Part shown: positions 1 through 34,179 of the stretch, piece by piece | How positions within the stretch are numbered: the first letter of the stretch is position 1 | Layout of the letters: every line of letters starts with the position of its first letter | Virus record (IMG/VR): IMGVR_UViG_2802429245_000003 | Source of the DNA: a virus | Taxonomy: Duplodnaviria > Heunggongvirae > Uroviricota > Caudoviricetes | Length of the DNA stretch: 34,179 nt | Strand: one strand, 5' to 3' | Translations under genes and position numbers: made by a program | The notes under the pieces: generated by a model | What the model was told of the DNA's origin: nothing | What the model saw: the letters and a program-made list of their open reading frames with translations, nothing else | Databases searched by the model: none

Positions 1-1595
1 ATGTTGTTAAGGAAATTTTGGCATAATGAACGTGCAGGCATAGTGGTGATCCCCTTGAAATTGTTAGCACAATCAATTAGATCACATCTCACTATGCCTG
101 TCTTGTTTTCTGGGGATTCCTCAGGGGCTATCCCCGTCATTGCTTTCCTGTACCTGAGGATAACTGTCAGTAACAGACAGAGGCTGTCTATGACGCTGTT
201 CCTGCCACATGAAATATGACCCGGAGTCTTCCCACCCGATTGAATCTGCTGGCATAAGGGACACCCCCGCGCCCTGTTTACGCGCTAAATACGGCTTCTT
301 TAACCGTCTGAATGCGGTGAGGATATGTCGGTAAGACTTACCTGAAAATACGGTTAATTTTTTAGTTTAAACCTTTTTTAGTTATTAGTAAGATGCATAT
401 GCTTCAACAGAAGCTGGGAAATTCAACAACTCTTAGATAATTTTGGACCTTGTCCCGCGGCTCCAATCCGACAGCCGCGCTTCTTTTCACTCTCATAGTC
501 AACAGGTTACAAAACCTACACCTGCATGGACATCATATGACCATGTATATTTCATAAATGACAAAGATCGCCCAAGAGCAGACCAGATAACAGGCGGTTA
601 GAGTTGACTGAAACATCAAGCATCGTAGTTCTACGAAGATCTAACGGTGTGATTTGCCCCATATATGCCCCACCACTTAGCATCGAAGAGCACAAAGCCT
701 TGCAATCCAGTGCAAAGCTTTGTGTGCCCCCCACTACGACCTGCATAAGCAATAAGAAGATAGCAGTGATGAGAAACTAGACTGAAGTCTTCTTTTCTTT
801 CACGACTTCCCCATCCCCAGCATGCATACCTTTCTGCCGCAACTGAAGTGAATGTCTGTTATGAGCGAAGAGCTGAATTTGCAGGTTGTACATCAATGGT
901 TACGGGTTAAAGTAGCCCATTTAAAGGATAACTTCCAAAGCAGTGGCAACTAACACTATTTATATCATGGGCAAGTCCTTTCCACTTTTTATGCACTCAT
1001 GAGCATAAAAGTATCAACTATTTCTAATCCATGCCGATACTAAAAAAAATACCACCGTAAAATATAATTAAGAAAAATATTAAGGATCTACATAACCTCA
1101 TTACCACCTACACTGTTCTTGATGCAAAATTTGATATCATTTATATTTTAATTGATGAATTAGAACGTGGTGAAAGGGTATTTTCTGAGTCATCATGGGA
1201 TAGTTATATCGGAATGATGGCGAGCGCTTATTCAAATTATCATGACCAGTTCGAAATATTCAAAGGTTGTAGCTACAATGAACTTTTTAAAATCATTAAA
1301 TAATAATTGCCGTATGTTGCGATCATATCACCAGCGATACCCATGACATTATGGTGACCTGCTCCCCCTTGATTAAGGATAGCGTGGCATCGACCGATTG
1401 AACTCACAGCACATAGCAGTCCTAGAGACACTGGCGTAAAGCCATGGAGGGTCGCTGGGAGGTGGTTCAAATCCTCTCATGCAAAAAAATACGTAAAATC
1501 TATAATGGATGGAAATCATTCAATACTCGCACTATCGATAGCTCACCAGCCAGCCGCAGTATCCTGCCATGACAAGTTGCTGCGGCTTTTTATGT

Positions 1596-1892
1596 TTAAC
1601 GGGTCAACAGCCAGACCAGCAGACACGCCACCATCGGCACAGCAAAATCCATCAGGCTTGCCACATCCCATACACGTGGATCAAAACCGCCCCACCACGG
1701 CATGTTGCTACGTTTCCCTTTCCCAAACTTTTCTATCCAGCGATATTCTGCCTGGGTGTGTTCACGCGCAATGAAGAACGTACAACCAGCTATCGCTCCG
1801 TAAGCCCAGTATCCTGTTATTATTCCGACGAAACATTGCACAATTATTGATGCAATAGCATGGATAAAAGGAGAATAGTCAATCTTATTCAT
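1596..1892 (-). CDS. small predicted inner-membrane protein immediately downstream of tailspike
   Basis: 98-aa ORF with hydrophobic segments (IASIIVQCFVGIITGYWAYGAIAGCTFF; VASLMDFAVPMVACLLVWLL); its ATG overlaps the tailspike stop (ATGA), suggesting translational coupling. Family not recognised. Confidence 0.45.
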   Translation of the reverse strand: MNKIDYSPFIHAIASIIVQCFVGIITGYWAYGAIAGCTFFIAREHTQAEYRWIEKFGKGKRSNMPWWGGFDPRVWDVASLMDFAVPMVACLLVWLLTR

Positions 1893-4648
1893 CAGAATGG
1901 CACCGTTTCAATAATCACACAGGGGCGCATTACATCCCCCATGCGGTTCTCAAGATACAGATAACCAGCACCATTTGGTGGCATAAATGATACGGTGAAT
2001 TTACCATCTGATCCCGTTGTACCAGTTAAGACAGATGAACTAAGTTCCACGTTAATTTTGTTAGACGACTGTTGTGGTGCAAAGTCTTTATCCGACGATA
2101 CTCCAAGCAACATCCCAACCGCCCTATAATTTCTGTCTCGTTCATGGTCGAATAAAGAAACTATAGCCATTTTGGTTTTTGTCGAAATAGGTATGCGCAG
2201 TGCCTGATCGTCGTTCAGGGTGGCAAAGAACTTATTGTCTCCCAGCCTGACAAACTCACCAGGGTTTATGATTTGCGCCGTGCGCAGGTCATACATACTG
2301 AACTGATTAGCTGCGCCACCGTCAAGATAGAATCGGTTTCCACCCTGATCGGAGATGTTTTTAAGAACCTTGGTCCCCTCACAGCGAATAAATGAGAACT
2401 CATCATTCCCTGTATCCTGAGAGGATACGTAAACTACATTTCCGCCAATGATCAGGTTTTCTAATGTCAGCGCGTCACCGGCCCCGGACGCAATAATCCC
2501 AGCCAGCGTGACCTTTTTACCTATTGAGTTTTTCAGAGTGACTGGCAAGGTGCGAATATAGCCGTCATCTGCTCCACAGAACAATTCCAGCAACCCAATT
2601 GCTCGATAATAGGGTCTGGTGTCTGTGCTGTAACTATCTGCATAGTTGTACCCAATCTCGGTAAACGTGTCGTCATACACGAGGCCGTCTATTGTCAGCC
2701 CTCCTCCGTAGGTAAGGCGAGCGCAGCAGCGCGCCACATAACCGTGCACACGACAATCTTTGAGTGTTTCTCGCAAACCACGGAACGCGTATGGCAGCCA
2801 GCAATCAACGACTAAGCAATTTGTATAGTTGGAGCCGTATGCCGCTCCATGTGACCCCATACCCGAATTTTGGGTTTTGCCTACAGGCCAGAAAGCAGTT
2901 CCGGTATAGTCAACGCCTCCACCAGAGACGACGCTATTCACAACTTGCGTCTCCCAACTAATCATCTGCGCACCGATAATATCGATACCGCGACGGCAGC
3001 GATATGTCTTAACATTTTCAACCATGGCACCGAAACACTGGTTGATGCTAATTCCGTATCCTGTCCCATTCCAAGTATCATAACCTCGGTTTGCATCCAT
3101 CGCGGTAACATCGCGGAGCACAGGAAGGTATGATCCTCGTACACGCAGACAGGTGTCAGAAAAACCACTAACAGTTATACCCTCTATCAATGTATCGGTA
3201 GAATACAATACATCCAGCCCTCTGAATCCAACGTCACCGGCCTTAGCATTGCTAGTGAGCTCGCGTGAAATAACAAACGCTCCTGTCATTTTAAACGTAA
3301 TAGGTTTGGATATGGTAACTACAGTCGCCCATTCCATCTTGAACTGATCTCCAGCAGCTGGAATGTTATTGAAAGCAGACTGACGACCACCGATTGTCAA
3401 CAAGTTTCCGCTATAATGCGAAATGTATCTGGATTGACCAGCATTAGCGCCAGTTGTGAACGTAATACGGACATTTGCATTTTCGCGGGTCAATGTTATA
3501 CCTGAAACTGTAAATGAAGCGCCGCTAGTTGCCGCTGTAACGGTTCCATATTGTATGTTTGACGCCGGAGCGGCATACCGCAACGTGTTGCACAGGCCAA
3601 CACGCTTTGTAGCGTGATTTACAGATGAGACTTTGCAAACCTGCCCCTCTATATCCTGTCCACGATTATCTGTCTGAATTAGCCTGGATGTCTGGAAGCA
3701 AACGAGATCCCCGACTTCAATATCAGCAGTATCGGATAGGGTAACAACACCAGCATTTCTGGCAGCATCAACTACGAGGTTAACTTGTTTTAAAAATACC
3801 CCTCGTATACGAATAGCGTAATCCGCGTCATAATTAGTAGCGTCAGGTGTGACTTTAGTGCTAACAAGGTGTACCCGCCCGTTCGCAATCCATTCAGTTA
3901 CAGCTTGGCTATCTTGGGATCGCTTGACATGAATTGACGTATAATTATACACACCTTGTTCAAACACCAGTCTGCGCCCCTCATCTACTGCTACCTGAGA
4001 CGCTGCCTGAATCGGGATTGTGTAGTCAGAGATTCCATCTCCCTGTTCACAGAACCACAACAATAAAATATCGCCATCATATTCCCGCTTCCATCGCCTA
4101 CCGATAGCGTCGACCAATACAGTACCTCCATTATCATCAGTGGTTGAGTCGGTATCGTCACGCACGAATATGCCATCTCCACCATCGTTAATTACAGAGC
4201 GTCCATAGCACTGGATTTTAATTCCTGCGCCAGAGTACGAACGGATGTCGTCGTAATTTCCCGCACCTATAAGCGACGCCCCACCAACCCCAGCTAATTC
4301 CATACTGAACTGATCAGGGTCATATTTAAGAACATTAGGAAAATAGAACTGCTGCGTGCCATATGCATCATATACAGCCATAGAATGGCCTTGCACAGTT
4401 ACAAACTTGGCAATCTGTCCGTTATATACCGGATATCCGGCAGCGTTAATGATGATTGGTTGAGATACAGGAACGTGAGAACCGTCTTCATTCTCCACAT
4501 AAACCTGAATCTGGTTTTCTGGATTTACCGGGTCAGTGTCAATTTTACCGATATAAATTTTGCCATTGGCAACTGCTTTAAAAGAGCGCGCCATAGTGAA
4601 GAGTTGCGATGGCATACTCACTACAACATTGGCTGTAATGTCTGTCAT
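1892..4648 (-). CDS. tailspike protein: P22-type N-terminal head-binding domain fused to a long divergent receptor-binding/depolymerase-like domain
   Basis: 918 aa. N-terminus [11 protein letters not shown]...[33 protein letters not shown]...[24 protein letters not shown] is near-identical in pattern to P22 gp9 head-binding domain; the rest does not resemble P22 gp9. Last gene of the late operon. Confidence 0.9.
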
Positions 4649-4714
4649 TTAATTTGCTCCAGATACAGAAAATCGCTGCAGCGTTGCCGCAGTGATGCAT
4701 TATTAATCAAACAA

Positions 4715-4732
4715 AGAGACCGCCGTGGTCTT
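4715..4732. promoter_or_regulatory. candidate operator: inverted repeat AGACC-N5-GGTCT in the mnt / tailspike intergenic region
   Basis: AGAGACCGCCGTGGTCTT lies about 65 bp upstream of the mnt start; P22 Mnt also binds a GC-rich symmetric operator, but this sequence is not the P22 one. Confidence 0.3.
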
Positions 4733-4794
4733 ATTGAGGATGTAACCATCAGATAATAAGATGCCGATCCACTCACAAAAGCGAGGCATCAAGA

Positions 4795-5046
4795 ATGGGA
4801 AGAGATGACCCGCAATTTAATCTGCGGCTACCTTACGAATTAAAGGAAAAAATAAAACAGCGAGCCAAATCCAATGGCCGCTCTCTTAATTCAGAATTAG
4901 TTCAGATAGTGACTGACGCTGTATCAAAGCCATCCAAAATTTCAGGCTATCGAGACGATGCGGAACGCATCGCTGATGAGCAGTCCGAACTTGTTAAGAA
5001 GATGGTGTTTGATACGCTGAAGGATTTGTACAAAAAACCCACCTGA
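4795..5046 (+). CDS. mnt: Mnt-family ribbon-helix-helix repressor
   Basis: 83 aa; matches P22 Mnt over most of its length from memory (…NGRS.NSEL.QIV.DA.SKPS...GYR.DAER.ADEQSELVKKMVFDTLKDLYKK). N-terminal strand reads PQFNLR (Arc-like) instead of PHFNFR. Confidence 0.9.
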   Translation: MGRDDPQFNLRLPYELKEKIKQRAKSNGRSLNSELVQIVTDAVSKPSKISGYRDDAERIADEQSELVKKMVFDTLKDLYKKPT

Positions 5047-5064
5047 CGGTGGGTTAATTTTTGC
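5031..5064 (+). terminator. rho-independent terminator overlapping the mnt stop codon (bidirectional shape)
   Basis: Stem AACCCACC / GGTGGGTT with loop TGAC, followed by AATTTTTGC and preceded by an A-tract; the mnt TGA sits in the loop. Confidence 0.6.
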
Positions 5065-5145
5065 ATTTACCTGGGCCATATTGACTACTTATAAAATGAG
5101 ATCAATATTTAATCGCCCAATAACGGGTGTATGTTGAGGTATATC

Positions 5146-5325
5146 ATGGCGAAAAAACCAGGTGAAAACACAGGAAAAAACGGCGGAATATACCAAGAAG
5201 TTGGCCCACGCGGCGGTAAGAAAGACAATTTTGCCACCGTCAAGGACAACGAAAGGCTTCCGCCAACAACAAAGCCAGGTCATGGCTGGGTATTGGATAA
5301 GCGAACTCCAGACAGCAAAAAGTAA
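5146..5325 (+). CDS. small YjzC-like protein
   Basis: About 59 aa, MAKKPGENTGKNGGIYQEVGPRGGKKDNFATVKDNERLPPTTKPGHGWVLDKRTP, resembling the YjzC-like small-protein family; GAGG ribosome-binding site 6 nt upstream of the ATG at 5146. Confidence 0.5.
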   Translation: MAKKPGENTGKNGGIYQEVGPRGGKKDNFATVKDNERLPPTTKPGHGWVLDKRTPDSKK

Positions 5326-5338
5326 TAATCAAGCCTGG

Positions 5339-5704
5339 TCACTCCGGCTTTTTGATATGTCGCTCGCAGAACTCAACAAGCCTGCTCATTAAATAGCAGT
5401 AAGTCTCGTTGGCTCTTCCTGGTTCAACATCAACACCGACCCTTGAGCAGATATCGAATGCCATGTGAGCGCACTCATGGGCAATAGTAGATAGTTTGCC
5501 ATTGAACACGCCTATCACATGCAAAACACCATTCTCGCTGCTCATTGTATGAGACGCTCCGTTGGCATCCGAGTCCTGCACGTCCACGCCAAGTTTTTGA
5601 TGCAGGCGTTGCCATTCTGGAAAGTCTCTACAAAACACAATTGTACCGCTCTCAAAGAGCGGAACGAGCATCTTTGGTACGTTTCCAATGTTAACTTTTT
5701 TCAT
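5339..5704 (-). CDS. hypothetical protein with HExxH motif (possible small metallopeptidase-like protein)
   Basis: 121 aa from the ATG at 5704 (AGGA ribosome-binding site upstream); contains [10 protein letters not shown]. Family not recognised. Confidence 0.4.
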
Positions 5705-5734
5705 GGTATCCTGCACAAAACTAAGGAGGTTGGT

Positions 5735-6229
5735 GTGTCTGATTCTATGAGTTACGCTGTGCTAGTTGCCGCAACTCTATTTCTGGGGATAGGGTTGCAG
5801 ATTGCGTGGTTCTTTTTTTCTAGTTTTATTAAACGTAAAAGAATTGAATCAAGGATATCTGAGATTTCTATTGCTATAGGGAAAAATGCTGAAAATCCAG
5901 AGAATGAGGCCTGCGCACTGAATTACCTTAAAGAAAAGTTTTCCCCTGAAAAATTTGAAAACAGAATTACTGATGCTCTTGGATTGGTAATATCAGTAAT
6001 TCATATGCCACTAAGTTTGCTGATAACAGTGTGGTACTTCGCCATGATCGCCGGAAGAATATTTGGTTTCATGAATATAGAGCCTGTAGTTCTTTGGGTT
6101 CCAATGATACTGCAATTGTTGTTAAGCGTTGCTATCTTTATTTTTTCTGTTTTTATAAAAATTATCTTTGGAAGATACCCAGGAGAAGCGAAGGGATTTA
6201 ATAAAGAATTCATAAAAACTATAAAATAA
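5735..6229 (+). CDS. AT-rich gene for a predicted polytopic inner-membrane protein; candidate superinfection-exclusion moron by position
   Basis: AGGAGG at 5724-5729 followed by in-frame GTG (5735) and ATG (5747). Three hydrophobic helices ([24 protein letters not shown]; [26 protein letters not shown]; [28 protein letters not shown]). Sits where P22 has sieA, between gene 16 and mnt; no sequence identity established. Confidence 0.5.
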
Positions 6230-6251
6230 ATGCCGTCCTTGGCTTACAGTG

Positions 6252-8093
6252 CTACTGCCGGGTAGCTTCGTTAACTAAGAGCGGGCGCACGGCAGTAGCC
6301 GCCTGATTTAGCGCTCTTTCATAAGCTGGCGTTCCAGCTTTAGTGTTTGCCAGACGTAAGAGCGCATTCCTTGCTGCTTTGGACTCATACAAGCGCATCA
6401 TTGCACCGAAACCAGCCTCAAGCCCCATTGATACGCCAAGAGTCGCAGTTGCGCCAATCGTCCTTATCCTGTTGGCTTGTGATTGCCCAGTCTGAGTTAC
6501 TATATTTGCGGTGTCTGACCTTGCTGTTTGCTGTAGAACTTCATGAAGAGCATCAAGCTCTTTCATGTGCTTTCCAGAAAAAATAGTGTTGTAAATTTCA
6601 CCGCCTGACTGAGATTTCAGCTTATTAACTTCAGTGATGAACTTGGCTGGAGAGTCACCGGCCTTTTCCGCTATTTTGCTGACGTAAGCAGCACGCATAG
6701 CATCTTTCCCTTTATCATCCAGTGCGCTCCAGATTCGTTTCACGTCAGATGGTTTTCTGCTTAATACAACGGTATTTATAAGTTCAGGACTGGCTTCACT
6801 GCTTGCCTTGTTGAGCTTGTTAGCAATGTTTTTATTAAGCACCTTATTATAAACGTTTGCATAATCGGAATTTGCTTTAAGGTATTTTGCTGCGTCTGAT
6901 GCACCGAGGTTTTTAGCAACTGCGTTACGAAGGTCTTTTGACATTGCATTCTCTACCATATTGGTAGCTGCTTTTGCCTGGTTGGGGAAGACCATAGCAT
7001 CTCCCTGTACATTAGATCTAAATGCTGTTCTGTGCTGACGCAAGAGATCAAACGTAACATCCAAATCAGTTGCAGGGTTTGCTAATTCTTCACGTAGGTT
7101 ACGCAAGGATGTAAGCAGGCTTTGATTGGCAGACGTTCCAAGTCGTTCCTGTCTTGCGATCGCTGTATTCAGAGCATTCATGGTATTTGTGGTATCAACT
7201 GCAGCATTACCCATTTTATTGGTGACGTCATTGATAACAGCGCCAGCGGCATCCTTCCGTCTCCTTAGCGTGGTGGTCAGAGATTTCACCACATCATCCG
7301 GGTTGTACTCACCAAAACGGTCAAAATAATTACTTACCAACTTACTACGCGTTGCATATTGCTCTGCCCTTTTACTGCCAGTTCCAAGAATGGCCCCCTC
7401 AGCACCCTGAGTAAGGCCACGAGTGAAAGCATTTTTCGGTGGGATGACATCAGATGTCATTGGTGTCACACCCATTGATTCTGAGGTGGCAATTTTTTTC
7501 GCCACTTCTGGCGCAATATCGCCTTTTATAGCCGTTATTCCGCGCCCTATTCCCTTTGCTGCTGCGGAAAGAACCCCCTGAGCGGCAAGGTTAACTCCGG
7601 CATTTTTAGCTGCATTTTGTGCGAAATCGCCTTTCTGGTTTGCGGCTTCTGCCAGTGATCCAATAGCCATGCTTCCTGCCGTTCCAACTCCTGGAACTAA
7701 ATACCCGCCAATTGTTTCTCCAGCTTGAGCGTAGGGGTCTGTCGGTCGATCGACTGGACGATAGACATCATCCAATACTTTTGGCCCACCAAGCCCCTGA
7801 CTGATTGCATTAATCAGACTTGCGCCACCCTGCAATACGTCAAATGGTATGTTTACCAGACCACGACCAGCCTGCTCTGCAATTTGTCCTGCACTTTGAC
7901 CACCTGTGAGCCAATCGCCAGCTTGTTGCATCAATGATGGTTCTTCACGTGCTGGTTCATTATTGGCCTGATTAACTGTTTGTTGCTGAACAGCCTGACC
8001 AGCAAAATACTCATCAATGGCGGTGCCAATATCTTCGGTGCTCGTGCCATCAGGAAAGGTAAATGTCTTACCGTTTGCAGTTACTTTCATCAT
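6252..8093 (-). CDS. ejection (DNA-transfer) protein, P22 gp16 homologue
   Basis: 613 aa (P22 gp16 is about 609 aa); conserved position as last ejection-protein gene after gp7 and gp20. Confidence 0.8.
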
Positions 8094-9505
8094 TCCACCG
8101 TAAATTGAATGCCTGATTTTGAGGTATATGATCCAACCTGATTCCGTGGTTCTCCTGAAGGTGTCGAATCTTGTGCTGGCGCTGCGTCAGTATTCAATGA
8201 CATATACCGCTTAACGGCACTCCCCAATGATTCACCTTTTTTAACATCCAACCCCAATATCTGACCGCCATTACGCGATTGTCCAGGGTTGCCATTCGCG
8301 CTCATCCACTCAGCTTTAAACTCATTAAACTGCGCGTTTCGTCGCTCAAGGTTTGCCATTGCATCAAGCCATCTTGCAACCGTCTCAGGGTTATCCATGT
8401 CAGTTGGCGCACCCTGTCGAACGATCTCAACGTCTTTATCCGTTGCTGGGCCGGGAGGTAGGAATTTAAGAACCTGACTGTTAACAAGGGCATTTTGGCG
8501 AATGCGCAAATCACGCAATGTCGTATCGCTTCCGGTAAGTTTTGCGAACATGTTCTGTGCGTTACCGAACAAACCTGTCGTTGGTTTTTCTGCTCTGAAC
8601 TGTTGAGCAAGCGCACTCATGGAATTGGCTGAGTTTGATGATGCTGTGGCATTGTTTACAGCTGTCTCGATGCCTTTTTCCATGTTTACTGACAGCTTAG
8701 GTGCTTCGCTAATCAACTGCTGAGCCTTTTCCTGCGCTTGCTGCATCTTAAACCCGAACTCTTGCTGATCCAGAGCCAAGCGTTGTGCTGCGATATTGTG
8801 CCCAGTCATTGCTGACTGATAGGAAAGGTTTTGCCCTCTCGCCTGAAGTGCTTCACCAGCCTGATTGCTGCGGATTGTCTCTGCCAGCCTGCCTCGGTCA
8901 ATCTCACGACCAGCCATCTTGTCCTGAACAGCAAACGCCTTTTCTGGCCCAAGTGCACCGAGAGACATAGTAGTCAGCATGTGTGATAGCTGCTCTGGAT
9001 TCTGAATACCTGTCTGAATCATCCAGTCAGCATTCGCCCCCACGCGATTTAACCTGTCCTTGTTATCAGTAATGAATTTACTGTAGGCTTCCGGTCCCTG
9101 AGAAAGAGCGACGTTAGCCCTCATGGCTAAATCGCCCATATCGTTGCGTTGCTGCTCATTAAGACCGGAAAACGCCTGTTGTGCCTGTGCAACAAACGCT
9201 GGATTTTCCTGGGCAAACTTAAATAGTCCCGATGGATCACCAGAAGCCCATGCATCAGCGTGAACCTTATTGAACGCACTAATAGCTTTCTGTTGCTGTT
9301 CCTGCTTATAAATATCAGCAACTCCAGCCAGACCACGTAACGCGGTCAGACCAACGTTATTTGCACCTGATCGAGCCAGTTCATTGTTTTCGCGGATCAG
9401 ACCAAGCGTTGCGTTAATGTCGCTTGCCTTTGGCGCATTCTCATTTTGCGCACCGATGCCAGCAAGAAACCCACCAGAATTAATACCCTGTTGCCACGTA
9501 GCCAT
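8090..9505 (-). CDS. ejection protein, P22 gp20 homologue
   Basis: 471 aa, same size and position as P22 gp20; stop overlaps gp16 start. Confidence 0.8.
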
Positions 9506-9515
9506 TGATTAACCC

Positions 9516-10205
9516 TTAAAACAGTGAACCAAGCAGACCAAGACCAGCACCAATACCAGCACCCCACGGAGTTGATAGCTCGAGAGCACTGGCTATGCCA
9601 CCCCCCAAAAGCGCACCGGATGCAGCACCACTAACACCCTGCTGCAATGCTGACGGTCGGTTGGCGTTTGCCGCCGCCAGCGCCGCGCTTTGCTGTGAAA
9701 TCTGACTCATGTTGTTGGCATATGTTTGCCCGGCGTTTGCCTGACCTTGCAGCGCGCCAAGACCAATATTTGCCAGATTCTGGTAGTTGTTCATTTGTCC
9801 AGATAGCCATTGCTGACCAAGCGTTGGTGCGATTGTTGCTAACTGATTACTGGTTGCGGTGGAACCTAATCCACCTGTTGCTTCCGCTGCCGCCAGACTC
9901 TGATAGCGCGCCTGACTTGCAAGGTCTTTGTACTGCTGAGAGTTGTAATACTGGTTAAGCGCCTGACCTTGCCCCTCCAGAGACGATAAGTTCTCGAGGC
10001 TGCCGACATACTTCTCAGCCAGAGGAGTAAACGGTTTCAGGTTGTTCATGATGGTGTTGAACTGCTGATTTTGCAGGTCTGCGGCATACTTCTGAGCTTC
10101 TGCTGCATACTTTGCGCTTTTATCGGAGCCACCTTTCCCGCCTTTTTCAGGGCAATAAGGTTCCTCGCCGCGCAGTTTTCTGCCCAGCTTAAATGCATAT
10201 AACAT
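9516..10205 (-). CDS. ejection protein, P22 gp7 homologue
   Basis: 229 aa; N-terminus MLYAFKLGRKLRGEEPYCPEKGGKGG matches P22 gp7 from memory; Gln/Ala/Gly-rich low-complexity C-terminus. Confidence 0.85.
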   Translation of the reverse strand: MLYAFKLGRKLRGEEPYCPEKGGKGGSDKSAKYAAEAQKYAADLQNQQFNTIMNNLKPFTPLAEKYVGSLENLSSLEGQGQALNQYYNSQQYKDLASQARYQSLAAAEATGGLGSTATSNQLATIAPTLGQQWLSGQMNNYQNLANIGLGALQGQANAGQTYANNMSQISQQSAALAAANANRPSALQQGVSGAASGALLGGGIASALELSTPWGAGIGAGLGLLGSLF

Positions 10206-10207
10206 GG

Positions 10208-10663
10208 CTATCTCCCGTGATTCAGGAAGTCGATTAGTTCTTCGCGTGTTGCGCTGTAAAAAGTCACGTCATCCACGCCTTTGAAGTATTTCTTGATGGT
10301 TCCTACACGCTTAAGGCCAATCATTGCGCAGTACATCTGCCCGTGGCGGAATTTGCGTGCAGCGAACGATGTGACGCACTGAACGGTGGTGTTAGTCAGA
10401 ATGTATCGCCAGAAAGCCAGCCCGATTTCCTTGCTGAATCCGCGAACCTCTGGCAGGTACATGGCGTGGCAATCGAATGTCAGAGGCTGAATCTCCTGAT
10501 AGTAAACAATGCCGCCAAACTGACCGTGCACGTTAACCTCAAAGTAACGGCATTCAGGCTTGTAGTCGTATCCATCACCGTTGTTGCTCCCGGCAATAAT
10601 GTCAGGGTGATTTCCGACTGCTTCTATCAGGTCGATGTTTCGCGTTGGTTTGAATGTAATCAT
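10208..10663 (-). CDS. P22 gp14-position head/ejection-associated protein
   Basis: 151 aa ORF between tail needle and gp7, the slot gp14 occupies in P22-like phages; assigned by synteny only. Confidence 0.6.
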   Translation of the reverse strand: MITFKPTRNIDLIEAVGNHPDIIAGSNNGDGYDYKPECRYFEVNVHGQFGGIVYYQEIQPLTFDCHAMYLPEVRGFSKEIGLAFWRYILTNTTVQCVTSFAARKFRHGQMYCAMIGLKRVGTIKKYFKGVDDVTFYSATREELIDFLNHGR

Positions 10664-11364
10664 CAGTCAATCAGCCCATGTAATCTAAGTGCTGTTTCAA
10701 GCGCCAGAATACGCTGCCGCGCCTGCTGCAAACCTGTAGCGAGAGCTGCGACTTCGGATTGTGTGTACGTAGTGCCGACCGTGTATGACTGGTTAGCGTT
10801 GAATGAGCCAAGAAGTGGCGTACCTGTGGCTGCAGTCCATCCGGTATTTCTTGCTCCAACAACCTGAATTCCATCAACTGAATATGATGTTTTTACATCC
10901 AGCGGTGACGCAAGAGACTGCAATTTGGTTACGGTTTTCGATACGTAATCACTCTTAATGTCAGATACATCGCTTTCTACGCCATCCAGTCTTTGGTCAA
11001 CAGTGACCAGATGCGCCTGAATATCGATAACCTCATCCAGCAAGTAATCAACATCGCTACGCAGTACGACTATCTTCCCTTCGGCGGTTGTTAACCTGAC
11101 CTCAAGGAGATTTATCGCTTTTGTGTTTGCGGTGATTCTTGAATTGTGATCTGCCAGTTCGACGTCCTGTTCATCGTTTTTCACCTGAGCATCGTAAGCG
11201 CCCTGACCAGCCTGATTTGCCTTCCCGGCAATTGCGCCAACATCAGCCCCCTGATTAATGACATACAGCAGGTAAGACTGGCTGAATATATTGCGTGGAA
11301 GGATTGATGTATCGAGTCGTGTAGCCTGAATTGTTACCGGCTCATTGAGATTCGAATCAGCCAT
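10663..11364 (-). CDS. tail needle protein, P22 gp26 homologue
   Basis: 233 aa; N-terminus [73 protein letters not shown] is near-identical to P22 gp26 from memory; coiled-coil middle. Confidence 0.9.
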
Positions 11365-12782
11365 TACTCAATCCTTATCTGGCAACCAGACAGAGTGACA
11401 GGTGACTTCGTTATAACGCGCAATTTGAAGCCGACATTTTTCCTGATGCGCCCTACTCGCTTCCACAAAACACGCTTGTCGTAAACGAACGGTTCATTCT
11501 GCTCAATCATCTGCTCACGACCGTAATTGATGCCGTCAGTGGTTGCAGAGAGAAAAAGGCGGTCAGCATACTGCGCAACGCCAGTGGATGATTCCACCTC
11601 CAGATCGAAGCATCTGGCGTTATCCGCTTTGAACAGTGGAGTAAACAGCAGGTGTTCCTGTTGAAGTCCATACTGACTGCTGATATCGAACTGCAATTTT
11701 CCGGTCACCGATTCCAGCTTATCTCCGCACGTTATCTGATTGCCTTCATAAATGAAGTCGATAGCGCGGTACACATCGTCATACAGGCCTGTTTTCAGTA
11801 CACACCATTGCGGACCATTGGCGCTTGAAGATGCGTCGTACACGAGAACATGGCGCGGAAGGTGGATAATCAGCAACTCATGAGCATCAAACCGCAACGA
11901 TTCCATCACGCCATCAGCCAGTTCATCAGCAGTGTAGGAGCGGAGGATTTTCTCAATGCTCGCGCTGGCGATTGGTGACACCTGACCGGAGCCGATGATG
12001 TATACAGACGGCGCACCTGTTGCCGGATTGCTGATGAACGCATACGAATCAGCAAACGGCGTTTTGCAGTAGGTTCCGGCAATCCCTTTCTGCACCATCA
12101 GTGATGGCTGTGCGACATACAAAGCGGCACCAACGGTGGTTGCACCAGTCAGGGAGAAATATTCAATCGTCGATGAACCAAAGCAGACGATGAAGTCTCG
12201 CCATGTACCTATGCCGATGATGCCGTCCGGCTGCGATTCTGCGCGATATTGTGCGCTGTAACGGTCAGGATGCGATTCGTCTTCAAGGTCAGTGATAAAC
12301 CATGAATCCGTGCCGTCTTTTGACCACGCATAACGCCCACGTAAGCGTGTAATGTCGCGGACTGAACCTAACTCATACTGAGTGAATCCGCTGTCTGTAG
12401 GCCAGTTTGAGACGGTTTTAACCGTGCCATCATAACGATACTCTACCAGTTGACCATTAACGCCTACCGCCTGTGATGTCCGACCATGCGCCATTGATAC
12501 GCGACCACTTCCGGCAACATCACCGACTTCACTTTCGCCTTTGTACAGCTTGCCACCACACACGCGATAAACAGCACTCTGCGCCATGTTGTACTCGACG
12601 CCGCGAGATACACCGTTCACATCAGATCGTTTGGCAATGCCCGGGAATGAGCGAAGATATCCGCTGCTGTTCAGGATTTCTTTGGGTGTAGCCAGCATAT
12701 TCACTGGCAGATAGTCGATATAGTCGGCGTTTCGAAAGTCTTTGCCGACACCTTTCATAAGCGGAAGTTGCTGAATCGGCAT
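11364..12782 (-). CDS. tail accessory / portal-plug protein, P22 gp10 homologue
   Basis: 472 aa, same size and position as P22 gp10. Confidence 0.85.
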
Positions 12783-12791
12783 TTATTCACC

Positions 12792-13253
12792 TCACGTACT
12801 CGGATCATCTTTCTCGATGTAAAACCGATTCCACGTAAACGCGCTTTTGTTACCACTACCGCGAGGCATGTCATTTCGCCGCTCAAGTGGTGGTATTTTG
12901 GTTAAAGCGATGCAGATTGTCTGATATGCACTGTCAGCAGCGGTAAGGAGAGCGTCTGACGGCTGAATGACGTTATCCATGCACACCTGCACAGCGAGCT
13001 TCAAAGCGACGCCATCATTTGCCCATGCAGGGATACCTGAATCATCGTCAGGTAACGGCATGATGCCGTTTTCTGTATCAGCAAACTGATATCCAAGCTC
13101 GATACCTTTAGCCTGCCATGCTGCCATCATGTCTTCGAGGTCATTAATGGCATCTTCAATTGCCTGAGGGTCAGCATCTGTCAACGTGGCATTGGAATAC
13201 AGCCCGGCTTTTCGTAAAGCCTTAAGAACGAGATCACCCTTCGTTTTCGCCAT
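12792..13253 (-). CDS. head completion / tail accessory protein, P22 gp4 homologue
   Basis: 153 aa; N-terminus KTKGDLVLKALRKAGLYSNATLTDADPQAIEDAINDLEDMMAAW matches P22 gp4 pattern (KTKGDLV.AALRKLGV.SDATLTDVEPQ…DLEAMMAEW). Confidence 0.85.
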   Translation of the reverse strand: MAKTKGDLVLKALRKAGLYSNATLTDADPQAIEDAINDLEDMMAAWQAKGIELGYQFADTENGIMPLPDDDSGIPAWANDGVALKLAVQVCMDNVIQPSDALLTAADSAYQTICIALTKIPPLERRNDMPRGSGNKSAFTWNRFYIEKDDPST

Positions 13254-13422
13254 CTTCTTCCGCCTTAGCCACTTTATGCTTCGTTGCGGTTTCTTCAGGA
13301 GTTTTTACCCAGCCTTTTTTCAGGTGAGATTTAACTTCTTCGTCATCAACAATGATGTAATCGACAGCAAACTGACCACAGGTGATCATGTTGCCAGGCT
13401 TATAGAGCATTGTTCGTGCCAT
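13234..13422 (-). CDS. small hypothetical protein between coat and gp4 genes
   Basis: 62-aa ORF from ATG at 13422 (MARTMLYKPG…) with GGGAGAAG ribosome-binding site; overlaps the gp4 start by 20 nt. Function unknown. Confidence 0.35.
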   Translation of the reverse strand: MARTMLYKPGNMITCGQFAVDYIIVDDEEVKSHLKKGWVKTPEETATKHKVAKAEEDGENEG

Positions 13423-13433
13423 TGTCTTCTCCC

Positions 13434-13456
13434 AATAAAAATGGGGCCGTAGCCCC
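13434..13456 (-). terminator. rho-independent terminator immediately after the coat gene
   Basis: On the minus strand GGGGC-UACG-GCCCC (5-bp all-GC stem with tetraloop UACG; 14-nt hairpin read off the sequence) followed by AUUUUUAUU, 7 nt after the coat stop. Confidence 0.55.
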
Positions 13457-13463
13457 ACCTAAA

Positions 13464-14717
13464 TTACTGCCCGGCAATAACGATGCCCGTATATTCAGGA
13501 ACAAGTACAGAGCAACCGTACAGAGTGGTGAAACGAGCAGTGGTTACGCCTTTGATGTGGTCGAAGGCGTAAGACATGATCAGCGTAGCGCCCTGCTCGG
13601 TGGTTGCTGTCATTACCTGTGGCCCCTGACCAGTCGGGAATGCCAGTTTGCCGTACATCAGTTCAACAGAACCATCAGCCCAGAACAGGTTAGCCGGTGC
13701 TGCGTTCTTGTTGAGAATGGTGATTGCTGCTGATTCTGCCGGTTTGGCATCGACGTTTGCATATGGACGACTCGCAACATCAGTATTTTCAACAGGGAGA
13801 ATCTTTGGAGAAATTGTTACGGTAGTTCCGCTAACAGCCAGAACACGGAATACCTGCGGTTGACCGGTGGTATCTTTTGTGATCTGGTGTACGGAATTCA
13901 CACCGGCAATGGTGAACGCATCACCAACCTGCAAGCCAGATGCAGATACCGTAATAGTCCCCTGTCGGTTATCAACTGGCATACCATTTGAATCTTTCGC
14001 TTCAACCTTGTGTTCAGGTTGGCCTGATACTGTCAAGGATTCAGTGCTTCCTTTCGGTAATCGACCAGAAATATCGGTCTTGTAGCTATCAAAGGAAGCA
14101 ACCGGAGGGATCTGCGCTTTTTCGTATGCTGTCAGGGTTGCGCCCTGAGCATAGGCACGGTGACCAAGCTCGCCAGCAAGGTCTTTGTAGTTGAAGGGGT
14201 TCCAGAAAGAGCGACGGTTGATACCCTGCGGTACACCTATCGCCGTCATGGTGGCATCAATACCTGCCGCACAGTTCCACAAATCACGGCCCTGTGTACC
14301 TGTGGTTGAGTCAGCCATCGTGATCACGTTAGTAGCACGCTGCGTAACCATGGAAATCAGGTCAGAGTCAATCTGTGCAGCAAGGCGCATACCTGCGGCT
14401 CGACCAGCTTCAGTTTTATGTTCCGGGTCACGCATTTCACGCGCATCCAGAGTGTACAGAATGTTTTTCGGCTCCTTGAACACAGAAGGAACAAGGCGCT
14501 GAACCAGTGCTGTTGGCGTTTTGCTGCTGAGATCGAGGCCTTCCTCAATGTTCATGTGGTAATGCTGCGGACGATACAGAACATCACCTGCTCGCTGCAT
14601 TGCGGTATCACCGGGACGGAATTTTTTAGCGTTACGGGAAACTACGCAGGCGGCCTCAAAGCCTTCAACGTAGTTTTCGAACATGATTTCAAGGTCTTTT
14701 GCTAATTGGTTAGCCAT
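13464..14717 (-). CDS. major capsid (coat) protein, P22 gp5 family
   Basis: 417 aa; position after scaffold; C-terminal similarity to P22 coat (NLFWADGSVELMYG vs NVFWADDAIRIVSQ). Confidence 0.85.
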   Translation of the reverse strand: MANQLAKDLEIMFENYVEGFEAACVVSRNAKKFRPGDTAMQRAGDVLYRPQHYHMNIEEGLDLSSKTPTALVQRLVPSVFKEPKNILYTLDAREMRDPEHKTEAGRAAGMRLAAQIDSDLISMVTQRATNVITMADSTTGTQGRDLWNCAAGIDATMTAIGVPQGINRRSFWNPFNYKDLAGELGHRAYAQGATLTAYEKAQIPPVASFDSYKTDISGRLPKGSTESLTVSGQPEHKVEAKDSNGMPVDNRQGTITVSASGLQVGDAFTIAGVNSVHQITKDTTGQPQVFRVLAVSGTTVTISPKILPVENTDVASRPYANVDAKPAESAAITILNKNAAPANLFWADGSVELMYGKLAFPTGQGPQVMTATTEQGATLIMSYAFDHIKGVTTARFTTLYGCSVLVPEYTGIVIAGQ

Positions 14718-14735
14718 GCTTAATGCTCCGATAGG

Positions 14736-15629
14736 TTATTTTTTTGCCTTTTTAGCGGCGAAATACGGCGTCCAGTCACCAGTTTCCAGCGCCCTGGCTT
14801 TCAATTTGTCGAGGTTGTTGATTACTGCGCCGTTGCTCCCCTTAACTGTCGGGGTTGTGGCTGCCGTGGTTTTTGCTTTTGGCATGATTCTGGCTTTCGA
14901 TTCGATACGTTCCAGCAGACGACCAATTGCTACGGGGTTGGTAGCTTCTGCCAGTTGCTTGCGCAGTTCAGCGTTGCGACCTAGTGCCAGAACAACGATT
15001 TCCGGCTTCTCTGACTCAAACAGGATCGCGTTTTGTGTCTCGATGGGGATTTCCTCGAGTACGGCCTGCTCAGCTTCCTGATAGCCAGGAACTTTGAGAG
15101 CCTTAACACGTTGCTGATATTTGGATAATCGCTCTTGATAGGCAGCCTGAAGCTCCTGCTCCTTCTGCTTGCGAGCCATCTCCTGTTGCTGGTACTTGCC
15201 GTTATCCTCTGCCCACTTAGCCATGCGTTGCTGGTAGATTTCTTCATCGAAACCGATGTCCTCATCGTCCAGTTTTGGCATTCGCGGTGGTTGAGTGATT
15301 ACCGGCTGCTGCTCGACGGGTTTCTGAGACTGACGCATCAGCTCTTTCAGCTCGCGGTCTTTCTCTTTAATCGTCTTGCGCAGGTGTTTTACCAGTCCAT
15401 GCTCTGCGCCATCTTCGCTGGTTGGCGAATCCAGCTTTTCGTCACCAAAGTAGAATTCCTGTTCTGATTCGTCGTCATCAGTTTCAGTAGCTTCCTCTGC
15501 ATCATTGCCGGAGGACTCACTGCCATCTTCTGTTTCGACTTCTTCAGCCAGTTCGACATCATCAGGAATCTGCTCTGACGCGTCGGTTTCGATTTCAACT
15601 TCTGGTGTGTTTTCTGCCATCTGGTCCAT
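14736..15629 (-). CDS. scaffolding protein, P22 gp8 analogue
   Basis: 297 aa between portal and coat; highly acidic N-terminal third (Asp/Glu-rich) and charged helical remainder, typical of scaffold proteins. Confidence 0.8.
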   Translation of the reverse strand: MDQMAENTPEVEIETDASEQIPDDVELAEEVETEDGSESSGNDAEEATETDDDESEQEFYFGDEKLDSPTSEDGAEHGLVKHLRKTIKEKDRELKELMRQSQKPVEQQPVITQPPRMPKLDDEDIGFDEEIYQQRMAKWAEDNGKYQQQEMARKQKEQELQAAYQERLSKYQQRVKALKVPGYQEAEQAVLEEIPIETQNAILFESEKPEIVVLALGRNAELRKQLAEATNPVAIGRLLERIESKARIMPKAKTTAATTPTVKGSNGAVINNLDKLKARALETGDWTPYFAAKKAKK

Positions 15630-15734
15630 TTGTTACCCCTGTTTACTCGATGTTCAGCCCATCGGAAGGCAATAGGGTGCCAGGCCTCATAAAGACAGCC
15701 ATTGCACGTTATGGGTTAATTACTGCTGTGGTTG

Positions 15735-17918
15735 TTACTGAGTTGATTTTTGCAGGATGCTGCTGATGTCCATGCGCTGCGCATGGCCCTGTGCCTGACT
15801 TTTCAGGACAAGCTCTGCATCAGCACGGGCATTATCTCCTTGCTGTTGCTGGAACTGTCCGAGCAGTTTCAGAGCCTCGCGGATATCAGATTTCTGCTGA
15901 CTATCGGCAGATGCGAGTATTTTCACAACATTTGCCGCTGCAACCTGAGCATCAGTCTGTGCCTGGAATGCTTTAACCTGAATGGCTGCCTGTTCGTTCT
16001 GCGCTTTCTGCAATTCAGCCTGACCAGCAAGAAGCTGACCTTGCGCTGCAACCATAGCCGGATCTGGCTGACTGGCCTGTTGTTGTTTCGCCTGTTCAAC
16101 CATCTGCTGTTCTTCAGGCGTTCTCGGCTTGATAACGCCAGACAGAAGCAACTGATTGCGGTTGTATTCTTTCAGGTCGTCCATCCCTTCGCCGTCCATA
16201 TTGTCGAGAATCATCGACGATACAAGGTCGTGCTTCGGCGTTCCTGGTGGGATAAGTGCCAGCATGGAAAGTAACGACTTAACCGTTGCATCACGGCGAG
16301 TAGCGAACGACTGACCGACATCGACAGTCACTTCATAGTTACCCTGCGAAAGGTCGTTAAGCGCGATAACCTGCCCTGTCTGACGGTCAACCACTTCACC
16401 AGTCATCAGCGCCACGTCATCGCTGCCGTCCTCATTAACGATACGCATCGGCGTATCACTGCCATAGACCTCACGCGCCATAGAAAGCCACACAACGCCA
16501 GCGCGGCGCATGGATTTAGCCATGTTGTCCATGTAGATATAGGACTGCGTGTCCATCCGGTTAAAAATGCTATCAACGGTATCGGTGGCGACGTTGCTCG
16601 GCATGTTCTCAAGCTGCGACGCACCTGTAATTTGCTGAATAGCCGTTCCGGTGTACTGCAATAGCCCGGCAAGAGCTGGAGGCATTTGTGTCGGAGGTGT
16701 CCAGCCAGCAACCTGAGCCTCTGAAATGACCGTTCCGTTTTTGTCCTTCTTGCTGGTCATGGGAAGAACTGCAGGTCTTTTCTTATTCCTCTCTGCCCAG
16801 TGATTCATTAATGGACCGGGAATGAAATCAACATCCACGATAGGAATGCCATCACCGCCAGCCTGAGTAGCGTTATCTGCAATCATGGAAACCATCAGGT
16901 TCTCAAGACGCTGTGCATCCATCGCTTTTGCAGCGTGGCCTTCGATTCGCTCCTGATTATCAACAAATGAGCGACGCCCATATACCGGGATGAGAGGAAT
17001 ATGTTCACCCGGAATACGCTTCGGTTCTTCCAGCCATTCAGCGCCAGACAGAAGACCGCAATAAACGCGGCGCTTCTTCACCGTTCGCTCGCCAATCAGT
17101 TCGAATGCACCATCGGTCAGCTCGTCGACAATATCTTTGATTTGCTCTTCATCATAGATTGCCGTTTCTCCGCTAACAGGGTTGCGCCACGCCGTGAGCT
17201 TCACCTTCTCTATGCGAACTTCGTAGTAGCGTCCAACATAGATGGCATCGGGCGTTGACCAGTCATATTGAGTGCCAGTGTCATCACGAGAAAGGCTTGC
17301 CGCGATGGAATCAGGGTATTCAGCCTCGAACGCTTTAGGCGTCATGGAGAACATTTCCATAGCCCACATAGCATCAGAGCGGTCATATTGCTTGCTGTCC
17401 TGATCGAAGAAGACGCATGTCGCTGGGTCGTAAACAGGAAGAAGACTGATGCGTCGCTGCTCGTTACTCGGATCCATTTCATCTTCGTAATCGGCACACA
17501 TGCGGAAACAACCGAATCCGCCCGTTACAGCATCATCAAATGCGTTATCACACGCTTCGCCACCGGATGTTTCCTGATAGTCAGCGCGGAATTTGCCGTT
17601 CATCTTTTCGGCTAACGCTTCCGATGCCTTATCGTCCTTCGGCCTGAATTTAACGCTTATGCGATTCTGTCGATACTCGCCAATGATGCGATCACATTCA
17701 CGGGCAATCTTATTCAGTTCAAAGCGCGGGTAATGCTCAAACCTGCCTTCATCAAATGAGTAACCAGCGTTTGTGCTGCCTTCCCACTGTGCGCCGGACA
17801 CCCGTACGAAACGTTGAGCCTCAATAATCTGCTCACGCATATCCTGCGTTGCTGACCAGGCATTATCAAAGTTGCACAGCACCTTGCGATGCCAGTCAGT
17901 CATCTTTTTTTCTGCCAT
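15735..17918 (-). CDS. portal protein, P22 gp1 family
   Basis: 727 aa; C-terminal barrel-like region (…PRTPEEQQMVEQAKQ…AGQAELQKAQNEQ…RMDISSILQ) matches P22 portal pattern; follows terminase. Confidence 0.9.
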   Translation of the reverse strand: MAEKKMTDWHRKVLCNFDNAWSATQDMREQIIEAQRFVRVSGAQWEGSTNAGYSFDEGRFEHYPRFELNKIARECDRIIGEYRQNRISVKFRPKDDKASEALAEKMNGKFRADYQETSGGEACDNAFDDAVTGGFGCFRMCADYEDEMDPSNEQRRISLLPVYDPATCVFFDQDSKQYDRSDAMWAMEMFSMTPKAFEAEYPDSIAASLSRDDTGTQYDWSTPDAIYVGRYYEVRIEKVKLTAWRNPVSGETAIYDEEQIKDIVDELTDGAFELIGERTVKKRRVYCGLLSGAEWLEEPKRIPGEHIPLIPVYGRRSFVDNQERIEGHAAKAMDAQRLENLMVSMIADNATQAGGDGIPIVDVDFIPGPLMNHWAERNKKRPAVLPMTSKKDKNGTVISEAQVAGWTPPTQMPPALAGLLQYTGTAIQQITGASQLENMPSNVATDTVDSIFNRMDTQSYIYMDNMAKSMRRAGVVWLSMAREVYGSDTPMRIVNEDGSDDVALMTGEVVDRQTGQVIALNDLSQGNYEVTVDVGQSFATRRDATVKSLLSMLALIPPGTPKHDLVSSMILDNMDGEGMDDLKEYNRNQLLLSGVIKPRTPEEQQMVEQAKQQQASQPDPAMVAAQGQLLAGQAELQKAQNEQAAIQVKAFQAQTDAQVAAANVVKILASADSQQKSDIREALKLLGQFQQQQGDNARADAELVLKSQAQGHAQRMDISSILQKSTQ

Positions 17919-17919
17919 A

Positions 17920-19335
17920 TCAACCTACACCACAAGGAATTGAGTAACTGGAATAGTCGGTTTGCGCAGCCGACTCCGGGCAATGCATACACATCATCAG
18001 CGCATCAGCCAGGTTAGGAGATGGAATACCGAGCTTCTGCTTCATTTCGACCTTAGTCATAAGCTCCAGCTTCCCGTTGTTATTGAATTTGCGCTGAATC
18101 TGCGTCAGTTCTGCAAACAGCTTCTCCAGCATCTTCTCGCCTATCGCTTCTTTGTCGAAACTCAGCATGTCGTCGGGGTCTGCATACTCACCGTGGGCAA
18201 CCGCCCGATATGTCAGATACAGCCTGTCAGCCAGCGCGTAATAGAATTGCGCTCGCTTATTGCGGAATACATCGCCAATAGTGCGAACGTTGTCGCCCTG
18301 TACGACTTCATCAGCCCATGCTCCGGCCTGATACGGAGCATCTTCATCGAATGGCGATTCGCTGCCCTTGAACATCGTGGCGGTGATTTTCTTGCCGGAG
18401 AACGCTTCCGTTGTCTGTCTGCGTAGCCCGGCACCAACACCATCACCATCCCACAGGTAATGGTCAGCACCGTCTTCAATCGCCAGCGAAGTTGCCCAGT
18501 CAGCACCTTCATTGATGTCCATCAGCAGACCTTCGGCAATGCGCTTAACAACCGAACCGTGACGCGATGCATAACCTTTAGCATCCGGCCCTGTATCTGA
18601 CGGGTCATGCGCAGAGACAACAGCGCCTTTCGCTTTCCATCCGAGTTTCTTGTGCGCATCGGTTGCGGCTTCAAGCCATTCACGTTTGATGATTGCCATA
18701 TCACTTGCGCTTACTGGCTCACCAAGCCAGATGTGACGATACAGTGTCGGGTTTCTGCGTTTACACTCTTCCATCTCCAGACGGAGAACTTCAGGAAAGT
18801 GCGGGTTGTCGGTGTAGTTCACCGTCAGCAGACAAATATCATCAGGAGGATTTACGACGAATCGCTGATAGGTATCGTCGAGGATGTTCTTCGGGTTAAA
18901 GCTCACCCATATTTCAGAGAACGGCTTACGGATGGTTGGTATCAGGATATCCCATGATTCCTTCGTTACCGCCTCCGCTTCTTCCACCCAGCAGATATCA
19001 ATACCTTCGAGCGATTTAATCTTCGTCGGGTTGTTTTTGATGCCGTAGAACATGAATTCAGCATTCGTTCCGAGATGACGAATCATTGAACGCTGAATTT
19101 CAAACTCAGCCGAATACCCTTCACGCTCGATGGTATCTTCAAGCAACCGGATTACCGAATCGCTGATACTGTTTTGCAGTTCACGAGCGCAGAGAATACG
19201 CACAGGCTGCCGACGCGCCGCTTCAACAAGCAGCCTCGCAATTGCCCATGACTTACCGCTACCTCGACCGCCTTTGGCAACTTTGTAGCGATGCGCCTCA
19301 ATGAACGGTTCAAAGATAGGATTAATCGAGGTCAT
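17920..19335 (-). CDS. terminase large subunit, Sf6/HK620-type
   Basis: 471 aa; Walker A (VAKGGRGSGKSWA) and nuclease domain; sequence matches Sf6-type large terminase as far as I can recall it. Confidence 0.95.
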   Translation of the reverse strand: MTSINPIFEPFIEAHRYKVAKGGRGSGKSWAIARLLVEAARRQPVRILCARELQNSISDSVIRLLEDTIEREGYSAEFEIQRSMIRHLGTNAEFMFYGIKNNPTKIKSLEGIDICWVEEAEAVTKESWDILIPTIRKPFSEIWVSFNPKNILDDTYQRFVVNPPDDICLLTVNYTDNPHFPEVLRLEMEECKRRNPTLYRHIWLGEPVSASDMAIIKREWLEAATDAHKKLGWKAKGAVVSAHDPSDTGPDAKGYASRHGSVVKRIAEGLLMDINEGADWATSLAIEDGADHYLWDGDGVGAGLRRQTTEAFSGKKITATMFKGSESPFDEDAPYQAGAWADEVVQGDNVRTIGDVFRNKRAQFYYALADRLYLTYRAVAHGEYADPDDMLSFDKEAIGEKMLEKLFAELTQIQRKFNNNGKLELMTKVEMKQKLGIPSPNLADALMMCMHCPESAAQTDYSSYSIPCGVG

Positions 19336-19772
19336 TTTCCGAATAGAGTGCTCATCGGTGATGTTTCAATCTGAATTGCGCCGCCGTCTTTGCCTGTTAG
19401 CTCGTGATCAACCTTGTCGCGCCATTTATCCTTCTGTCGGTTCTTAAGCCAGAAGATGGCAGCGGTTGTATCAGGCGGGTAATGCTTCTCAAGCGGAGTT
19501 TCGACAATTCTGTTTTCAATAACACGAATATCGATATCTGGAGCCACGAAGCCCATAGCGCGTTGATAAAGACGATCACTAACTTCTGCATCAGCGACGG
19601 CCTTACCCTTTTTTATGGACTCCGAAAACTTAGGATAATCAAGCTTCCACTTGTTAATAGTTGACTCACTGACTTCAAAGAAATCAGCAAGTTCTGCATC
19701 GGTGTAGCCCAGCAAGCACAGTTTGCGTGCCTGTTCGGCATACGCCTCTTGATACTTTGTTGGGCGCGCCAT
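19332..19772 (-). CDS. terminase small subunit
   Basis: 146 aa with N-terminal HTH-like segment (YTDAELADFFEVSESTINKWK); stop overlaps the large-terminase start (ATGA). Confidence 0.8.
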   Translation of the reverse strand: MARPTKYQEAYAEQARKLCLLGYTDAELADFFEVSESTINKWKLDYPKFSESIKKGKAVADAEVSDRLYQRAMGFVAPDIDIRVIENRIVETPLEKHYPPDTTAAIFWLKNRQKDKWRDKVDHELTGKDGGAIQIETSPMSTLFGK

Positions 19773-19774
19773 GT

Positions 19775-20017
19775 TTATGCTCCGGTGGTGAACAGGTCTA
19801 ACGCTTCCTTCGATTTACGCACCGCTTCGATAGTGCGGGTCGTGATATCTGAATTAGCGCCGCCTGACTGGAAGTGAATTTTGAATAGCTCAAGCTTCAG
19901 CTCGTCAGTGCCAATGAACTGAAATGCTTCCTCTGCGGCTGCGTTCTGGTTCATGACCAGTTTGTAAATCTCTAGCTGGAATTTCTGTTCTTCAGTCATG
20001 GGAATAATCTCTGCCAT
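19775..20017 (-). CDS. hypothetical protein upstream of terminase
   Basis: 80-aa ORF tightly packed with neighbours on the late strand; family not recognised. Confidence 0.45.
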   Translation of the reverse strand: MAEIIPMTEEQKFQLEIYKLVMNQNAAAEEAFQFIGTDELKLELFKIHFQSGGANSDITTRTIEAVRKSKEALDLFTTGA

Positions 20018-20116
20018 TGTTGGCTCCGTTTATCCGTTAAAAGGGATATCAGTTAAGTTATCCCGTGTAGGGTATAAGCCATTATCAAGCCCACCAGTAG
20101 ATGGGCTTTGTAATGG

Positions 20117-20374
20117 CTACTTCGCTTTTGCTTCCGCTCGCTTACGCCGGCGCTCTTCTTTCCTCTCGGCTTTTGCCATGTCCATGAATGCCTGCATGAT
20201 CGAGTTCCGCATCATGTAGCTAACAAAGTGATGATTGACACAGCCGTTGAGGCGCAGCTGCTCGCCAAACTCATCCACCGAGGCCAATGCTTCCATCATG
20301 CCCTTCTCGCCTTTCATGAACTCTGAGAAGTCGCGCCCCGCTCTGGAGGCGCATTCAATGACACGATCACTCAT
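20117..20374 (-). CDS. hypothetical protein
   Basis: 85-aa ORF with basic C-terminus (KAERKEERRRKRAEAKAK); start overlaps the KilA-N gene stop. Confidence 0.45.
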   Translation of the reverse strand: MSDRVIECASRAGRDFSEFMKGEKGMMEALASVDEFGEQLRLNGCVNHHFVSYMMRNSIMQAFMDMAKAERKEERRRKRAEAKAK

Positions 20375-20868
20375 CCCGGAAGCCCGGGGATCGTTATCTG
20401 CAGCTGGTTAGCCAGGGAGTTAATCTCAGCGACCAACACTGGCTTCGTATAGCGCCATGCCGCCAGCCCTTGTCCACAGAAGCTCGCCATATCTTTTTTC
20501 TGATCAAACTCATGACACTTCATATTGAGCTGCGCACTTAAGCTGTTACGATGCTGAAGTTCTCCGGTGAAGTAGTCATCCAGGACTTTATAGGCTGCAT
20601 ATTTAAATCCGGGGTTTAGCCATGCTGCATAATCATAAGCAACAAACTTCCCGCCATATGTTCCACCGTGTACACCGCGCTCAGTAAAAACCACAGATTC
20701 GTGGTTTTTCTCCAGCTCGGCTAAGAACTCTTTGGTCTGCTTGTTTCGCAGGTAGTGGTACGGAGATTCAGATTCACTTTTACCACTGGCTTTCCACATA
20801 TCAGTGAGGCAGATCATGCCATCTTCACCGATACGAATTGGTTGATTGAAGAGGGTTAATGATTTCAT
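20371..20868 (-). CDS. KilA-N domain protein
   Basis: 165 aa; N-terminal FNQPIRIGEDGMICLTDMWKASGK…KEFLAELEK fits the KilA-N pattern. Confidence 0.6.
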   Translation of the reverse strand: MKSLTLFNQPIRIGEDGMICLTDMWKASGKSESESPYHYLRNKQTKEFLAELEKNHESVVFTERGVHGGTYGGKFVAYDYAAWLNPGFKYAAYKVLDDYFTGELQHRNSLSAQLNMKCHEFDQKKDMASFCGQGLAAWRYTKPVLVAEINSLANQLQITIPGLPG

Positions 20869-21013
20869 AGCGTGTACCTACTCTTTGAAATGAACCTTTG
20901 CCGCACAGGAAACCAGCCCACCGAGGCTCGCCAGCACTAACTGGTATCCTCAAAGGCCCATTCCAAAGGGGCAGGTTCGGTGTAAAAAACATGCGTTGCG
21001 GTACGCATTTATT

Positions 21014-21037
21014 GCAAAAAGCCCCGCATCGCGAGGC
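21014..21037 (-). terminator. rho-independent terminator downstream of Rz/Rz1
   Basis: Minus strand GCCUCGC-GAU-GCGGGGC (one G-U pair) followed by UUUUUGC. Confidence 0.5.
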
Positions 21038-21069
21038 TCATTAAATTGACTTTGTGATTTGCAAAAAAA

Positions 21070-21507
21070 TTATTTCAGGCATTGCGTCCTGATGTACTCC
21101 TGCAGGTAGTTAACCTGCGCGGTTATCCTGTCGATTCCACTTCTGAGACGGTAATAATTGAGTTCAGCATCTGCTGTAAGTCTTGGGCTTTCTCCATCGC
21201 CCATGCTGCTGGCTCCGGTCGTTGACTTTGCACAGGTGGCGGCGACTTGCAGGCGCTTACGACCAGCAGAAACATCATCACGGAGACTTTCGATAGTCGC
21301 GTTAGCATCAGCAAGCTCCTTTGTATATCTGGCATCGAGTTCAGCTACATTACGTTGACGTTTCTGCATGTCAGCGATAATGGATGCGGCCTTATCGCGC
21401 TGTTCTTTGTAGACGATGGCGTTATCACGGTAATGATTAACAGCCCATGACAGGCAGGCGATGATACAAATAACCAGAGCGGAGATAATCGCAGTTACTC
21501 TGCTCAT
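21070..21507 (-). CDS. Rz: i-spanin Rz
   Basis: 145 aa; [36 protein letters not shown]… close to lambda Rz. Confidence 0.9.
21123..21308 (-). CDS. Rz1: o-spanin Rz1 (lipoprotein embedded in +1 frame of Rz)
   Basis: Embedded ORF with lipobox (…[10 protein letters not shown]…) and Pro-rich mature part (KSPPPV…PEPAAW), as in lambda Rz1; exact start (21308 vs 21278) uncertain. Confidence 0.7.
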
Positions 21508-21980
21508 ACCTCAATCTCACTGACCGTTCCGCCTGCTTCTTTGAATTTTGCAATCAGGCTGTCAACTTTATGCTCGAACTGACCATAACCAGCGCCCGGC
21601 AGTGAAGCCCATATATTACTGCAACGATCGATAGCCTGACGGATATCACCGCGATCAATCATCGGTAAAGCGCCACGCTCCTTAATCTGCTGCAGTGCAA
21701 CAGCGTCCTGGCTTTTCGGAGAGAAGTCTTTCAGGCCAAGCTGCTTGCGGTAGGCATCCCACCAACGGGAAAGAAGCTGGTAACGTCCAGCTGCGGTTGA
21801 TTTAAGTTGCGGGTTTAGCGTGACAAGTTTGCGAGGATGATCGGAGTAATCCGTGAATAGCTCACCACCTACAATAACGTCGTAGCCGTGATTGCGGGTT
21901 GGCTGTCTGCTGTTATCCGTTCCTTCTGACCACGCCAACATATCGAGGAAAGCTTTACGCTGAGGATTAAGATTTTGCAT
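21504..21980 (-). CDS. R: endolysin (lytic transglycosylase), lambda R type
   Basis: 158 aa; near-identical to lambda R ([95 protein letters not shown]…). Confidence 0.95.
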
Positions 21981-22284
21981 TTTTCACCCCTGTCAGTCGT
22001 TCCCAGAAGTACGTCAGTGCAACCGAACCCATCGCACCACTAATCCCCGCCGTCGCGAGAATCATGTAAATGCTGAATCCACTTTCGATACTGATCAGGC
22101 CACCAATAACACCGGTGAATCCCGATACCACTATCTGAGCCAGAGCATTTATCCAGCTCCACGTTGCTTTACTCTGCTTCACATCTATCAGGTAGCGGAC
22201 CAGACCGCCCCAACCTGCGATGATCAGCAAAACGAGCCAGAACGCTCCGGCAAGGCTCTCTTTTTCGTGCATATGAATAGCCAA
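21967..22284 (-). CDS. holin (not lambda S type)
   Basis: 105 aa with three hydrophobic helices, directly upstream of and overlapping the endolysin; possible dual-start motif MAIHM. Confidence 0.7.
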   Translation of the reverse strand: MAIHMHEKESLAGAFWLVLLIIAGWGGLVRYLIDVKQSKATWSWINALAQIVVSGFTGVIGGLISIESGFSIYMILATAGISGAMGSVALTYFWERLTGVKNAKS

Positions 22285-22387
22285 TGTTTCGCCGCCGACA
22301 AAAGGCCGGGACGTTAAATGTCAGAAATTAGGCTCACGGGGTAATTTAACGACAAAGCACGGAGTTGATGCTCCCCGCAAGCCTGGA

Positions 22388-22412
22388 ATAAAAAAGCCAG
22401 CATGTAGCTGGC
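22388..22412 (-). terminator. rho-independent terminator, tR'-like, between the Q-like gene and the holin
   Basis: Minus strand GCCAGC-UACAU-GCUGGC followed by UUUUUUAUU; a second hairpin plus U-tract lies upstream at about 22491-22527. Confidence 0.6.
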
Positions 22413-22581
22413 AACAGAGGGTTAAGCAATATCAACTCAACAGCTGAAGACACCCTGGCTGGGGTAGGTTGGAAGGTTACTCACCGTCCAGAAACAGAAA
22501 AGCCCAAGGCTTTAAACCTCGGGCTTGAATTTGGATTACTGCCAGTGCGTACACCATTGACAGAATATCAGATTTACATGA

Positions 22582-22610
22582 AATATATGCCTTTTAATCC
22601 AGTTTTGCAA
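22582..22610 (-). promoter_or_regulatory. candidate late promoter PR' (TTGCAA-17-TATATT) overlapping the 3' end of the Q-like gene
   Basis: Minus strand -35 TTGCAA (22605-22610), 17-nt spacer, -10 TATATT (22582-22587); roughly 175 nt upstream of the tR'-like terminator, like the lambda PR'-6S-tR' layout. Confidence 0.4.
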
Positions 22611-23283
22611 TACTTTGCTGTGAAAATGTCGCCTTTTGCTTTGAACGTGTTTTCGTTAAAAGCAATAAAGCTTGGCTATCAAGCTGTAGAAAAATGTGCT
22701 TCATTGCAACCCAGCGTTCAGTAAATGTCTCAGACCAGTTTTTTGATGTCACTCCCACCAGTAATGCCAGCTCCTGGTATTCATAGGTCTTACGCCCTGC
22801 CAGCTCGTTCTTCACATCCTGTGCCGCCAGCCAGATCAACTTCTTTAAGCGTTCCAGTGTCTTACTGGCAATTTTTCTTGTACCTAACAGCGCCTTAAAC
22901 TCGCTCCATGCCCACTGCGTTATGGCAACCTGATGCTCCCAGCGAATATTTTCACTGTAACTCCACAGCAACCACGCTTTCTGATGTTCATCGAGAGACA
23001 AAATCGCACGCCGCCACGAAGAGGTTGAAAACTCGACCAAACTGACCAGGGCGACAGATGAACCTTTTGCGTACGACTGTTTACCGGAAATCGGCGGATT
23101 ATCCAGCGTAATCATCTTGCCAGTTACCACATCCAGAATGCGCGGCTTCTTTCGTTTGTATGTACCAGTATCAAATTGTGCATGCTCCAGCCAGGCTTCA
23201 AACTGGCCTTTCGTTGCTCCGCTCAAATCAGCGGTAGCCACCATGAGTTGCTCGCGGACATACTGTAAATATTGGGTATTCAT
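22594..23283 (-). CDS. late-gene antiterminator, Q-like (assigned mainly by position)
   Basis: 229-aa ORF between the nin genes and PR'/lysis cassette; start overlaps ylcG stop. Confidence 0.55.
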   Translation of the reverse strand: MNTQYLQYVREQLMVATADLSGATKGQFEAWLEHAQFDTGTYKRKKPRILDVVTGKMITLDNPPISGKQSYAKGSSVALVSLVEFSTSSWRRAILSLDEHQKAWLLWSYSENIRWEHQVAITQWAWSEFKALLGTRKIASKTLERLKKLIWLAAQDVKNELAGRKTYEYQELALLVGVTSKNWSETFTERWVAMKHIFLQLDSQALLLLTKTRSKQKATFSQQSIAKLD

Positions 23284-23420
23284 GCGGCAGCTCCTTTCAG
23301 TGTTTTGGCGTAATTCCTCAGTATTCGGTAATCGGTCAAAACAGAACCGGGGAAACGATATAAGCGCAGGCGCATCCAGCAGTGGCGAAGAAGCTCTGCC
23401 ATATAAAACTCAAACATCAT
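23280..23420 (-). CDS. ylcG: YlcG-like small protein
   Basis: 46-aa [49 protein letters not shown], found by manual translation; ATG overlaps rusA stop and its stop overlaps the Q-like start. Confidence 0.6.
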
Positions 23421-23779
23421 TCATCTCCCTGTTCAGTGATGGTCAGTTCCAGCTTTCCACCTTTGACAACCGGCATCTTCACAACGCGGTAATCAACGAC
23501 CTGAGCATCATCCAACCAGAAACCTGCTTTGGTGAGTGCGTCAAAAGCGGCCTTTTGTAGATTATCCAGGTCACGGCGACGGCGATCCGGCATGTGACAC
23601 TCAATGCGGATTTTCACAGGAATAGCCAGGCCGATATCCAGCATTGCGTTTTTAATGATTCGGGCGACGTTTTCGCGGTATGCCTGCCCCTCTGCGCTGA
23701 TGTGCGTGCGCCCGCGATTATGGCGGTAATAGCGATTATTGCCCGGCGGCCAGGGTAATGTGATATTGTAGGTATTCAC
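23417..23779 (-). CDS. rusA: Holliday-junction resolvase RusA
   Basis: 120 aa; [107 protein letters not shown] matches E. coli RusA. Confidence 0.95.
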
Positions 23780-24066
23780 GCCTTAATTACCCCCTCTTTC
23801 AGCCAGATAACCTGCGTTCTCGCCATACCTTCCAGCGCGCATTCTTTTGCATACTCAGCATCGACAAAATGTGTGCGGCGGTCGATTTCGTCGTGGCAGG
23901 CAGAACATGCAATGGTGGCAATCAGGTCTGGCGGTTTGATACCGGTACCGCACAATCCAGCCAGCCGGATATGTGCCAGTACAGACGTTTCAGGATTGCC
24001 ATTACATATGCCAGGGATTCTTACCTGGCATTCCCGACCACGCGCTGCTTTTCTCAAATCAGCCAT
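23776..24066 (-). CDS. ybcO: YbcO-like protein (DUF1364-type, Cys-rich)
   Basis: 96 aa from ATG at 24066 ([23 protein letters not shown]…[11 protein letters not shown]…); AGGAGG ribosome-binding site; DLP12-like order ybcN-ninE-ybcO-rusA. Confidence 0.75.
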
Positions 24067-24229
24067 GATTCCTCCTTGCTGCCAGTCGCAACCATTTTTT
24101 ATCAACCAGGCTGGCGGTATATCCGAGCAGTGTTGGTATTTCGGATGGTTTCAGCTCAGGCTTACGCTTACGACGATTTGGTACTTTGTAGATGTGTCCG
24201 TTCATGACACGAATAAGCGGTGTAGCCAT
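24059..24229 (-). CDS. ninE: NinE-like protein
   Basis: 56-aa [59 protein letters not shown], found by manual translation; start overlaps ybcN stop. Confidence 0.75.
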   Translation of the reverse strand: MATPLIRVMNGHIYKVPNRRKRKPELKPSEIPTLLGYTASLVDKKWLRLAARRNHG

Positions 24230-24684
24230 TACGCCTCCTGCTTATCACGCAGCAGCTGGAACTCGCAGCTCTGCGGAATAGTCAGGTGGCAGCCAATATT
24301 CATCGCCCAGGCTTCAACCTTACACAGGAAGACATACATCTCTCCGGTATCGAGGTCGGAGGTATGGCGTAACGACTGAATAGTGGTGATTTCACCGGTT
24401 ATGACATCAACCAGTTCTTTGGTTTCATAACCGAGGTATGTGTGTTTGAGAGCATCTTTTACCCATGCTGCAGTAGCGAACGATTTCCCCCTGCTTATGA
24501 GGTATTCACTGATTTCGCTGTACCACATGTGGCTAAGTGCATTCTGGGAAAGACTGCGTCTCTCGCGCCACGGTTTAAGCACCATGCGAAAGCATTTTCC
24601 GTCCTCCAGATAAGGCTGGATCTGCTGGCCGATAGCGGTGAAGTTCCCGCGATGTAATTTGATGCCGTCTTGTGGGAGGTTCAC
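24229..24684 (-). CDS. ybcN: YbcN-like protein (DLP12 nin-region protein)
   Basis: 151 aa, [61 protein letters not shown]… matches E. coli YbcN from memory. Confidence 0.8.
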
Positions 24685-24805
24685 GCTTCACCTCCGCAGA
24701 GGTCAAACGTTGGATACAAAGAACCACAGGTGCATTTCTGCATCTGTGAAGGGAGAAGAGAGTTTAGATTGTATGTGCGCATAAACGTCCCCGTTTAGCG
24801 CAGAA

Positions 24806-24838
24806 GTCACCGGAGTTGTTCAGGCTCCGGTGTTTTTA
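24806..24838 (+). terminator. terminator-like hairpin at the edge of the AT-rich island
   Basis: CACCGGAG-N9-CTCCGGTG followed by TTTTTATTG on the plus strand; no obvious plus-strand gene upstream, so its role is unclear. Confidence 0.35.
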
Positions 24839-25267
24839 TTGTGACAGCTTGATAATTAAAAATCAATAAGCCTTCAAAGGACATAAACAAGCTAATAGCT
24901 TCTACTTTAGTTTATACGATATTACCTTAAGAGAATTAACATAATCAACGAAACCACTCATATATTTATCTAAGATTCCTTTATTACACAGAACATATTA
25001 CGACATAATTCCAATATGCATTTTTTGTAAAATAACTGCAGAGATACCTAGCGCTATGCTGTTAACTTGCAGTAATATTCAACATATCAATCTTTTATGG
25101 GAGCTTAAACCACTTCTTATTTTTTCATCTAAGTAATATATTGCAAATGCATATACCTGGATAATCAGAACAAGAGATTCCAATCACCATAACTTCACAT
25201 TAAAAAAAATATTAATGTACACTTAATTATGTGTGCATACTTTAACAATACATAATACATTTTATTT

Positions 25268-25798
25268 TTACGATACATGGATTTTAAAAGCTGTAAAAGA
25301 CCACTTCCTCAGAAGTGGCTTGCAGACTGCCCCTATAAGCAAGCGACTGTCATATTCTGCGTTCGACTCTAGCAACTCCGGTAACTGTTCGTGTGCTTGC
25401 TCCATCTTTTCCTGATGTCTAACATACCGCCTGATAATTTTTTCGGTCGTGCCTACTATATCGACAAAGTAACCTCGTGAACCCAAATTGTTTCCCCATA
25501 ACTTCGTCCTGATATGCGGGAATAGATTGTAGAGCCTGATTTCGCTGCAACCTTTTAGGTTTTCTCATCAGAGTAGATATTGAGATTTATGACGGCACGA
25601 TTACTACAAAATGCAATGATCTGGCTGTACACTTAAATCCGGAACCTCGCAATCTTTTATTCCACGCAGAATACAAATGGTTCTGTACAGCTCCTTGTCC
25701 AATTTATCTCTCAGAATCCTAAAGCGGTACTTTGGCGCCCAGACTGTGTGATATTTGCAACGCCAATATACATATGATGAACTTCTGTAAAACCCCAT
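25268..25798 (-). pseudogene. tnpA: IS200/IS605-family tnpA (Y1 transposase) disrupted by in-frame stop codons
   Basis: Two same-frame ORF pieces (WRCKYHTVWAPKYR…DHCIL and RGYFVDIVGTTEKIIRRYVRHQEKMEQ) align to IS200 TnpA; the segment between them reads through TAG, TAA and TGA-TGA in the same frame. Confidence 0.6.
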
Positions 25799-26151
25799 GT
25801 CAGTTTTTCTCCTTTTACTTGTGGTGAGTAAGCAGAGATATTCAGATATGGGAATTCTTCAGGTTATAGCCTTACAGGAGCAATCACCAGCCCCCTTTGC
25901 GGTGGTTAATATTTAATTGTATTCCACATAGTGCTTACTAATCAACCAAAAACACAACATACTGAACACTTCGCTTAACTCCACCTATTGCCGTAGATGC
26001 ATTAATTGAAGTAGAATATTTTCCAGGAGATGTAATCTCAGATAAAAGTAAATTACGCACATTGACTCTTAAATAGGTTTATTTCTAAAAATAAAACTCC
26101 ATATATTTATTCTTAACATAAAACCAGAAAGATGCATAACAGGATGAAGCC

Positions 26152-27471
26152 ATGGATAAAAAATACACAGATAAATTAGAAGCTTGCGAGTACTTGCAAA
26201 ATGTTGACATTTGGCTTGATAATGGAAATGTTGACATGTTTAAAGTATCAGATATTTTAAACAATCTGTTGAAATTAGGTGATTTTGAGAAATTTGACCA
26301 TACACTTTCACTTTTAAAAGCTGAAAGCTTTGCAGAGAAAATAAAGTTTCGTCTTTCACGAGTTGAAAGTCAACGGGATAGTATATTACACGTTATCAGA
26401 GAAGGTGATAAGAATAAAAACCTTAGAAAAATAATACTAAAATCATATGACACAAAAAAAACAGAAATAAAATCACTATTCAATATATTCTCCAGAGAAA
26501 GCGGGCTATATTTTAGGAATAACCATGGAAATCACTACAGTTATTTTGAAGATGATTTCTTAGATTACAGCAATACTGTAAAAAACACACTTAGAGACAA
26601 AGGTTTTGCGAAAAAACTTTTACAGCACAATCAAGAAAAATTTAGAATTCTCGATGATGCGATAGTTCATACTTTCAATCATAATTTCTATGCCATTTCA
26701 GATAAAAATGGTTATTACGACTCAACAAATGCAGCCCGTCTGGCAAAACTTAGCCATGTTAATTATATTAATAACGACAATGAAATAAGATATATTGATA
26801 AGGCTATTTTTTTGCCCATAGACCATGCATGCAATAACTATTATCATGCTCTTAGTGAATGTTTCGGAGGATTGAAATTTATAACAGAATTACCTGATGA
26901 CATTCCTATAGTCTTTACGGAAGACAGATTTAATGTATTGGATTTTATTGCATCGCGCCTATGTATAGACCGCAAACGTTTTATTTCTATACAAACACTT
27001 GCTAATACTCGAATTAAAAAGGCACTACAATTATATCCATATAGTTTTAACTGGAGTGAAGATATTTTTCATTTTTTTAAAAAAATATCATACCCACAAA
27101 CAACAGACTCTAAAATATATATTTCAAGGAGAAAGTCAAGCCGTGGCCCATTAAATGAATTTGAAGTTGAAAATGAGCTTAAAGAATTAGGTTTTGATAT
27201 ACTATACGCTGAAGACCTTGACTTTGCGCAACAGGTTTCAATTTTCTCAAATGCAAGCATCCTTATTGGCCCTCATGGCGCAGGCCTCACCAACATTCTT
27301 TTTATGCCTAAGAATAGCACCCTTATCGAAATATTTAACAGTGAATATATCCAACCTGATTTCTATCTAAGATCTCGCCATAATAACATGAAATATGCAT
27401 GTACCATTCAATTTAATAATACCTTCAATATCGAAGAGATAAAAGAAATCATAGAAAGGTGTCAAGAATAA
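26152..27471 (+). CDS. DUF563 / glycosyltransferase family 61-like protein (AT-rich moron)
   Basis: 439 aa; C-terminal signature …ISRRKSSRGPLNEFEVENELKELGF…ASILIGPHGAGLTNILFMP… typical of GT61/DUF563 enzymes; AGGA ribosome-binding site; AT content much higher than the surrounding phage backbone; no obvious signal peptide or TM helix. Confidence 0.65.
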   Translation: MDKKYTDKLEACEYLQNVDIWLDNGNVDMFKVSDILNNLLKLGDFEKFDHTLSLLKAESFAEKIKFRLSRVESQRDSILHVIREGDKNKNLRKIILKSYDTKKTEIKSLFNIFSRESGLYFRNNHGNHYSYFEDDFLDYSNTVKNTLRDKGFAKKLLQHNQEKFRILDDAIVHTFNHNFYAISDKNGYYDSTNAARLAKLSHVNYINNDNEIRYIDKAIFLPIDHACNNYYHALSECFGGLKFITELPDDIPIVFTEDRFNVLDFIASRLCIDRKRFISIQTLANTRIKKALQLYPYSFNWSEDIFHFFKKISYPQTTDSKIYISRRKSSRGPLNEFEVENELKELGFDILYAEDLDFAQQVSIFSNASILIGPHGAGLTNILFMPKNSTLIEIFNSEYIQPDFYLRSRHNNMKYACTIQFNNTFNIEEIKEIIERCQE

Positions 27472-28111
27472 GTTCTCAATACTCTTTTCATTAGAGCTTG
27501 TATATTAGCCAGTTACATTAAATCAATGAAATTTATACCATCTAACAAAAAAGTTGGGTGGTATACCTCAACAACTTGATTTATAAATAAATTTAACAAA
27601 AAACCAGCATTAACTTAACGGTAATATCTCTAAGTGAATAATTTATCATATATGTTTCTCTCCTTTGATATATCCATAGCCAGCGTAGCTGTTCATTGCT
27701 CTCATTACTAATTTTCTCAGGTTTCTCATCGTGCCCCTCCACACACTAAAGGGTATGACCTGTTCGGCTGATGGATTCCTCAACTTACTTACACTTGTAG
27801 AGTACATAAACCTAGAGCTAAAGAGCAGATCTCATAACTGTATCAATACTCTCCATCAGTTTAAAAAAACTCCCCACCACGAATAATATTATCATCGAAA
27901 AGTCATTATATCTTGTGTTCCTAAGCATGTGCCGTATATATCTTCAAGAAAGCCGCAGCATAACTCATCAAGCACTGCCAAATCCGGTCTCATTTGACGT
28001 AAATTTAATCACACATTATACTTTTCCCCACAGTTTTATTAATTGTTACAGCATCTAATCTCATGCTCTTAAACTACCATTTACCGTCACGACCCGTTTC
28101 ATCGCGGCACT

Positions 28112-28282
28112 CTACCGACACTCCTCAAAAATCAGGTTCGTGCTCACCTTTTCTTCCTGTGCCATTTTAGCCGCAGCCTGATTTATACTGGTTACTGTTG
28201 CGCCTGTTACCGCAGCAACGTCCTGCGCACAGAAGTTCTTATGAGTCCCCAGGTAATGAATAATTGCCTCTTTGACCGTCAT
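28112..28282 (-). CDS. ren: Ren-like protein, internally shortened
   Basis: 56-aa ORF MTVKEAIIHYLGTHKNFCAQDVAAVTGATVTSINQAAAKMAQEEKVSTNLIFEECR matches both ends of lambda Ren (96 aa) but lacks the central segment; ATG overlaps P stop. Confidence 0.65.
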   Translation of the reverse strand: MTVKEAIIHYLGTHKNFCAQDVAAVTGATVTSINQAAAKMAQEEKVSTNLIFEECR

Positions 28283-28980
28283 ACCCTTGCTCCTTTCAGC
28301 CCAAACTTAGCTTTGATTTCTGCGATCTTCGCCAGAGCCTGTGCACGATTTAGAGGTCTACCGCCCATGACAGGGATTTGTTTTACTGGTTCAGGTATAG
28401 CCTCACCACGGTTAATTCGCGCTGTCATACAGGACAGTTCATCGGCAGCCTTGCGCCGTAATTCCGCATCAGTAAGCGCATTGGCCCGCATGTTCTGGTA
28501 CAGGTTGGTAACCAGCCAGTAGTGCGCGTTTGATTTCCACGGATAAGACTCTGCATCTGGATACAGGCCACGCTTCCGACAATACTCATAGACCATATCA
28601 ACCAGCTCGCTGACGTTTGGCAGCCCGACGTTAACGGATGCTTCTTCCCGGCACCAGGCGACAAACTGCCCGGGTGATGGCAGGAATGGTCGATTCTGCC
28701 GACGGGCTACGCGCATTCCAGCGTTAACCTGTTCCATCGTGGTGATCCCATTTTCCCGGAAAGCCAGAACCCACTGGCGGCGGATTTCGTTCAGTTCATT
28801 CTGGTCCCGGTTAGCCAGGCTCGCCGGGAAAGTTGCCAGTAACTGGCTGAACACACCATTGATAATCTGCGCTACCTGCTGTACCTGCGGCTTTTCGTCG
28901 TACTGTTCCGGCATGTTATTGGCGATCCGGCGCATCTGCTCACGGTCAAAATTAACCATCTGTGCGGCGATGTTTTTCAT
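28279..28980 (-). CDS. P: replication protein P (DnaB helicase loader), lambda type
   Basis: 233 aa, essentially lambda P throughout (MKNIAAQMVNFDREQMRRIANNMPEQYDEKPQVQQVAQIINGVFSQLLATFPASLANRDQNE…). Confidence 0.95.
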   Translation of the reverse strand: MKNIAAQMVNFDREQMRRIANNMPEQYDEKPQVQQVAQIINGVFSQLLATFPASLANRDQNELNEIRRQWVLAFRENGITTMEQVNAGMRVARRQNRPFLPSPGQFVAWCREEASVNVGLPNVSELVDMVYEYCRKRGLYPDAESYPWKSNAHYWLVTNLYQNMRANALTDAELRRKAADELSCMTARINRGEAIPEPVKQIPVMGGRPLNRAQALAKIAEIKAKFGLKGARV

Positions 28981-29996
28981 AGCTCCACCCCGTAAATCCA
29001 GTCAGTGTTCGTCAGGTCGAGTTTTGGTTTTCCGGCTGTCACGCCTGCCTGTTGCTTGTTTCGGTTGATTTCGAGCTGGGTCCACTTGTCGCGGAGTTTG
29101 GCCGGACTTAGCACGTTACCGGACCAGAAGTTGTCCTGGCATGCCCAGCGGAACAGCACGCACATGTCGCGGTGGTTACGTCCGTCACGTTCACGCATCA
29201 GGCGGATATCGTTAGCCCACCCTGCAAAATTCGGTTTTCTGGCTGATGGCGCGATGGTCTTCACCATGTCAAACATCCACTCTGCGGCGGTCAGGTCTTC
29301 TGCTGTCCCCCACTTGCTGCCGCTCTGAATTGCAGCATCTGGTTTCACCACAGGAAGATCGTTTTCTGGTTGGTCAGAGGATTCGCCAGAATTCTCGGAC
29401 GAAAAAGATTTTATATTGTCTTTTGTTAGTTTGTCTTTTGTGTTTACCTTATTCGGGTAAACGCCTTTACCTGATTTGGGTAAACTTTTCTTACCTGATT
29501 CAGGTAAATTTACCTCTTTCAGGTAAACTTTATTTTTCTTACCTGATTCGGGTAATGTTGACCATTCACTGACCACATTATTAATACCGATATTCCGCCC
29601 GCTCTGAATCAAAATCCCACGCTTTACCAGAACACTTTTTGCAGCAGAACACTTGTGCGGCAATATCCCGGTCAATTCGGACAGTTGCTCGTTGCTCACC
29701 CAATCCAGTTTTTTATTAAAGCCATATGTTTTGCGCATGACAGCCAGGAAGACCAGAAGCTGGTGCTGTGTTAATCCGGCCAGCATCACAGCTTCCAGCA
29801 ACTCATTTGCAATGCGCGTATAACCATCATCGAGATCTGCCACGCGCGGCTCCTTTTGTGCCGCATCCGGCACTGGAAAATTGAATATCTCAGCAGTGTT
29901 TGCCATAATTCCTCCCGCAATGAGTGTGTTACGATTTGCACCTGAAAGTCGGTTCTGTTCCAGCAGACCGGCTTTCGCCATTTCTGAACCTGTCAT
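28977..29996 (-). CDS. O: replication initiator O, lambda-type C-terminus with divergent origin-binding N-terminus
   Basis: 339 aa; C-terminal two-thirds (…SSENSGESSDQPENDL.VVKPDAAIQSGSKWGTAEDLTAAEWMFDMVKTIAPSARKPNFAGWANDIRLMRERDGRNHRDMCVLFRWACQDNFWSGNVLSPAKLRDKWTQLEINRNKQQAGVTA.KPKLDLTNTDWIYGV.L) matches lambda O; the N-terminal domain differs and contains the iterons. Confidence 0.95.
   Translation of the reverse strand: MTGSEMAKAGLLEQNRLSGANRNTLIAGGIMANTAEIFNFPVPDAAQKEPRVADLDDGYTRIANELLEAVMLAGLTQHQLLVFLAVMRKTYGFNKKLDWVSNEQLSELTGILPHKCSAAKSVLVKRGILIQSGRNIGINNVVSEWSTLPESGKKNKVYLKEVNLPESGKKSLPKSGKGVYPNKVNTKDKLTKDNIKSFSSENSGESSDQPENDLPVVKPDAAIQSGSKWGTAEDLTAAEWMFDMVKTIAPSARKPNFAGWANDIRLMRERDGRNHRDMCVLFRWACQDNFWSGNVLSPAKLRDKWTQLEINRNKQQAGVTAGKPKLDLTNTDWIYGVEL
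29444..29555. repeat. replication origin iterons inside the O gene: five 17-bp TTACC-N7-GGTAA repeats next to an AT-rich tract
   Basis: TTACCTTATTCGGGTAA (29444), TTACCTGATTTGGGTAA (29467), TTACCTGATTCAGGTAA (29491), TTACCTCTTTCAGGTAA (29510), TTACCTGATTCGGGTAA (29539); AT-rich stretch at 29401-29443 in the direction of O translation, as at ori-lambda. Confidence 0.8.
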
Positions 29997-30538
29997 ATCG
30001 CCCCCAGCATGGTAGTAACCATCGCCATCAATGGACCAGCCAGATCTGGGTCCACACGAAACATCGACACAATACCTTCACTAATTTCCTTCAGTTTCTG
30101 GTGGCGTGGTGCGTTGAGAATGACAGCCTGTTTTGCCTCACTGAGTTCCTTTTCCATTTCAGCCAACCTAGCCATGAAGCTATCCTGCTCAACCAGGTAA
30201 CCGCGATATTCCAGCGGTAGTACCGCCAGAATTGCCGGGGTCAGTTCACGCACGTTATTTCGGTATTTTTCAGAATCGAATTTGTTATCGAGGAAGCGGA
30301 ACAGCTTCTGGCGTGCACGGCTGACATCATCAGGGAAATCGATGGTGCCGCCGCCCTGCTCCCGATACTCATTCACAATGAGTGCGGCAACAACATCCTG
30401 ATTATCTGCAGCCGACCAGGCGCGGACGGCATCACGGATTTTTTCGTGGCCTGGAGCTTGTTTTGTTTGAGAACGATTTATCACCGCAGTCGGGCTAAAT
30501 CCGCTAGTCTGTTGGTATGTAAGTGGTTGCATAGTCAT
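29993..30538 (-). CDS. YdaT-like protein occupying the cII position
   Basis: 181 aa between the cro-like gene and O; central region (…NEYREQGGG…LTPAILAVLPLEYRGYL…) resembles E. coli Rac YdaT as I recall it. Confidence 0.6.
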   Translation of the reverse strand: MTMQPLTYQQTSGFSPTAVINRSQTKQAPGHEKIRDAVRAWSAADNQDVVAALIVNEYREQGGGTIDFPDDVSRARQKLFRFLDNKFDSEKYRNNVRELTPAILAVLPLEYRGYLVEQDSFMARLAEMEKELSEAKQAVILNAPRHQKLKEISEGIVSMFRVDPDLAGPLMAMVTTMLGAI

Positions 30539-30562
30539 TGCCTTATCAGTTAACGCCGCAGT

Positions 30563-30790
30563 TTAGGCGGCAGAATTACTCGCGTTAAACAATGGTGCGA
30601 GGTCGGGACGAATATCTGCTGGTTTAATCTTTCCACCAGTGGCTGAGACAATTTTCATTACATAGCGGGCATCAATTCCGCCACCGTGTAGCCAACGCCA
30701 AACAGTGGGTTGGGCTACACCGCATAGATCTGCCAGTCGTTTTTGACTACCTGTAATACTGATTGCGAGTTGAATGGTTTGATTTGTCAT
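30563..30790 (-). CDS. cro: Cro-like HTH regulator
   Basis: 75 aa from ATG at 30790 with AGGA ribosome-binding site; HTH segment (SQKRLADLCGVAQPTVWRW); divergent from the CI-like gene across the operator region. Confidence 0.7.
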   Translation of the reverse strand: MTNQTIQLAISITGSQKRLADLCGVAQPTVWRWLHGGGIDARYVMKIVSATGGKIKPADIRPDLAPLFNASNSAA

Positions 30791-30900
30791 TATCAATTCC
30801 TATTGGTATTGCAATGAACAAATAATAGCAATGCGTATTAATCATAACAATAGCAAAACGTGTTTTGACCATCAATACGCAAGCGTATAAATTAAAACTT
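30791..30900. promoter_or_regulatory. immunity control region (OR-like) with divergent PR/PRM and repeated AATAGCAA(T) operator motifs
   Basis: AATAGCAAT at 30825-30832 and AATAGCAAA at 30849-30856; plus-strand TTGACC (30865-30870) then TATAAA (30886-30891) places a PRM-like promoter whose transcript would start only a few nt before the cI ATG (near-leaderless, as for lambda cI). Confidence 0.5.
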
Positions 30901-31593
30901 ATGAAAAAAGAAACTCTTGCTGATCGCTTAAACCTAGCGATGGAACAATCTGGAATGTCTCAAGGCGCTCTTGCAAAGGCGTCTGGCGTAGCTCAACCCA
31001 CAATCTGGAGACTGACAAGCGGCAACGCGCGCGGCTCAACAAAAATTGTTGAAATAGCTAATGCATTGGGTGTTCGAACAGAGTGGCTCTCATCAGGCAT
31101 AGGCCCGATGAGAAATGACGGTCAACAATTAGGGAAGCCTACTGCCAACCATCCCAAATACTTCAAGATTGACGTTCTTGATATAGAAGTGAGTGCCGGG
31201 CCGGGAGTCATCAACCGTGAGTTTGTAGAAGTTCTACGCTCGGTTGAGTACTCATTTGACGATGCTCGTCACATGTTCGATGGCAGGAAGGCAGAAAATA
31301 TCCGCATCATTAACGTACGCGGTGACAGCATGTCAGGAACGATCGAACCAGGTGATCTTCTGTTCGTTGATATCACTGTTAAATCTTTCGACGGTGATGG
31401 TATCTATGCGTTTCTGTATGACGACACCGCCCATGTAAAGCGCCTGCAAATGATGAAGGATAAGCTGCTGGTTATCTCTGATAACAAGAGCTACTCACCG
31501 TGGGACCCGATCGAGAAAGACGAGATGAACCGCGTGTTCATCTTCGGGAAAGTCATCGGGAGCATGCCGCAGACATATAGAAAGCATGGGTAG
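30901..31593 (+). CDS. cI: CI-like prophage repressor (HTH plus LexA/S24 autopeptidase domain)
   Basis: 230 aa from ATG at 30901; N-terminal HTH (MSQGALAKASGVAQPTIWRL) and C-terminal S24-like domain (…RGDSMSGTIEPGDLLFVD…HVKRLQ…) with the Ser/Lys dyad context. Confidence 0.85.
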   Translation: MKKETLADRLNLAMEQSGMSQGALAKASGVAQPTIWRLTSGNARGSTKIVEIANALGVRTEWLSSGIGPMRNDGQQLGKPTANHPKYFKIDVLDIEVSAGPGVINREFVEVLRSVEYSFDDARHMFDGRKAENIRIINVRGDSMSGTIEPGDLLFVDITVKSFDGDGIYAFLYDDTAHVKRLQMMKDKLLVISDNKSYSPWDPIEKDEMNRVFIFGKVIGSMPQTYRKHG

Positions 31594-31722
31594 AAATCAG
31601 AACAAAATTATGCACTTCGCTTTTCAGCTTACTGTAGTAAGGCAATAAATTAGGCTTGACGTTAGCTATCAGGTGCACAACAATAATTGTTGAATAATAG
31701 GTTTTTTTAACTAGGTGATAAC

Positions 31723-32862
31723 ATGGCAGCGGTTGAATTTCAATTGTCTAGGAAGATGATTGATTGGATAGCAAATTCTCAAGGAGTTTCTATCGAAACT
31801 CTTGCTGACCAAGTCATGCCCAAAAAGATTAATAAATTTCTTAACGGAGTGGTAAGTAAATCCGCAGCAGAAAAACTGGCAAAAATTGGAGGAATCCCTT
31901 TCGGTTTTTTATTTCTTGAAACGCCACCAACTCCAGCCAAACCCAAGATCCCTGACTTAAGGCAAGCTATAAATAGCCGTGAGTTAGGAAAAGATTTTTT
32001 TGATGTTTACTATGATATAGAATATAAACTTGAGTGGTACAAAGACTATTTAAGAGAAAATGGTAATGATGATCCACTCGATTTTATTGGTAAATTTAAA
32101 TTTAATAGAAAATTAAATTATAAGGTTGTTGCTACAGACATAGCAAACACAATACATTTTGATATACAAAAAGAGATAAAAAATGTCACTTTTGAGAGCT
32201 ATTTTTCTAAAGTGGCAAAACTAATAGAAGACACTGGCGTATTAGTTTTCAAGAATGGTGTTGTGGGTAATAATAATAAAAGAAAACTTGACACGCGAGA
32301 GTTTCGTGGTTTCTGTATATCTGATAGCGTTGCTCCGATCATTTTTGTAAATAGCTCGGACGCGTTATCTGCGCAGGTATTTACATTATTTCATGAGGTG
32401 GCTCATCTTTGGCTTGGAGTCGATGGAGTCTCTGGGTGGGACACAGAAAAAAACATAGAATCTTTTTGTAATAAAGTTGCTGCTGAAATCTTAATGCCTG
32501 ATAATCTCTTCAAATCTTTCTGGCTTAATGCATCCAGCGATAATAATTATTATCGAGTAAAAGAGGTTTCTAAGTTATTTAAGGTTAGTGATTTCGCTTG
32601 TGCAATCAAAGCGTTACAATTAGATTTGATAGAAAGAAACACTTTGGAGATAATTAAAGATCAAGCTTACAATAAGCCCAAAAAAGAATCTAATGGTGGT
32701 TCTTTCTTTAACACATTACCTGTTCGTAACAGTCCAAAACTTACGAATATAATAATTTCCAAAGCAATGTCTCAACAATTACCATTAAGGGAAGCAGGCG
32801 TACTGCTAAATGTAAAAGCAGATACAGTTGTTGAATTTTATAAAAAACGAGAATCTCTATGA
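31723..32862 (+). CDS. HTH plus ImmA/IrrE-family (DUF955, M78-like) zinc metallopeptidase, first gene of a two-gene module in the rexAB slot
   Basis: 379 aa; N-terminal HTH-like region; HExxH motif in FTLFHEVAHLWLG with a downstream Glu; AGGTG ribosome-binding site; markedly AT-rich codon usage compared with cI. Confidence 0.7.
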   Translation: MAAVEFQLSRKMIDWIANSQGVSIETLADQVMPKKINKFLNGVVSKSAAEKLAKIGGIPFGFLFLETPPTPAKPKIPDLRQAINSRELGKDFFDVYYDIEYKLEWYKDYLRENGNDDPLDFIGKFKFNRKLNYKVVATDIANTIHFDIQKEIKNVTFESYFSKVAKLIEDTGVLVFKNGVVGNNNKRKLDTREFRGFCISDSVAPIIFVNSSDALSAQVFTLFHEVAHLWLGVDGVSGWDTEKNIESFCNKVAAEILMPDNLFKSFWLNASSDNNYYRVKEVSKLFKVSDFACAIKALQLDLIERNTLEIIKDQAYNKPKKESNGGSFFNTLPVRNSPKLTNIIISKAMSQQLPLREAGVLLNVKADTVVEFYKKRESL

Positions 32863-33371
32863 TTCATAATGGAAAATTCTTAATTGATAGTAATGTCTTC
32901 ATAGAGGCAAAAAACTTTGCATATAACTTCAATTATTGCAAAATATTTTGGGATTTTCTTCTCGCTTTACACATGAATGGTCTGATTTATAGCATTAATG
33001 CTGTAAAAAAAGAACTATGTGCAAAAGATGATCCATTGTGTAAATGGATTAAAGAAGAGTTACCATCATCATTCTTCGAAGATGAGCATAGTTCAATAGA
33101 AAATTATGCAAAGTTAATAAATTGGTCAACTAAATTAGATGTTACCGAAAAGGCAAAGTTTGACTTTGCAAGCCATGAAAAAGCAGATGCTTTTTTAATA
33201 GCCCATGCGATGACACATGGATATACTATTATTACCCATGAGAAACCATCCGGTGGCAAACCTAAAAAAAGAATAATGATCCCGGATGCTGCTGCTTCTC
33301 ACGGCGTTAAGACATTAACACTATATGAATTTCTTCCAAGATACGCTAGTCATAATTTTTCTTTGAAATAA
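32859..33371 (+). CDS. DUF4411-like (predicted PIN-like) protein, second gene of the module; candidate toxin/effector
   Basis: 170 aa; start overlaps the upstream stop (ATGA); N-terminal FLIDSNVFIEA resembles the first acidic strand of PIN-like domains; followed directly by a strong terminator. Confidence 0.6.
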   Translation: MIHNGKFLIDSNVFIEAKNFAYNFNYCKIFWDFLLALHMNGLIYSINAVKKELCAKDDPLCKWIKEELPSSFFEDEHSSIENYAKLINWSTKLDVTEKAKFDFASHEKADAFLIAHAMTHGYTIITHEKPSGGKPKKRIMIPDAAASHGVKTLTLYEFLPRYASHNFSLK

Positions 33372-33376
33372 AACGT

Positions 33377-33404
33377 CCCGGCCACCGTGCCGGGTTTTCT
33401 TTTG
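33377..33404 (+). terminator. rho-independent terminator closing the two-gene module
   Basis: CCCGGC-CACCGT-GCCGGG followed by TTTTCTTTTG, 6 nt after the stop codon. Confidence 0.65.
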
Positions 33405-33532
33405 TCCCCTCCCCTCATCACACAAACCGTTCGAAAAACCACCACAACCTCCCTTCAGTTATCGCTATGCGATGCAAGTCACAAAATTAATTCTTTTTGC
33501 TATCAAACAGTTAATATCAAAACACATCAATC

Positions 33533-33575
33533 AATAGCAATAAGTATTGATACCACCAATAGCAATAGCTATTAT
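33533..33575 (+). promoter_or_regulatory. PL-like early-left promoter with OL operator repeats
   Basis: -35 TTGATA (33547-33552), 17-nt spacer, -10 TATTAT (33570-33575); AATAGCAAT at 33533-33541 and 33558-33566, the same motif as in the OR region. Confidence 0.55.
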
Positions 33576-33768
33576 TACCATGTCGCAACAACACAACGAT
33601 ACGGCAACCACCTGATTCACCGTTGCGATGACCGCTTAGATCCGCAGCTTGAATTTCAGCAGGCTCCGGGGAGTGCGAGGGGTGAAGCGGACGCGTGAAC
33701 GTCGGTGTGACCAGCTGAAATCAACTCAACACTTCATACCTCAGTCGCTTCAACGAGGCGGCTTAGTT

Positions 33769-34059
33769 ATGACAACCGGCGGCCATCCACCGCCTGAATA
33801 CGCGCAGAAGTCTCTATATGTTCAGCAGCCCAGCTTACGGGCAGGAGTTTTTATGGTTCATCAACATTACGGAACGCAGACCGTTAATCGCGGTGCGGTC
33901 ATGCCAGGAATGCTGGTCAAACACAAAGATGGTACCTGGACTGCATCAGCTAATTTACGCGGACGGCTTTATCTGCATCGCGGCATCGAGCGCACTTATA
34001 CCCGTGACTTGCTCGTGGAAATTTTTCTCGACGGACGCGGCAACGGCCTGAATCACTAA
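33769..34059 (+). CDS. hypothetical early-left protein (first ORF downstream of PL)
   Basis: 97-aa ORF from ATG at 33769 with GAGG ribosome-binding site about 10 nt upstream; no family recognised. An in-frame upstream extension without an ATG encodes an Arg-rich stretch. Confidence 0.4.
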
Positions 34060-34134
34060 CCCCCTTTCCTGTTTTCCTAATCAGCCTGGCATTTCGCGGG
34101 CGATATTTTCACAGCCATTTTCAGGAGTTCAGCC

Positions 34135-34179
34135 ATGAACGCTTATTACATTCAGGATCGTCTTGAGGCTCAGAGCTGG
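34135..34179 (+). CDS. 5' end of an early-left gene running off the window
   Basis: AGGAG ribosome-binding site then ATG at 34135 ([15 protein letters not shown]…); truncated by the window edge. Confidence 0.3.

Follow-up and report, generated by a model that had tools for sequence, protein, structure and literature searches.

Results and discussion

A tailspike gene in a P22-like prophage

The gene at positions 1892–4648 of the DNA analyzed here (34,179 nucleotides in all, hereafter the window) is the tailspike gene of a P22-like prophage of the CUS-3/HK620 type. The features on which the analysis draws are listed below; residue numbers refer to the spike.

1596–1892, minus strand: predicted membrane protein of 98 aa; its start codon and the spike stop codon overlap (ATGA); from the open reading frame (ORF) list
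1892–4648, minus strand: tailspike gene, ATG start, 918 codons and a stop codon (1892–1894); from the ORF list
4310–4648, minus strand: P22-type head-binding (virion-attachment) domain, residues 1–113; Pfam PF09008
4064–4309, minus strand: linker and small "neck"-type domain, residues ~114–195; PDB sequence matches, boundaries approximate
3797–4063, minus strand: N-terminal cap and first rungs of a right-handed β-helix, residues ~196–284; family profile and secondary structure of the model
3533–3796, minus strand: β-barrel insertion ("rider"-type) domain carrying the near-invariant R329, residues ~285–372; Pfam/HMMER alignment
3245–3532, minus strand: extra all-β segment, residues ~373–468; gap in the alignment to LKA1 gp49, in a region where the model is confident and all-β
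2279–3244, minus strand: main β-helix with the conserved groove residues N520, Y531, R552, D556, H600, R623, E627, and Y658, residues ~469–790
1895–2278, minus strand: C-terminal β-sandwich, residues ~791–918, boundary approximate
26152–27471, plus strand: GT61-family glycosyltransferase, 439 aa (Pfam Glyco_transf_61, E 2.7e-23), in a low-GC island (GC 0.30)

An identical spike protein is already on record as WP_336603102.1, "phage tailspike protein [unclassified Escherichia]". The gene occupies the P22-type position at the end of the late/ejection block beside immI, placed after the P22 gp16-like, SieA, and Mnt genes; its neighbors are homologs of P22 gp7, gp20, and gp16 together with SieA and Mnt/Arc, and the prophage backbone is 94–97% identical to phiv205-1, CUS-3, and HK620. 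The gene for the 98-aa membrane protein is found in both host assemblies, GCA_002965865.1 and GCA_002965265.1; its product matches phrog_1443, a PHROG of unknown function (E 1.5e-49), and gave no match in Pfam, NCBIfam, or PADLOC. Promoter-like sites around the spike gene occur at chance level, and the terminator-like sites found inside and outside the gene carry no clear meaning.

Head-binding and neck domains

Residues 1–113 attach the spike to the tail. The Pfam family PF09008 (Head_binding) covers them end to end, at all 113 positions (E 2e-67, 225 bits against a cut-off of 24), so the first-pass annotation was correct in assigning the first ~110 residues to a P22 gp9-type head-binding domain. 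In a search of PDB sequences, residues 1–120 align to the chains of Sf6 gp14 and P22 gp9 with E values of 3e-66 to 1e-44, the corresponding residues of Sf6 gp14 being ~90% identical, and the domain is 91% identical to that of CUS-3. At the DNA level, this part of the gene is 88–97% identical in many E. coli P22-like prophages, and the similarity to 29 phage and 1,114 E. coli records ends at gene nucleotide ~340–370.

Past this point, weak tblastn and PHROG matches to many unrelated phage spikes are confined to residues ~114–195. Among PDB sequences, WceF (6tgf) matches residues 7–219 with its head and neck domains (E 4e-15) and an Acinetobacter phage tailspike (5w5p) matches residues 131–220; a neck domain has been described for WceF (PMC7949094).

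Architecture of the body

The remaining ~800 residues had been called unlike P22 gp9, and indeed no P22, Sf6, or HK620 chain matches by sequence past residue ~120. The spike is also longer, with 918 residues compared to chain lengths of 623 for Sf6 gp14 and 666–667 for P22 gp9; the HK620 tailspike has 710. The body had further been described as rich in repetitive Gly/Thr/Ser/Asn segments suggestive of a β-helix depolymerase. The compositional part of this description holds weakly (G+T+S+N makes up 32% of the body, locally up to 53%, versus 24% of the head domain), but true sequence repeats are lacking, and the apparent repetitiveness is that of the rungs of a β-helix, as supported by the structure model. 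In the AlphaFold model of the monomer, the body is confidently predicted as a right-handed β-helix that is interrupted by a β-barrel insertion and carries a β-sandwich at its C-terminal end, and the best Foldseek matches are two Klebsiella K1-capsule depolymerases (E 8e-20 for 7W1C and 3e-18 for 9K4A). At the sequence level, a profile of the family detects LKA1 gp49 (E 4.6e-14). The nearest relatives by fold and profile are tailspike polysaccharide lyases, namely LKA1 gp49, phi297 gp61, and the Klebsiella K1 lyases, and the window spike has the layout of this LKA1 gp49/K1-lyase class of tailspike depolymerases.

The individual segments can be recognized as well. The family profile matches the "FGAxGDGxTDDT" start of pectate-lyase-like β-helices (AlgE epimerases, Phi92 gp150, PfbA), and PF12708 is recorded on homologs of the body. 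HMMER aligns residues ~285–372 to the insertion domain of LKA1 gp49. For the Pfam family K1-lyase_Rider (PF24149), the window spike scores 15.3 bits against a cut-off of 27, the homologs P0009 and P0011 score 27.4 and 26.6, respectively, and the precomputed Pfam table assigns the family to P0007, P0009, and P0011. The extra segment that follows corresponds to ~100 positions of the family profile (296–395), which are skipped in the gp49 alignment against ~10 gp49 residues.

A rare family on exchangeable spikes

The body belongs to a rare tailspike family without a characterized member. It accounts for about 220 clusters in a set of 1.84 billion representative proteins, and the ~800-residue body has no match in 50,697 phage records or in 5,426 complete E. 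coli genomes; on its own it matches only phrog_14558. A near-identical characterized tailspike, which would have contradicted the first-pass annotation, was found neither among these two collections nor among PDB sequences. A 91%-identical spike is carried by E. coli/E. marmotae genomes, with WJQ58234.1 and WP_252655576.1 as examples, and bodies that are 57–81% identical occur across several genera (Escherichia, Citrobacter, Leclercia, Phytobacter). The body is an exchangeable module that is also found on siphovirus-type, T7-like, and other phages and prophages behind different adaptors. One further type, here named after ECCWS199, combines a head domain identical to that of the window spike with a body from a distant branch of the family.

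Homologs in capsule loci

Two homologs, P0005 from Phytobacter palmae and P0006 from a metagenome, have bodies 71–73% identical to that of the window spike. Both begin with Tat-type signals (SRRxLL...KALA) and sit directly after kpsC/kpsS. The adjoining region 2, as in locus L012, encodes a UDP-glucose 6-dehydrogenase, a UDP-galactopyranose mutase, an acetyltransferase, and GT2 enzymes. Forty of the complete E. coli genomes carry region 2 of this type in classical kpsFEDUCS...kpsTM loci, which places the ugd/glf/dual-GT2 kps locus in ~0.7% of the collection (40/5,426); ECCWS199 and BH100 are examples of strains with this locus. The cluster of the capsule polymerase has 639 E. coli members; in species-representative genomes, the polymerase is found mostly in distant taxa, with no Enterobacteriaceae hosts. 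In Acinetobacter marinus, a GT61 gene adjoins the capsule polymerase.

From the set of ugd, glf, acetyltransferase, and dual-GT2 genes, the polymer is predicted to be an acidic one built of glucuronic acid (GlcA) and galactofuranose (Galf), a composition that derives from the genes only. The E. coli K93 and K53 capsules may be Galf–GlcA polymers; the names of the 40 locus-carrying strains include no SSI designation of a K53 or K93 reference strain.

A GT61 glycosyltransferase inherited with the spike

The GT61 gene lies ~21.5 kb from the spike gene in the window and is not adjacent to it. Its product is 64–69% identical to those of GT61 genes that adjoin family spikes in Citrobacter, in Phytobacter, and on a plasmid fragment, and four elements in total hold both a GT61 gene and a family spike (the window, L006, L015, and L016). 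The two genes are co-inherited across unrelated elements while being otherwise nearly absent from the E. coli and phage collections: the window GT61 is matched once in the 5,426 E. coli genomes and not at all in the 50,697 phage records. The enzyme is also 52–53% identical to GT61 proteins encoded inside ugd/glf capsule loci, where a sister clade occurs on pAL.H8, in Pantoea, and in L018. DUF6395 was compared as a possible relative of GT61 and is unrelated.

By analogy with CUS-3, which alters the K1 capsule with NeuO, the prophage GT61 might decorate the capsule that the spike is predicted to recognize with a side sugar in the lysogen, and would thereby change the receptor. We give this role an even chance.

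Conserved residues and predicted chemistry

N520, R552, H600, and R623 are invariant among 67 homologs, and R329 (64/67), D556 (66/67), and E627 (58/67) are nearly so. The arginines can be related to gp49: R329 of the family aligns with gp49 Arg329, and R552/R553 align with gp49 R458/R459. Since R329 and R459 constrict the active-site groove of gp49 (PMC5701251), the window spike shares the LKA1-type feature of one conserved arginine from the insertion domain and one from the helix. Over the putative catalytic cluster of gp49, His494/Asp497/His499 (PMC5701251), no alignment is significant, the HMMER domain for this stretch (domain 3) scoring −2.7 bits. The H494-x-x-D497-x-H499 motif is absent from the family, in which the invariant H600 sits in "GSHG". 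The local motifs and the spacing of Y531-R552-H600-R623 (21/48/23) resemble those of Y311-R333-H373-R397 in the K1 lyase (22/40/24), a likeness of motif spacing with no significant alignment behind it. In the K1 lyase, the H373A mutant is inactive, Y311A retains ~0.4% activity, and R397 has been assigned a catalytic role (PMC8822698). Mapping residues by direct alignment to the K1 lyase was rejected, as hhalign of the family is not significant outside the rider domain.

Based on these residues, we lean slightly towards a lyase, in which the capsule polymer would be cut by β-elimination at a uronic acid, in a groove lined by R552, H600, R623, Y531/Y658, and N520, to which the insertion domain would contribute R329. 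The presence of ugd in the associated loci fits this prediction, because the substrate would then contain the uronic acid that a lyase requires. The same capsule context would equally accommodate a glycoside hydrolase that acts on the same group-2-type polymer, for example, at a galactofuranose or other linkage. The conserved acidic residues D556 and E627 leave room for such a mechanism, and the proposed counterpart of the catalytic tyrosine of the K1 lyase is not universal, as the ECCWS199 subfamily has Asn in place of Y531; the missing K1 lyase alignment points the same way. However, the polar positions that never vary are occupied by Arg, His, and Asn and not by a pair of carboxylates. LKA1 gp49, the single relative of known structure that sequence comparison detects, is a lyase proven by NMR, and uronic acid is expected in the substrate. 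We therefore consider a hydrolase rather unlikely.

A capsule as the predicted receptor

The spike had been proposed to determine host range by targeting a different O-antigen or capsule. The proposal is supported, and the context favors a capsule. The kps-adjacent homologs, the GT61 partners, and the association of ECCWS199-type spikes with a capsule locus together suggest an ABC-transporter capsule as the predicted receptor. ECCWS199-type spikes are present in 4 of the 5,426 E. coli genomes, and all four genomes are among the 40 with the capsule locus (P = 2.5e-9, or 5e-5 if only two of the four events are independent), an association that covers this distant subfamily and not that of the window spike itself. 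The receptor is thus probably a group-2-type (kps), ABC-transporter-dependent capsule made by a locus with UDP-glucose dehydrogenase, UDP-galactopyranose mutase, acetyltransferase, and dual-GT2 polymerase, and not O-antigen. For the explanation as a whole, that is, a P22-type tailspike that is a predicted capsule lyase with a GT61 partner, we estimate a probability of about 0.6.

Characterized P22-like phages mostly target O-antigen, and the spike could accordingly be an O-antigen-specific endoglycosidase (hydrolase) like those of P22, Sf6, and HK620, with the links to capsule loci reflecting mere gene shuffling. We regard this as improbable. The homologs with Tat-type signals sit in kps capsule loci and not in O-antigen loci, the GT61 relatives are inside the same capsule loci, and the E. 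coli genomes of the sister subfamily carry such a locus in four of four cases. In addition, the best fold and profile matches are lyases, and the close backbone relative CUS-3 demonstrates that group-2 capsules can serve P22-like phages as targets. If the spike instead recognized a glycan common to many enterobacteria, such as colanic acid or enterobacterial common antigen, both of which contain uronic acids, the occurrence of 57–81% identical bodies in Escherichia, Citrobacter, Leclercia, and Phytobacter would be accounted for. This reading is very improbable, as none of the 5,426 complete E. coli genomes contains the module, which is unexpected for a universal receptor, and no associated locus is a wca or wec cluster. 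The match of phrog_8280 ("colanic acid degradation") to residues 1–320 reaches no further than the head, neck, and first part of the helix; a colanic-acid spike was rejected because this match leaves the body uncovered.

Tailspike bodies set which strains a phage infects and are a source of capsule-stripping enzymes. The prediction is specific in that the substrate should be the capsule of the ugd/glf/dual-GT2 kps locus, and if it is confirmed, the enzyme could serve to type or remove capsules of this type.

More tentatively, and with odds we place somewhat below even, the spike body and its GT61 partner may be part of a common gene pool, with exchange in either direction between prophages and ABC-transporter capsule loci of one type. 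Bacteria would have swapped the virion adaptor for a Tat signal and placed the body beside kpsS as a resident capsule-processing enzyme, and phages would carry the side-chain glycosyltransferase of the capsule, or a DUF6395 enzyme, to re-type the capsule of the lysogen. On that reading, the capsule loci with the domesticated copies would directly reveal the receptor of a spike family that is itself uncharacterized. The context further suggests that P22-like prophages might re-type group-2 capsules by means of a glycosyltransferase, which would extend the single well-known example of CUS-3 and NeuO. Likewise, capsule loci might keep Tat-exported copies of phage spikes, extending the example of WceF from Wzy-type exopolysaccharides to ABC-transporter capsules.

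Comparison with known systems

P22 gp9, Sf6 gp14, and HK620 gp9 share with the window spike the head-binding domain, the position of the gene in the prophage, and the general β-helix spike design. However, they are O-antigen hydrolases of 623–710 residues without such a β-barrel insertion, and their Foldseek TM-scores, normalized to the length of the window protein, are only 0.16–0.26. The body is closer to LKA1 gp49 and phi297 gp61 (PDB entries 4RU4 and 4RU5; PMC5701251), which have the same combination of β-helix, β-barrel insertion, and C-terminal β-sandwich, although the identity over the structural alignment is only about 15%. Compared to gp49, the window body is ~95 residues longer behind the insertion domain and is also extended in its C-terminal part, and the N-terminal adaptor is P22 head-binding instead of phiKMV-like. 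The substrate of gp49 is the Pseudomonas O5 O-antigen and not a capsule (PMC5701251). The Klebsiella K1 depolymerases, that is, the K1 lyase of NTUH-K2044-K1-1 (7W1C; PMC8822698) and K64-1 S2-4 (9K4A), likewise have a "rider" β-barrel inserted in the helix and are capsule-specific; the Tyr/Arg/His/Arg spacing of the family resembles that of the mutationally tested residues of the K1 lyase. They differ from the window spike in phage type and adaptor, with only 12–15% identity to its body, and the K1 capsule of Klebsiella is Wzy-dependent and of a different chemistry than the predicted capsule.

Pantoea stewartii WceF (PDB entry 6TGF) is exported through Tat, forms a tailspike-like trimer, and is encoded within an exopolysaccharide cluster (PMC7949094), and the spike bodies with Tat-type signals beside kpsS, P0005 and P0006, are its counterpart in the family studied here. 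The β-helix body of WceF has no sequence relation to the window body, and WceF keeps a head-like domain where P0005 and P0006 have a signal peptide; in contrast to this secreted bacterial enzyme, the window protein is part of the virion. According to its PDB title, VexL (6FI2) is a periplasmic depolymerase of an ABC-transporter-dependent capsule (Vi-antigen) system.

A parallel for the prophage as a whole is CUS-3, whose P22-like backbone is nearly the same, with 96% identity over the structural genes. CUS-3 combines an endosialidase tailspike against a group-2 capsule with the capsule O-acetyltransferase NeuO, which acts in the lysogen (PMC3046976, PMC13001214). The spike bodies are unrelated (an endosialidase versus a lyase-like β-helix), the capsule is polysialic acid for CUS-3 and a predicted GlcA/Galf polymer for the window spike, and the modifier is an O-acetyltransferase in the former and a GT61 glycosyltransferase of presumed modifying function in the latter. 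The logic is nevertheless matched in the window prophage, where a spike that is predicted to be directed against a capsule is accompanied by a gene that is predicted to modify it.

The prophage and its tailspike gene

The window's source record is contig PTSN01000031.1 of assembly GCA_002965865.1 (unclassified Escherichia). Most of the window is a P22-like prophage, whose structural genes are 94–97% identical to those of phiv205-1, CUS-3, and HK620.

Features of the window (coordinates, strand, description)
1596-1892 (-): 98-aa ORF with predicted membrane-spanning segments, its start on the spike stop codon (ATGA overlap)
1892-4648 (-): spike ORF, 918 aa
4795-5046 (+): Mnt/Arc-family repressor (Arc E 1.5e-22, Mnt E 2.3e-18), in an immI-type region upstream of the spike
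5735-6229 (+): SieA-family protein (PF26849 on the called 164-aa gene), immI-type region
26152-27471 (+): family-61 glycosyltransferase (GT61), 439 aa, in a low-GC island (GC 0.30; between the replication genes and ninB)
30865-31593: CI-like repressor, neighbor of the next island
31723-33371 (+): low-GC island (GC ~0.32), adjoining the CI-like repressor

The spike is a modular tailspike with an exchanged receptor-binding body, and as such an ordinary object: NCBI already holds an identical protein, automatically annotated as 'phage tailspike protein'. The first-pass annotation, which read the first ~110 residues as a P22-type head-binding domain and the remainder as unlike P22 gp9, is correct on all points. 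The domain (PF09008, E 2e-67) is complete at residues 1–113, and both Sf6 gp14 and P22 gp9 align with it. Similarity of the spike gene to 29 phage and 1,114 E. coli records stops at nucleotide ~340–370. Beyond the domain, tblastn of residues 121–918 against 50,697 phage records gave only weak matches, at residues 121–233, and sensitive blastn found no match to the body among 5,426 complete E. coli genomes. This abrupt end, together with the lack of a close match to the body in the phage and E. coli collections, confirms the observation. Of the Gly/Thr/Ser/Asn-rich repetitive segments also described, the compositional bias holds but is modest (32% in the body versus 24% in the head domain), and there are no sequence repeats.

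The 98-aa ORF has a match in phrog_1443, whose function is unknown, and none in Pfam, NCBIfam, or PADLOC; in a sister assembly (L001) it is followed by an IS (DDE_Tnp_1) and then by the host genes zinT, yedD, amyA, and fliT. The island at 31723-33371 (+) codes for two overlapping proteins: one, of 379 aa, is Peptidase_M78/IrrE-like and weakly matches capP and RmrA in PADLOC, and the other is a 170-aa DUF4411 protein. Together they may serve the prophage as an accessory or defence pair.

Family and fold of the spike body

The family of the body (residues ~120–918) is uncharacterised. Only 22 related clusters were found in a large protein database, and when 1.84 billion representative proteins were scanned exhaustively with HMMER, 220 matched at E <= 1e-3, 63 of them at E <= 1e-30. 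The body has a match in phrog_14558 ('tail spike protein', E 4e-71), and a profile of 67 family sequences finds, by sequence, gp49, the tailspike lyase of Pseudomonas phage LKA1 (E 4.6e-14).

The β-helix that had been proposed for the body is borne out by an AlphaFold model built with 21 homologs, which is confident there (pLDDT mostly >90 from residue ~200) and for which Foldseek ranked the two K1-capsule depolymerases first. A β-barrel inserted within the helix (residues ~285–372) is common to the spike, gp49 (PMC5701251), and the Klebsiella K1-capsule depolymerase (K1 lyase; PMC8822698), whereas residues ~373–468 (~95 residues) have no counterpart in gp49. When the last ~240 residues are modelled alone, the helix goes on and ends in a β-sandwich, which has no close relative among solved structures.

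The candidate active site

Four polar residues, N520, R552, H600, and R623, are invariant in 67 homologs (down to 21% identity), and R329, Y531, D556, and Y658 are conserved in 62–66 of the 67. In the HMMER alignment, R329 falls on gp49 Arg329 and R552/R553 on gp49 R458/R459; the two gp49 arginines with which these spike residues align are reported to constrict its groove (PMC5701251). The motifs GY531G, CRR552G, GSH600G, and FR623G are spaced 21/48/23, which in our reading resembles Y311/R333/H373/R397 of the K1 lyase (22/40/24), although the alignment is not significant. Moreover, Y531 is replaced by Asn in one subfamily, and D556 and E627 are conserved, as would suit a possible hydrolase mechanism. 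For these reasons the predicted lyase mechanism, our preferred reading, is given a probability of about 0.55.

The body as a mobile module

The spike body is a mobile module, joined to several unlike adaptors or partners.

Adaptors or partners of bodies of the spike family
P22 head-binding domain: this spike and homologs P0002, P0007, P0008, and P0020
Tail_spike_N, behind GpJ: Citrobacter siphovirus-type prophage
Unassigned N-terminal region, behind GpJ: Leclercia and Phytobacter siphovirus-type prophages
T7 tail-fibre N-terminal domain: homolog P0015
Tail-collar fibre domain: homolog P0004
Separate adaptor gene: T7-like genome

Of all relatives P0002, from E. coli and E. marmotae, is the closest (91% identical overall), and it is a mosaic with respect to the spike: identity is 99–100% in the head, the neck, and the final 128 residues, but only 78–84% across residues 196–468. 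This unevenness suggests recombination inside the receptor-binding part of the gene (window 1895-4648, -).

The capsule locus as probable receptor source

Three independent lines point to one capsule-locus type as the source of the spike receptor. Two non-phage homologs, from Phytobacter palmae (P0005) and a metagenome contig (P0006), have bodies 71–73% identical to that of the spike, open with Tat-type signals (MALSRRGLLSK...KALA and MTISRRSLLSR...KALA), and directly follow kpsC/kpsS-like genes. In the metagenome contig, the adjoining serotype-specific region encodes a UDP-glucose 6-dehydrogenase (ugd), an acetyltransferase, a GT2, a dual-GT2 polymerase, and a UDP-galactopyranose mutase (glf; score above the NCBIfam cut-off). 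The same region 2 recurs in 40 complete E. coli genomes, there within kpsFEDUCS/kpsTM loci of the classical kind; the K type of this ugd/glf locus may be K93/K53.

The GT61 gene is associated with both the spike family and ugd/glf capsule loci. Relatives 64–69% identical directly adjoin family spikes in a Citrobacter and a Phytobacter siphoprophage, and on a fragment of a conjugative plasmid a third sits next to a spike truncated at its 5' end. A sister clade (52–53% identical) lies within ugd/glf/dual-GT2 capsule loci of plasmid pAL.H8, Pantoea sp., and a metagenome contig. The gene has no match in the phage collection and a single one among the 5,426 E. coli genomes, pAL.H8.

E. coli ECCWS199 has both the ugd/glf/dual-GT2 capsule locus and a P22-like prophage, whose spike has a head domain identical to ours and a body that belongs to the same family but is only distantly related. 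Such a body occurs in 4 of the 5,426 genomes, and each of the four is one of the 40 that carry the capsule locus (P=2.5e-9, or 5e-5 with just two independent events).

Other observations concern the same loci. The 79.6-kb pAL.H8, a conjugative-type plasmid of E. coli from pond water, has a group-2-type capsule locus: between IS elements (L013, NZ_CP082350.1, 15628-36897) lies a complete ABC-transporter locus with KpsD/M/T/E-like and KpsC/S-like genes, dual GT2, glf, GT61, an acyltransferase, a sugar dehydrogenase, an O-methyltransferase, and DUF8374. Acinetobacter marinus ANC 3699 encodes a GT61 homolog of full length (L020, 14406-15659; 36% identical) and, ~2.4 kb away, a protein 61% identical to the dual-GT2 capsule polymerase, and the polymerase–GT61 association thus reaches beyond Enterobacteriaceae. 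The gene after the spike in the ECCWS199 prophage (L019, 7676-8962) encodes a 428-aa DUF6395 protein; a copy 79% identical to it follows the Tat-signal homolog in the Phytobacter kps locus (L008, 12674-13960), and a 44-aa remnant holds the same position in the metagenome contig (L012, 7795-7926). Its motif 'SFSGGVDS' resembles, in our reading, the PP-loop of ATP pyrophosphatases, and DUF6395 may be a second type of capsule-modifying partner for family spikes.

Proposed mechanism and comparison with known systems

Drawing on the present evidence and established tailspike biology, we propose that the trimeric spike would attach to the tail via its head-binding domain, while the helix groove, deepened by the insertion domain, would bind acidic capsule. 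Cleavage, probably by β-elimination at glucuronic acid, would then give the virion access to the outer membrane. In the lysogen, GT61 would probably decorate the capsule and so alter the receptor. For this uncharacterised spike family, the context evidence thus predicts both a receptor and a mechanism, specifically enough to be tested.

Two known systems offer parallels. The Tat-signal copies have theirs in WceF, an enzyme of tailspike-like form that is exported by Tat and encoded in the stewartan cluster (PMC7949094). The role predicted for GT61 is by analogy with phage CUS-3, which modifies the K1 capsule with NeuO in the lysogen (PMC3046976, PMC13001214).

Follow-up and report, generated by a model that had tools for sequence, protein, structure and literature searches.

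A Mnt homolog with an Arc-like strand and a class-matched predicted operator beside the tailspike gene of a P22-like phage

The window, meaning the whole stretch of 34,179 nucleotides analyzed here, belongs to a P22-like (Lederbergvirus-type) phage or prophage and carries the late operon on its minus strand (Table 1). An mnt homolog lies where this family is expected, in the variable segment bounded by the gene 16 and tailspike homologs. Among its neighbors, the sieA-like gene probably starts at an internal ATG at 5735, because the match covers only 5735-6226 of a mechanically called 236-aa ORF on the plus strand (5519-6229); that longer ORF overlaps the PHROG 1365 gene on the opposite strand. 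Neither arc nor ant adjoins mnt in the window, and no P22-type Ant was detected among the ten large early-region ORFs scanned. Control of arc and ant through repression of an ant promoter, which characterizes the complete immI system and not the protein family, was not found at this locus. Elsewhere, the KilA-N/ORF11CD3 protein carries the only antirepressor-like domain among the ORFs scanned, and an operator-like match inside its gene has three mismatches, which is chance level. The 439-aa glycosyltransferase family 61 ORF may be a surface-modification moron.

Table 1. Features of the window discussed in the text, in order of position
Feature	Coordinates	Strand	Basis or remark
Tailspike gene, 918 aa	1892-4648	-	
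Terminator-like hairpin CTGCGGCAACGCTGCAG then CGATTTTCTG	4676..4692	-	Terminator scan; late-operon strand
Predicted Mnt operator AGAGACCGC-C-GTGGTCTTA	4715..4733 (19 bp)	.	Position, uniqueness, class-specific symmetric variation
Predicted mnt promoter	4734..4762	+	-35 TTGAGG 4734-4739, 17-bp spacer, -10 TAAGAT 4757-4762
Ribosome-binding site GAGG	4783..4786	+	8 nt before ATG; read from sequence, conserved in alignment
mnt homolog, 83 aa	4795..5046	+	ATG start; ORF list, Pfam, PDB matches
Bidirectional terminator-like stem-loop AACCCACC-TGAC-GGTGGGTT, T runs on both strands	5036..5055	.	Terminator scan
Small conserved ORF, function unassigned	5146-5325	+	
PHROG 1365 gene	5339-5716	-	
sieA-like gene	5735-6226	+	
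ORF in gene 16/DNA-transfer position of related phages	6252-8093	-	
KilA-N + ORF11CD3 domain protein, 165 aa	20371-20868	-	
439-aa ORF, glycosyltransferase family 61 domain (2.7e-23)	26152-27471	+	Early region, opposite strand to neighbors
YdaT_toxin-domain ORF	29993-30538	-	Adjoins S24-peptidase/HTH repressor pair
S24-peptidase/HTH repressor	30865-31593	+	
379-aa protein, IrrE/M78 peptidase domain	31723-32862	+	After S24-peptidase/HTH repressor

The 83-aa product of the mnt homolog, MGRDDPQFNLRLPYELKEKIKQRAKSNGRSLNSELVQIVTDAVSKPSKISGYRDDAERIADEQSELVKKMVFDTLKDLYKKPT, is Mnt-like over its full length, as the original prediction had proposed. Pfam Arc (PF03869) matches residues 3 to 50 (1.5e-22), which make up the N-terminal ribbon-helix-helix domain, and Repressor_Mnt (PF11423) matches residues 53 to 80 (2.3e-18). 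The solved structure of P22 Mnt (1MNT) aligns without gaps to residues 3 to 77 (5e-34), and the Mnt tetramerization domain (1QEY) aligns to residues 53 to 83 (3e-12). A C-terminal tetramer-forming helix of the Mnt type is predicted from these matches. The strand of the protein reads PQFNLR (Q-N-R class), compared with PHFNFR (H-N-R class) in P22 Mnt, so that Mnt position 6 is Gln here and His in P22, and position 9 is Leu here and Phe in P22. Because the alignment (MGRDDPQFNLRLP in the window, MARDDPHFNFRMP in P22 Mnt, MPQFNLRWP in P22 Arc) carries no shift, the strand truly differs from that of P22 Mnt at positions 6 and 9. The earlier recognition of an Arc pattern was likewise borne out, P22 Arc having the same Q, N, and R at the aligned place. 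The N-terminal arm of the window protein (GRDDP) is Mnt-like, not Arc-like.

We examined the 146-bp intergenic region by comparison with that of P22, which consists of CAGGTCCAC-C-GTGGACCTA, then TTGAGA-17 bp-TATCAT, then the ATG of mnt. The window has the colinear arrangement, in which AGAGACCGC-C-GTGGTCTTA abuts TTGAGG-17 bp-TAAGAT, followed by GAGG-8-ATG; at the same place, ST160 and phage L carry the perfect palindrome TAAGACCAC-G-GTGGTCTTA. From P22 to the window, GGTCC changes to AGACC through the same two substitutions in each arm, mirrored. This comparison supports the palindrome at 4715-4733 as a putative operator, the positional homolog of the P22 mnt operator. Its core inverted repeat, AGACCGCCGTGGTCT (4717-4731), has its center at 4724, near -45 relative to the mnt start predicted here. 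The arm next to the promoter equals the class consensus, and the distal arm has one A-to-G change (CGC for CAC). A search of the 34-kb window for AGACCRCNGTGGTCT with at most two mismatches returned this palindrome as its single match. The AGACC-N5-GGTCT repeat put forward in the original prediction is therefore a real one, abutting the mnt -35 as the P22 operator does and conserved by class in relatives. Its description as neither the P22 mnt nor the arc operator holds to the extent that the window contains no P22-type mnt operator and no arc-type TAGA-N5-TCTA anywhere, but the site is homologous in position to that of P22.

The hexamers and spacing of the predicted mnt promoter are retained in all Q-type loci; a stricter consensus scan reported no promoter in the intergenic region, this one included. 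No leftward tailspike promoter was detected in the intergenic region by consensus scan or by eye. The leftward ant promoter of complete modules is TTGACA-17-TATATT, and its window equivalent, TCGGCA-17-TACATC, has lost the -35 as well as the last T of the -10, the latter because the mnt -35 is TTGAGG and not TTGAGA. The same promoter equivalent is degenerate in every mnt-only Q-type locus. The divergent promoters assumed earlier thus reduce to one, the mnt promoter being intact and the leftward ant-type promoter decayed. The stem-loop at the 3' end of mnt overlaps the stop codon, and the phage L and epsilon34 records annotate a terminator at the same place. On the other side, the terminator-like hairpin of the late-operon strand lies between the operator and the tailspike start (4648), and the equivalent hairpin-forming segment is kept in aligned loci with varying sequence.

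A second inverted repeat, GATGCC...GGCATC (window 4760-4790), is conserved in all Q-type and Sf101-type mnt-only loci. The repeat overlaps the second (3') half of the -10 hexamer and surrounds the ribosome-binding site; its inner pair is CACT/AGTG, or CACC/GGTG in L122 and Sf101. An RNA hairpin in the mnt leader was rejected, since the window fold is no better than shuffles (z = 0.19).

To determine how the strand and the putative operator vary together, we compared loci from IMG/VR, annotated phage records, and exact-sequence contig look-ups for diverged homologs (contig sources included Klebsiella, Serratia, Symbiopectobacterium, and E. coli), reading the operator of each locus as the 19 bp before the TTG of the -35. 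To avoid circularity, only loci retrieved via protein or long-range DNA similarity were counted; those from a DNA pattern scan (L090 to L209) contain the palindrome by construction, served for context discovery only, and were excluded from conservation counts. Of the 77 Q-N-R loci, 72 showed both arms of AGACCAC-N-GTGGTCT, neither arm having more than one mismatch. Four others (L219 from Symbiopectobacterium, L220 from Serratia, L221, and L222) keep the promoter-proximal GTGGTCT alone, with TATCAC distally, and the last, Cronobacter phage ES2 (L088; strand PQINIR), has the palindrome TATAAC-C-GTTATA. The Q-N-R homolog of L227 (strand PQFNVR) has TAGTAC-C-GTACTA. Among the 20 H-N-R loci, all 15 in which the gene has its own promoter show GGTCCAC-N-GTGGACC; the other five are CUS-3-type, with the gene second in an operon. 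A K-T-R strand (PKFTFRMP) was found with Arc and Ant in Salmonella L216/L217 and Serratia L218, all three of which carry TAAGGTCAC-C-GTGACCTTA (AGGTCAC-C-GTGACCT arms). One Q-K-R locus (PQFKLRLP; E. coli STEC383, L226) has TGAACCAC-C-GTGGTTCA, with GAACCAC-C-GTGGTTC arms, and two Q-H-R loci (AQFHLRLP; Sf101 and IME10, L086/L225) have ATACC-GAAAT-GGTAC. Among the 120 homologous protein clusters listed, 88 carry PQFNLRLP and 13 carry PHFNFRMP.

The CUS-3-type regions (L085, which is CUS-3 itself, L069 to L072, and L227) contain two tandem mnt-like genes, with ant present and arc absent. The first strand of the tandem is NPQVNLRLP and the second PHFNFRMP. No P22-type operator was found within three mismatches in L085, L069, or L071, and the CUS-3-type upstream region contains the direct repeat GGTACGCAT.

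Differences among the classes are confined to a few positions of the site. The inner CAC/GTG never varies among the H, Q, K, and Q-K classes, and the G at -6 from the center is retained in the H, Q, and K classes; the classes differ at -4, -5, and -7 (also at -6 in Q-K), and every change is mirrored in the opposite arm. In the Sf101 class (MYSKYDEAQ...), the arginine of the arm is missing, and so is the CAC/GTG center. Mirrored changes at a fixed promoter site that track the adjacent strand are what would be expected of a symmetric protein and its site, and the comparison supports this reading. Operator and gene start fall within 80 bp and are co-inherited, so their co-occurrence is partly linkage, and the independent class switches number about five, not about a hundred.

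Symmetric changes could also be stem compensation in an RNA hairpin or weak terminator of the late transcript running toward tailspike. The terminator scan does list AGACC-ACGGC-GGTCT followed by CTTTGTTTGA on the minus strand, and compensatory changes in both arms would keep a stem too. However, the Salmonella and Klebsiella versions have no T-rich tail, the symmetry extends to within one base of the center, and CAC-N-GTG is invariant in four classes, which would be unexpected for a loop. Given in addition that the palindrome is the positional homolog of the P22 mnt operator and that its sequence varies by class in step with the strand of the neighboring protein, we regard the RNA explanation as highly improbable and the operator reading as the better one.

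The exceptions limit what the strand by itself may predict. The Q-N-R homologs of ES2 and L227 are paired with different palindromes, so the site is not defined by strand residues 6, 8, and 10 alone; on these comparisons, residue 6 appears to be necessary context but no code alone. The original expectation that the repressor probably recognizes a different operator is therefore supported as regards the candidate palindrome, but not as something that Gln6 alone could determine.

We next considered the predicted site in light of how Arc reads DNA. Arc reads the TAGA box through Gln9, Asn11, and Arg13 from both strands, and Q-class Mnt shares Q, N, and R at these three base-contacting positions. 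By this analogy, Gln6 would be the sole base-contacting residue that has changed. Leu9 of the window protein is presumably the counterpart of Arc Leu12, a residue of the protein core. In sequence comparison, the change from GGT to AGA gives the Q-class half-site the AGA of TAGA, about 2 bp farther from the dyad, but the Q-class site overall is Mnt-like, not Arc-like. According to a secondary source, a single residue change in Mnt alters preference mainly at two adjacent operator positions.

An Arc-like strand could instead mean that the protein recognizes an arc-type operator of TAGA boxes and not 4715-4733. The Q-N-R residues are those with which Arc contacts TAGA, and the Q-class half-site AGAC shares AGA with that box. 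An engineered Arc/Mnt hybrid, from the work of Knight and Sauer in 1989, is said to have recognized the arc operator. That Arc/Mnt strand-swap hybrids altered specificity is stated in a paper citing such work. Nevertheless, TAGA-N5-TCTA is absent from the window, the segment that holds the arc operator in P22 (mnt -35 to -10) is unconserved between Q-type subgroups, and the N-terminal arm is of the Mnt type. We consider recognition of an arc-type operator very improbable and retain the Mnt-type palindrome as the predicted site.

Complete modules that combine a TTGACA ant promoter with an Arc-like gene and Ant (L143, L154, L090, and L221/L222) carry Q-class operators too, which indicates that the Q class does control ant elsewhere. 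L143, L154, and L090 are ES18-like siphovirus contigs from IMG/VR whose host is not stated, and a similarity search found no close cultured relative of the L143 immI module. In L143, the strand of the partner Arc is PNFNLRMP (Asn for Gln), and in L221 both Arc and Mnt are Q-N-R; both modules have ATACCACCGT where P22 has the arc operator. A rule that the Mnt and Arc of one module differ at the strand, as in P22 (H versus Q) and L143 (Q versus N), was rejected because of L221. The Q-type loci from the protein-based scan, on the other hand, all adjoin the start of the tailspike gene and lack arc and ant. With these genes missing and the ant promoter decayed, the only target left to the repressor in cis is its own promoter.

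To assess whether such an orphan gene is maintained, we compared the window copy with its relatives over codons 1 to 45. dN/dS was 0.09 against ST160 and 0.025 against the Klebsiella pneumoniae copy, and against phage L, 27 of 31 synonymous sites differ compared with 9 of 104 non-synonymous sites. The window mnt is under strong purifying selection. Synonymous sites are saturated against phage L and Klebsiella, with the operator still present. E. coli, Salmonella, and Klebsiella copies retain the operator, both promoter hexamers, and their spacing, and in Serratia and Symbiopectobacterium the proximal operator arm persists; across that same divergence, the sequence to the operator's left has been rearranged or replaced. 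Among 5,426 complete E. coli genomes, the 501-bp region finds a match in 740, and in 105 of these the match spans at least 80% of it.

These observations bear on the view, given in the phage L paper as one possibility for the L copy, that mnt is a decaying and now functionless relic of an immI region that was deleted. The loss of arc and ant and the decay of the ant promoter are consistent with it. The low dN/dS values, the preponderance of synonymous differences from L, the retention of operator and promoter across three genera, and the abundance of intact copies (the strand in 88 of the 120 clusters listed, the full region in 105 E. coli genomes) are not, and we judge decay to be very unlikely. 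Purifying selection, together with an operator that persists where synonymous sites are saturated, indicates a functional orphan repressor, which is most likely autoregulatory.

Another possible role concerns the tailspike gene itself. A repressor-operator complex might tune late read-through into tailspike, either as a roadblock or together with the 4676-4692 hairpin. According to the epsilon34 paper, this region in P22 influences the frequency with which late transcription extends to tailspike, and Mnt and Arc may be involved. In all mnt-only loci, the operator lies about 65 to 85 bp upstream of the tailspike start, which would suit such a role. However, antiterminated late transcription usually passes bound repressors. 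Moreover, syntenic P22-like phages exist without the whole region (Sf6, APSE-1, APSE-2, and phiSG1) or without mnt (HK620, where the flanks are present, and Scho1). We therefore think read-through tuning unlikely, if somewhat less so than decay.

Taken together, these results suggest that the locus probably encodes a functional Q-N-R Mnt repressor whose predicted target is 4715-4733; in cis the repressor would serve its own promoter, and in trans it may benefit the lysogen against incoming ant. Ribbon-helix-helix dimers would be joined into a tetramer by the C-terminal helix, and the Q-N-R strand would read the 19-bp palindrome abutting the protein's own -35; we infer this binding from sequence comparison. 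Bound at about -45, the repressor would act on its own promoter by activation or repression. In trans, it could silence the ant promoter of incoming phages with the same operator class, and silencing of incoming ant would guard the resident prophage from induction by a foreign antirepressor. The orphan Mnt may thus act on incoming phages of its class, which would require Ant-bearing Q-class phages in the same hosts; these were found only on metagenomic siphovirus contigs with the host unstated. A purely trans role would not need the operator to be conserved in cis, and we therefore take the cis function to be real.

A broader proposal, which we put forward tentatively and consider rather more likely to fail than to hold, is that the loci form a natural series of at least five co-evolved strand/operator classes, that the orphan Q-class Mnt is an "anti-antirepressor," and that phage L Mnt is hetero-specific, not dead. 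Phage L genetically lacks a P22-type immI, and a hetero-specific Mnt, if true, would reconcile this with its mnt gene. The class series, if true, could be a recognition table for ribbon-helix-helix proteins.

How a two-stranded β sheet reads DNA is classically taught with Mnt and Arc, but most of the specificity changes known are those of laboratory mutants. At this locus and in its relatives, natural, selected strand/operator pairs occur at one fixed position, and these could be tested by residue and base swaps. They also suggest a testable purpose for a gene widespread in enterobacterial prophages, many of them in E. coli, Salmonella, and Klebsiella, and previously described as no more than a possible remnant. 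Diversification of specificity among phage repressors is established, as is the role of strand residues in setting it in the ribbon-helix-helix fold. The mnt-only region was recorded earlier for ST64T, ST104, a Paratyphi prophage, and phage L, and published descriptions of the L/ST64T-type copies give an mnt homolog of unclear function. In the literature that could be searched, we found no description of the altered strand/operator class or of the wider class series. The novelty is accordingly modest: the gene and its mnt-only context are already known and annotated, and the strand/operator class is undescribed in that literature.

Records of Salmonella phages ST160, SE1, L, and ST64T and of E. 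coli phages Gally and vB_EcoP-720R6 annotate a protein with this N-terminal domain as Mnt. RefSeq records NC_014900, NC_011802, NC_004348, NC_027398, and others, together with PHROG 795, name Mnt homologs "partition protein ATPase," and some NCBI protein records name them "toxin-antitoxin system HicB family antitoxin." On an 83-aa DNA-binding protein, these names look like propagated misannotations; our reading would have genes of this kind annotated as functional repressors.

Among known systems, P22 Mnt is one of the closest. Both proteins have 83 aa, about 75% identity, and the same two domains; both genes fill the slot between the gene 16 and gene 9 homologs beside a sieA-like gene, with an operator that abuts the mnt -35 and the same promoter layout. 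They differ in that P22 combines PHFNFR with GGTCCAC arms and the window PQFNLR with AGACCAC, and in that the job of P22 Mnt is to silence ant in the lysogen, whereas the window offers no such target in cis. Also close are the Mnt proteins of L, ST64T, ST104, ST160, SE1, Gally, and vB_EcoP-720R6, which share the strand, the operator class, and the mnt-only position beside tailspike. The window protein shares 98.8% identity with its counterparts in Gally and 720R6; the C-terminal helix of L and ST64T is unlike that of the window protein, and the distal operator arm of the window has one extra change.

P22 Arc has the same fold and identical strand residues (Q, N, and R) at the base-contacting positions. 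However, Arc has 53 aa without a tetramerization helix and a different N-terminal arm, and it is transcribed toward ant, whereas the window protein has the Mnt helix and its gene is oppositely oriented with no ant. Arc also binds TAGA boxes, of which the window has no TAGA-N5-TCTA pair. Another close system is the engineered Arc/Mnt hybrids (Knight and Sauer 1989; Raumann et al. 1995), which likewise place an Arc-type strand on a Mnt body. Those are laboratory constructs in which residues outside the strand were swapped too, whereas the window protein is natural and keeps its Mnt arm; the site predicted for the window protein is a Mnt-type palindrome and not the arc operator.

Follow-up and report, generated by a model that had tools for sequence, protein, structure and literature searches.

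The window, as we term the whole 34,179-nucleotide stretch of DNA analyzed here, belongs to a P22-like Escherichia prophage and carries ~3.3 kb of low-GC cargo between a shortened ren gene and orf33/ninB. The features of the cargo, its borders, and the distant tailspike locus are as follows.

1892-4648, minus strand: tailspike of 918 aa, with a P22 head-binding domain and a rare beta-helix receptor-binding/depolymerase domain (Pfam, AlphaFold2).
24681-24832, minus strand: conserved lambdoid backbone, comprising orf33 (24681-24782, minus strand) and an inverted repeat/hairpin (24808-24832) (translation, phage 82 annotation).
24850-25292, no strand: AT-rich non-coding left flank, GC ~0.32.
25293-25907, minus strand: full-length, decayed IS200/IS605-family element whose nucleotide sequence is 86% identical to those of intact copies in E. 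coli.
25367-25798, minus strand: tnpA remnant with a local frameshift and four stop codons; the HUH motif is gone.
25908-26151, plus strand: upstream region of the GT61 gene, with a putative promoter-like sequence, TTGCCG-18-TAGAAT, at 25988-26017 (consensus scan).
26152-27471, plus strand: intact GT61 glycosyltransferase gene, 439 aa (open reading frame [ORF], Pfam, AlphaFold2, motifs).
27472-28111, no strand: AT-rich non-coding right flank (GC profile).
28112-28282, minus strand: shortened ren (56 aa), the right border of the cargo slot (translation, nucleotide match).

GC content was ~0.49 to 0.51 over 23000-24800, 0.29 to 0.41 over ~24800-28100, and 0.51 to 0.56 thereafter. A sequence-only reading of this DNA had described a low-GC island of ~3.4 kb at 24685-28111; the drop is real, but the leftmost ~160 to 190 bp are conserved lambdoid backbone, and the foreign DNA begins at ~24850. 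The backbone segment had an 89.5% match to E. coli prophages, and the counterpart of its hairpin is annotated in phage 82 as a possible regulator-binding site. At the opposite border, ren matched the ren/P junction in phages lambda and 434 and in Stx phages, with nucleotide identities of 92 to 94%. The long AT-rich non-coding flanks of the earlier description were borne out, and neither had a blastn match among complete E. coli genomes (5,426 for the left flank), sensitive mode included. The right flank contains a weak terminator-like hairpin (27553-27572, plus strand). Beyond the GT61 gene, the island has no other ORF of ≥100 aa. A structured RNA was rejected, the sole match being a spurious, sub-threshold one to mir-1497. 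By tblastn and blastn, the island held no remnant of the 441-aa Citrobacter partner or of a tailspike 3′ end, homology being confined to the glycosyltransferase coding region; the 441-aa partner itself had no match in Pfam, PADLOC, PHROGs, or the PDB.

The interruption between ren and the nin region that had been noted earlier marks a cargo slot, since other lambdoid phages carry different lysogen-expressed cargo there, either PD-lambda-1 or an acyltransferase with a lipoprotein. The PD-lambda-1 of PhiR26_1 likewise lies on the opposite strand in this slot. The O-P-ren-ninB operon of the phage is on the minus strand and the GT61 gene is on the plus strand, so the latter is antisense to the operon. 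The best explanation for the island is a “moron,” an accessory cassette occupying the variable position between ren and ninB, with the GT61 gene as its one working gene.

The other recognizable gene in the island is dead. Compared with an intact E. coli copy, tnpA carries the lesions listed above, in agreement with the decay reported from sequence, and a Y1_Tnp match to the transposase fragment at 25604-25798 (minus strand) covers the N-terminal 64 aa. The end hairpin on the tnpA-start side is weakened, while the other end retains a 7-bp stem. The element was present in all eight of the other E. coli copies of the island. IS200/IS605 elements mobilize solely the DNA between their ends, and the GT61 gene begins 244 bp beyond them; relatives of the gene in Citrobacter and Phytobacter phages are free of the element. 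Delivery of the glycosyltransferase by the insertion sequence, as had been suggested, was therefore rejected, and we regard the element as a dead bystander, a family member without a working tnpA.

The sequence-only reading had assigned the 439-aa plus-strand gene to the GT61/DUF563 family and credited it with a good ribosome-binding site, and both points stood. The protein matched Pfam PF04577 (Glyco_transf_61, formerly DUF563) over profile positions 1 to 137 of 137 (E = 2.7e-23; 83.2 bits versus a cut-off of 27) and contains IGPHGAGLTN; AGGA at 26141-26144 precedes the ATG, which lies 7 nt downstream. The candidate promoter matches the consensus at 9 of 12 positions. Profile and fold searches agreed in returning PF04577 and a POMGNT2-like GT-B-type fold, respectively. 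The AlphaFold2 model (pLDDT, 91.3; pTM, 0.86) had 16 Foldseek matches in the PDB at E ≤ 2e-8 (best, ~1e-9), all to POMGNT2 chains, and the next match was at E = 0.014. TM-scores to POMGNT2 were only 0.36 to 0.42, because of the extra N-terminal region. By sequence, the only PDB matches were EOGT and POMGNT2.

Three motifs define the family (NxxHxxxD, N-R-R, and HGAxxT; bioRxiv 10.1101/2025.07.18.665579, PMC13123520), and all could be located in the protein. NxxHxxx(D/E) reads N229-Y-Y-H232-A-L-S-E236, in which N229, H232, and E236 were invariant among 16 homologues and Glu236 stands in place of Asp; N229 and H232 were equated with POMGNT2 N163 and H166 by motif spacing and Pfam domain start rather than by residue-level structural alignment. 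The second motif reads R326xxxxR331xxxN335. Here R326 and R331 were invariant in the 16 homologues and N335 was kept in most, and in the HMMER alignment the two arginines paired with EOGT-chain arginines five positions apart, a spacing like that of EOGT R372/R377. In the third, H375-G-A-G-L-T380, HGAG was invariant in the same homologues and aligned with HGA of EOGT and POMGNT2. The Asn of NxxHxxxD is phosphate binding and its His is the proposed catalytic residue, while EOGT R372/R377 belong to the N-R-R constellation (PMC13123520). The maximum 19-residue hydropathy (KD19) was 1.08 and the GRAVY score was −0.47, with no membrane segment and no Gtr partner genes, so the earlier impression of a soluble enzyme holds. 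By sequence, fold, and motifs, the protein is a genuine GT61 glycosyltransferase, and these features are best explained by a soluble, probably inverting GT-B enzyme that would use a UDP-sugar.

The gene is maintained under long-term purifying selection. Its ORF, encoding a 99%-identical protein, was intact in at least 49 E. coli assembly blocks, comparison of the window gene with that of Citrobacter gave a pN of 0.19 versus a pS of 0.81, and the E. coli copies differed by 4 non-synonymous versus 4 to 5 synonymous changes (dN/dS, ~0.2). The A8 and T7A7 runs in the gene could in principle allow phase variation, but this was rejected, as all E. coli copies read encode the same 439-aa product, with no length variants.

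Wherever the context of a full-length chromosomal or plasmid relative was readable, the gene lay within a capsule locus of the kps (ABC-transporter) type, in its region 2. These were the genes from Pantoea (52% identity), Leclercia (36%), Acinetobacter marinus (36%), a metagenome contig (53%), and the E. coli IncY plasmid pAL.H8 (53%). Their neighbors were a nucleotide-sugar dehydrogenase gene (ugd-like) and often glf. The window gene, between ren and ninB of a prophage, is not inside a kps locus (kpsMT, kpsED, kpsCS); it is derived from the region-2 glycosyltransferases and is not itself one of them. Phylogenetic analysis placed the window protein and P0002-P0004 in a single clade nested among kps-locus genes, which is best explained if a single capture, from region 2 of a kps-type locus, brought the gene into phages. 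The genome-wide scan for relatives was swamped by the generic HGAGLTN motif and left four close loci usable.

The strongest clue lay outside 24685-28111: evolution has tied the GT61 gene to the tailspike (1892-4648) of the same phage. The tailspike matched the Head_binding family at E = 2e-67, and its AlphaFold2 model (pLDDT, 84.5) resembles the Klebsiella K64-1 depolymerase S2-4 and a K1 capsule lyase (E, ~1e-17 to 1e-18) as well as Acinetobacter AP22 gp54 and Pseudomonas O-antigen lyases. As modeled, it is thus similar to capsule depolymerases and lyases. Its receptor-binding domain was 61 to 90% identical to those of the tailspikes adjoining every phage-associated GT61 homologue, and the same rare receptor-binding family occurred in all five GT61 contexts: the window, two from Citrobacter (a P22-like phage and a siphovirus-like prophage), a prophage of Phytobacter, and an IS-truncated copy adjacent to the conjugative-transfer genes TraI/TraD. 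The remaining eight copies of the island in E. coli stand outside this count, their contigs ending before the tailspike. In four of the five contexts, the GT61 gene was convergent (tail to tail) with the tailspike gene at a distance of 43 to 66 bp, the classical seroconversion slot; the window is the exception, with 21.5 kb between the two genes. In Phytobacter palmae, whose genome also contains a prophage with both GT61 and tailspike, the kps locus has a 73%-identical tailspike homologue directly after kpsS. An 80%-identical receptor-binding domain also occurred in a T7-like phage, where a GT32-like DXD glycosyltransferase takes the corresponding convergent position. The association is not strict in the reverse direction, from tailspike to GT61: a Leclercia prophage with this tailspike family had no glycosyltransferase adjoining the tailspike, and a tailspike 97% identical to that of the Citrobacter P22-like phage had none within the 845 bp downstream covered by its contig. 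Both the GT61 protein and the receptor-binding family are rare. The two were absent from 50,697 phage genomes and 5,426 complete E. coli genomes, the tailspike family comprised about 25 clusters among 5.8 billion proteins, and the same cargo was missing from the 50,697 phage genomes at both the DNA and the protein level and was likewise missing from IMG/VR.

On balance, and with somewhat better than even confidence, we favor a role for the GT61 enzyme in lysogens, where it would modify the receptor polysaccharide of the tailspike and so bring about lysogenic conversion and superinfection exclusion. The gene would have its own promoter, and its transcription would run antisense to the early operon, which is repressed; we infer from this arrangement that the enzyme is made in lysogens. 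At the cytoplasmic membrane face, it would add a sugar from a UDP-sugar donor to a growing surface polysaccharide, the one that the phage's tailspike binds and cleaves. The most likely acceptor would be a uronic acid-containing capsule or some comparable polymer exported by an ABC transporter; an Und-PP-linked O unit would be a less likely one. Once altered, the polymer would be a poor substrate for tailspikes of the same family. This would shield the lysogen from superinfection, spare released virions from futile binding to lysogens, and alter the K or O serotype. Those GT61 relatives with solved structures glycosylate proteins or xylan, so family membership does not fix the acceptor. Of the options offered earlier (modification of host glycans or proteins, or leftover cargo), the genomic context favors the modification of host glycans.

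A protein target is nevertheless the core of a different proposal, in which the enzyme would glycosylate a host, invading-phage, or surface-adhesin protein for anti-phage defense or host manipulation, exploiting ren-ninB as a defense hotspot. PD-lambda-1 occupies the same slot in PhiR26_1, EOGT and POMGNT2 (the only solved GT61 relatives by sequence) act on proteins or glycopeptides, distant GT61 proteins include fusions to TPR repeats, and the first ~220 residues of the window protein, confined to about 18 clusters, could be a novel acceptor-binding module. We consider this proposal unlikely, given that the full-length non-phage relatives with readable context are all in capsule loci and that the phage clade follows the depolymerase-type tailspike rather than the defense slot, ren-ninB being occupied, among the phage-clade contexts, only by the E. 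coli copy. A known defense system was rejected, as no PADLOC-DB 2.0 family matched at E ≤ 0.01. Some mycobacteriophages glycosylate their own virions, protein O-glycosyltransferases occur among GT61 enzymes, and the gene adjoins the tailspike gene in four relatives, so that the tailspike or other structural proteins of the phage might themselves be the substrate. Nevertheless, the GT61 gene is always on the strand opposite to the tailspike and late operon, its antisense position to the early operon in the window means that it is not co-transcribed with structural genes, and its nearest non-phage relatives are capsule-locus genes; we judge virion glycosylation highly improbable. Glycosylation of phage DNA was rejected on the capsule-locus ancestry of the gene and because we know of no hydroxymethyl-base pathway in P22-like phages.

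It is also conceivable, if quite improbable, that the gene is inert cargo, a capsule gene that arrived by illegitimate recombination or with the IS200 element and has no current role. The island is rare, the gene sits amid a dead insertion sequence and roughly 1.3 kb of non-coding AT-rich DNA, and in the window phage it is separated from the tailspike. Yet every copy has kept the ORF and its catalytic motifs intact, in contrast to the decay of the adjoining tnpA, and the same clade has been retained in at least four other mobile contexts. The long-term purifying selection argues against inert cargo as well, as does the position of the gene outside the ends of an element that moves only the DNA between them.

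The proposed receptor modification may be part of a wider arrangement. As a tentative extension, which we consider possible though short of probable, the GT61 enzyme and the tailspike domain could form a co-evolving pair, one partner cutting the polymer and the other re-decorating it, that moves across unrelated backbones (P22-like, siphovirus-like, and a conjugative-transfer-side fragment). Its targets would be little-known, sometimes plasmid-borne kps-type capsules of Enterobacterales that contain galactofuranose and uronic acid. To our knowledge, no bacterial GT61/DUF563 protein has been characterized, and if the pair reading is true, the window enzyme would be the first GT61 member from bacteria or phages to be given a role, providing a functional foothold for these proteins. 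It would also be the first case in which a soluble glycosyltransferase of the cytoplasm, as opposed to acetylation, a Gtr system, or a Wzy polymerase, converts the K antigen of a Gram-negative host. Capsules and O antigens determine the recognition of a strain by phages, antibodies, and vaccines. If one soluble prophage enzyme can rewrite an ABC-exported capsule, then serotype and phage host range are not predictable from the capsule locus alone, as is already true for TarP of Staphylococcus aureus and the prophage Wzy genes of Acinetobacter baumannii. Depolymerase and presumptive blocker would be a matched pair, and as a practical rule, the enzyme blocking a tailspike would be sought next to it as well as in other cargo slots.

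Several known systems invite comparison. GtrABC/Oac modules (in P22, Sf6, and SfX-type phages; e.g., GtrC of BTP1) lie beyond the tailspike gene at the prophage end and modify the tailspike receptor in lysogens. The GT61 relatives share this position just past the tailspike gene and the proposed purpose. Gtr consists of three membrane proteins (the flippase GtrA, the bactoprenol glucosyltransferase GtrB, and the polytopic GtrC) and transfers glucose in the periplasm from Und-P-glucose. In contrast, the GT61 enzyme is a single protein with no membrane segment, and its gene has no gtrA or gtrB neighbors. The earlier remark that a soluble glycosyltransferase is unusual for a prophage stands in part, but soluble prophage enzymes acting on ABC-exported polymers exist (NeuO and TarP). 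TarP is soluble and cytoplasmic, and its teichoic acid substrate is ABC exported and doubles as antigen and phage receptor; with its GT-A fold, TarP would be unrelated to GT61 in sequence and fold. In S. aureus prophages, this glycosyltransferase re-glycosylates wall teichoic acid (PMC9650247), differing from our case in its Gram-positive host and polymer. In the P22-like prophage CUS-3 of E. coli K1, the tailspike degrades the kps (group 2) capsule and the soluble NeuO modifies that capsule, raising phage resistance (PMC3046976, PMC13001214). The likeness would be that of a P22-like E. coli prophage with a soluble polysaccharide-modifying enzyme, if the role proposed here for GT61 is correct. 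NeuO is a phase-variable polysialic acid O-acetyltransferase, whereas the window enzyme belongs to GT61, shows no length variation in the E. coli copies read, and, unlike NeuO, is encoded in the ren-ninB slot. By analogy, the window enzyme most likely resembles NeuO or TarP in function and not in ancestry. Capsule lysogenic conversion, proposed as prophage self-defense, has also been described for Wzy polymerases and other capsule-modifying genes of A. baumannii prophages (PMC13228068); unlike a soluble transferase, the Wzy proteins are polymerases of the membrane that work on a Wzy-dependent capsule.

Eukaryotic GT61 enzymes (POMGNT2, EOGT, plant XAT/XXT, and beta-1,2-xylosyltransferase) share the Pfam family and the N-R-R/His and HGAxxT motifs with the window protein, and POMGNT2 is its best structural match, yet identity is 13 to 19% over the aligned part, and these enzymes modify proteins or xylan within the secretory pathway. 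The window protein further differs in its distinct ~220-residue N-terminal region and in the E for D in NxxHxxxD, and compared with the G-R-R forms of proteobacterial GT61 (PMC13123520), it retains the Asn. The kps-locus GT61/DUF563 genes of Pantoea, Leclercia, A. marinus, and pAL.H8 are the nearest non-phage homologues, with 36 to 53% identity at full length, and such genes have also been reported in kps-type capsule loci of Neisseria weaveri and Vibrio sp. KMM 8419. Judging from these homologues, the ancestral job of the gene appears to be building an ABC-exported capsule. Those homologues each sit in a complete locus for biosynthesis and export, whereas the window gene has no such companions in its prophage and falls in a distinct clade, the one linked to tailspikes.

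The entire 34,179 bp of contig PTSN01000031.1 (assembly GCA_002965865.1) corresponds to the window, and its exact tailspike protein is listed under "unclassified Escherichia" in the source records. The window is a P22-like prophage (its genes include portal, coat, SieA, Mnt/Arc, injection proteins of the gp7/gp20/gp16 type, and a tailspike with a head-binding domain), and the early-right operon is lambdoid, running on the minus strand from O, P, and a shortened ren to ninB and on to Q. GC content dropped from ~0.50 outside to 0.29 to 0.41 between ren and ninB, as the sequence-only reading had anticipated. That reading placed an AT-rich island at 24685 to 28111; its low GC, glycosyltransferase ORF, and dead IS all stand, but the leftmost ~160 to 190 bp are phage backbone (orf33 and an inverted repeat), so the foreign DNA starts at ~24850. 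The features of this segment are as follows.

24229-24684 (-), ninB
24681-24782, orf33, phage backbone
24808-24832, inverted repeat, annotated by phage 82 upstream of orf33
about 24850-28111, foreign DNA in four parts, the first an AT-rich non-coding stretch
25293-25907 (-), IS200-family element, full length
26152-27471 (+), ORF of glycosyltransferase family 61 (GT61), 439 aa
last part of the foreign DNA, AT-rich non-coding DNA, 640 bp
28112-28282 (-), ren, shortened, 56 aa
28279-28980 (-), P
28977-29996 (-), O

The 56-aa ren gene is also called in the other E. coli copies of the island; compared with lambda Ren, it retains ~41 residues at the N terminus and a short piece of the C terminus.

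The IS200-family element is 86% identical to intact E. coli copies; its tnpA was rightly read as decayed, since a local frameshift with four stop codons has removed the HUH motif. Draft E. coli assemblies encode a 99%-identical GT61 protein in 49 blocks. All eight E. coli loci read had the gene in the ren-ninB slot and the same dead IS, with 97 to 99% DNA identity to the window and two small indels. Compared with those copies, the window GT61 gene has 4 non-synonymous and 4 to 5 synonymous changes, small counts that give a dN/dS of about 0.2, and comparison with Citrobacter, Phytobacter, and metagenome orthologues gave pN of 0.19 to 0.22 and pS of 0.81 to 0.88, with synonymous sites saturated. 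Selection maintains the GT61 gene but not the IS. Because the gene lies 244 bp beyond the IS ends and copies outside E. coli lack the IS, the element is a bystander rather than a vehicle, contrary to the earlier suggestion of cargo delivered by the IS.

The assignment to GT61 (Pfam PF04577, formerly DUF563) held up in both profile and fold searches. The window protein scored 83 bits against PF04577 (cut-off, 27), and the only solved structures related to it by sequence are EOGT and POMGNT2. A confident AlphaFold2 model (pLDDT 91.3), built from 16 homologues, matched solely POMGNT2 chains at E ≤ 2e-8 in a Foldseek search of the PDB, with the next match at E = 0.014. Family motifs are NxxHxxxD, RxxxRxxxN, and HGAxxT; the UDP phosphates are bound by an Asn-Arg-Arg triad, and His is the proposed catalytic base (PMC13123520; bioRxiv 10.1101/2025.07.18.665579). 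All three motifs are present, as N229-x-x-H232-x-x-x-E236, R326-x4-R331-x3-N335, and H375-G-A-G-L-T380, and N229, H232, E236, R326, R331, and HGAG do not vary among homologues down to 26% identity. The HMMER alignment pairs R326/R331 with EOGT Arg residues spaced like R372 and R377, while the putative match of the NxxH segment to the family motif rests on motif spacing. The protein is soluble-looking, as described previously, with no membrane segment (maximum 19-residue hydropathy, 1.08; GRAVY, -0.47), and the good ribosome-binding site noted earlier is an AGGA 7 nt ahead of the ATG. It is a genuine GT61 enzyme, probably active, and very likely the product of a functional accessory gene.

Matches that span half or more of the window protein, and with it some of the N-terminal region of ~220 residues, come from only about 18 protein clusters; the remaining matches cover the C-terminal donor domain only. 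Among full-length relatives outside phages, every one with readable surroundings (five contexts) resides in region 2 of a capsule locus of the kps type, which depends on an ABC transporter: Pantoea (52% identity), Leclercia (36%), Acinetobacter marinus (36%), a metagenome contig (53%), and the E. coli mobilisable IncY plasmid pAL.H8 (53%). An ugd-like nucleotide-sugar dehydrogenase adjoins or is near GT61 in all five, as it is near a relative on a short Endozoicomonas contig, and glf (UDP-galactopyranose mutase) is present in four of the five. We know of no characterized bacterial GT61/DUF563 member. In published surveys, the capsule loci of Neisseria weaveri and of a marine Vibrio likewise contain GT61/DUF563 genes. 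The pAL.H8 locus (NZ_CP082350.1, 15628-36897) is a complete kps-type locus flanked by IS5 copies, with kpsD, kpsM, kpsT, kpsE, a sulfotransferase-like gene, a two-domain GT2, glf, GT61, an acyltransferase, a nucleotide-sugar dehydrogenase, a GT2, kpsC, and kpsS; this gene order recurs in the Pantoea locus and the metagenome contig.

The main clue to function comes from beyond the interval marked by the sequence-only reading. The nearest relatives of the window protein (64 to 69% identity), from Citrobacter freundii, Phytobacter palmae, and a metagenome, are all encoded tail-to-tail with a tailspike gene, 43 to 66 bp apart, at a prophage end. Seroconversion genes of P22-type and Sf6-type phages occupy that same place beside the tailspike. 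The GT61-linked tailspikes share a receptor-binding domain 61 to 69% identical to residues 118-918 of the window tailspike (918 aa, 1892-4648, -), with differing N-terminal adaptors: a P22 head-binding domain, or a Tail_spike_N domain on a siphovirus-like tail. One copy is IS-truncated and lies beside TraI/TraD conjugative-transfer genes. Searches of 50,697 deposited phage genomes and of 5,426 complete E. coli genomes found neither the tailspike domain nor the GT61 protein, and the tailspike family comprises ~25 clusters among 5.8 billion proteins; since both proteins are so rare, five independent co-occurrences are not due to chance. The four GT61 proteins linked to these tailspikes formed a single clade nested among kps-locus genes in a neighbour-joining tree, which points to a single capture by phages, after which the gene would have travelled with the tailspike domain.

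Only in the Escherichia phage has GT61 moved away from the tailspike, by 21.5 kb, into the ren-ninB slot. Related phages keep other accessory cargo there: PhiR26_1 has PD-lambda-1, again on the opposite strand, and PhiR30_1 has an acyltransferase plus a lipoprotein. The association of the tailspike with a glycosyltransferase is not strict: none adjoins a tailspike of the window family in a Leclercia prophage, and none lies within the 845 bp that the contig covers downstream of a near-identical Citrobacter-type tailspike. For E. coli, the tailspike read together with the island is that of the window, as the contigs of the eight other island copies end too soon. Citrobacter prophages also have a 441-aa gene (8230-9555, -, in one copy), absent from the window, that is divergent from GT61 and encodes a GGSMGG serine-hydrolase-like motif; its product, which matched nothing in Pfam, PADLOC, PHROGs, or the sequences of the PDB, may have been another enzyme with which the ancestral module modified polysaccharide.

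The receptor-binding domain was modeled by AlphaFold2 as a beta-helix (pLDDT 84.5). By this model, the best structural matches are capsule depolymerases and lyases. They include S2-4 of Klebsiella phage K64-1 and the lyase for the Klebsiella K1 capsule (E about 1e-17 to 1e-18), as well as Acinetobacter AP22 gp54 and two Pseudomonas O-antigen lyases, from phi297 and LKA1. The Phytobacter palmae chromosome, in a genome that also holds a prophage with the GT61-tailspike pair, encodes an 864-aa tailspike-like depolymerase (10001-12595 of the locus read; 73% identical to the window receptor-binding domain) inside a capsule locus, directly after kpsF, kpsE, kpsD, kpsC, and kpsS. The gene following it encodes a DUF6395 protein with an SGGxDS PP-loop motif. 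On a T7-like phage contig, a tailspike with an 80%-identical receptor-binding domain is convergent with a soluble, GT32-like enzyme (13139-14134, -; Gly_transf_sug, DXD motif, E = 3.1e-13), so a different enzyme family fills the same slot. Together, the capsule-lyase-like fold, the kps-locus homologue, and this GT32-like enzyme indicate that the position next to this tailspike serves enzymes acting on its polysaccharide substrate.

Other genes of the window were also noted. The stop codon of the tailspike gene coincides with the start of a 98-aa hydrophobic ORF (1596-1892, -). This ORF belongs with phrog_1443, a family without an assigned function (E = 1.5e-49), and other P22-like E. coli prophages also have it conserved after their tailspike genes. 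Only short ORFs occupy the next ~1.5 kb, and an IS-type DDE transposase gene follows in the sister assembly. A second low-GC island (31723-33371, +; GC 0.29 to 0.37) lies beside a cI-like repressor gene (30865-31593), in the position that rexAB has in lambda. It encodes a 379-aa M78 ImmA/IrrE-type peptidase (Pfam E = 1.2e-13; PADLOC capP, 9.8e-15, plus RmrA-like matches) and a 170-aa DUF4411 protein (E = 1.1e-37), which together resemble a toxin-antitoxin or defence pair. A protein with KilA-N and ORF11CD3 domains (20371-20868, -), encoded between lysis and packaging genes, has a weak PADLOC PDC-S22 match (E = 1.2e-8).

The GT61 gene runs antisense to the early operon, which is repressed, and comes with a ribosome-binding site of its own and a promoter-like site, so it is probably expressed in lysogens. 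A soluble GT-B enzyme derived from a cytoplasmic capsule-assembly pathway would transfer a sugar from a UDP-sugar to the growing polymer ahead of its export; tailspikes of the window family would then fail to bind or cleave the altered polymer, and the outcome would be lysogenic conversion and superinfection exclusion. We lean, by a modest margin of confidence, toward GT61 modifying the receptor polysaccharide of the tailspike. The narrower reading, in which the target is a kps-type capsule with uronic acid, is a tentative proposal, and the uronic-acid link, from ugd-like neighbours and lyase-like fold matches only, is weak. Less likely than modification of the receptor polysaccharide are a protein-glycosylating defence enzyme, glycosylation of the virion, and inert cargo.

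Lysogenic conversion of a receptor polysaccharide is an already known kind of system. What appears undescribed is a soluble GT61 as the converting agent, captured from kps capsule loci and moving between phage backbones in the company of a single tailspike family; in the literature library searched, no paper names both "glycosyltransferase family 61" and "prophage." The gene is not a Gtr system. Its proposed way of working resembles that of NeuO, a soluble enzyme of the P22-like prophage CUS-3 that modifies the kps capsule degraded by the phage tailspike and increases phage resistance (PMC3046976, PMC13001214), although GT61 is not homologous to NeuO. The Staphylococcus aureus prophage glycosyltransferase TarP (PMC9650247) likewise works alike without homology to GT61.

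Follow-up and report, generated by a model that had tools for sequence, protein, structure and literature searches.

A 1.78 kb cassette of two genes, lying between the cI-like repressor and the oL/pL region of a lambdoid E. coli prophage, is likely to be a type II toxin-antitoxin system of the VapBC52 type that serves as interchangeable prophage cargo in this position. It was found in a window of 34,179 nucleotides (IMG/VR virus record IMGVR_UViG_2802429245_000003), i.e. the whole stretch of DNA that was analysed, in which the first gene of the pair (ORF1) encodes an ImmA/IrrE-type zinc peptidase as the candidate antitoxin and the second (ORF2) a DUF4411 protein as the candidate toxin. We hold it to be very likely that the two form a functional toxin-antitoxin pair homologous to that of Mycobacterium tuberculosis; that the cassette in its native form shields E. 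coli from some phages is about as likely as not. The cassette is not a new kind of system: its architecture was predicted by Matelska et al. in 2017, and VapBC52 is a homologous pair. A preliminary description of this DNA, made from the sequence alone, could not confirm that this pairing had been characterised, and it named prior characterisation as a ground for refutation; that ground now largely applies, as the prediction of 2017 was followed by the structure and characterisation of VapBC52 in 2026.

The same description had recognized two overlapping genes on the strand of the CI-like repressor and 3' of it, in the slot that is occupied by rexAB in lambda. The coordinates, the ATGA overlap of ORF1 and ORF2 at 32859-32862 and the disposition of the operator-like motifs all agree with this: clusters of CAATAGCAAT are seen at 30796-30857 (oR) and 33532-33572 (oL), the latter overlapping a promoter-like site at 33547-33575. 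The repressor itself probably begins at the ATG at 30901, as in the RefSeq annotation, rather than at the TTG at 30865 of the mechanically derived open reading frame. On comparing the window with E. coli relatives of the prophage in which the cargo differs, homology is seen to end at the cI stop codon (31593/4), and it restarts at 33376/7 in two other-cargo prophages and at 33616 in two more. The segment thus delimited has a GC content of 0.334, as against 0.47-0.50 in the flanks and 0.472 in cI, and its GC3 is 0.25-0.26 versus 0.51 in cI, in keeping with the earlier proposal that it is an AT-rich, horizontally acquired moron. Other prophages with the same cI and pL flanks hold a SIR2 protein, HipA with a DUF3037 protein, an ASCH pair, a Ser/Thr kinase or nothing at all between them, and an identical cI protein (WP_000712396.1) accompanies different cargo in different prophages. 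In this prophage group cargo is swapped in and out of the cI-pL slot, whose flanks are shared by 3,189 E. coli genomes, and the alternative contents bear out the earlier view of it as variable and rich in defence genes. More generally, mosaicism is known to concentrate between cI and N, where both rexAB and bstA are located. Neither Rfam nor a tRNA scan gave a match anywhere in the window. The features of the cassette and its surroundings are collected in Table 1.

Table 1. Positions of the cassette, its elements and the neighbouring prophage features in the window
Feature	Position	Strand	Basis
cI-like repressor (HTH_3 + Peptidase_S24), context	30901..31593	+	Pfam S24 1.5e-18, HTH_3 1.5e-6; RefSeq
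Mobile cargo cassette (intergenic promoter region + ORF1 + ORF2)	31594..33375	+	flank homology breaks; GC
Candidate sigma-70 promoter of cassette	31656..31684	+	consensus scan: TTGACG, 17-nt spacer, AACAAT
Perfect palindrome CAACAAT-a-ATTGTTG, overlapping the -10 element	31678..31692	.	sequence
ORF1 Shine-Dalgarno AGGTGA	31713-31718
ORF1, 379 aa, antitoxin candidate	31723..32862	+	Pfam Peptidase_M78, AF2 model, VapB52 homology
PDLR motif (aa 77-80), counterpart of VapB52 'FR' self-cleavage motif	31951..31962	+	alignment
HEVAH zinc-binding motif (H224, E225, H228), within FHEVAHLWLG	32392..32406	+	invariant columns
Third zinc ligand E246	32458-32460	+	invariant column
ORF2, 170 aa, DUF4411 PIN-like nuclease, toxin candidate	32859..33371	+	Pfam, AF2, invariant acidic residues
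Rho-independent terminator, 6 G-C pairs then T-run	33377..33404	+	hairpin 33377-33394
oL/pL-like region, context	33532..33575	+	operator-like CAATAGCAAT repeats; promoter-like TTGATA-17-TATTAT

The cassette probably has its own promoter, though readthrough from the repressor promoter is also possible. An element of the form TTGAC[GC]-17-AA[CT]A[AC]T occurs at a similar distance 5' of the ORF1 homologues of Klebsiella, a Trabulsiella-like strain, Moellerella and Xenorhabdus, whose genomic contexts are unrelated to each other; judged by this motif, the candidate promoter appears to be conserved and to travel with the cassette. The palindrome that overlaps its -10 element could conceivably be an autoregulatory operator, albeit on slight grounds: no clear counterpart was detected upstream of the homologues in other species, with a partial one in a single case. 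The preliminary description had further seen the pair as closed by a strong terminator. The hairpin and T-run are indeed present (folding energy -12.2 kcal/mol, z = -2.1), but they fall inside the conserved right flank of the two prophages with other cargo, and the terminator thus belongs to the prophage backbone and not to the cassette.

Profile-HMM searches of Pfam and PADLOC, which had been suggested as a check of the two domain assignments, yielded significant Pfam matches for both. ORF1 matches Peptidase_M78 (E=1.2e-13, aa 169-291), in agreement with the HExxH zinc peptidase recognized earlier by its FHEVAHLWLG motif, and PHROG 2439 over its full length (3e-76). Its best PADLOC model is capP (1e-14), followed by weak matches to 13 RmrA models (6e-8 to 8e-4) that mostly cover the peptidase core. 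In NCBIfam the one match, to the spr1629 antitoxin, is sub-threshold at 24.6 bits (cut-off 335) and was set aside. The residues H224, E225, H228 and E246 are invariant in an alignment of 59 homologues, and in a census of 78 the HExxH motif is found in all and the E..CN motif that supplies the third ligand in 74. The AlphaFold2 model (pLDDT 89.1, with aa 71-90 less confident) predicts three folded parts: five helices at the N-terminus (aa 1-65), the M78/IrrE peptidase together with a helical middle domain, and four helices at the C-terminus (aa ~328-379); a flexible linker bearing the PDLR motif joins the first to the second. The best matches of this model in Foldseek searches are CapP (7t5t) and IrrE (3dti), with PprI also among the best M78 structures. 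The earlier reading of the N-terminus as HTH-like stands in part: by sequence it fails, as no Pfam HTH model matches any of the 59 homologues, and it survives as a label of structure, suggested by the five helices predicted there, by weak similarity to C.BclI in Foldseek and by the solved N-terminal domain of VapB52.

ORF2 had been described as DUF4411-like with a PIN-like acidic N-terminal strand. It matches the Pfam DUF4411 model with E=1.1e-37 and PHROG 11126 with 2e-67, and four acidic positions presumed to be catalytic (D10, E52, D110 and E128) do not vary among 46 homologues. The structure prediction proposed for this protein gave a model (pLDDT 86.5) that resembles the VapC PIN toxins 3h87 and 6a7v. 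Among the PADLOC models none, RmrT included, matched it at E<=0.1.

Contextual information from a wide range of genomes shows the association of the two genes to be strict and reciprocal across phyla, with the antitoxin always first. A full-length ORF1 homologue lies immediately 5' of the DUF4411 gene, with a gap of <=16 nt, at 79 of 80 loci drawn from many phyla; conversely, 78 of 80 loci of ORF1 homologues carry a DUF4411 gene directly 3', and on viral contigs the pairing holds for 72 of 75 DUF4411 loci. The cassette itself is present in 33 of 5,426 complete E. coli genomes and is nearly clonal there (>=99% identity), while 26 plasmids, of which many are conjugative, also carry homologues. 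A Klebsiella homologue occupies the equivalent repressor-adjacent slot in a Rac-like prophage, and the pair is also found away from any repressor, e.g. beside DinI and tail-fibre genes. A search of GenBank phages at near-identity recovered no copy and one at the protein level recovered a single distant metagenomic phage, indicating that the cassette is undocumented in any isolated phage. Relative to the Klebsiella pair dN/dS is 0.20 and 0.06, pointing to purifying selection on the pair; the 78%-identical homologue was unusable as a reference, its dS being saturated. Two kinds of disrupted alleles are found in nature. In one E. coli prophage copy the antitoxin is intact and the toxin has a stop codon at the catalytic Glu52, the pattern of decay expected if the toxin is harmful. 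In strains ATCC 43886 and E2528-C1 an IS1 is inserted in ORF1 at codon ~182 and the toxin gene is intact, contrary to what an absolute need for intact antitoxin would predict; a polar effect of the IS1, or continued neutralisation by both halves of ORF1, could explain these alleles.

Further evidence for the nature of the pair comes from M. tuberculosis VapBC52 (Rv2515c/Rv2514c; PDB 9VZY, 9VZZ; Singh et al., NAR 2026, PMC13273310), to which we were led by a sequence search of PDB chains, the Foldseek searches having covered PDB entries to April 2026 with 9VZY not among them. The family profile of ORF1 matches VapB52 (9vzy_A) with E=1.7e-23 over positions 10-372 and that of ORF2 matches VapC52 (9vzy_D) with 1.3e-13; single-sequence matches (8e-7 for ORF1 and 6e-6 for ORF2) are confined to the cores, with low identity. 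The toxin of this system is toxic and cuts tRNAs, and the antitoxin neutralises it in a 1:2 ratio (PMC13273310), so that the earlier suggestion of a toxin-antitoxin or abortive-infection candidate now has a homologue that has been validated by experiment. The likeness extends through the whole module: in both systems the antitoxin gene precedes an adjacent, co-oriented toxin gene, the toxins are PIN proteins of the DUF4411 family that share their acidic residues, and the antitoxin, of about 380-390 aa, combines a five-helix N-terminal domain, an IrrE-type HExxH peptidase with a helical middle domain and a four-helix C-terminal domain. In both the third zinc ligand is a Glu in an E..CN motif (H224, H228 and E246 align with H216, H220 and E245), and the junction that follows the N-terminal domain bears a conserved D-x-R motif. 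VapB52 cleaves itself upon binding ssDNA, its protease having VapB52 itself as the substrate and the 'FR' motif as the cleavage site, and mutation of HExxH abolishes the cleavage (PMC13273310). The linker motif of ORF1 aligns with the DFR of VapB52, and its D78 and R80 are invariant in the alignment of homologues; ORF1 differs from the FR of VapB52 in having PDLR, and across the family PD[F/L/M]R is found in 72 of 78 proteins (the third residue being Phe in 51, Leu in 18 and Met in 3).

A further difference concerns the 'cysteine switch', which is proposed to act in VapB52 and CapP as a fourth zinc ligand, closing off the active site and holding the protein inactive (PMC13273310). In place of Cys229 of VapB52 ORF1 has Ser237, and the position nine residues after the second His of the motif is occupied by Ser in 70 of the 78 homologues, by Cys in none. 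On this sequence comparison the cysteine switch looks specific to VapB52 and CapP rather than family-defining, and the mechanism of activation may accordingly differ from that of VapB52. The setting differs too, VapBC52 being a chromosomal locus of a slow-growing actinobacterium and the E. coli pair a mobile cassette in the repressor-adjacent slot of a lambdoid prophage.

For the E. coli pair we infer toxicity, neutralisation, trigger, RNA substrate and phage protection alike, and these combine into the following proposal. ORF2 would be a PIN-fold ribonuclease toxin that, by analogy with VapC52, most likely cuts tRNA loops. ORF1 would be its dedicated antitoxin, with N-terminal helices that bind a dimer of the toxin, C-terminal helices that lie over the PIN active site and, between the two, an IrrE/ImmA-type zinc peptidase that serves as an internal sensor. 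The trigger might be ssDNA, which activates CapP and PprI as it is reported to activate VapB52 (PMC13273310), and which arises in phage replication, recombination and DNA damage. Once triggered, the peptidase would cut its own N-terminal linker at PD[L/F]R, freeing the toxin, stopping translation and leading to arrest or death of the infected cell, i.e. abortive infection. As the Red/Exo recombination functions and the replication of the prophage also make ssDNA, such a trigger would pose a problem of self-immunity. A possible, though doubtful, variant of this proposal is a prophage abortive-infection system in which the antitoxin is the infection sensor and works without a cysteine switch, such that activation, and possibly the trigger, differ from the published model; if true, the phage's own development would have to be spared at induction by a device like that which aba provides for BstA.

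The main competitor is that the pair is a selfish addiction or stabilisation module, a working toxin-antitoxin that penalises loss of the prophage or cassette and does not protect from phages. It shares all of the toxin-antitoxin evidence, and it draws on an experiment in M. smegmatis in which overexpressed VapC52 alone protected from phage D29 and co-expression with the antitoxin gave no protection (PMC13273310). The rarity and near-clonality of the cassette in E. coli also fit, as do the plasmid-borne homologues, stabilisation being the classical role in that setting. We nevertheless regard it as unlikely, since in sister prophages the slot holds genes of known defence families, SIR2 and HipA-type kinases among them, since a plain addiction module needs no sensor-type peptidase and yet HExxH is intact in every homologue in the census, and since relatives with the same peptidase, namely CapP and the RosmerTA antitoxin RmrA, work in phage defence.

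Two further explanations appear very improbable. Were ORF1 a protease that controls induction or a damage response in the manner of ImmR/ImmA, IrrE/DdrO or CapP/CapH, by cleaving a separate repressor, e.g. cI, with ORF2 as an accessory nuclease, then the HTH repressor gene directly 5' of it, its structural affinity to CapP, IrrE and PprI and the known anti-repressor role of ImmA-type proteases (PMC10440598) would all be accounted for. The repressor, however, carries its own S24 autocleavage domain, and its association with other cargo shows that the switch is independent of ORF1; moreover, the pair occurs with no repressor beside it, ORF1 is tied to DUF4411 in both directions of the census, and the VapB52 protease cleaves itself. 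An inactive or decaying remnant, no longer functional in this strain, is about as hard to sustain: the IS1 insertions in two strains and the nonsense codon in one prophage copy prove that disrupted versions exist, but in the window both reading frames are full length with every catalytic and invariant residue intact, the two proteins are identical to those in other genomes, and the promoter, Shine-Dalgarno sequence and ATGA coupling are all kept.

With the toxin-antitoxin reading preferred, the cassette can be placed among related systems. Modules of HTH-DUF955 (COG2856) with DUF4411.1 were predicted to be toxin-antitoxin systems by Makarova et al. 2009 (PMC2701414) and Matelska et al. 2017 (PMC5499597); these have exactly the architecture of ORF1-ORF2, a fused HTH/ImmA-type peptidase gene followed by DUF4411.1, though the studies were purely computational and treated neither prophage slots, nor the limits of a cassette, nor individual residues. 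RosmerTA (RmrT/RmrA; Millman et al. 2022; Ernits et al. 2023, PMC10440598), a group of phage-defensive toxin-antitoxin pairs of which some are phage-borne, also has an ImmA-type zinc peptidase as antitoxin, often with an N-terminal HTH. RmrA, however, has many partners in variable order, with the toxin first in 58% (PMC10440598), unlike the strict, antitoxin-first pairing of ORF1; furthermore, ORF2 lacks a match to RmrT and ORF1 prefers capP to RmrA in PADLOC. CapP/CapH, which regulates CBASS, and IrrE/DdrO of Deinococcus share the peptidase family of ORF1 and supply its best structural matches, but CapP and IrrE cleave a separate repressor to turn transcription on, whereas in the VapBC52 type a single polypeptide is both protease and substrate, and its cleavage sets a bound toxin free. 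Canonical VapBC pairs have a toxin of the fold predicted for ORF2 but an antitoxin of ~70-90 aa of the RHH, AbrB or Phd type, in contrast to the 379-aa peptidase protein seen here; ORF1 showed no match to these antitoxin families. The lambda RexAB and Salmonella BTP1 BstA systems occupy the same position in lambdoid prophages, from cI to pL/N, but are unrelated in sequence and fold, and no Rex model was found among the PADLOC, Pfam and NCBIfam matches; RexB is a membrane channel and BstA senses replicating DNA, as opposed to a predicted PIN nuclease held by a protease antitoxin. The peptidase-linked toxin-antitoxin pair of Rousset 2021 is distinct from the cassette, its toxin lying upstream, having no recognisable domain and depending on ClpP.

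The cassette offers a well-delimited and easily clonable E. coli example of a kind of toxin-antitoxin system whose study has until now been confined to M. tuberculosis. With the large phage collections and simple genetics of E. coli it could settle whether modules of a protease antitoxin and a DUF4411 protein defend against phage, and also what triggers them and how general the cysteine-switch model is. The cI-pL swap slot that houses it, with its SIR2 proteins, HipA-type kinases and several uncharacterised genes, is a practical source of further defence candidates.

The two genes share an orientation and overlap at an ATGA junction, as had been recognized in the preliminary description: ORF1 encodes the ImmA/IrrE-type (Peptidase_M78) antitoxin candidate and ORF2 the DUF4411 PIN-like toxin candidate. 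The lambdoid prophage that carries them is integrated beside icd. Copies of an operator-like decamer, CAATAGCAAT, cluster on both sides of the pair, and kil, gam, bet and exo lie downstream of the second cluster; this arrangement places the pair between cI and oL/pL, the site of rexAB in lambda, and thereby upholds the rexAB-equivalent position proposed earlier. The richness in AT relative to cI noted earlier also holds, with a GC of 0.334 and GC3 of 0.25-0.26 in the cassette versus 0.472 and 0.51 in the cI-like gene, and a GC of 0.495 in the right flank. The YdaS- and YdaT-family proteins fill the cro and cII positions, and their families carry the Pfam label "toxins" despite standing in the place of lytic-switch regulators. 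Between the pL-like promoter and kil (33405-33852) an N-like antiterminator gene is neither annotated nor evident and Rfam finds no known RNA elements, nor are there tRNA genes in the window. A 439-aa Glycosyltransferase-61-family protein that matches no PADLOC model is encoded on a further AT-rich island (GC 0.31); this island is probably another moron, perhaps with a role in surface-glycan modification, and the corresponding region of the related prophage L001 holds different genes, namely an alpha/beta hydrolase, a recombinase and emrE.

Features of the gene pair and its surroundings (nucleotide positions in the window unless a comparison locus is named)
Feature	Position	Strand	Remarks
Glycosyltransferase-61-family island	26152-27471	+	
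cro-like YdaS-family (76 aa) and YdaT-family (180 aa) genes	29993-30796	-	YdaS/YdaT family matches
O/P-like replication genes		-	
First operator-like cluster	30796-30857		between cro and cI
cI-like repressor		+	HTH+S24
ORF1	31723..32862	+	379 aa
ORF1 five-helix N-terminal domain	aa 1-65		AF2
ORF1 linker	aa 66-90		AF2, lower confidence
ORF1 alpha/beta peptidase core, then helices			AF2
ORF1 four-helix C-terminal domain			AF2
ORF1 Ser237	32431-32433		aligned with the "cysteine switch" of VapB52 and CapP
ORF2	32859..33371	+	170 aa
Terminator	33377-33404		G+C-rich hairpin, then T-run; -12.2 kcal/mol
Second operator-like cluster	33532-33572		overlaps promoter-like site
IS1-split allele	L082 (NZ_CP024256.1, E. 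coli ATCC 43886) 2630-5055		same arrangement in NZ_CP035870.1
Klebsiella pair	L087-L091, 5243-7649		after 155-aa HTH_3 repressor and 32-aa YoaK-like ORF; before DUF1482/YdaE/recE/recT

When the cI-to-kil region was searched against complete E. coli genomes, its flanks were matched in 3,189 of 5,426, and the cassette in only 33. Sister prophages with flanks about 97% identical (L083-L086) differ in what fills the slot: a SIR2 protein, a HipA-family kinase with DUF3037, a 353-aa hypothetical protein with an ASCH protein, a Ser/Thr kinase, a BamE-like protein, small unknown ORFs, or nothing at all. Several of these genes are uncharacterised defence candidates, and one sister prophage with other cargo encodes an identical cI protein (WP_000712396.1). 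Such swapping, along with published accounts of a mosaic hotspot between cI and N that houses rexAB and bstA, bears out the earlier suggestion that the repressor-adjacent slot is a hotspot. The breakpoints located by pairwise BLAST are the cI stop codon (31593/4) on the left and 33376/7, or 33616 in some alleles, on the right, so that the cassette spans 31594-33375 and the terminator is backbone; the strong terminator reported to close the pair is thus present, but outside the cassette.

In a Rac-like prophage the 53%-identical Klebsiella homologue occupies an equivalent slot, just behind the HTH repressor and ahead of recE/recT, which shows that slots of this kind have taken up the cassette independently; a 78%-identical copy adjoins DinI, invertase and tail-fibre genes in another prophage type. 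A promoter-like element (TTGAC[GC]-17-AA[CT]A[AC]T) with a GGTG ribosome-binding site upstream of ORF1 is kept in five Enterobacterales in differing contexts, and this conservation suggests that the cassette brings its own promoter. As no plus-strand terminator was found between cI and the cassette, transcription could also read through from the repressor promoter.

Profile searches support the zinc-peptidase assignment of ORF1, which matches Pfam Peptidase_M78 (E=1.2e-13), the full-length phage family PHROG 2439 (3e-76) and, in PADLOC, capP (1e-14) and thirteen models of RmrA, the RosmerTA antitoxin (6e-8 to 8e-4). Residues H224, E225, H228, E246, C249 and N250 are invariant across 59 homologues. 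Its AF2 model (pLDDT 89.1) has four parts, and the nearest solved structures are CapP (7t5t), IrrE (3dti) and PprI (8sln). The "HTH-like" N-terminus described earlier survives as a structural statement only: Foldseek gives a weak C.BclI match, but no Pfam HTH family matches ORF1 or any of 58 homologues. ORF2 matches Pfam DUF4411 (1.1e-37) and PHROG 11126 (2e-67), with no PADLOC model matched; the DUF4411 family comprises 5,338 representatives at 50% identity (E<=1e-3). D10, N12, E52, D110 and E128 are invariant across 46 homologues, and the four acidic ones among them make up the quartet typical of PIN nucleases. For ORF2 the AF2 model (pLDDT 86.5) finds the VapC toxins 3h87, 6a7v and 3tnd as top solved matches (TM <=0.67), so both the DUF4411 and the PIN-like assignments stand.

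A one-genome-per-species scan recovered 474 DUF4411 relatives. Of the best 80 loci, 79 are directly preceded on the same strand, at a distance of <=16 nt, by a full-length homologue of ORF1; the sole exception is interrupted by a contig end. The hosts span Enterobacterales, Chloroflexota, Spirochaetes, Acidobacteriota, Actinomycetes, Planctomycetota, Bacteroidota and Cyanobacteria. In the reverse census DUF4411 is directly downstream in 78 of 80 ORF1-homologue loci. Of the 75 DUF4411 loci in IMG/VR viral contigs, 72 have the partner gene (two of the others are cut by contig ends and one is a nonsense allele); the two viral-contig sets of the census overlap and are not independent. Comparison with the Klebsiella pair gave dN/dS values of 0.20 and 0.06, indicative of purifying selection on both genes.

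Fused HTH-DUF955 (ImmA) genes were previously reported to be followed by genes of the DUF4411.1 group, and a toxin-antitoxin function was proposed (Matelska et al. 2017, PMC5499597). The decisive result for the identity of the pair, at the level of sequence, came from PDB chains: the ORF1 family profile retrieved 9VZY chain A (E=1.7e-23, positions 10-372) and that of ORF2 chain D, a "DUF4411 family protein" (1.3e-13), while the window's own sequences matched these chains at 8e-7 and 6e-6, respectively. This structure is the M. tuberculosis VapB52-VapC52 complex (Rv2515c/Rv2514c; NAR, June 2026, PMC13273310). According to that study VapC52 has a PIN fold and cuts tRNA anticodon or variable loops, and one VapB52 binds two toxins, its N-terminal domain holding the toxin dimer and its C-terminal domain occluding the active site. 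Addition of ssDNA causes the central IrrE-type peptidase to cleave off the N-terminal domain, an HExxH mutation abolishes cleavage, and a conserved "FR" motif and a "cysteine switch" (C229) were proposed as cut site and lock. Overexpression of VapC52 on its own made M. smegmatis resistant to phage D29, but its co-expression with the antitoxin gave no protection (PMC13273310). The window pair agrees with VapBC52 in gene order and domain layout, in its zinc ligands and E..CN motif, and in its D-x-R junction and PIN residues, but differs in being a mobile cassette in a prophage slot, in having PDLR rather than DFR at the junction, and in Ser237 at the cysteine-switch position. Since this position is Ser in 70 of 78 homologues (from comparison loci L001-L081) and Cys in none, the published model of auto-inhibition may not hold for most family members.

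ImmA-type peptidase antitoxins, RmrA, also occur in the phage-defensive RosmerTA system, for which links to PIN domains were noted (Millman et al. 2022; Ernits et al. 2023, PMC10440598). The RmrA matches of ORF1 notwithstanding, we do not assign the pair to RosmerTA, as ORF2 matches no PADLOC model and RmrA varies freely in its partners and in gene order, whereas the pairing of ORF1 with DUF4411 is strict. We reject a switch protease of the ImmR/ImmA type, given that the neighbouring cI itself contains an S24 domain and is found unaltered beside other cargo. Natural variants bear on the toxin-antitoxin reading in different ways. In E. coli ATCC 43886 and E2528-C1 an IS1 at about codon 182 breaks ORF1 into two pieces, 1-182 and 180-379, and the toxin gene is intact except for M39I. 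This arrangement is unexpected if an intact antitoxin is indispensable; polarity of the insertion, or neutralisation by the separate halves, could explain it. Conversely, an E. coli prophage copy (L099, IMGVR_UViG_2908572912_000001) retains an intact ORF1 and has a stop at toxin codon 52, that of the catalytic Glu (AVKK*LCAK), which fits a harmful toxin.

Thus, the feature initially described is real and its reading correct, and the best explanation for the cassette is a VapBC52-type protease-antitoxin/PIN-toxin module in a defence-cargo hotspot. We consider it highly probable that the two genes form a functional toxin-antitoxin pair, and give roughly equal weight to the native cassette defending against phage and to its not doing so. 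The pair belongs to an already known type of system rather than a new one; its value lies in offering a tractable E. coli model and in pointing to a cargo-swapping slot.
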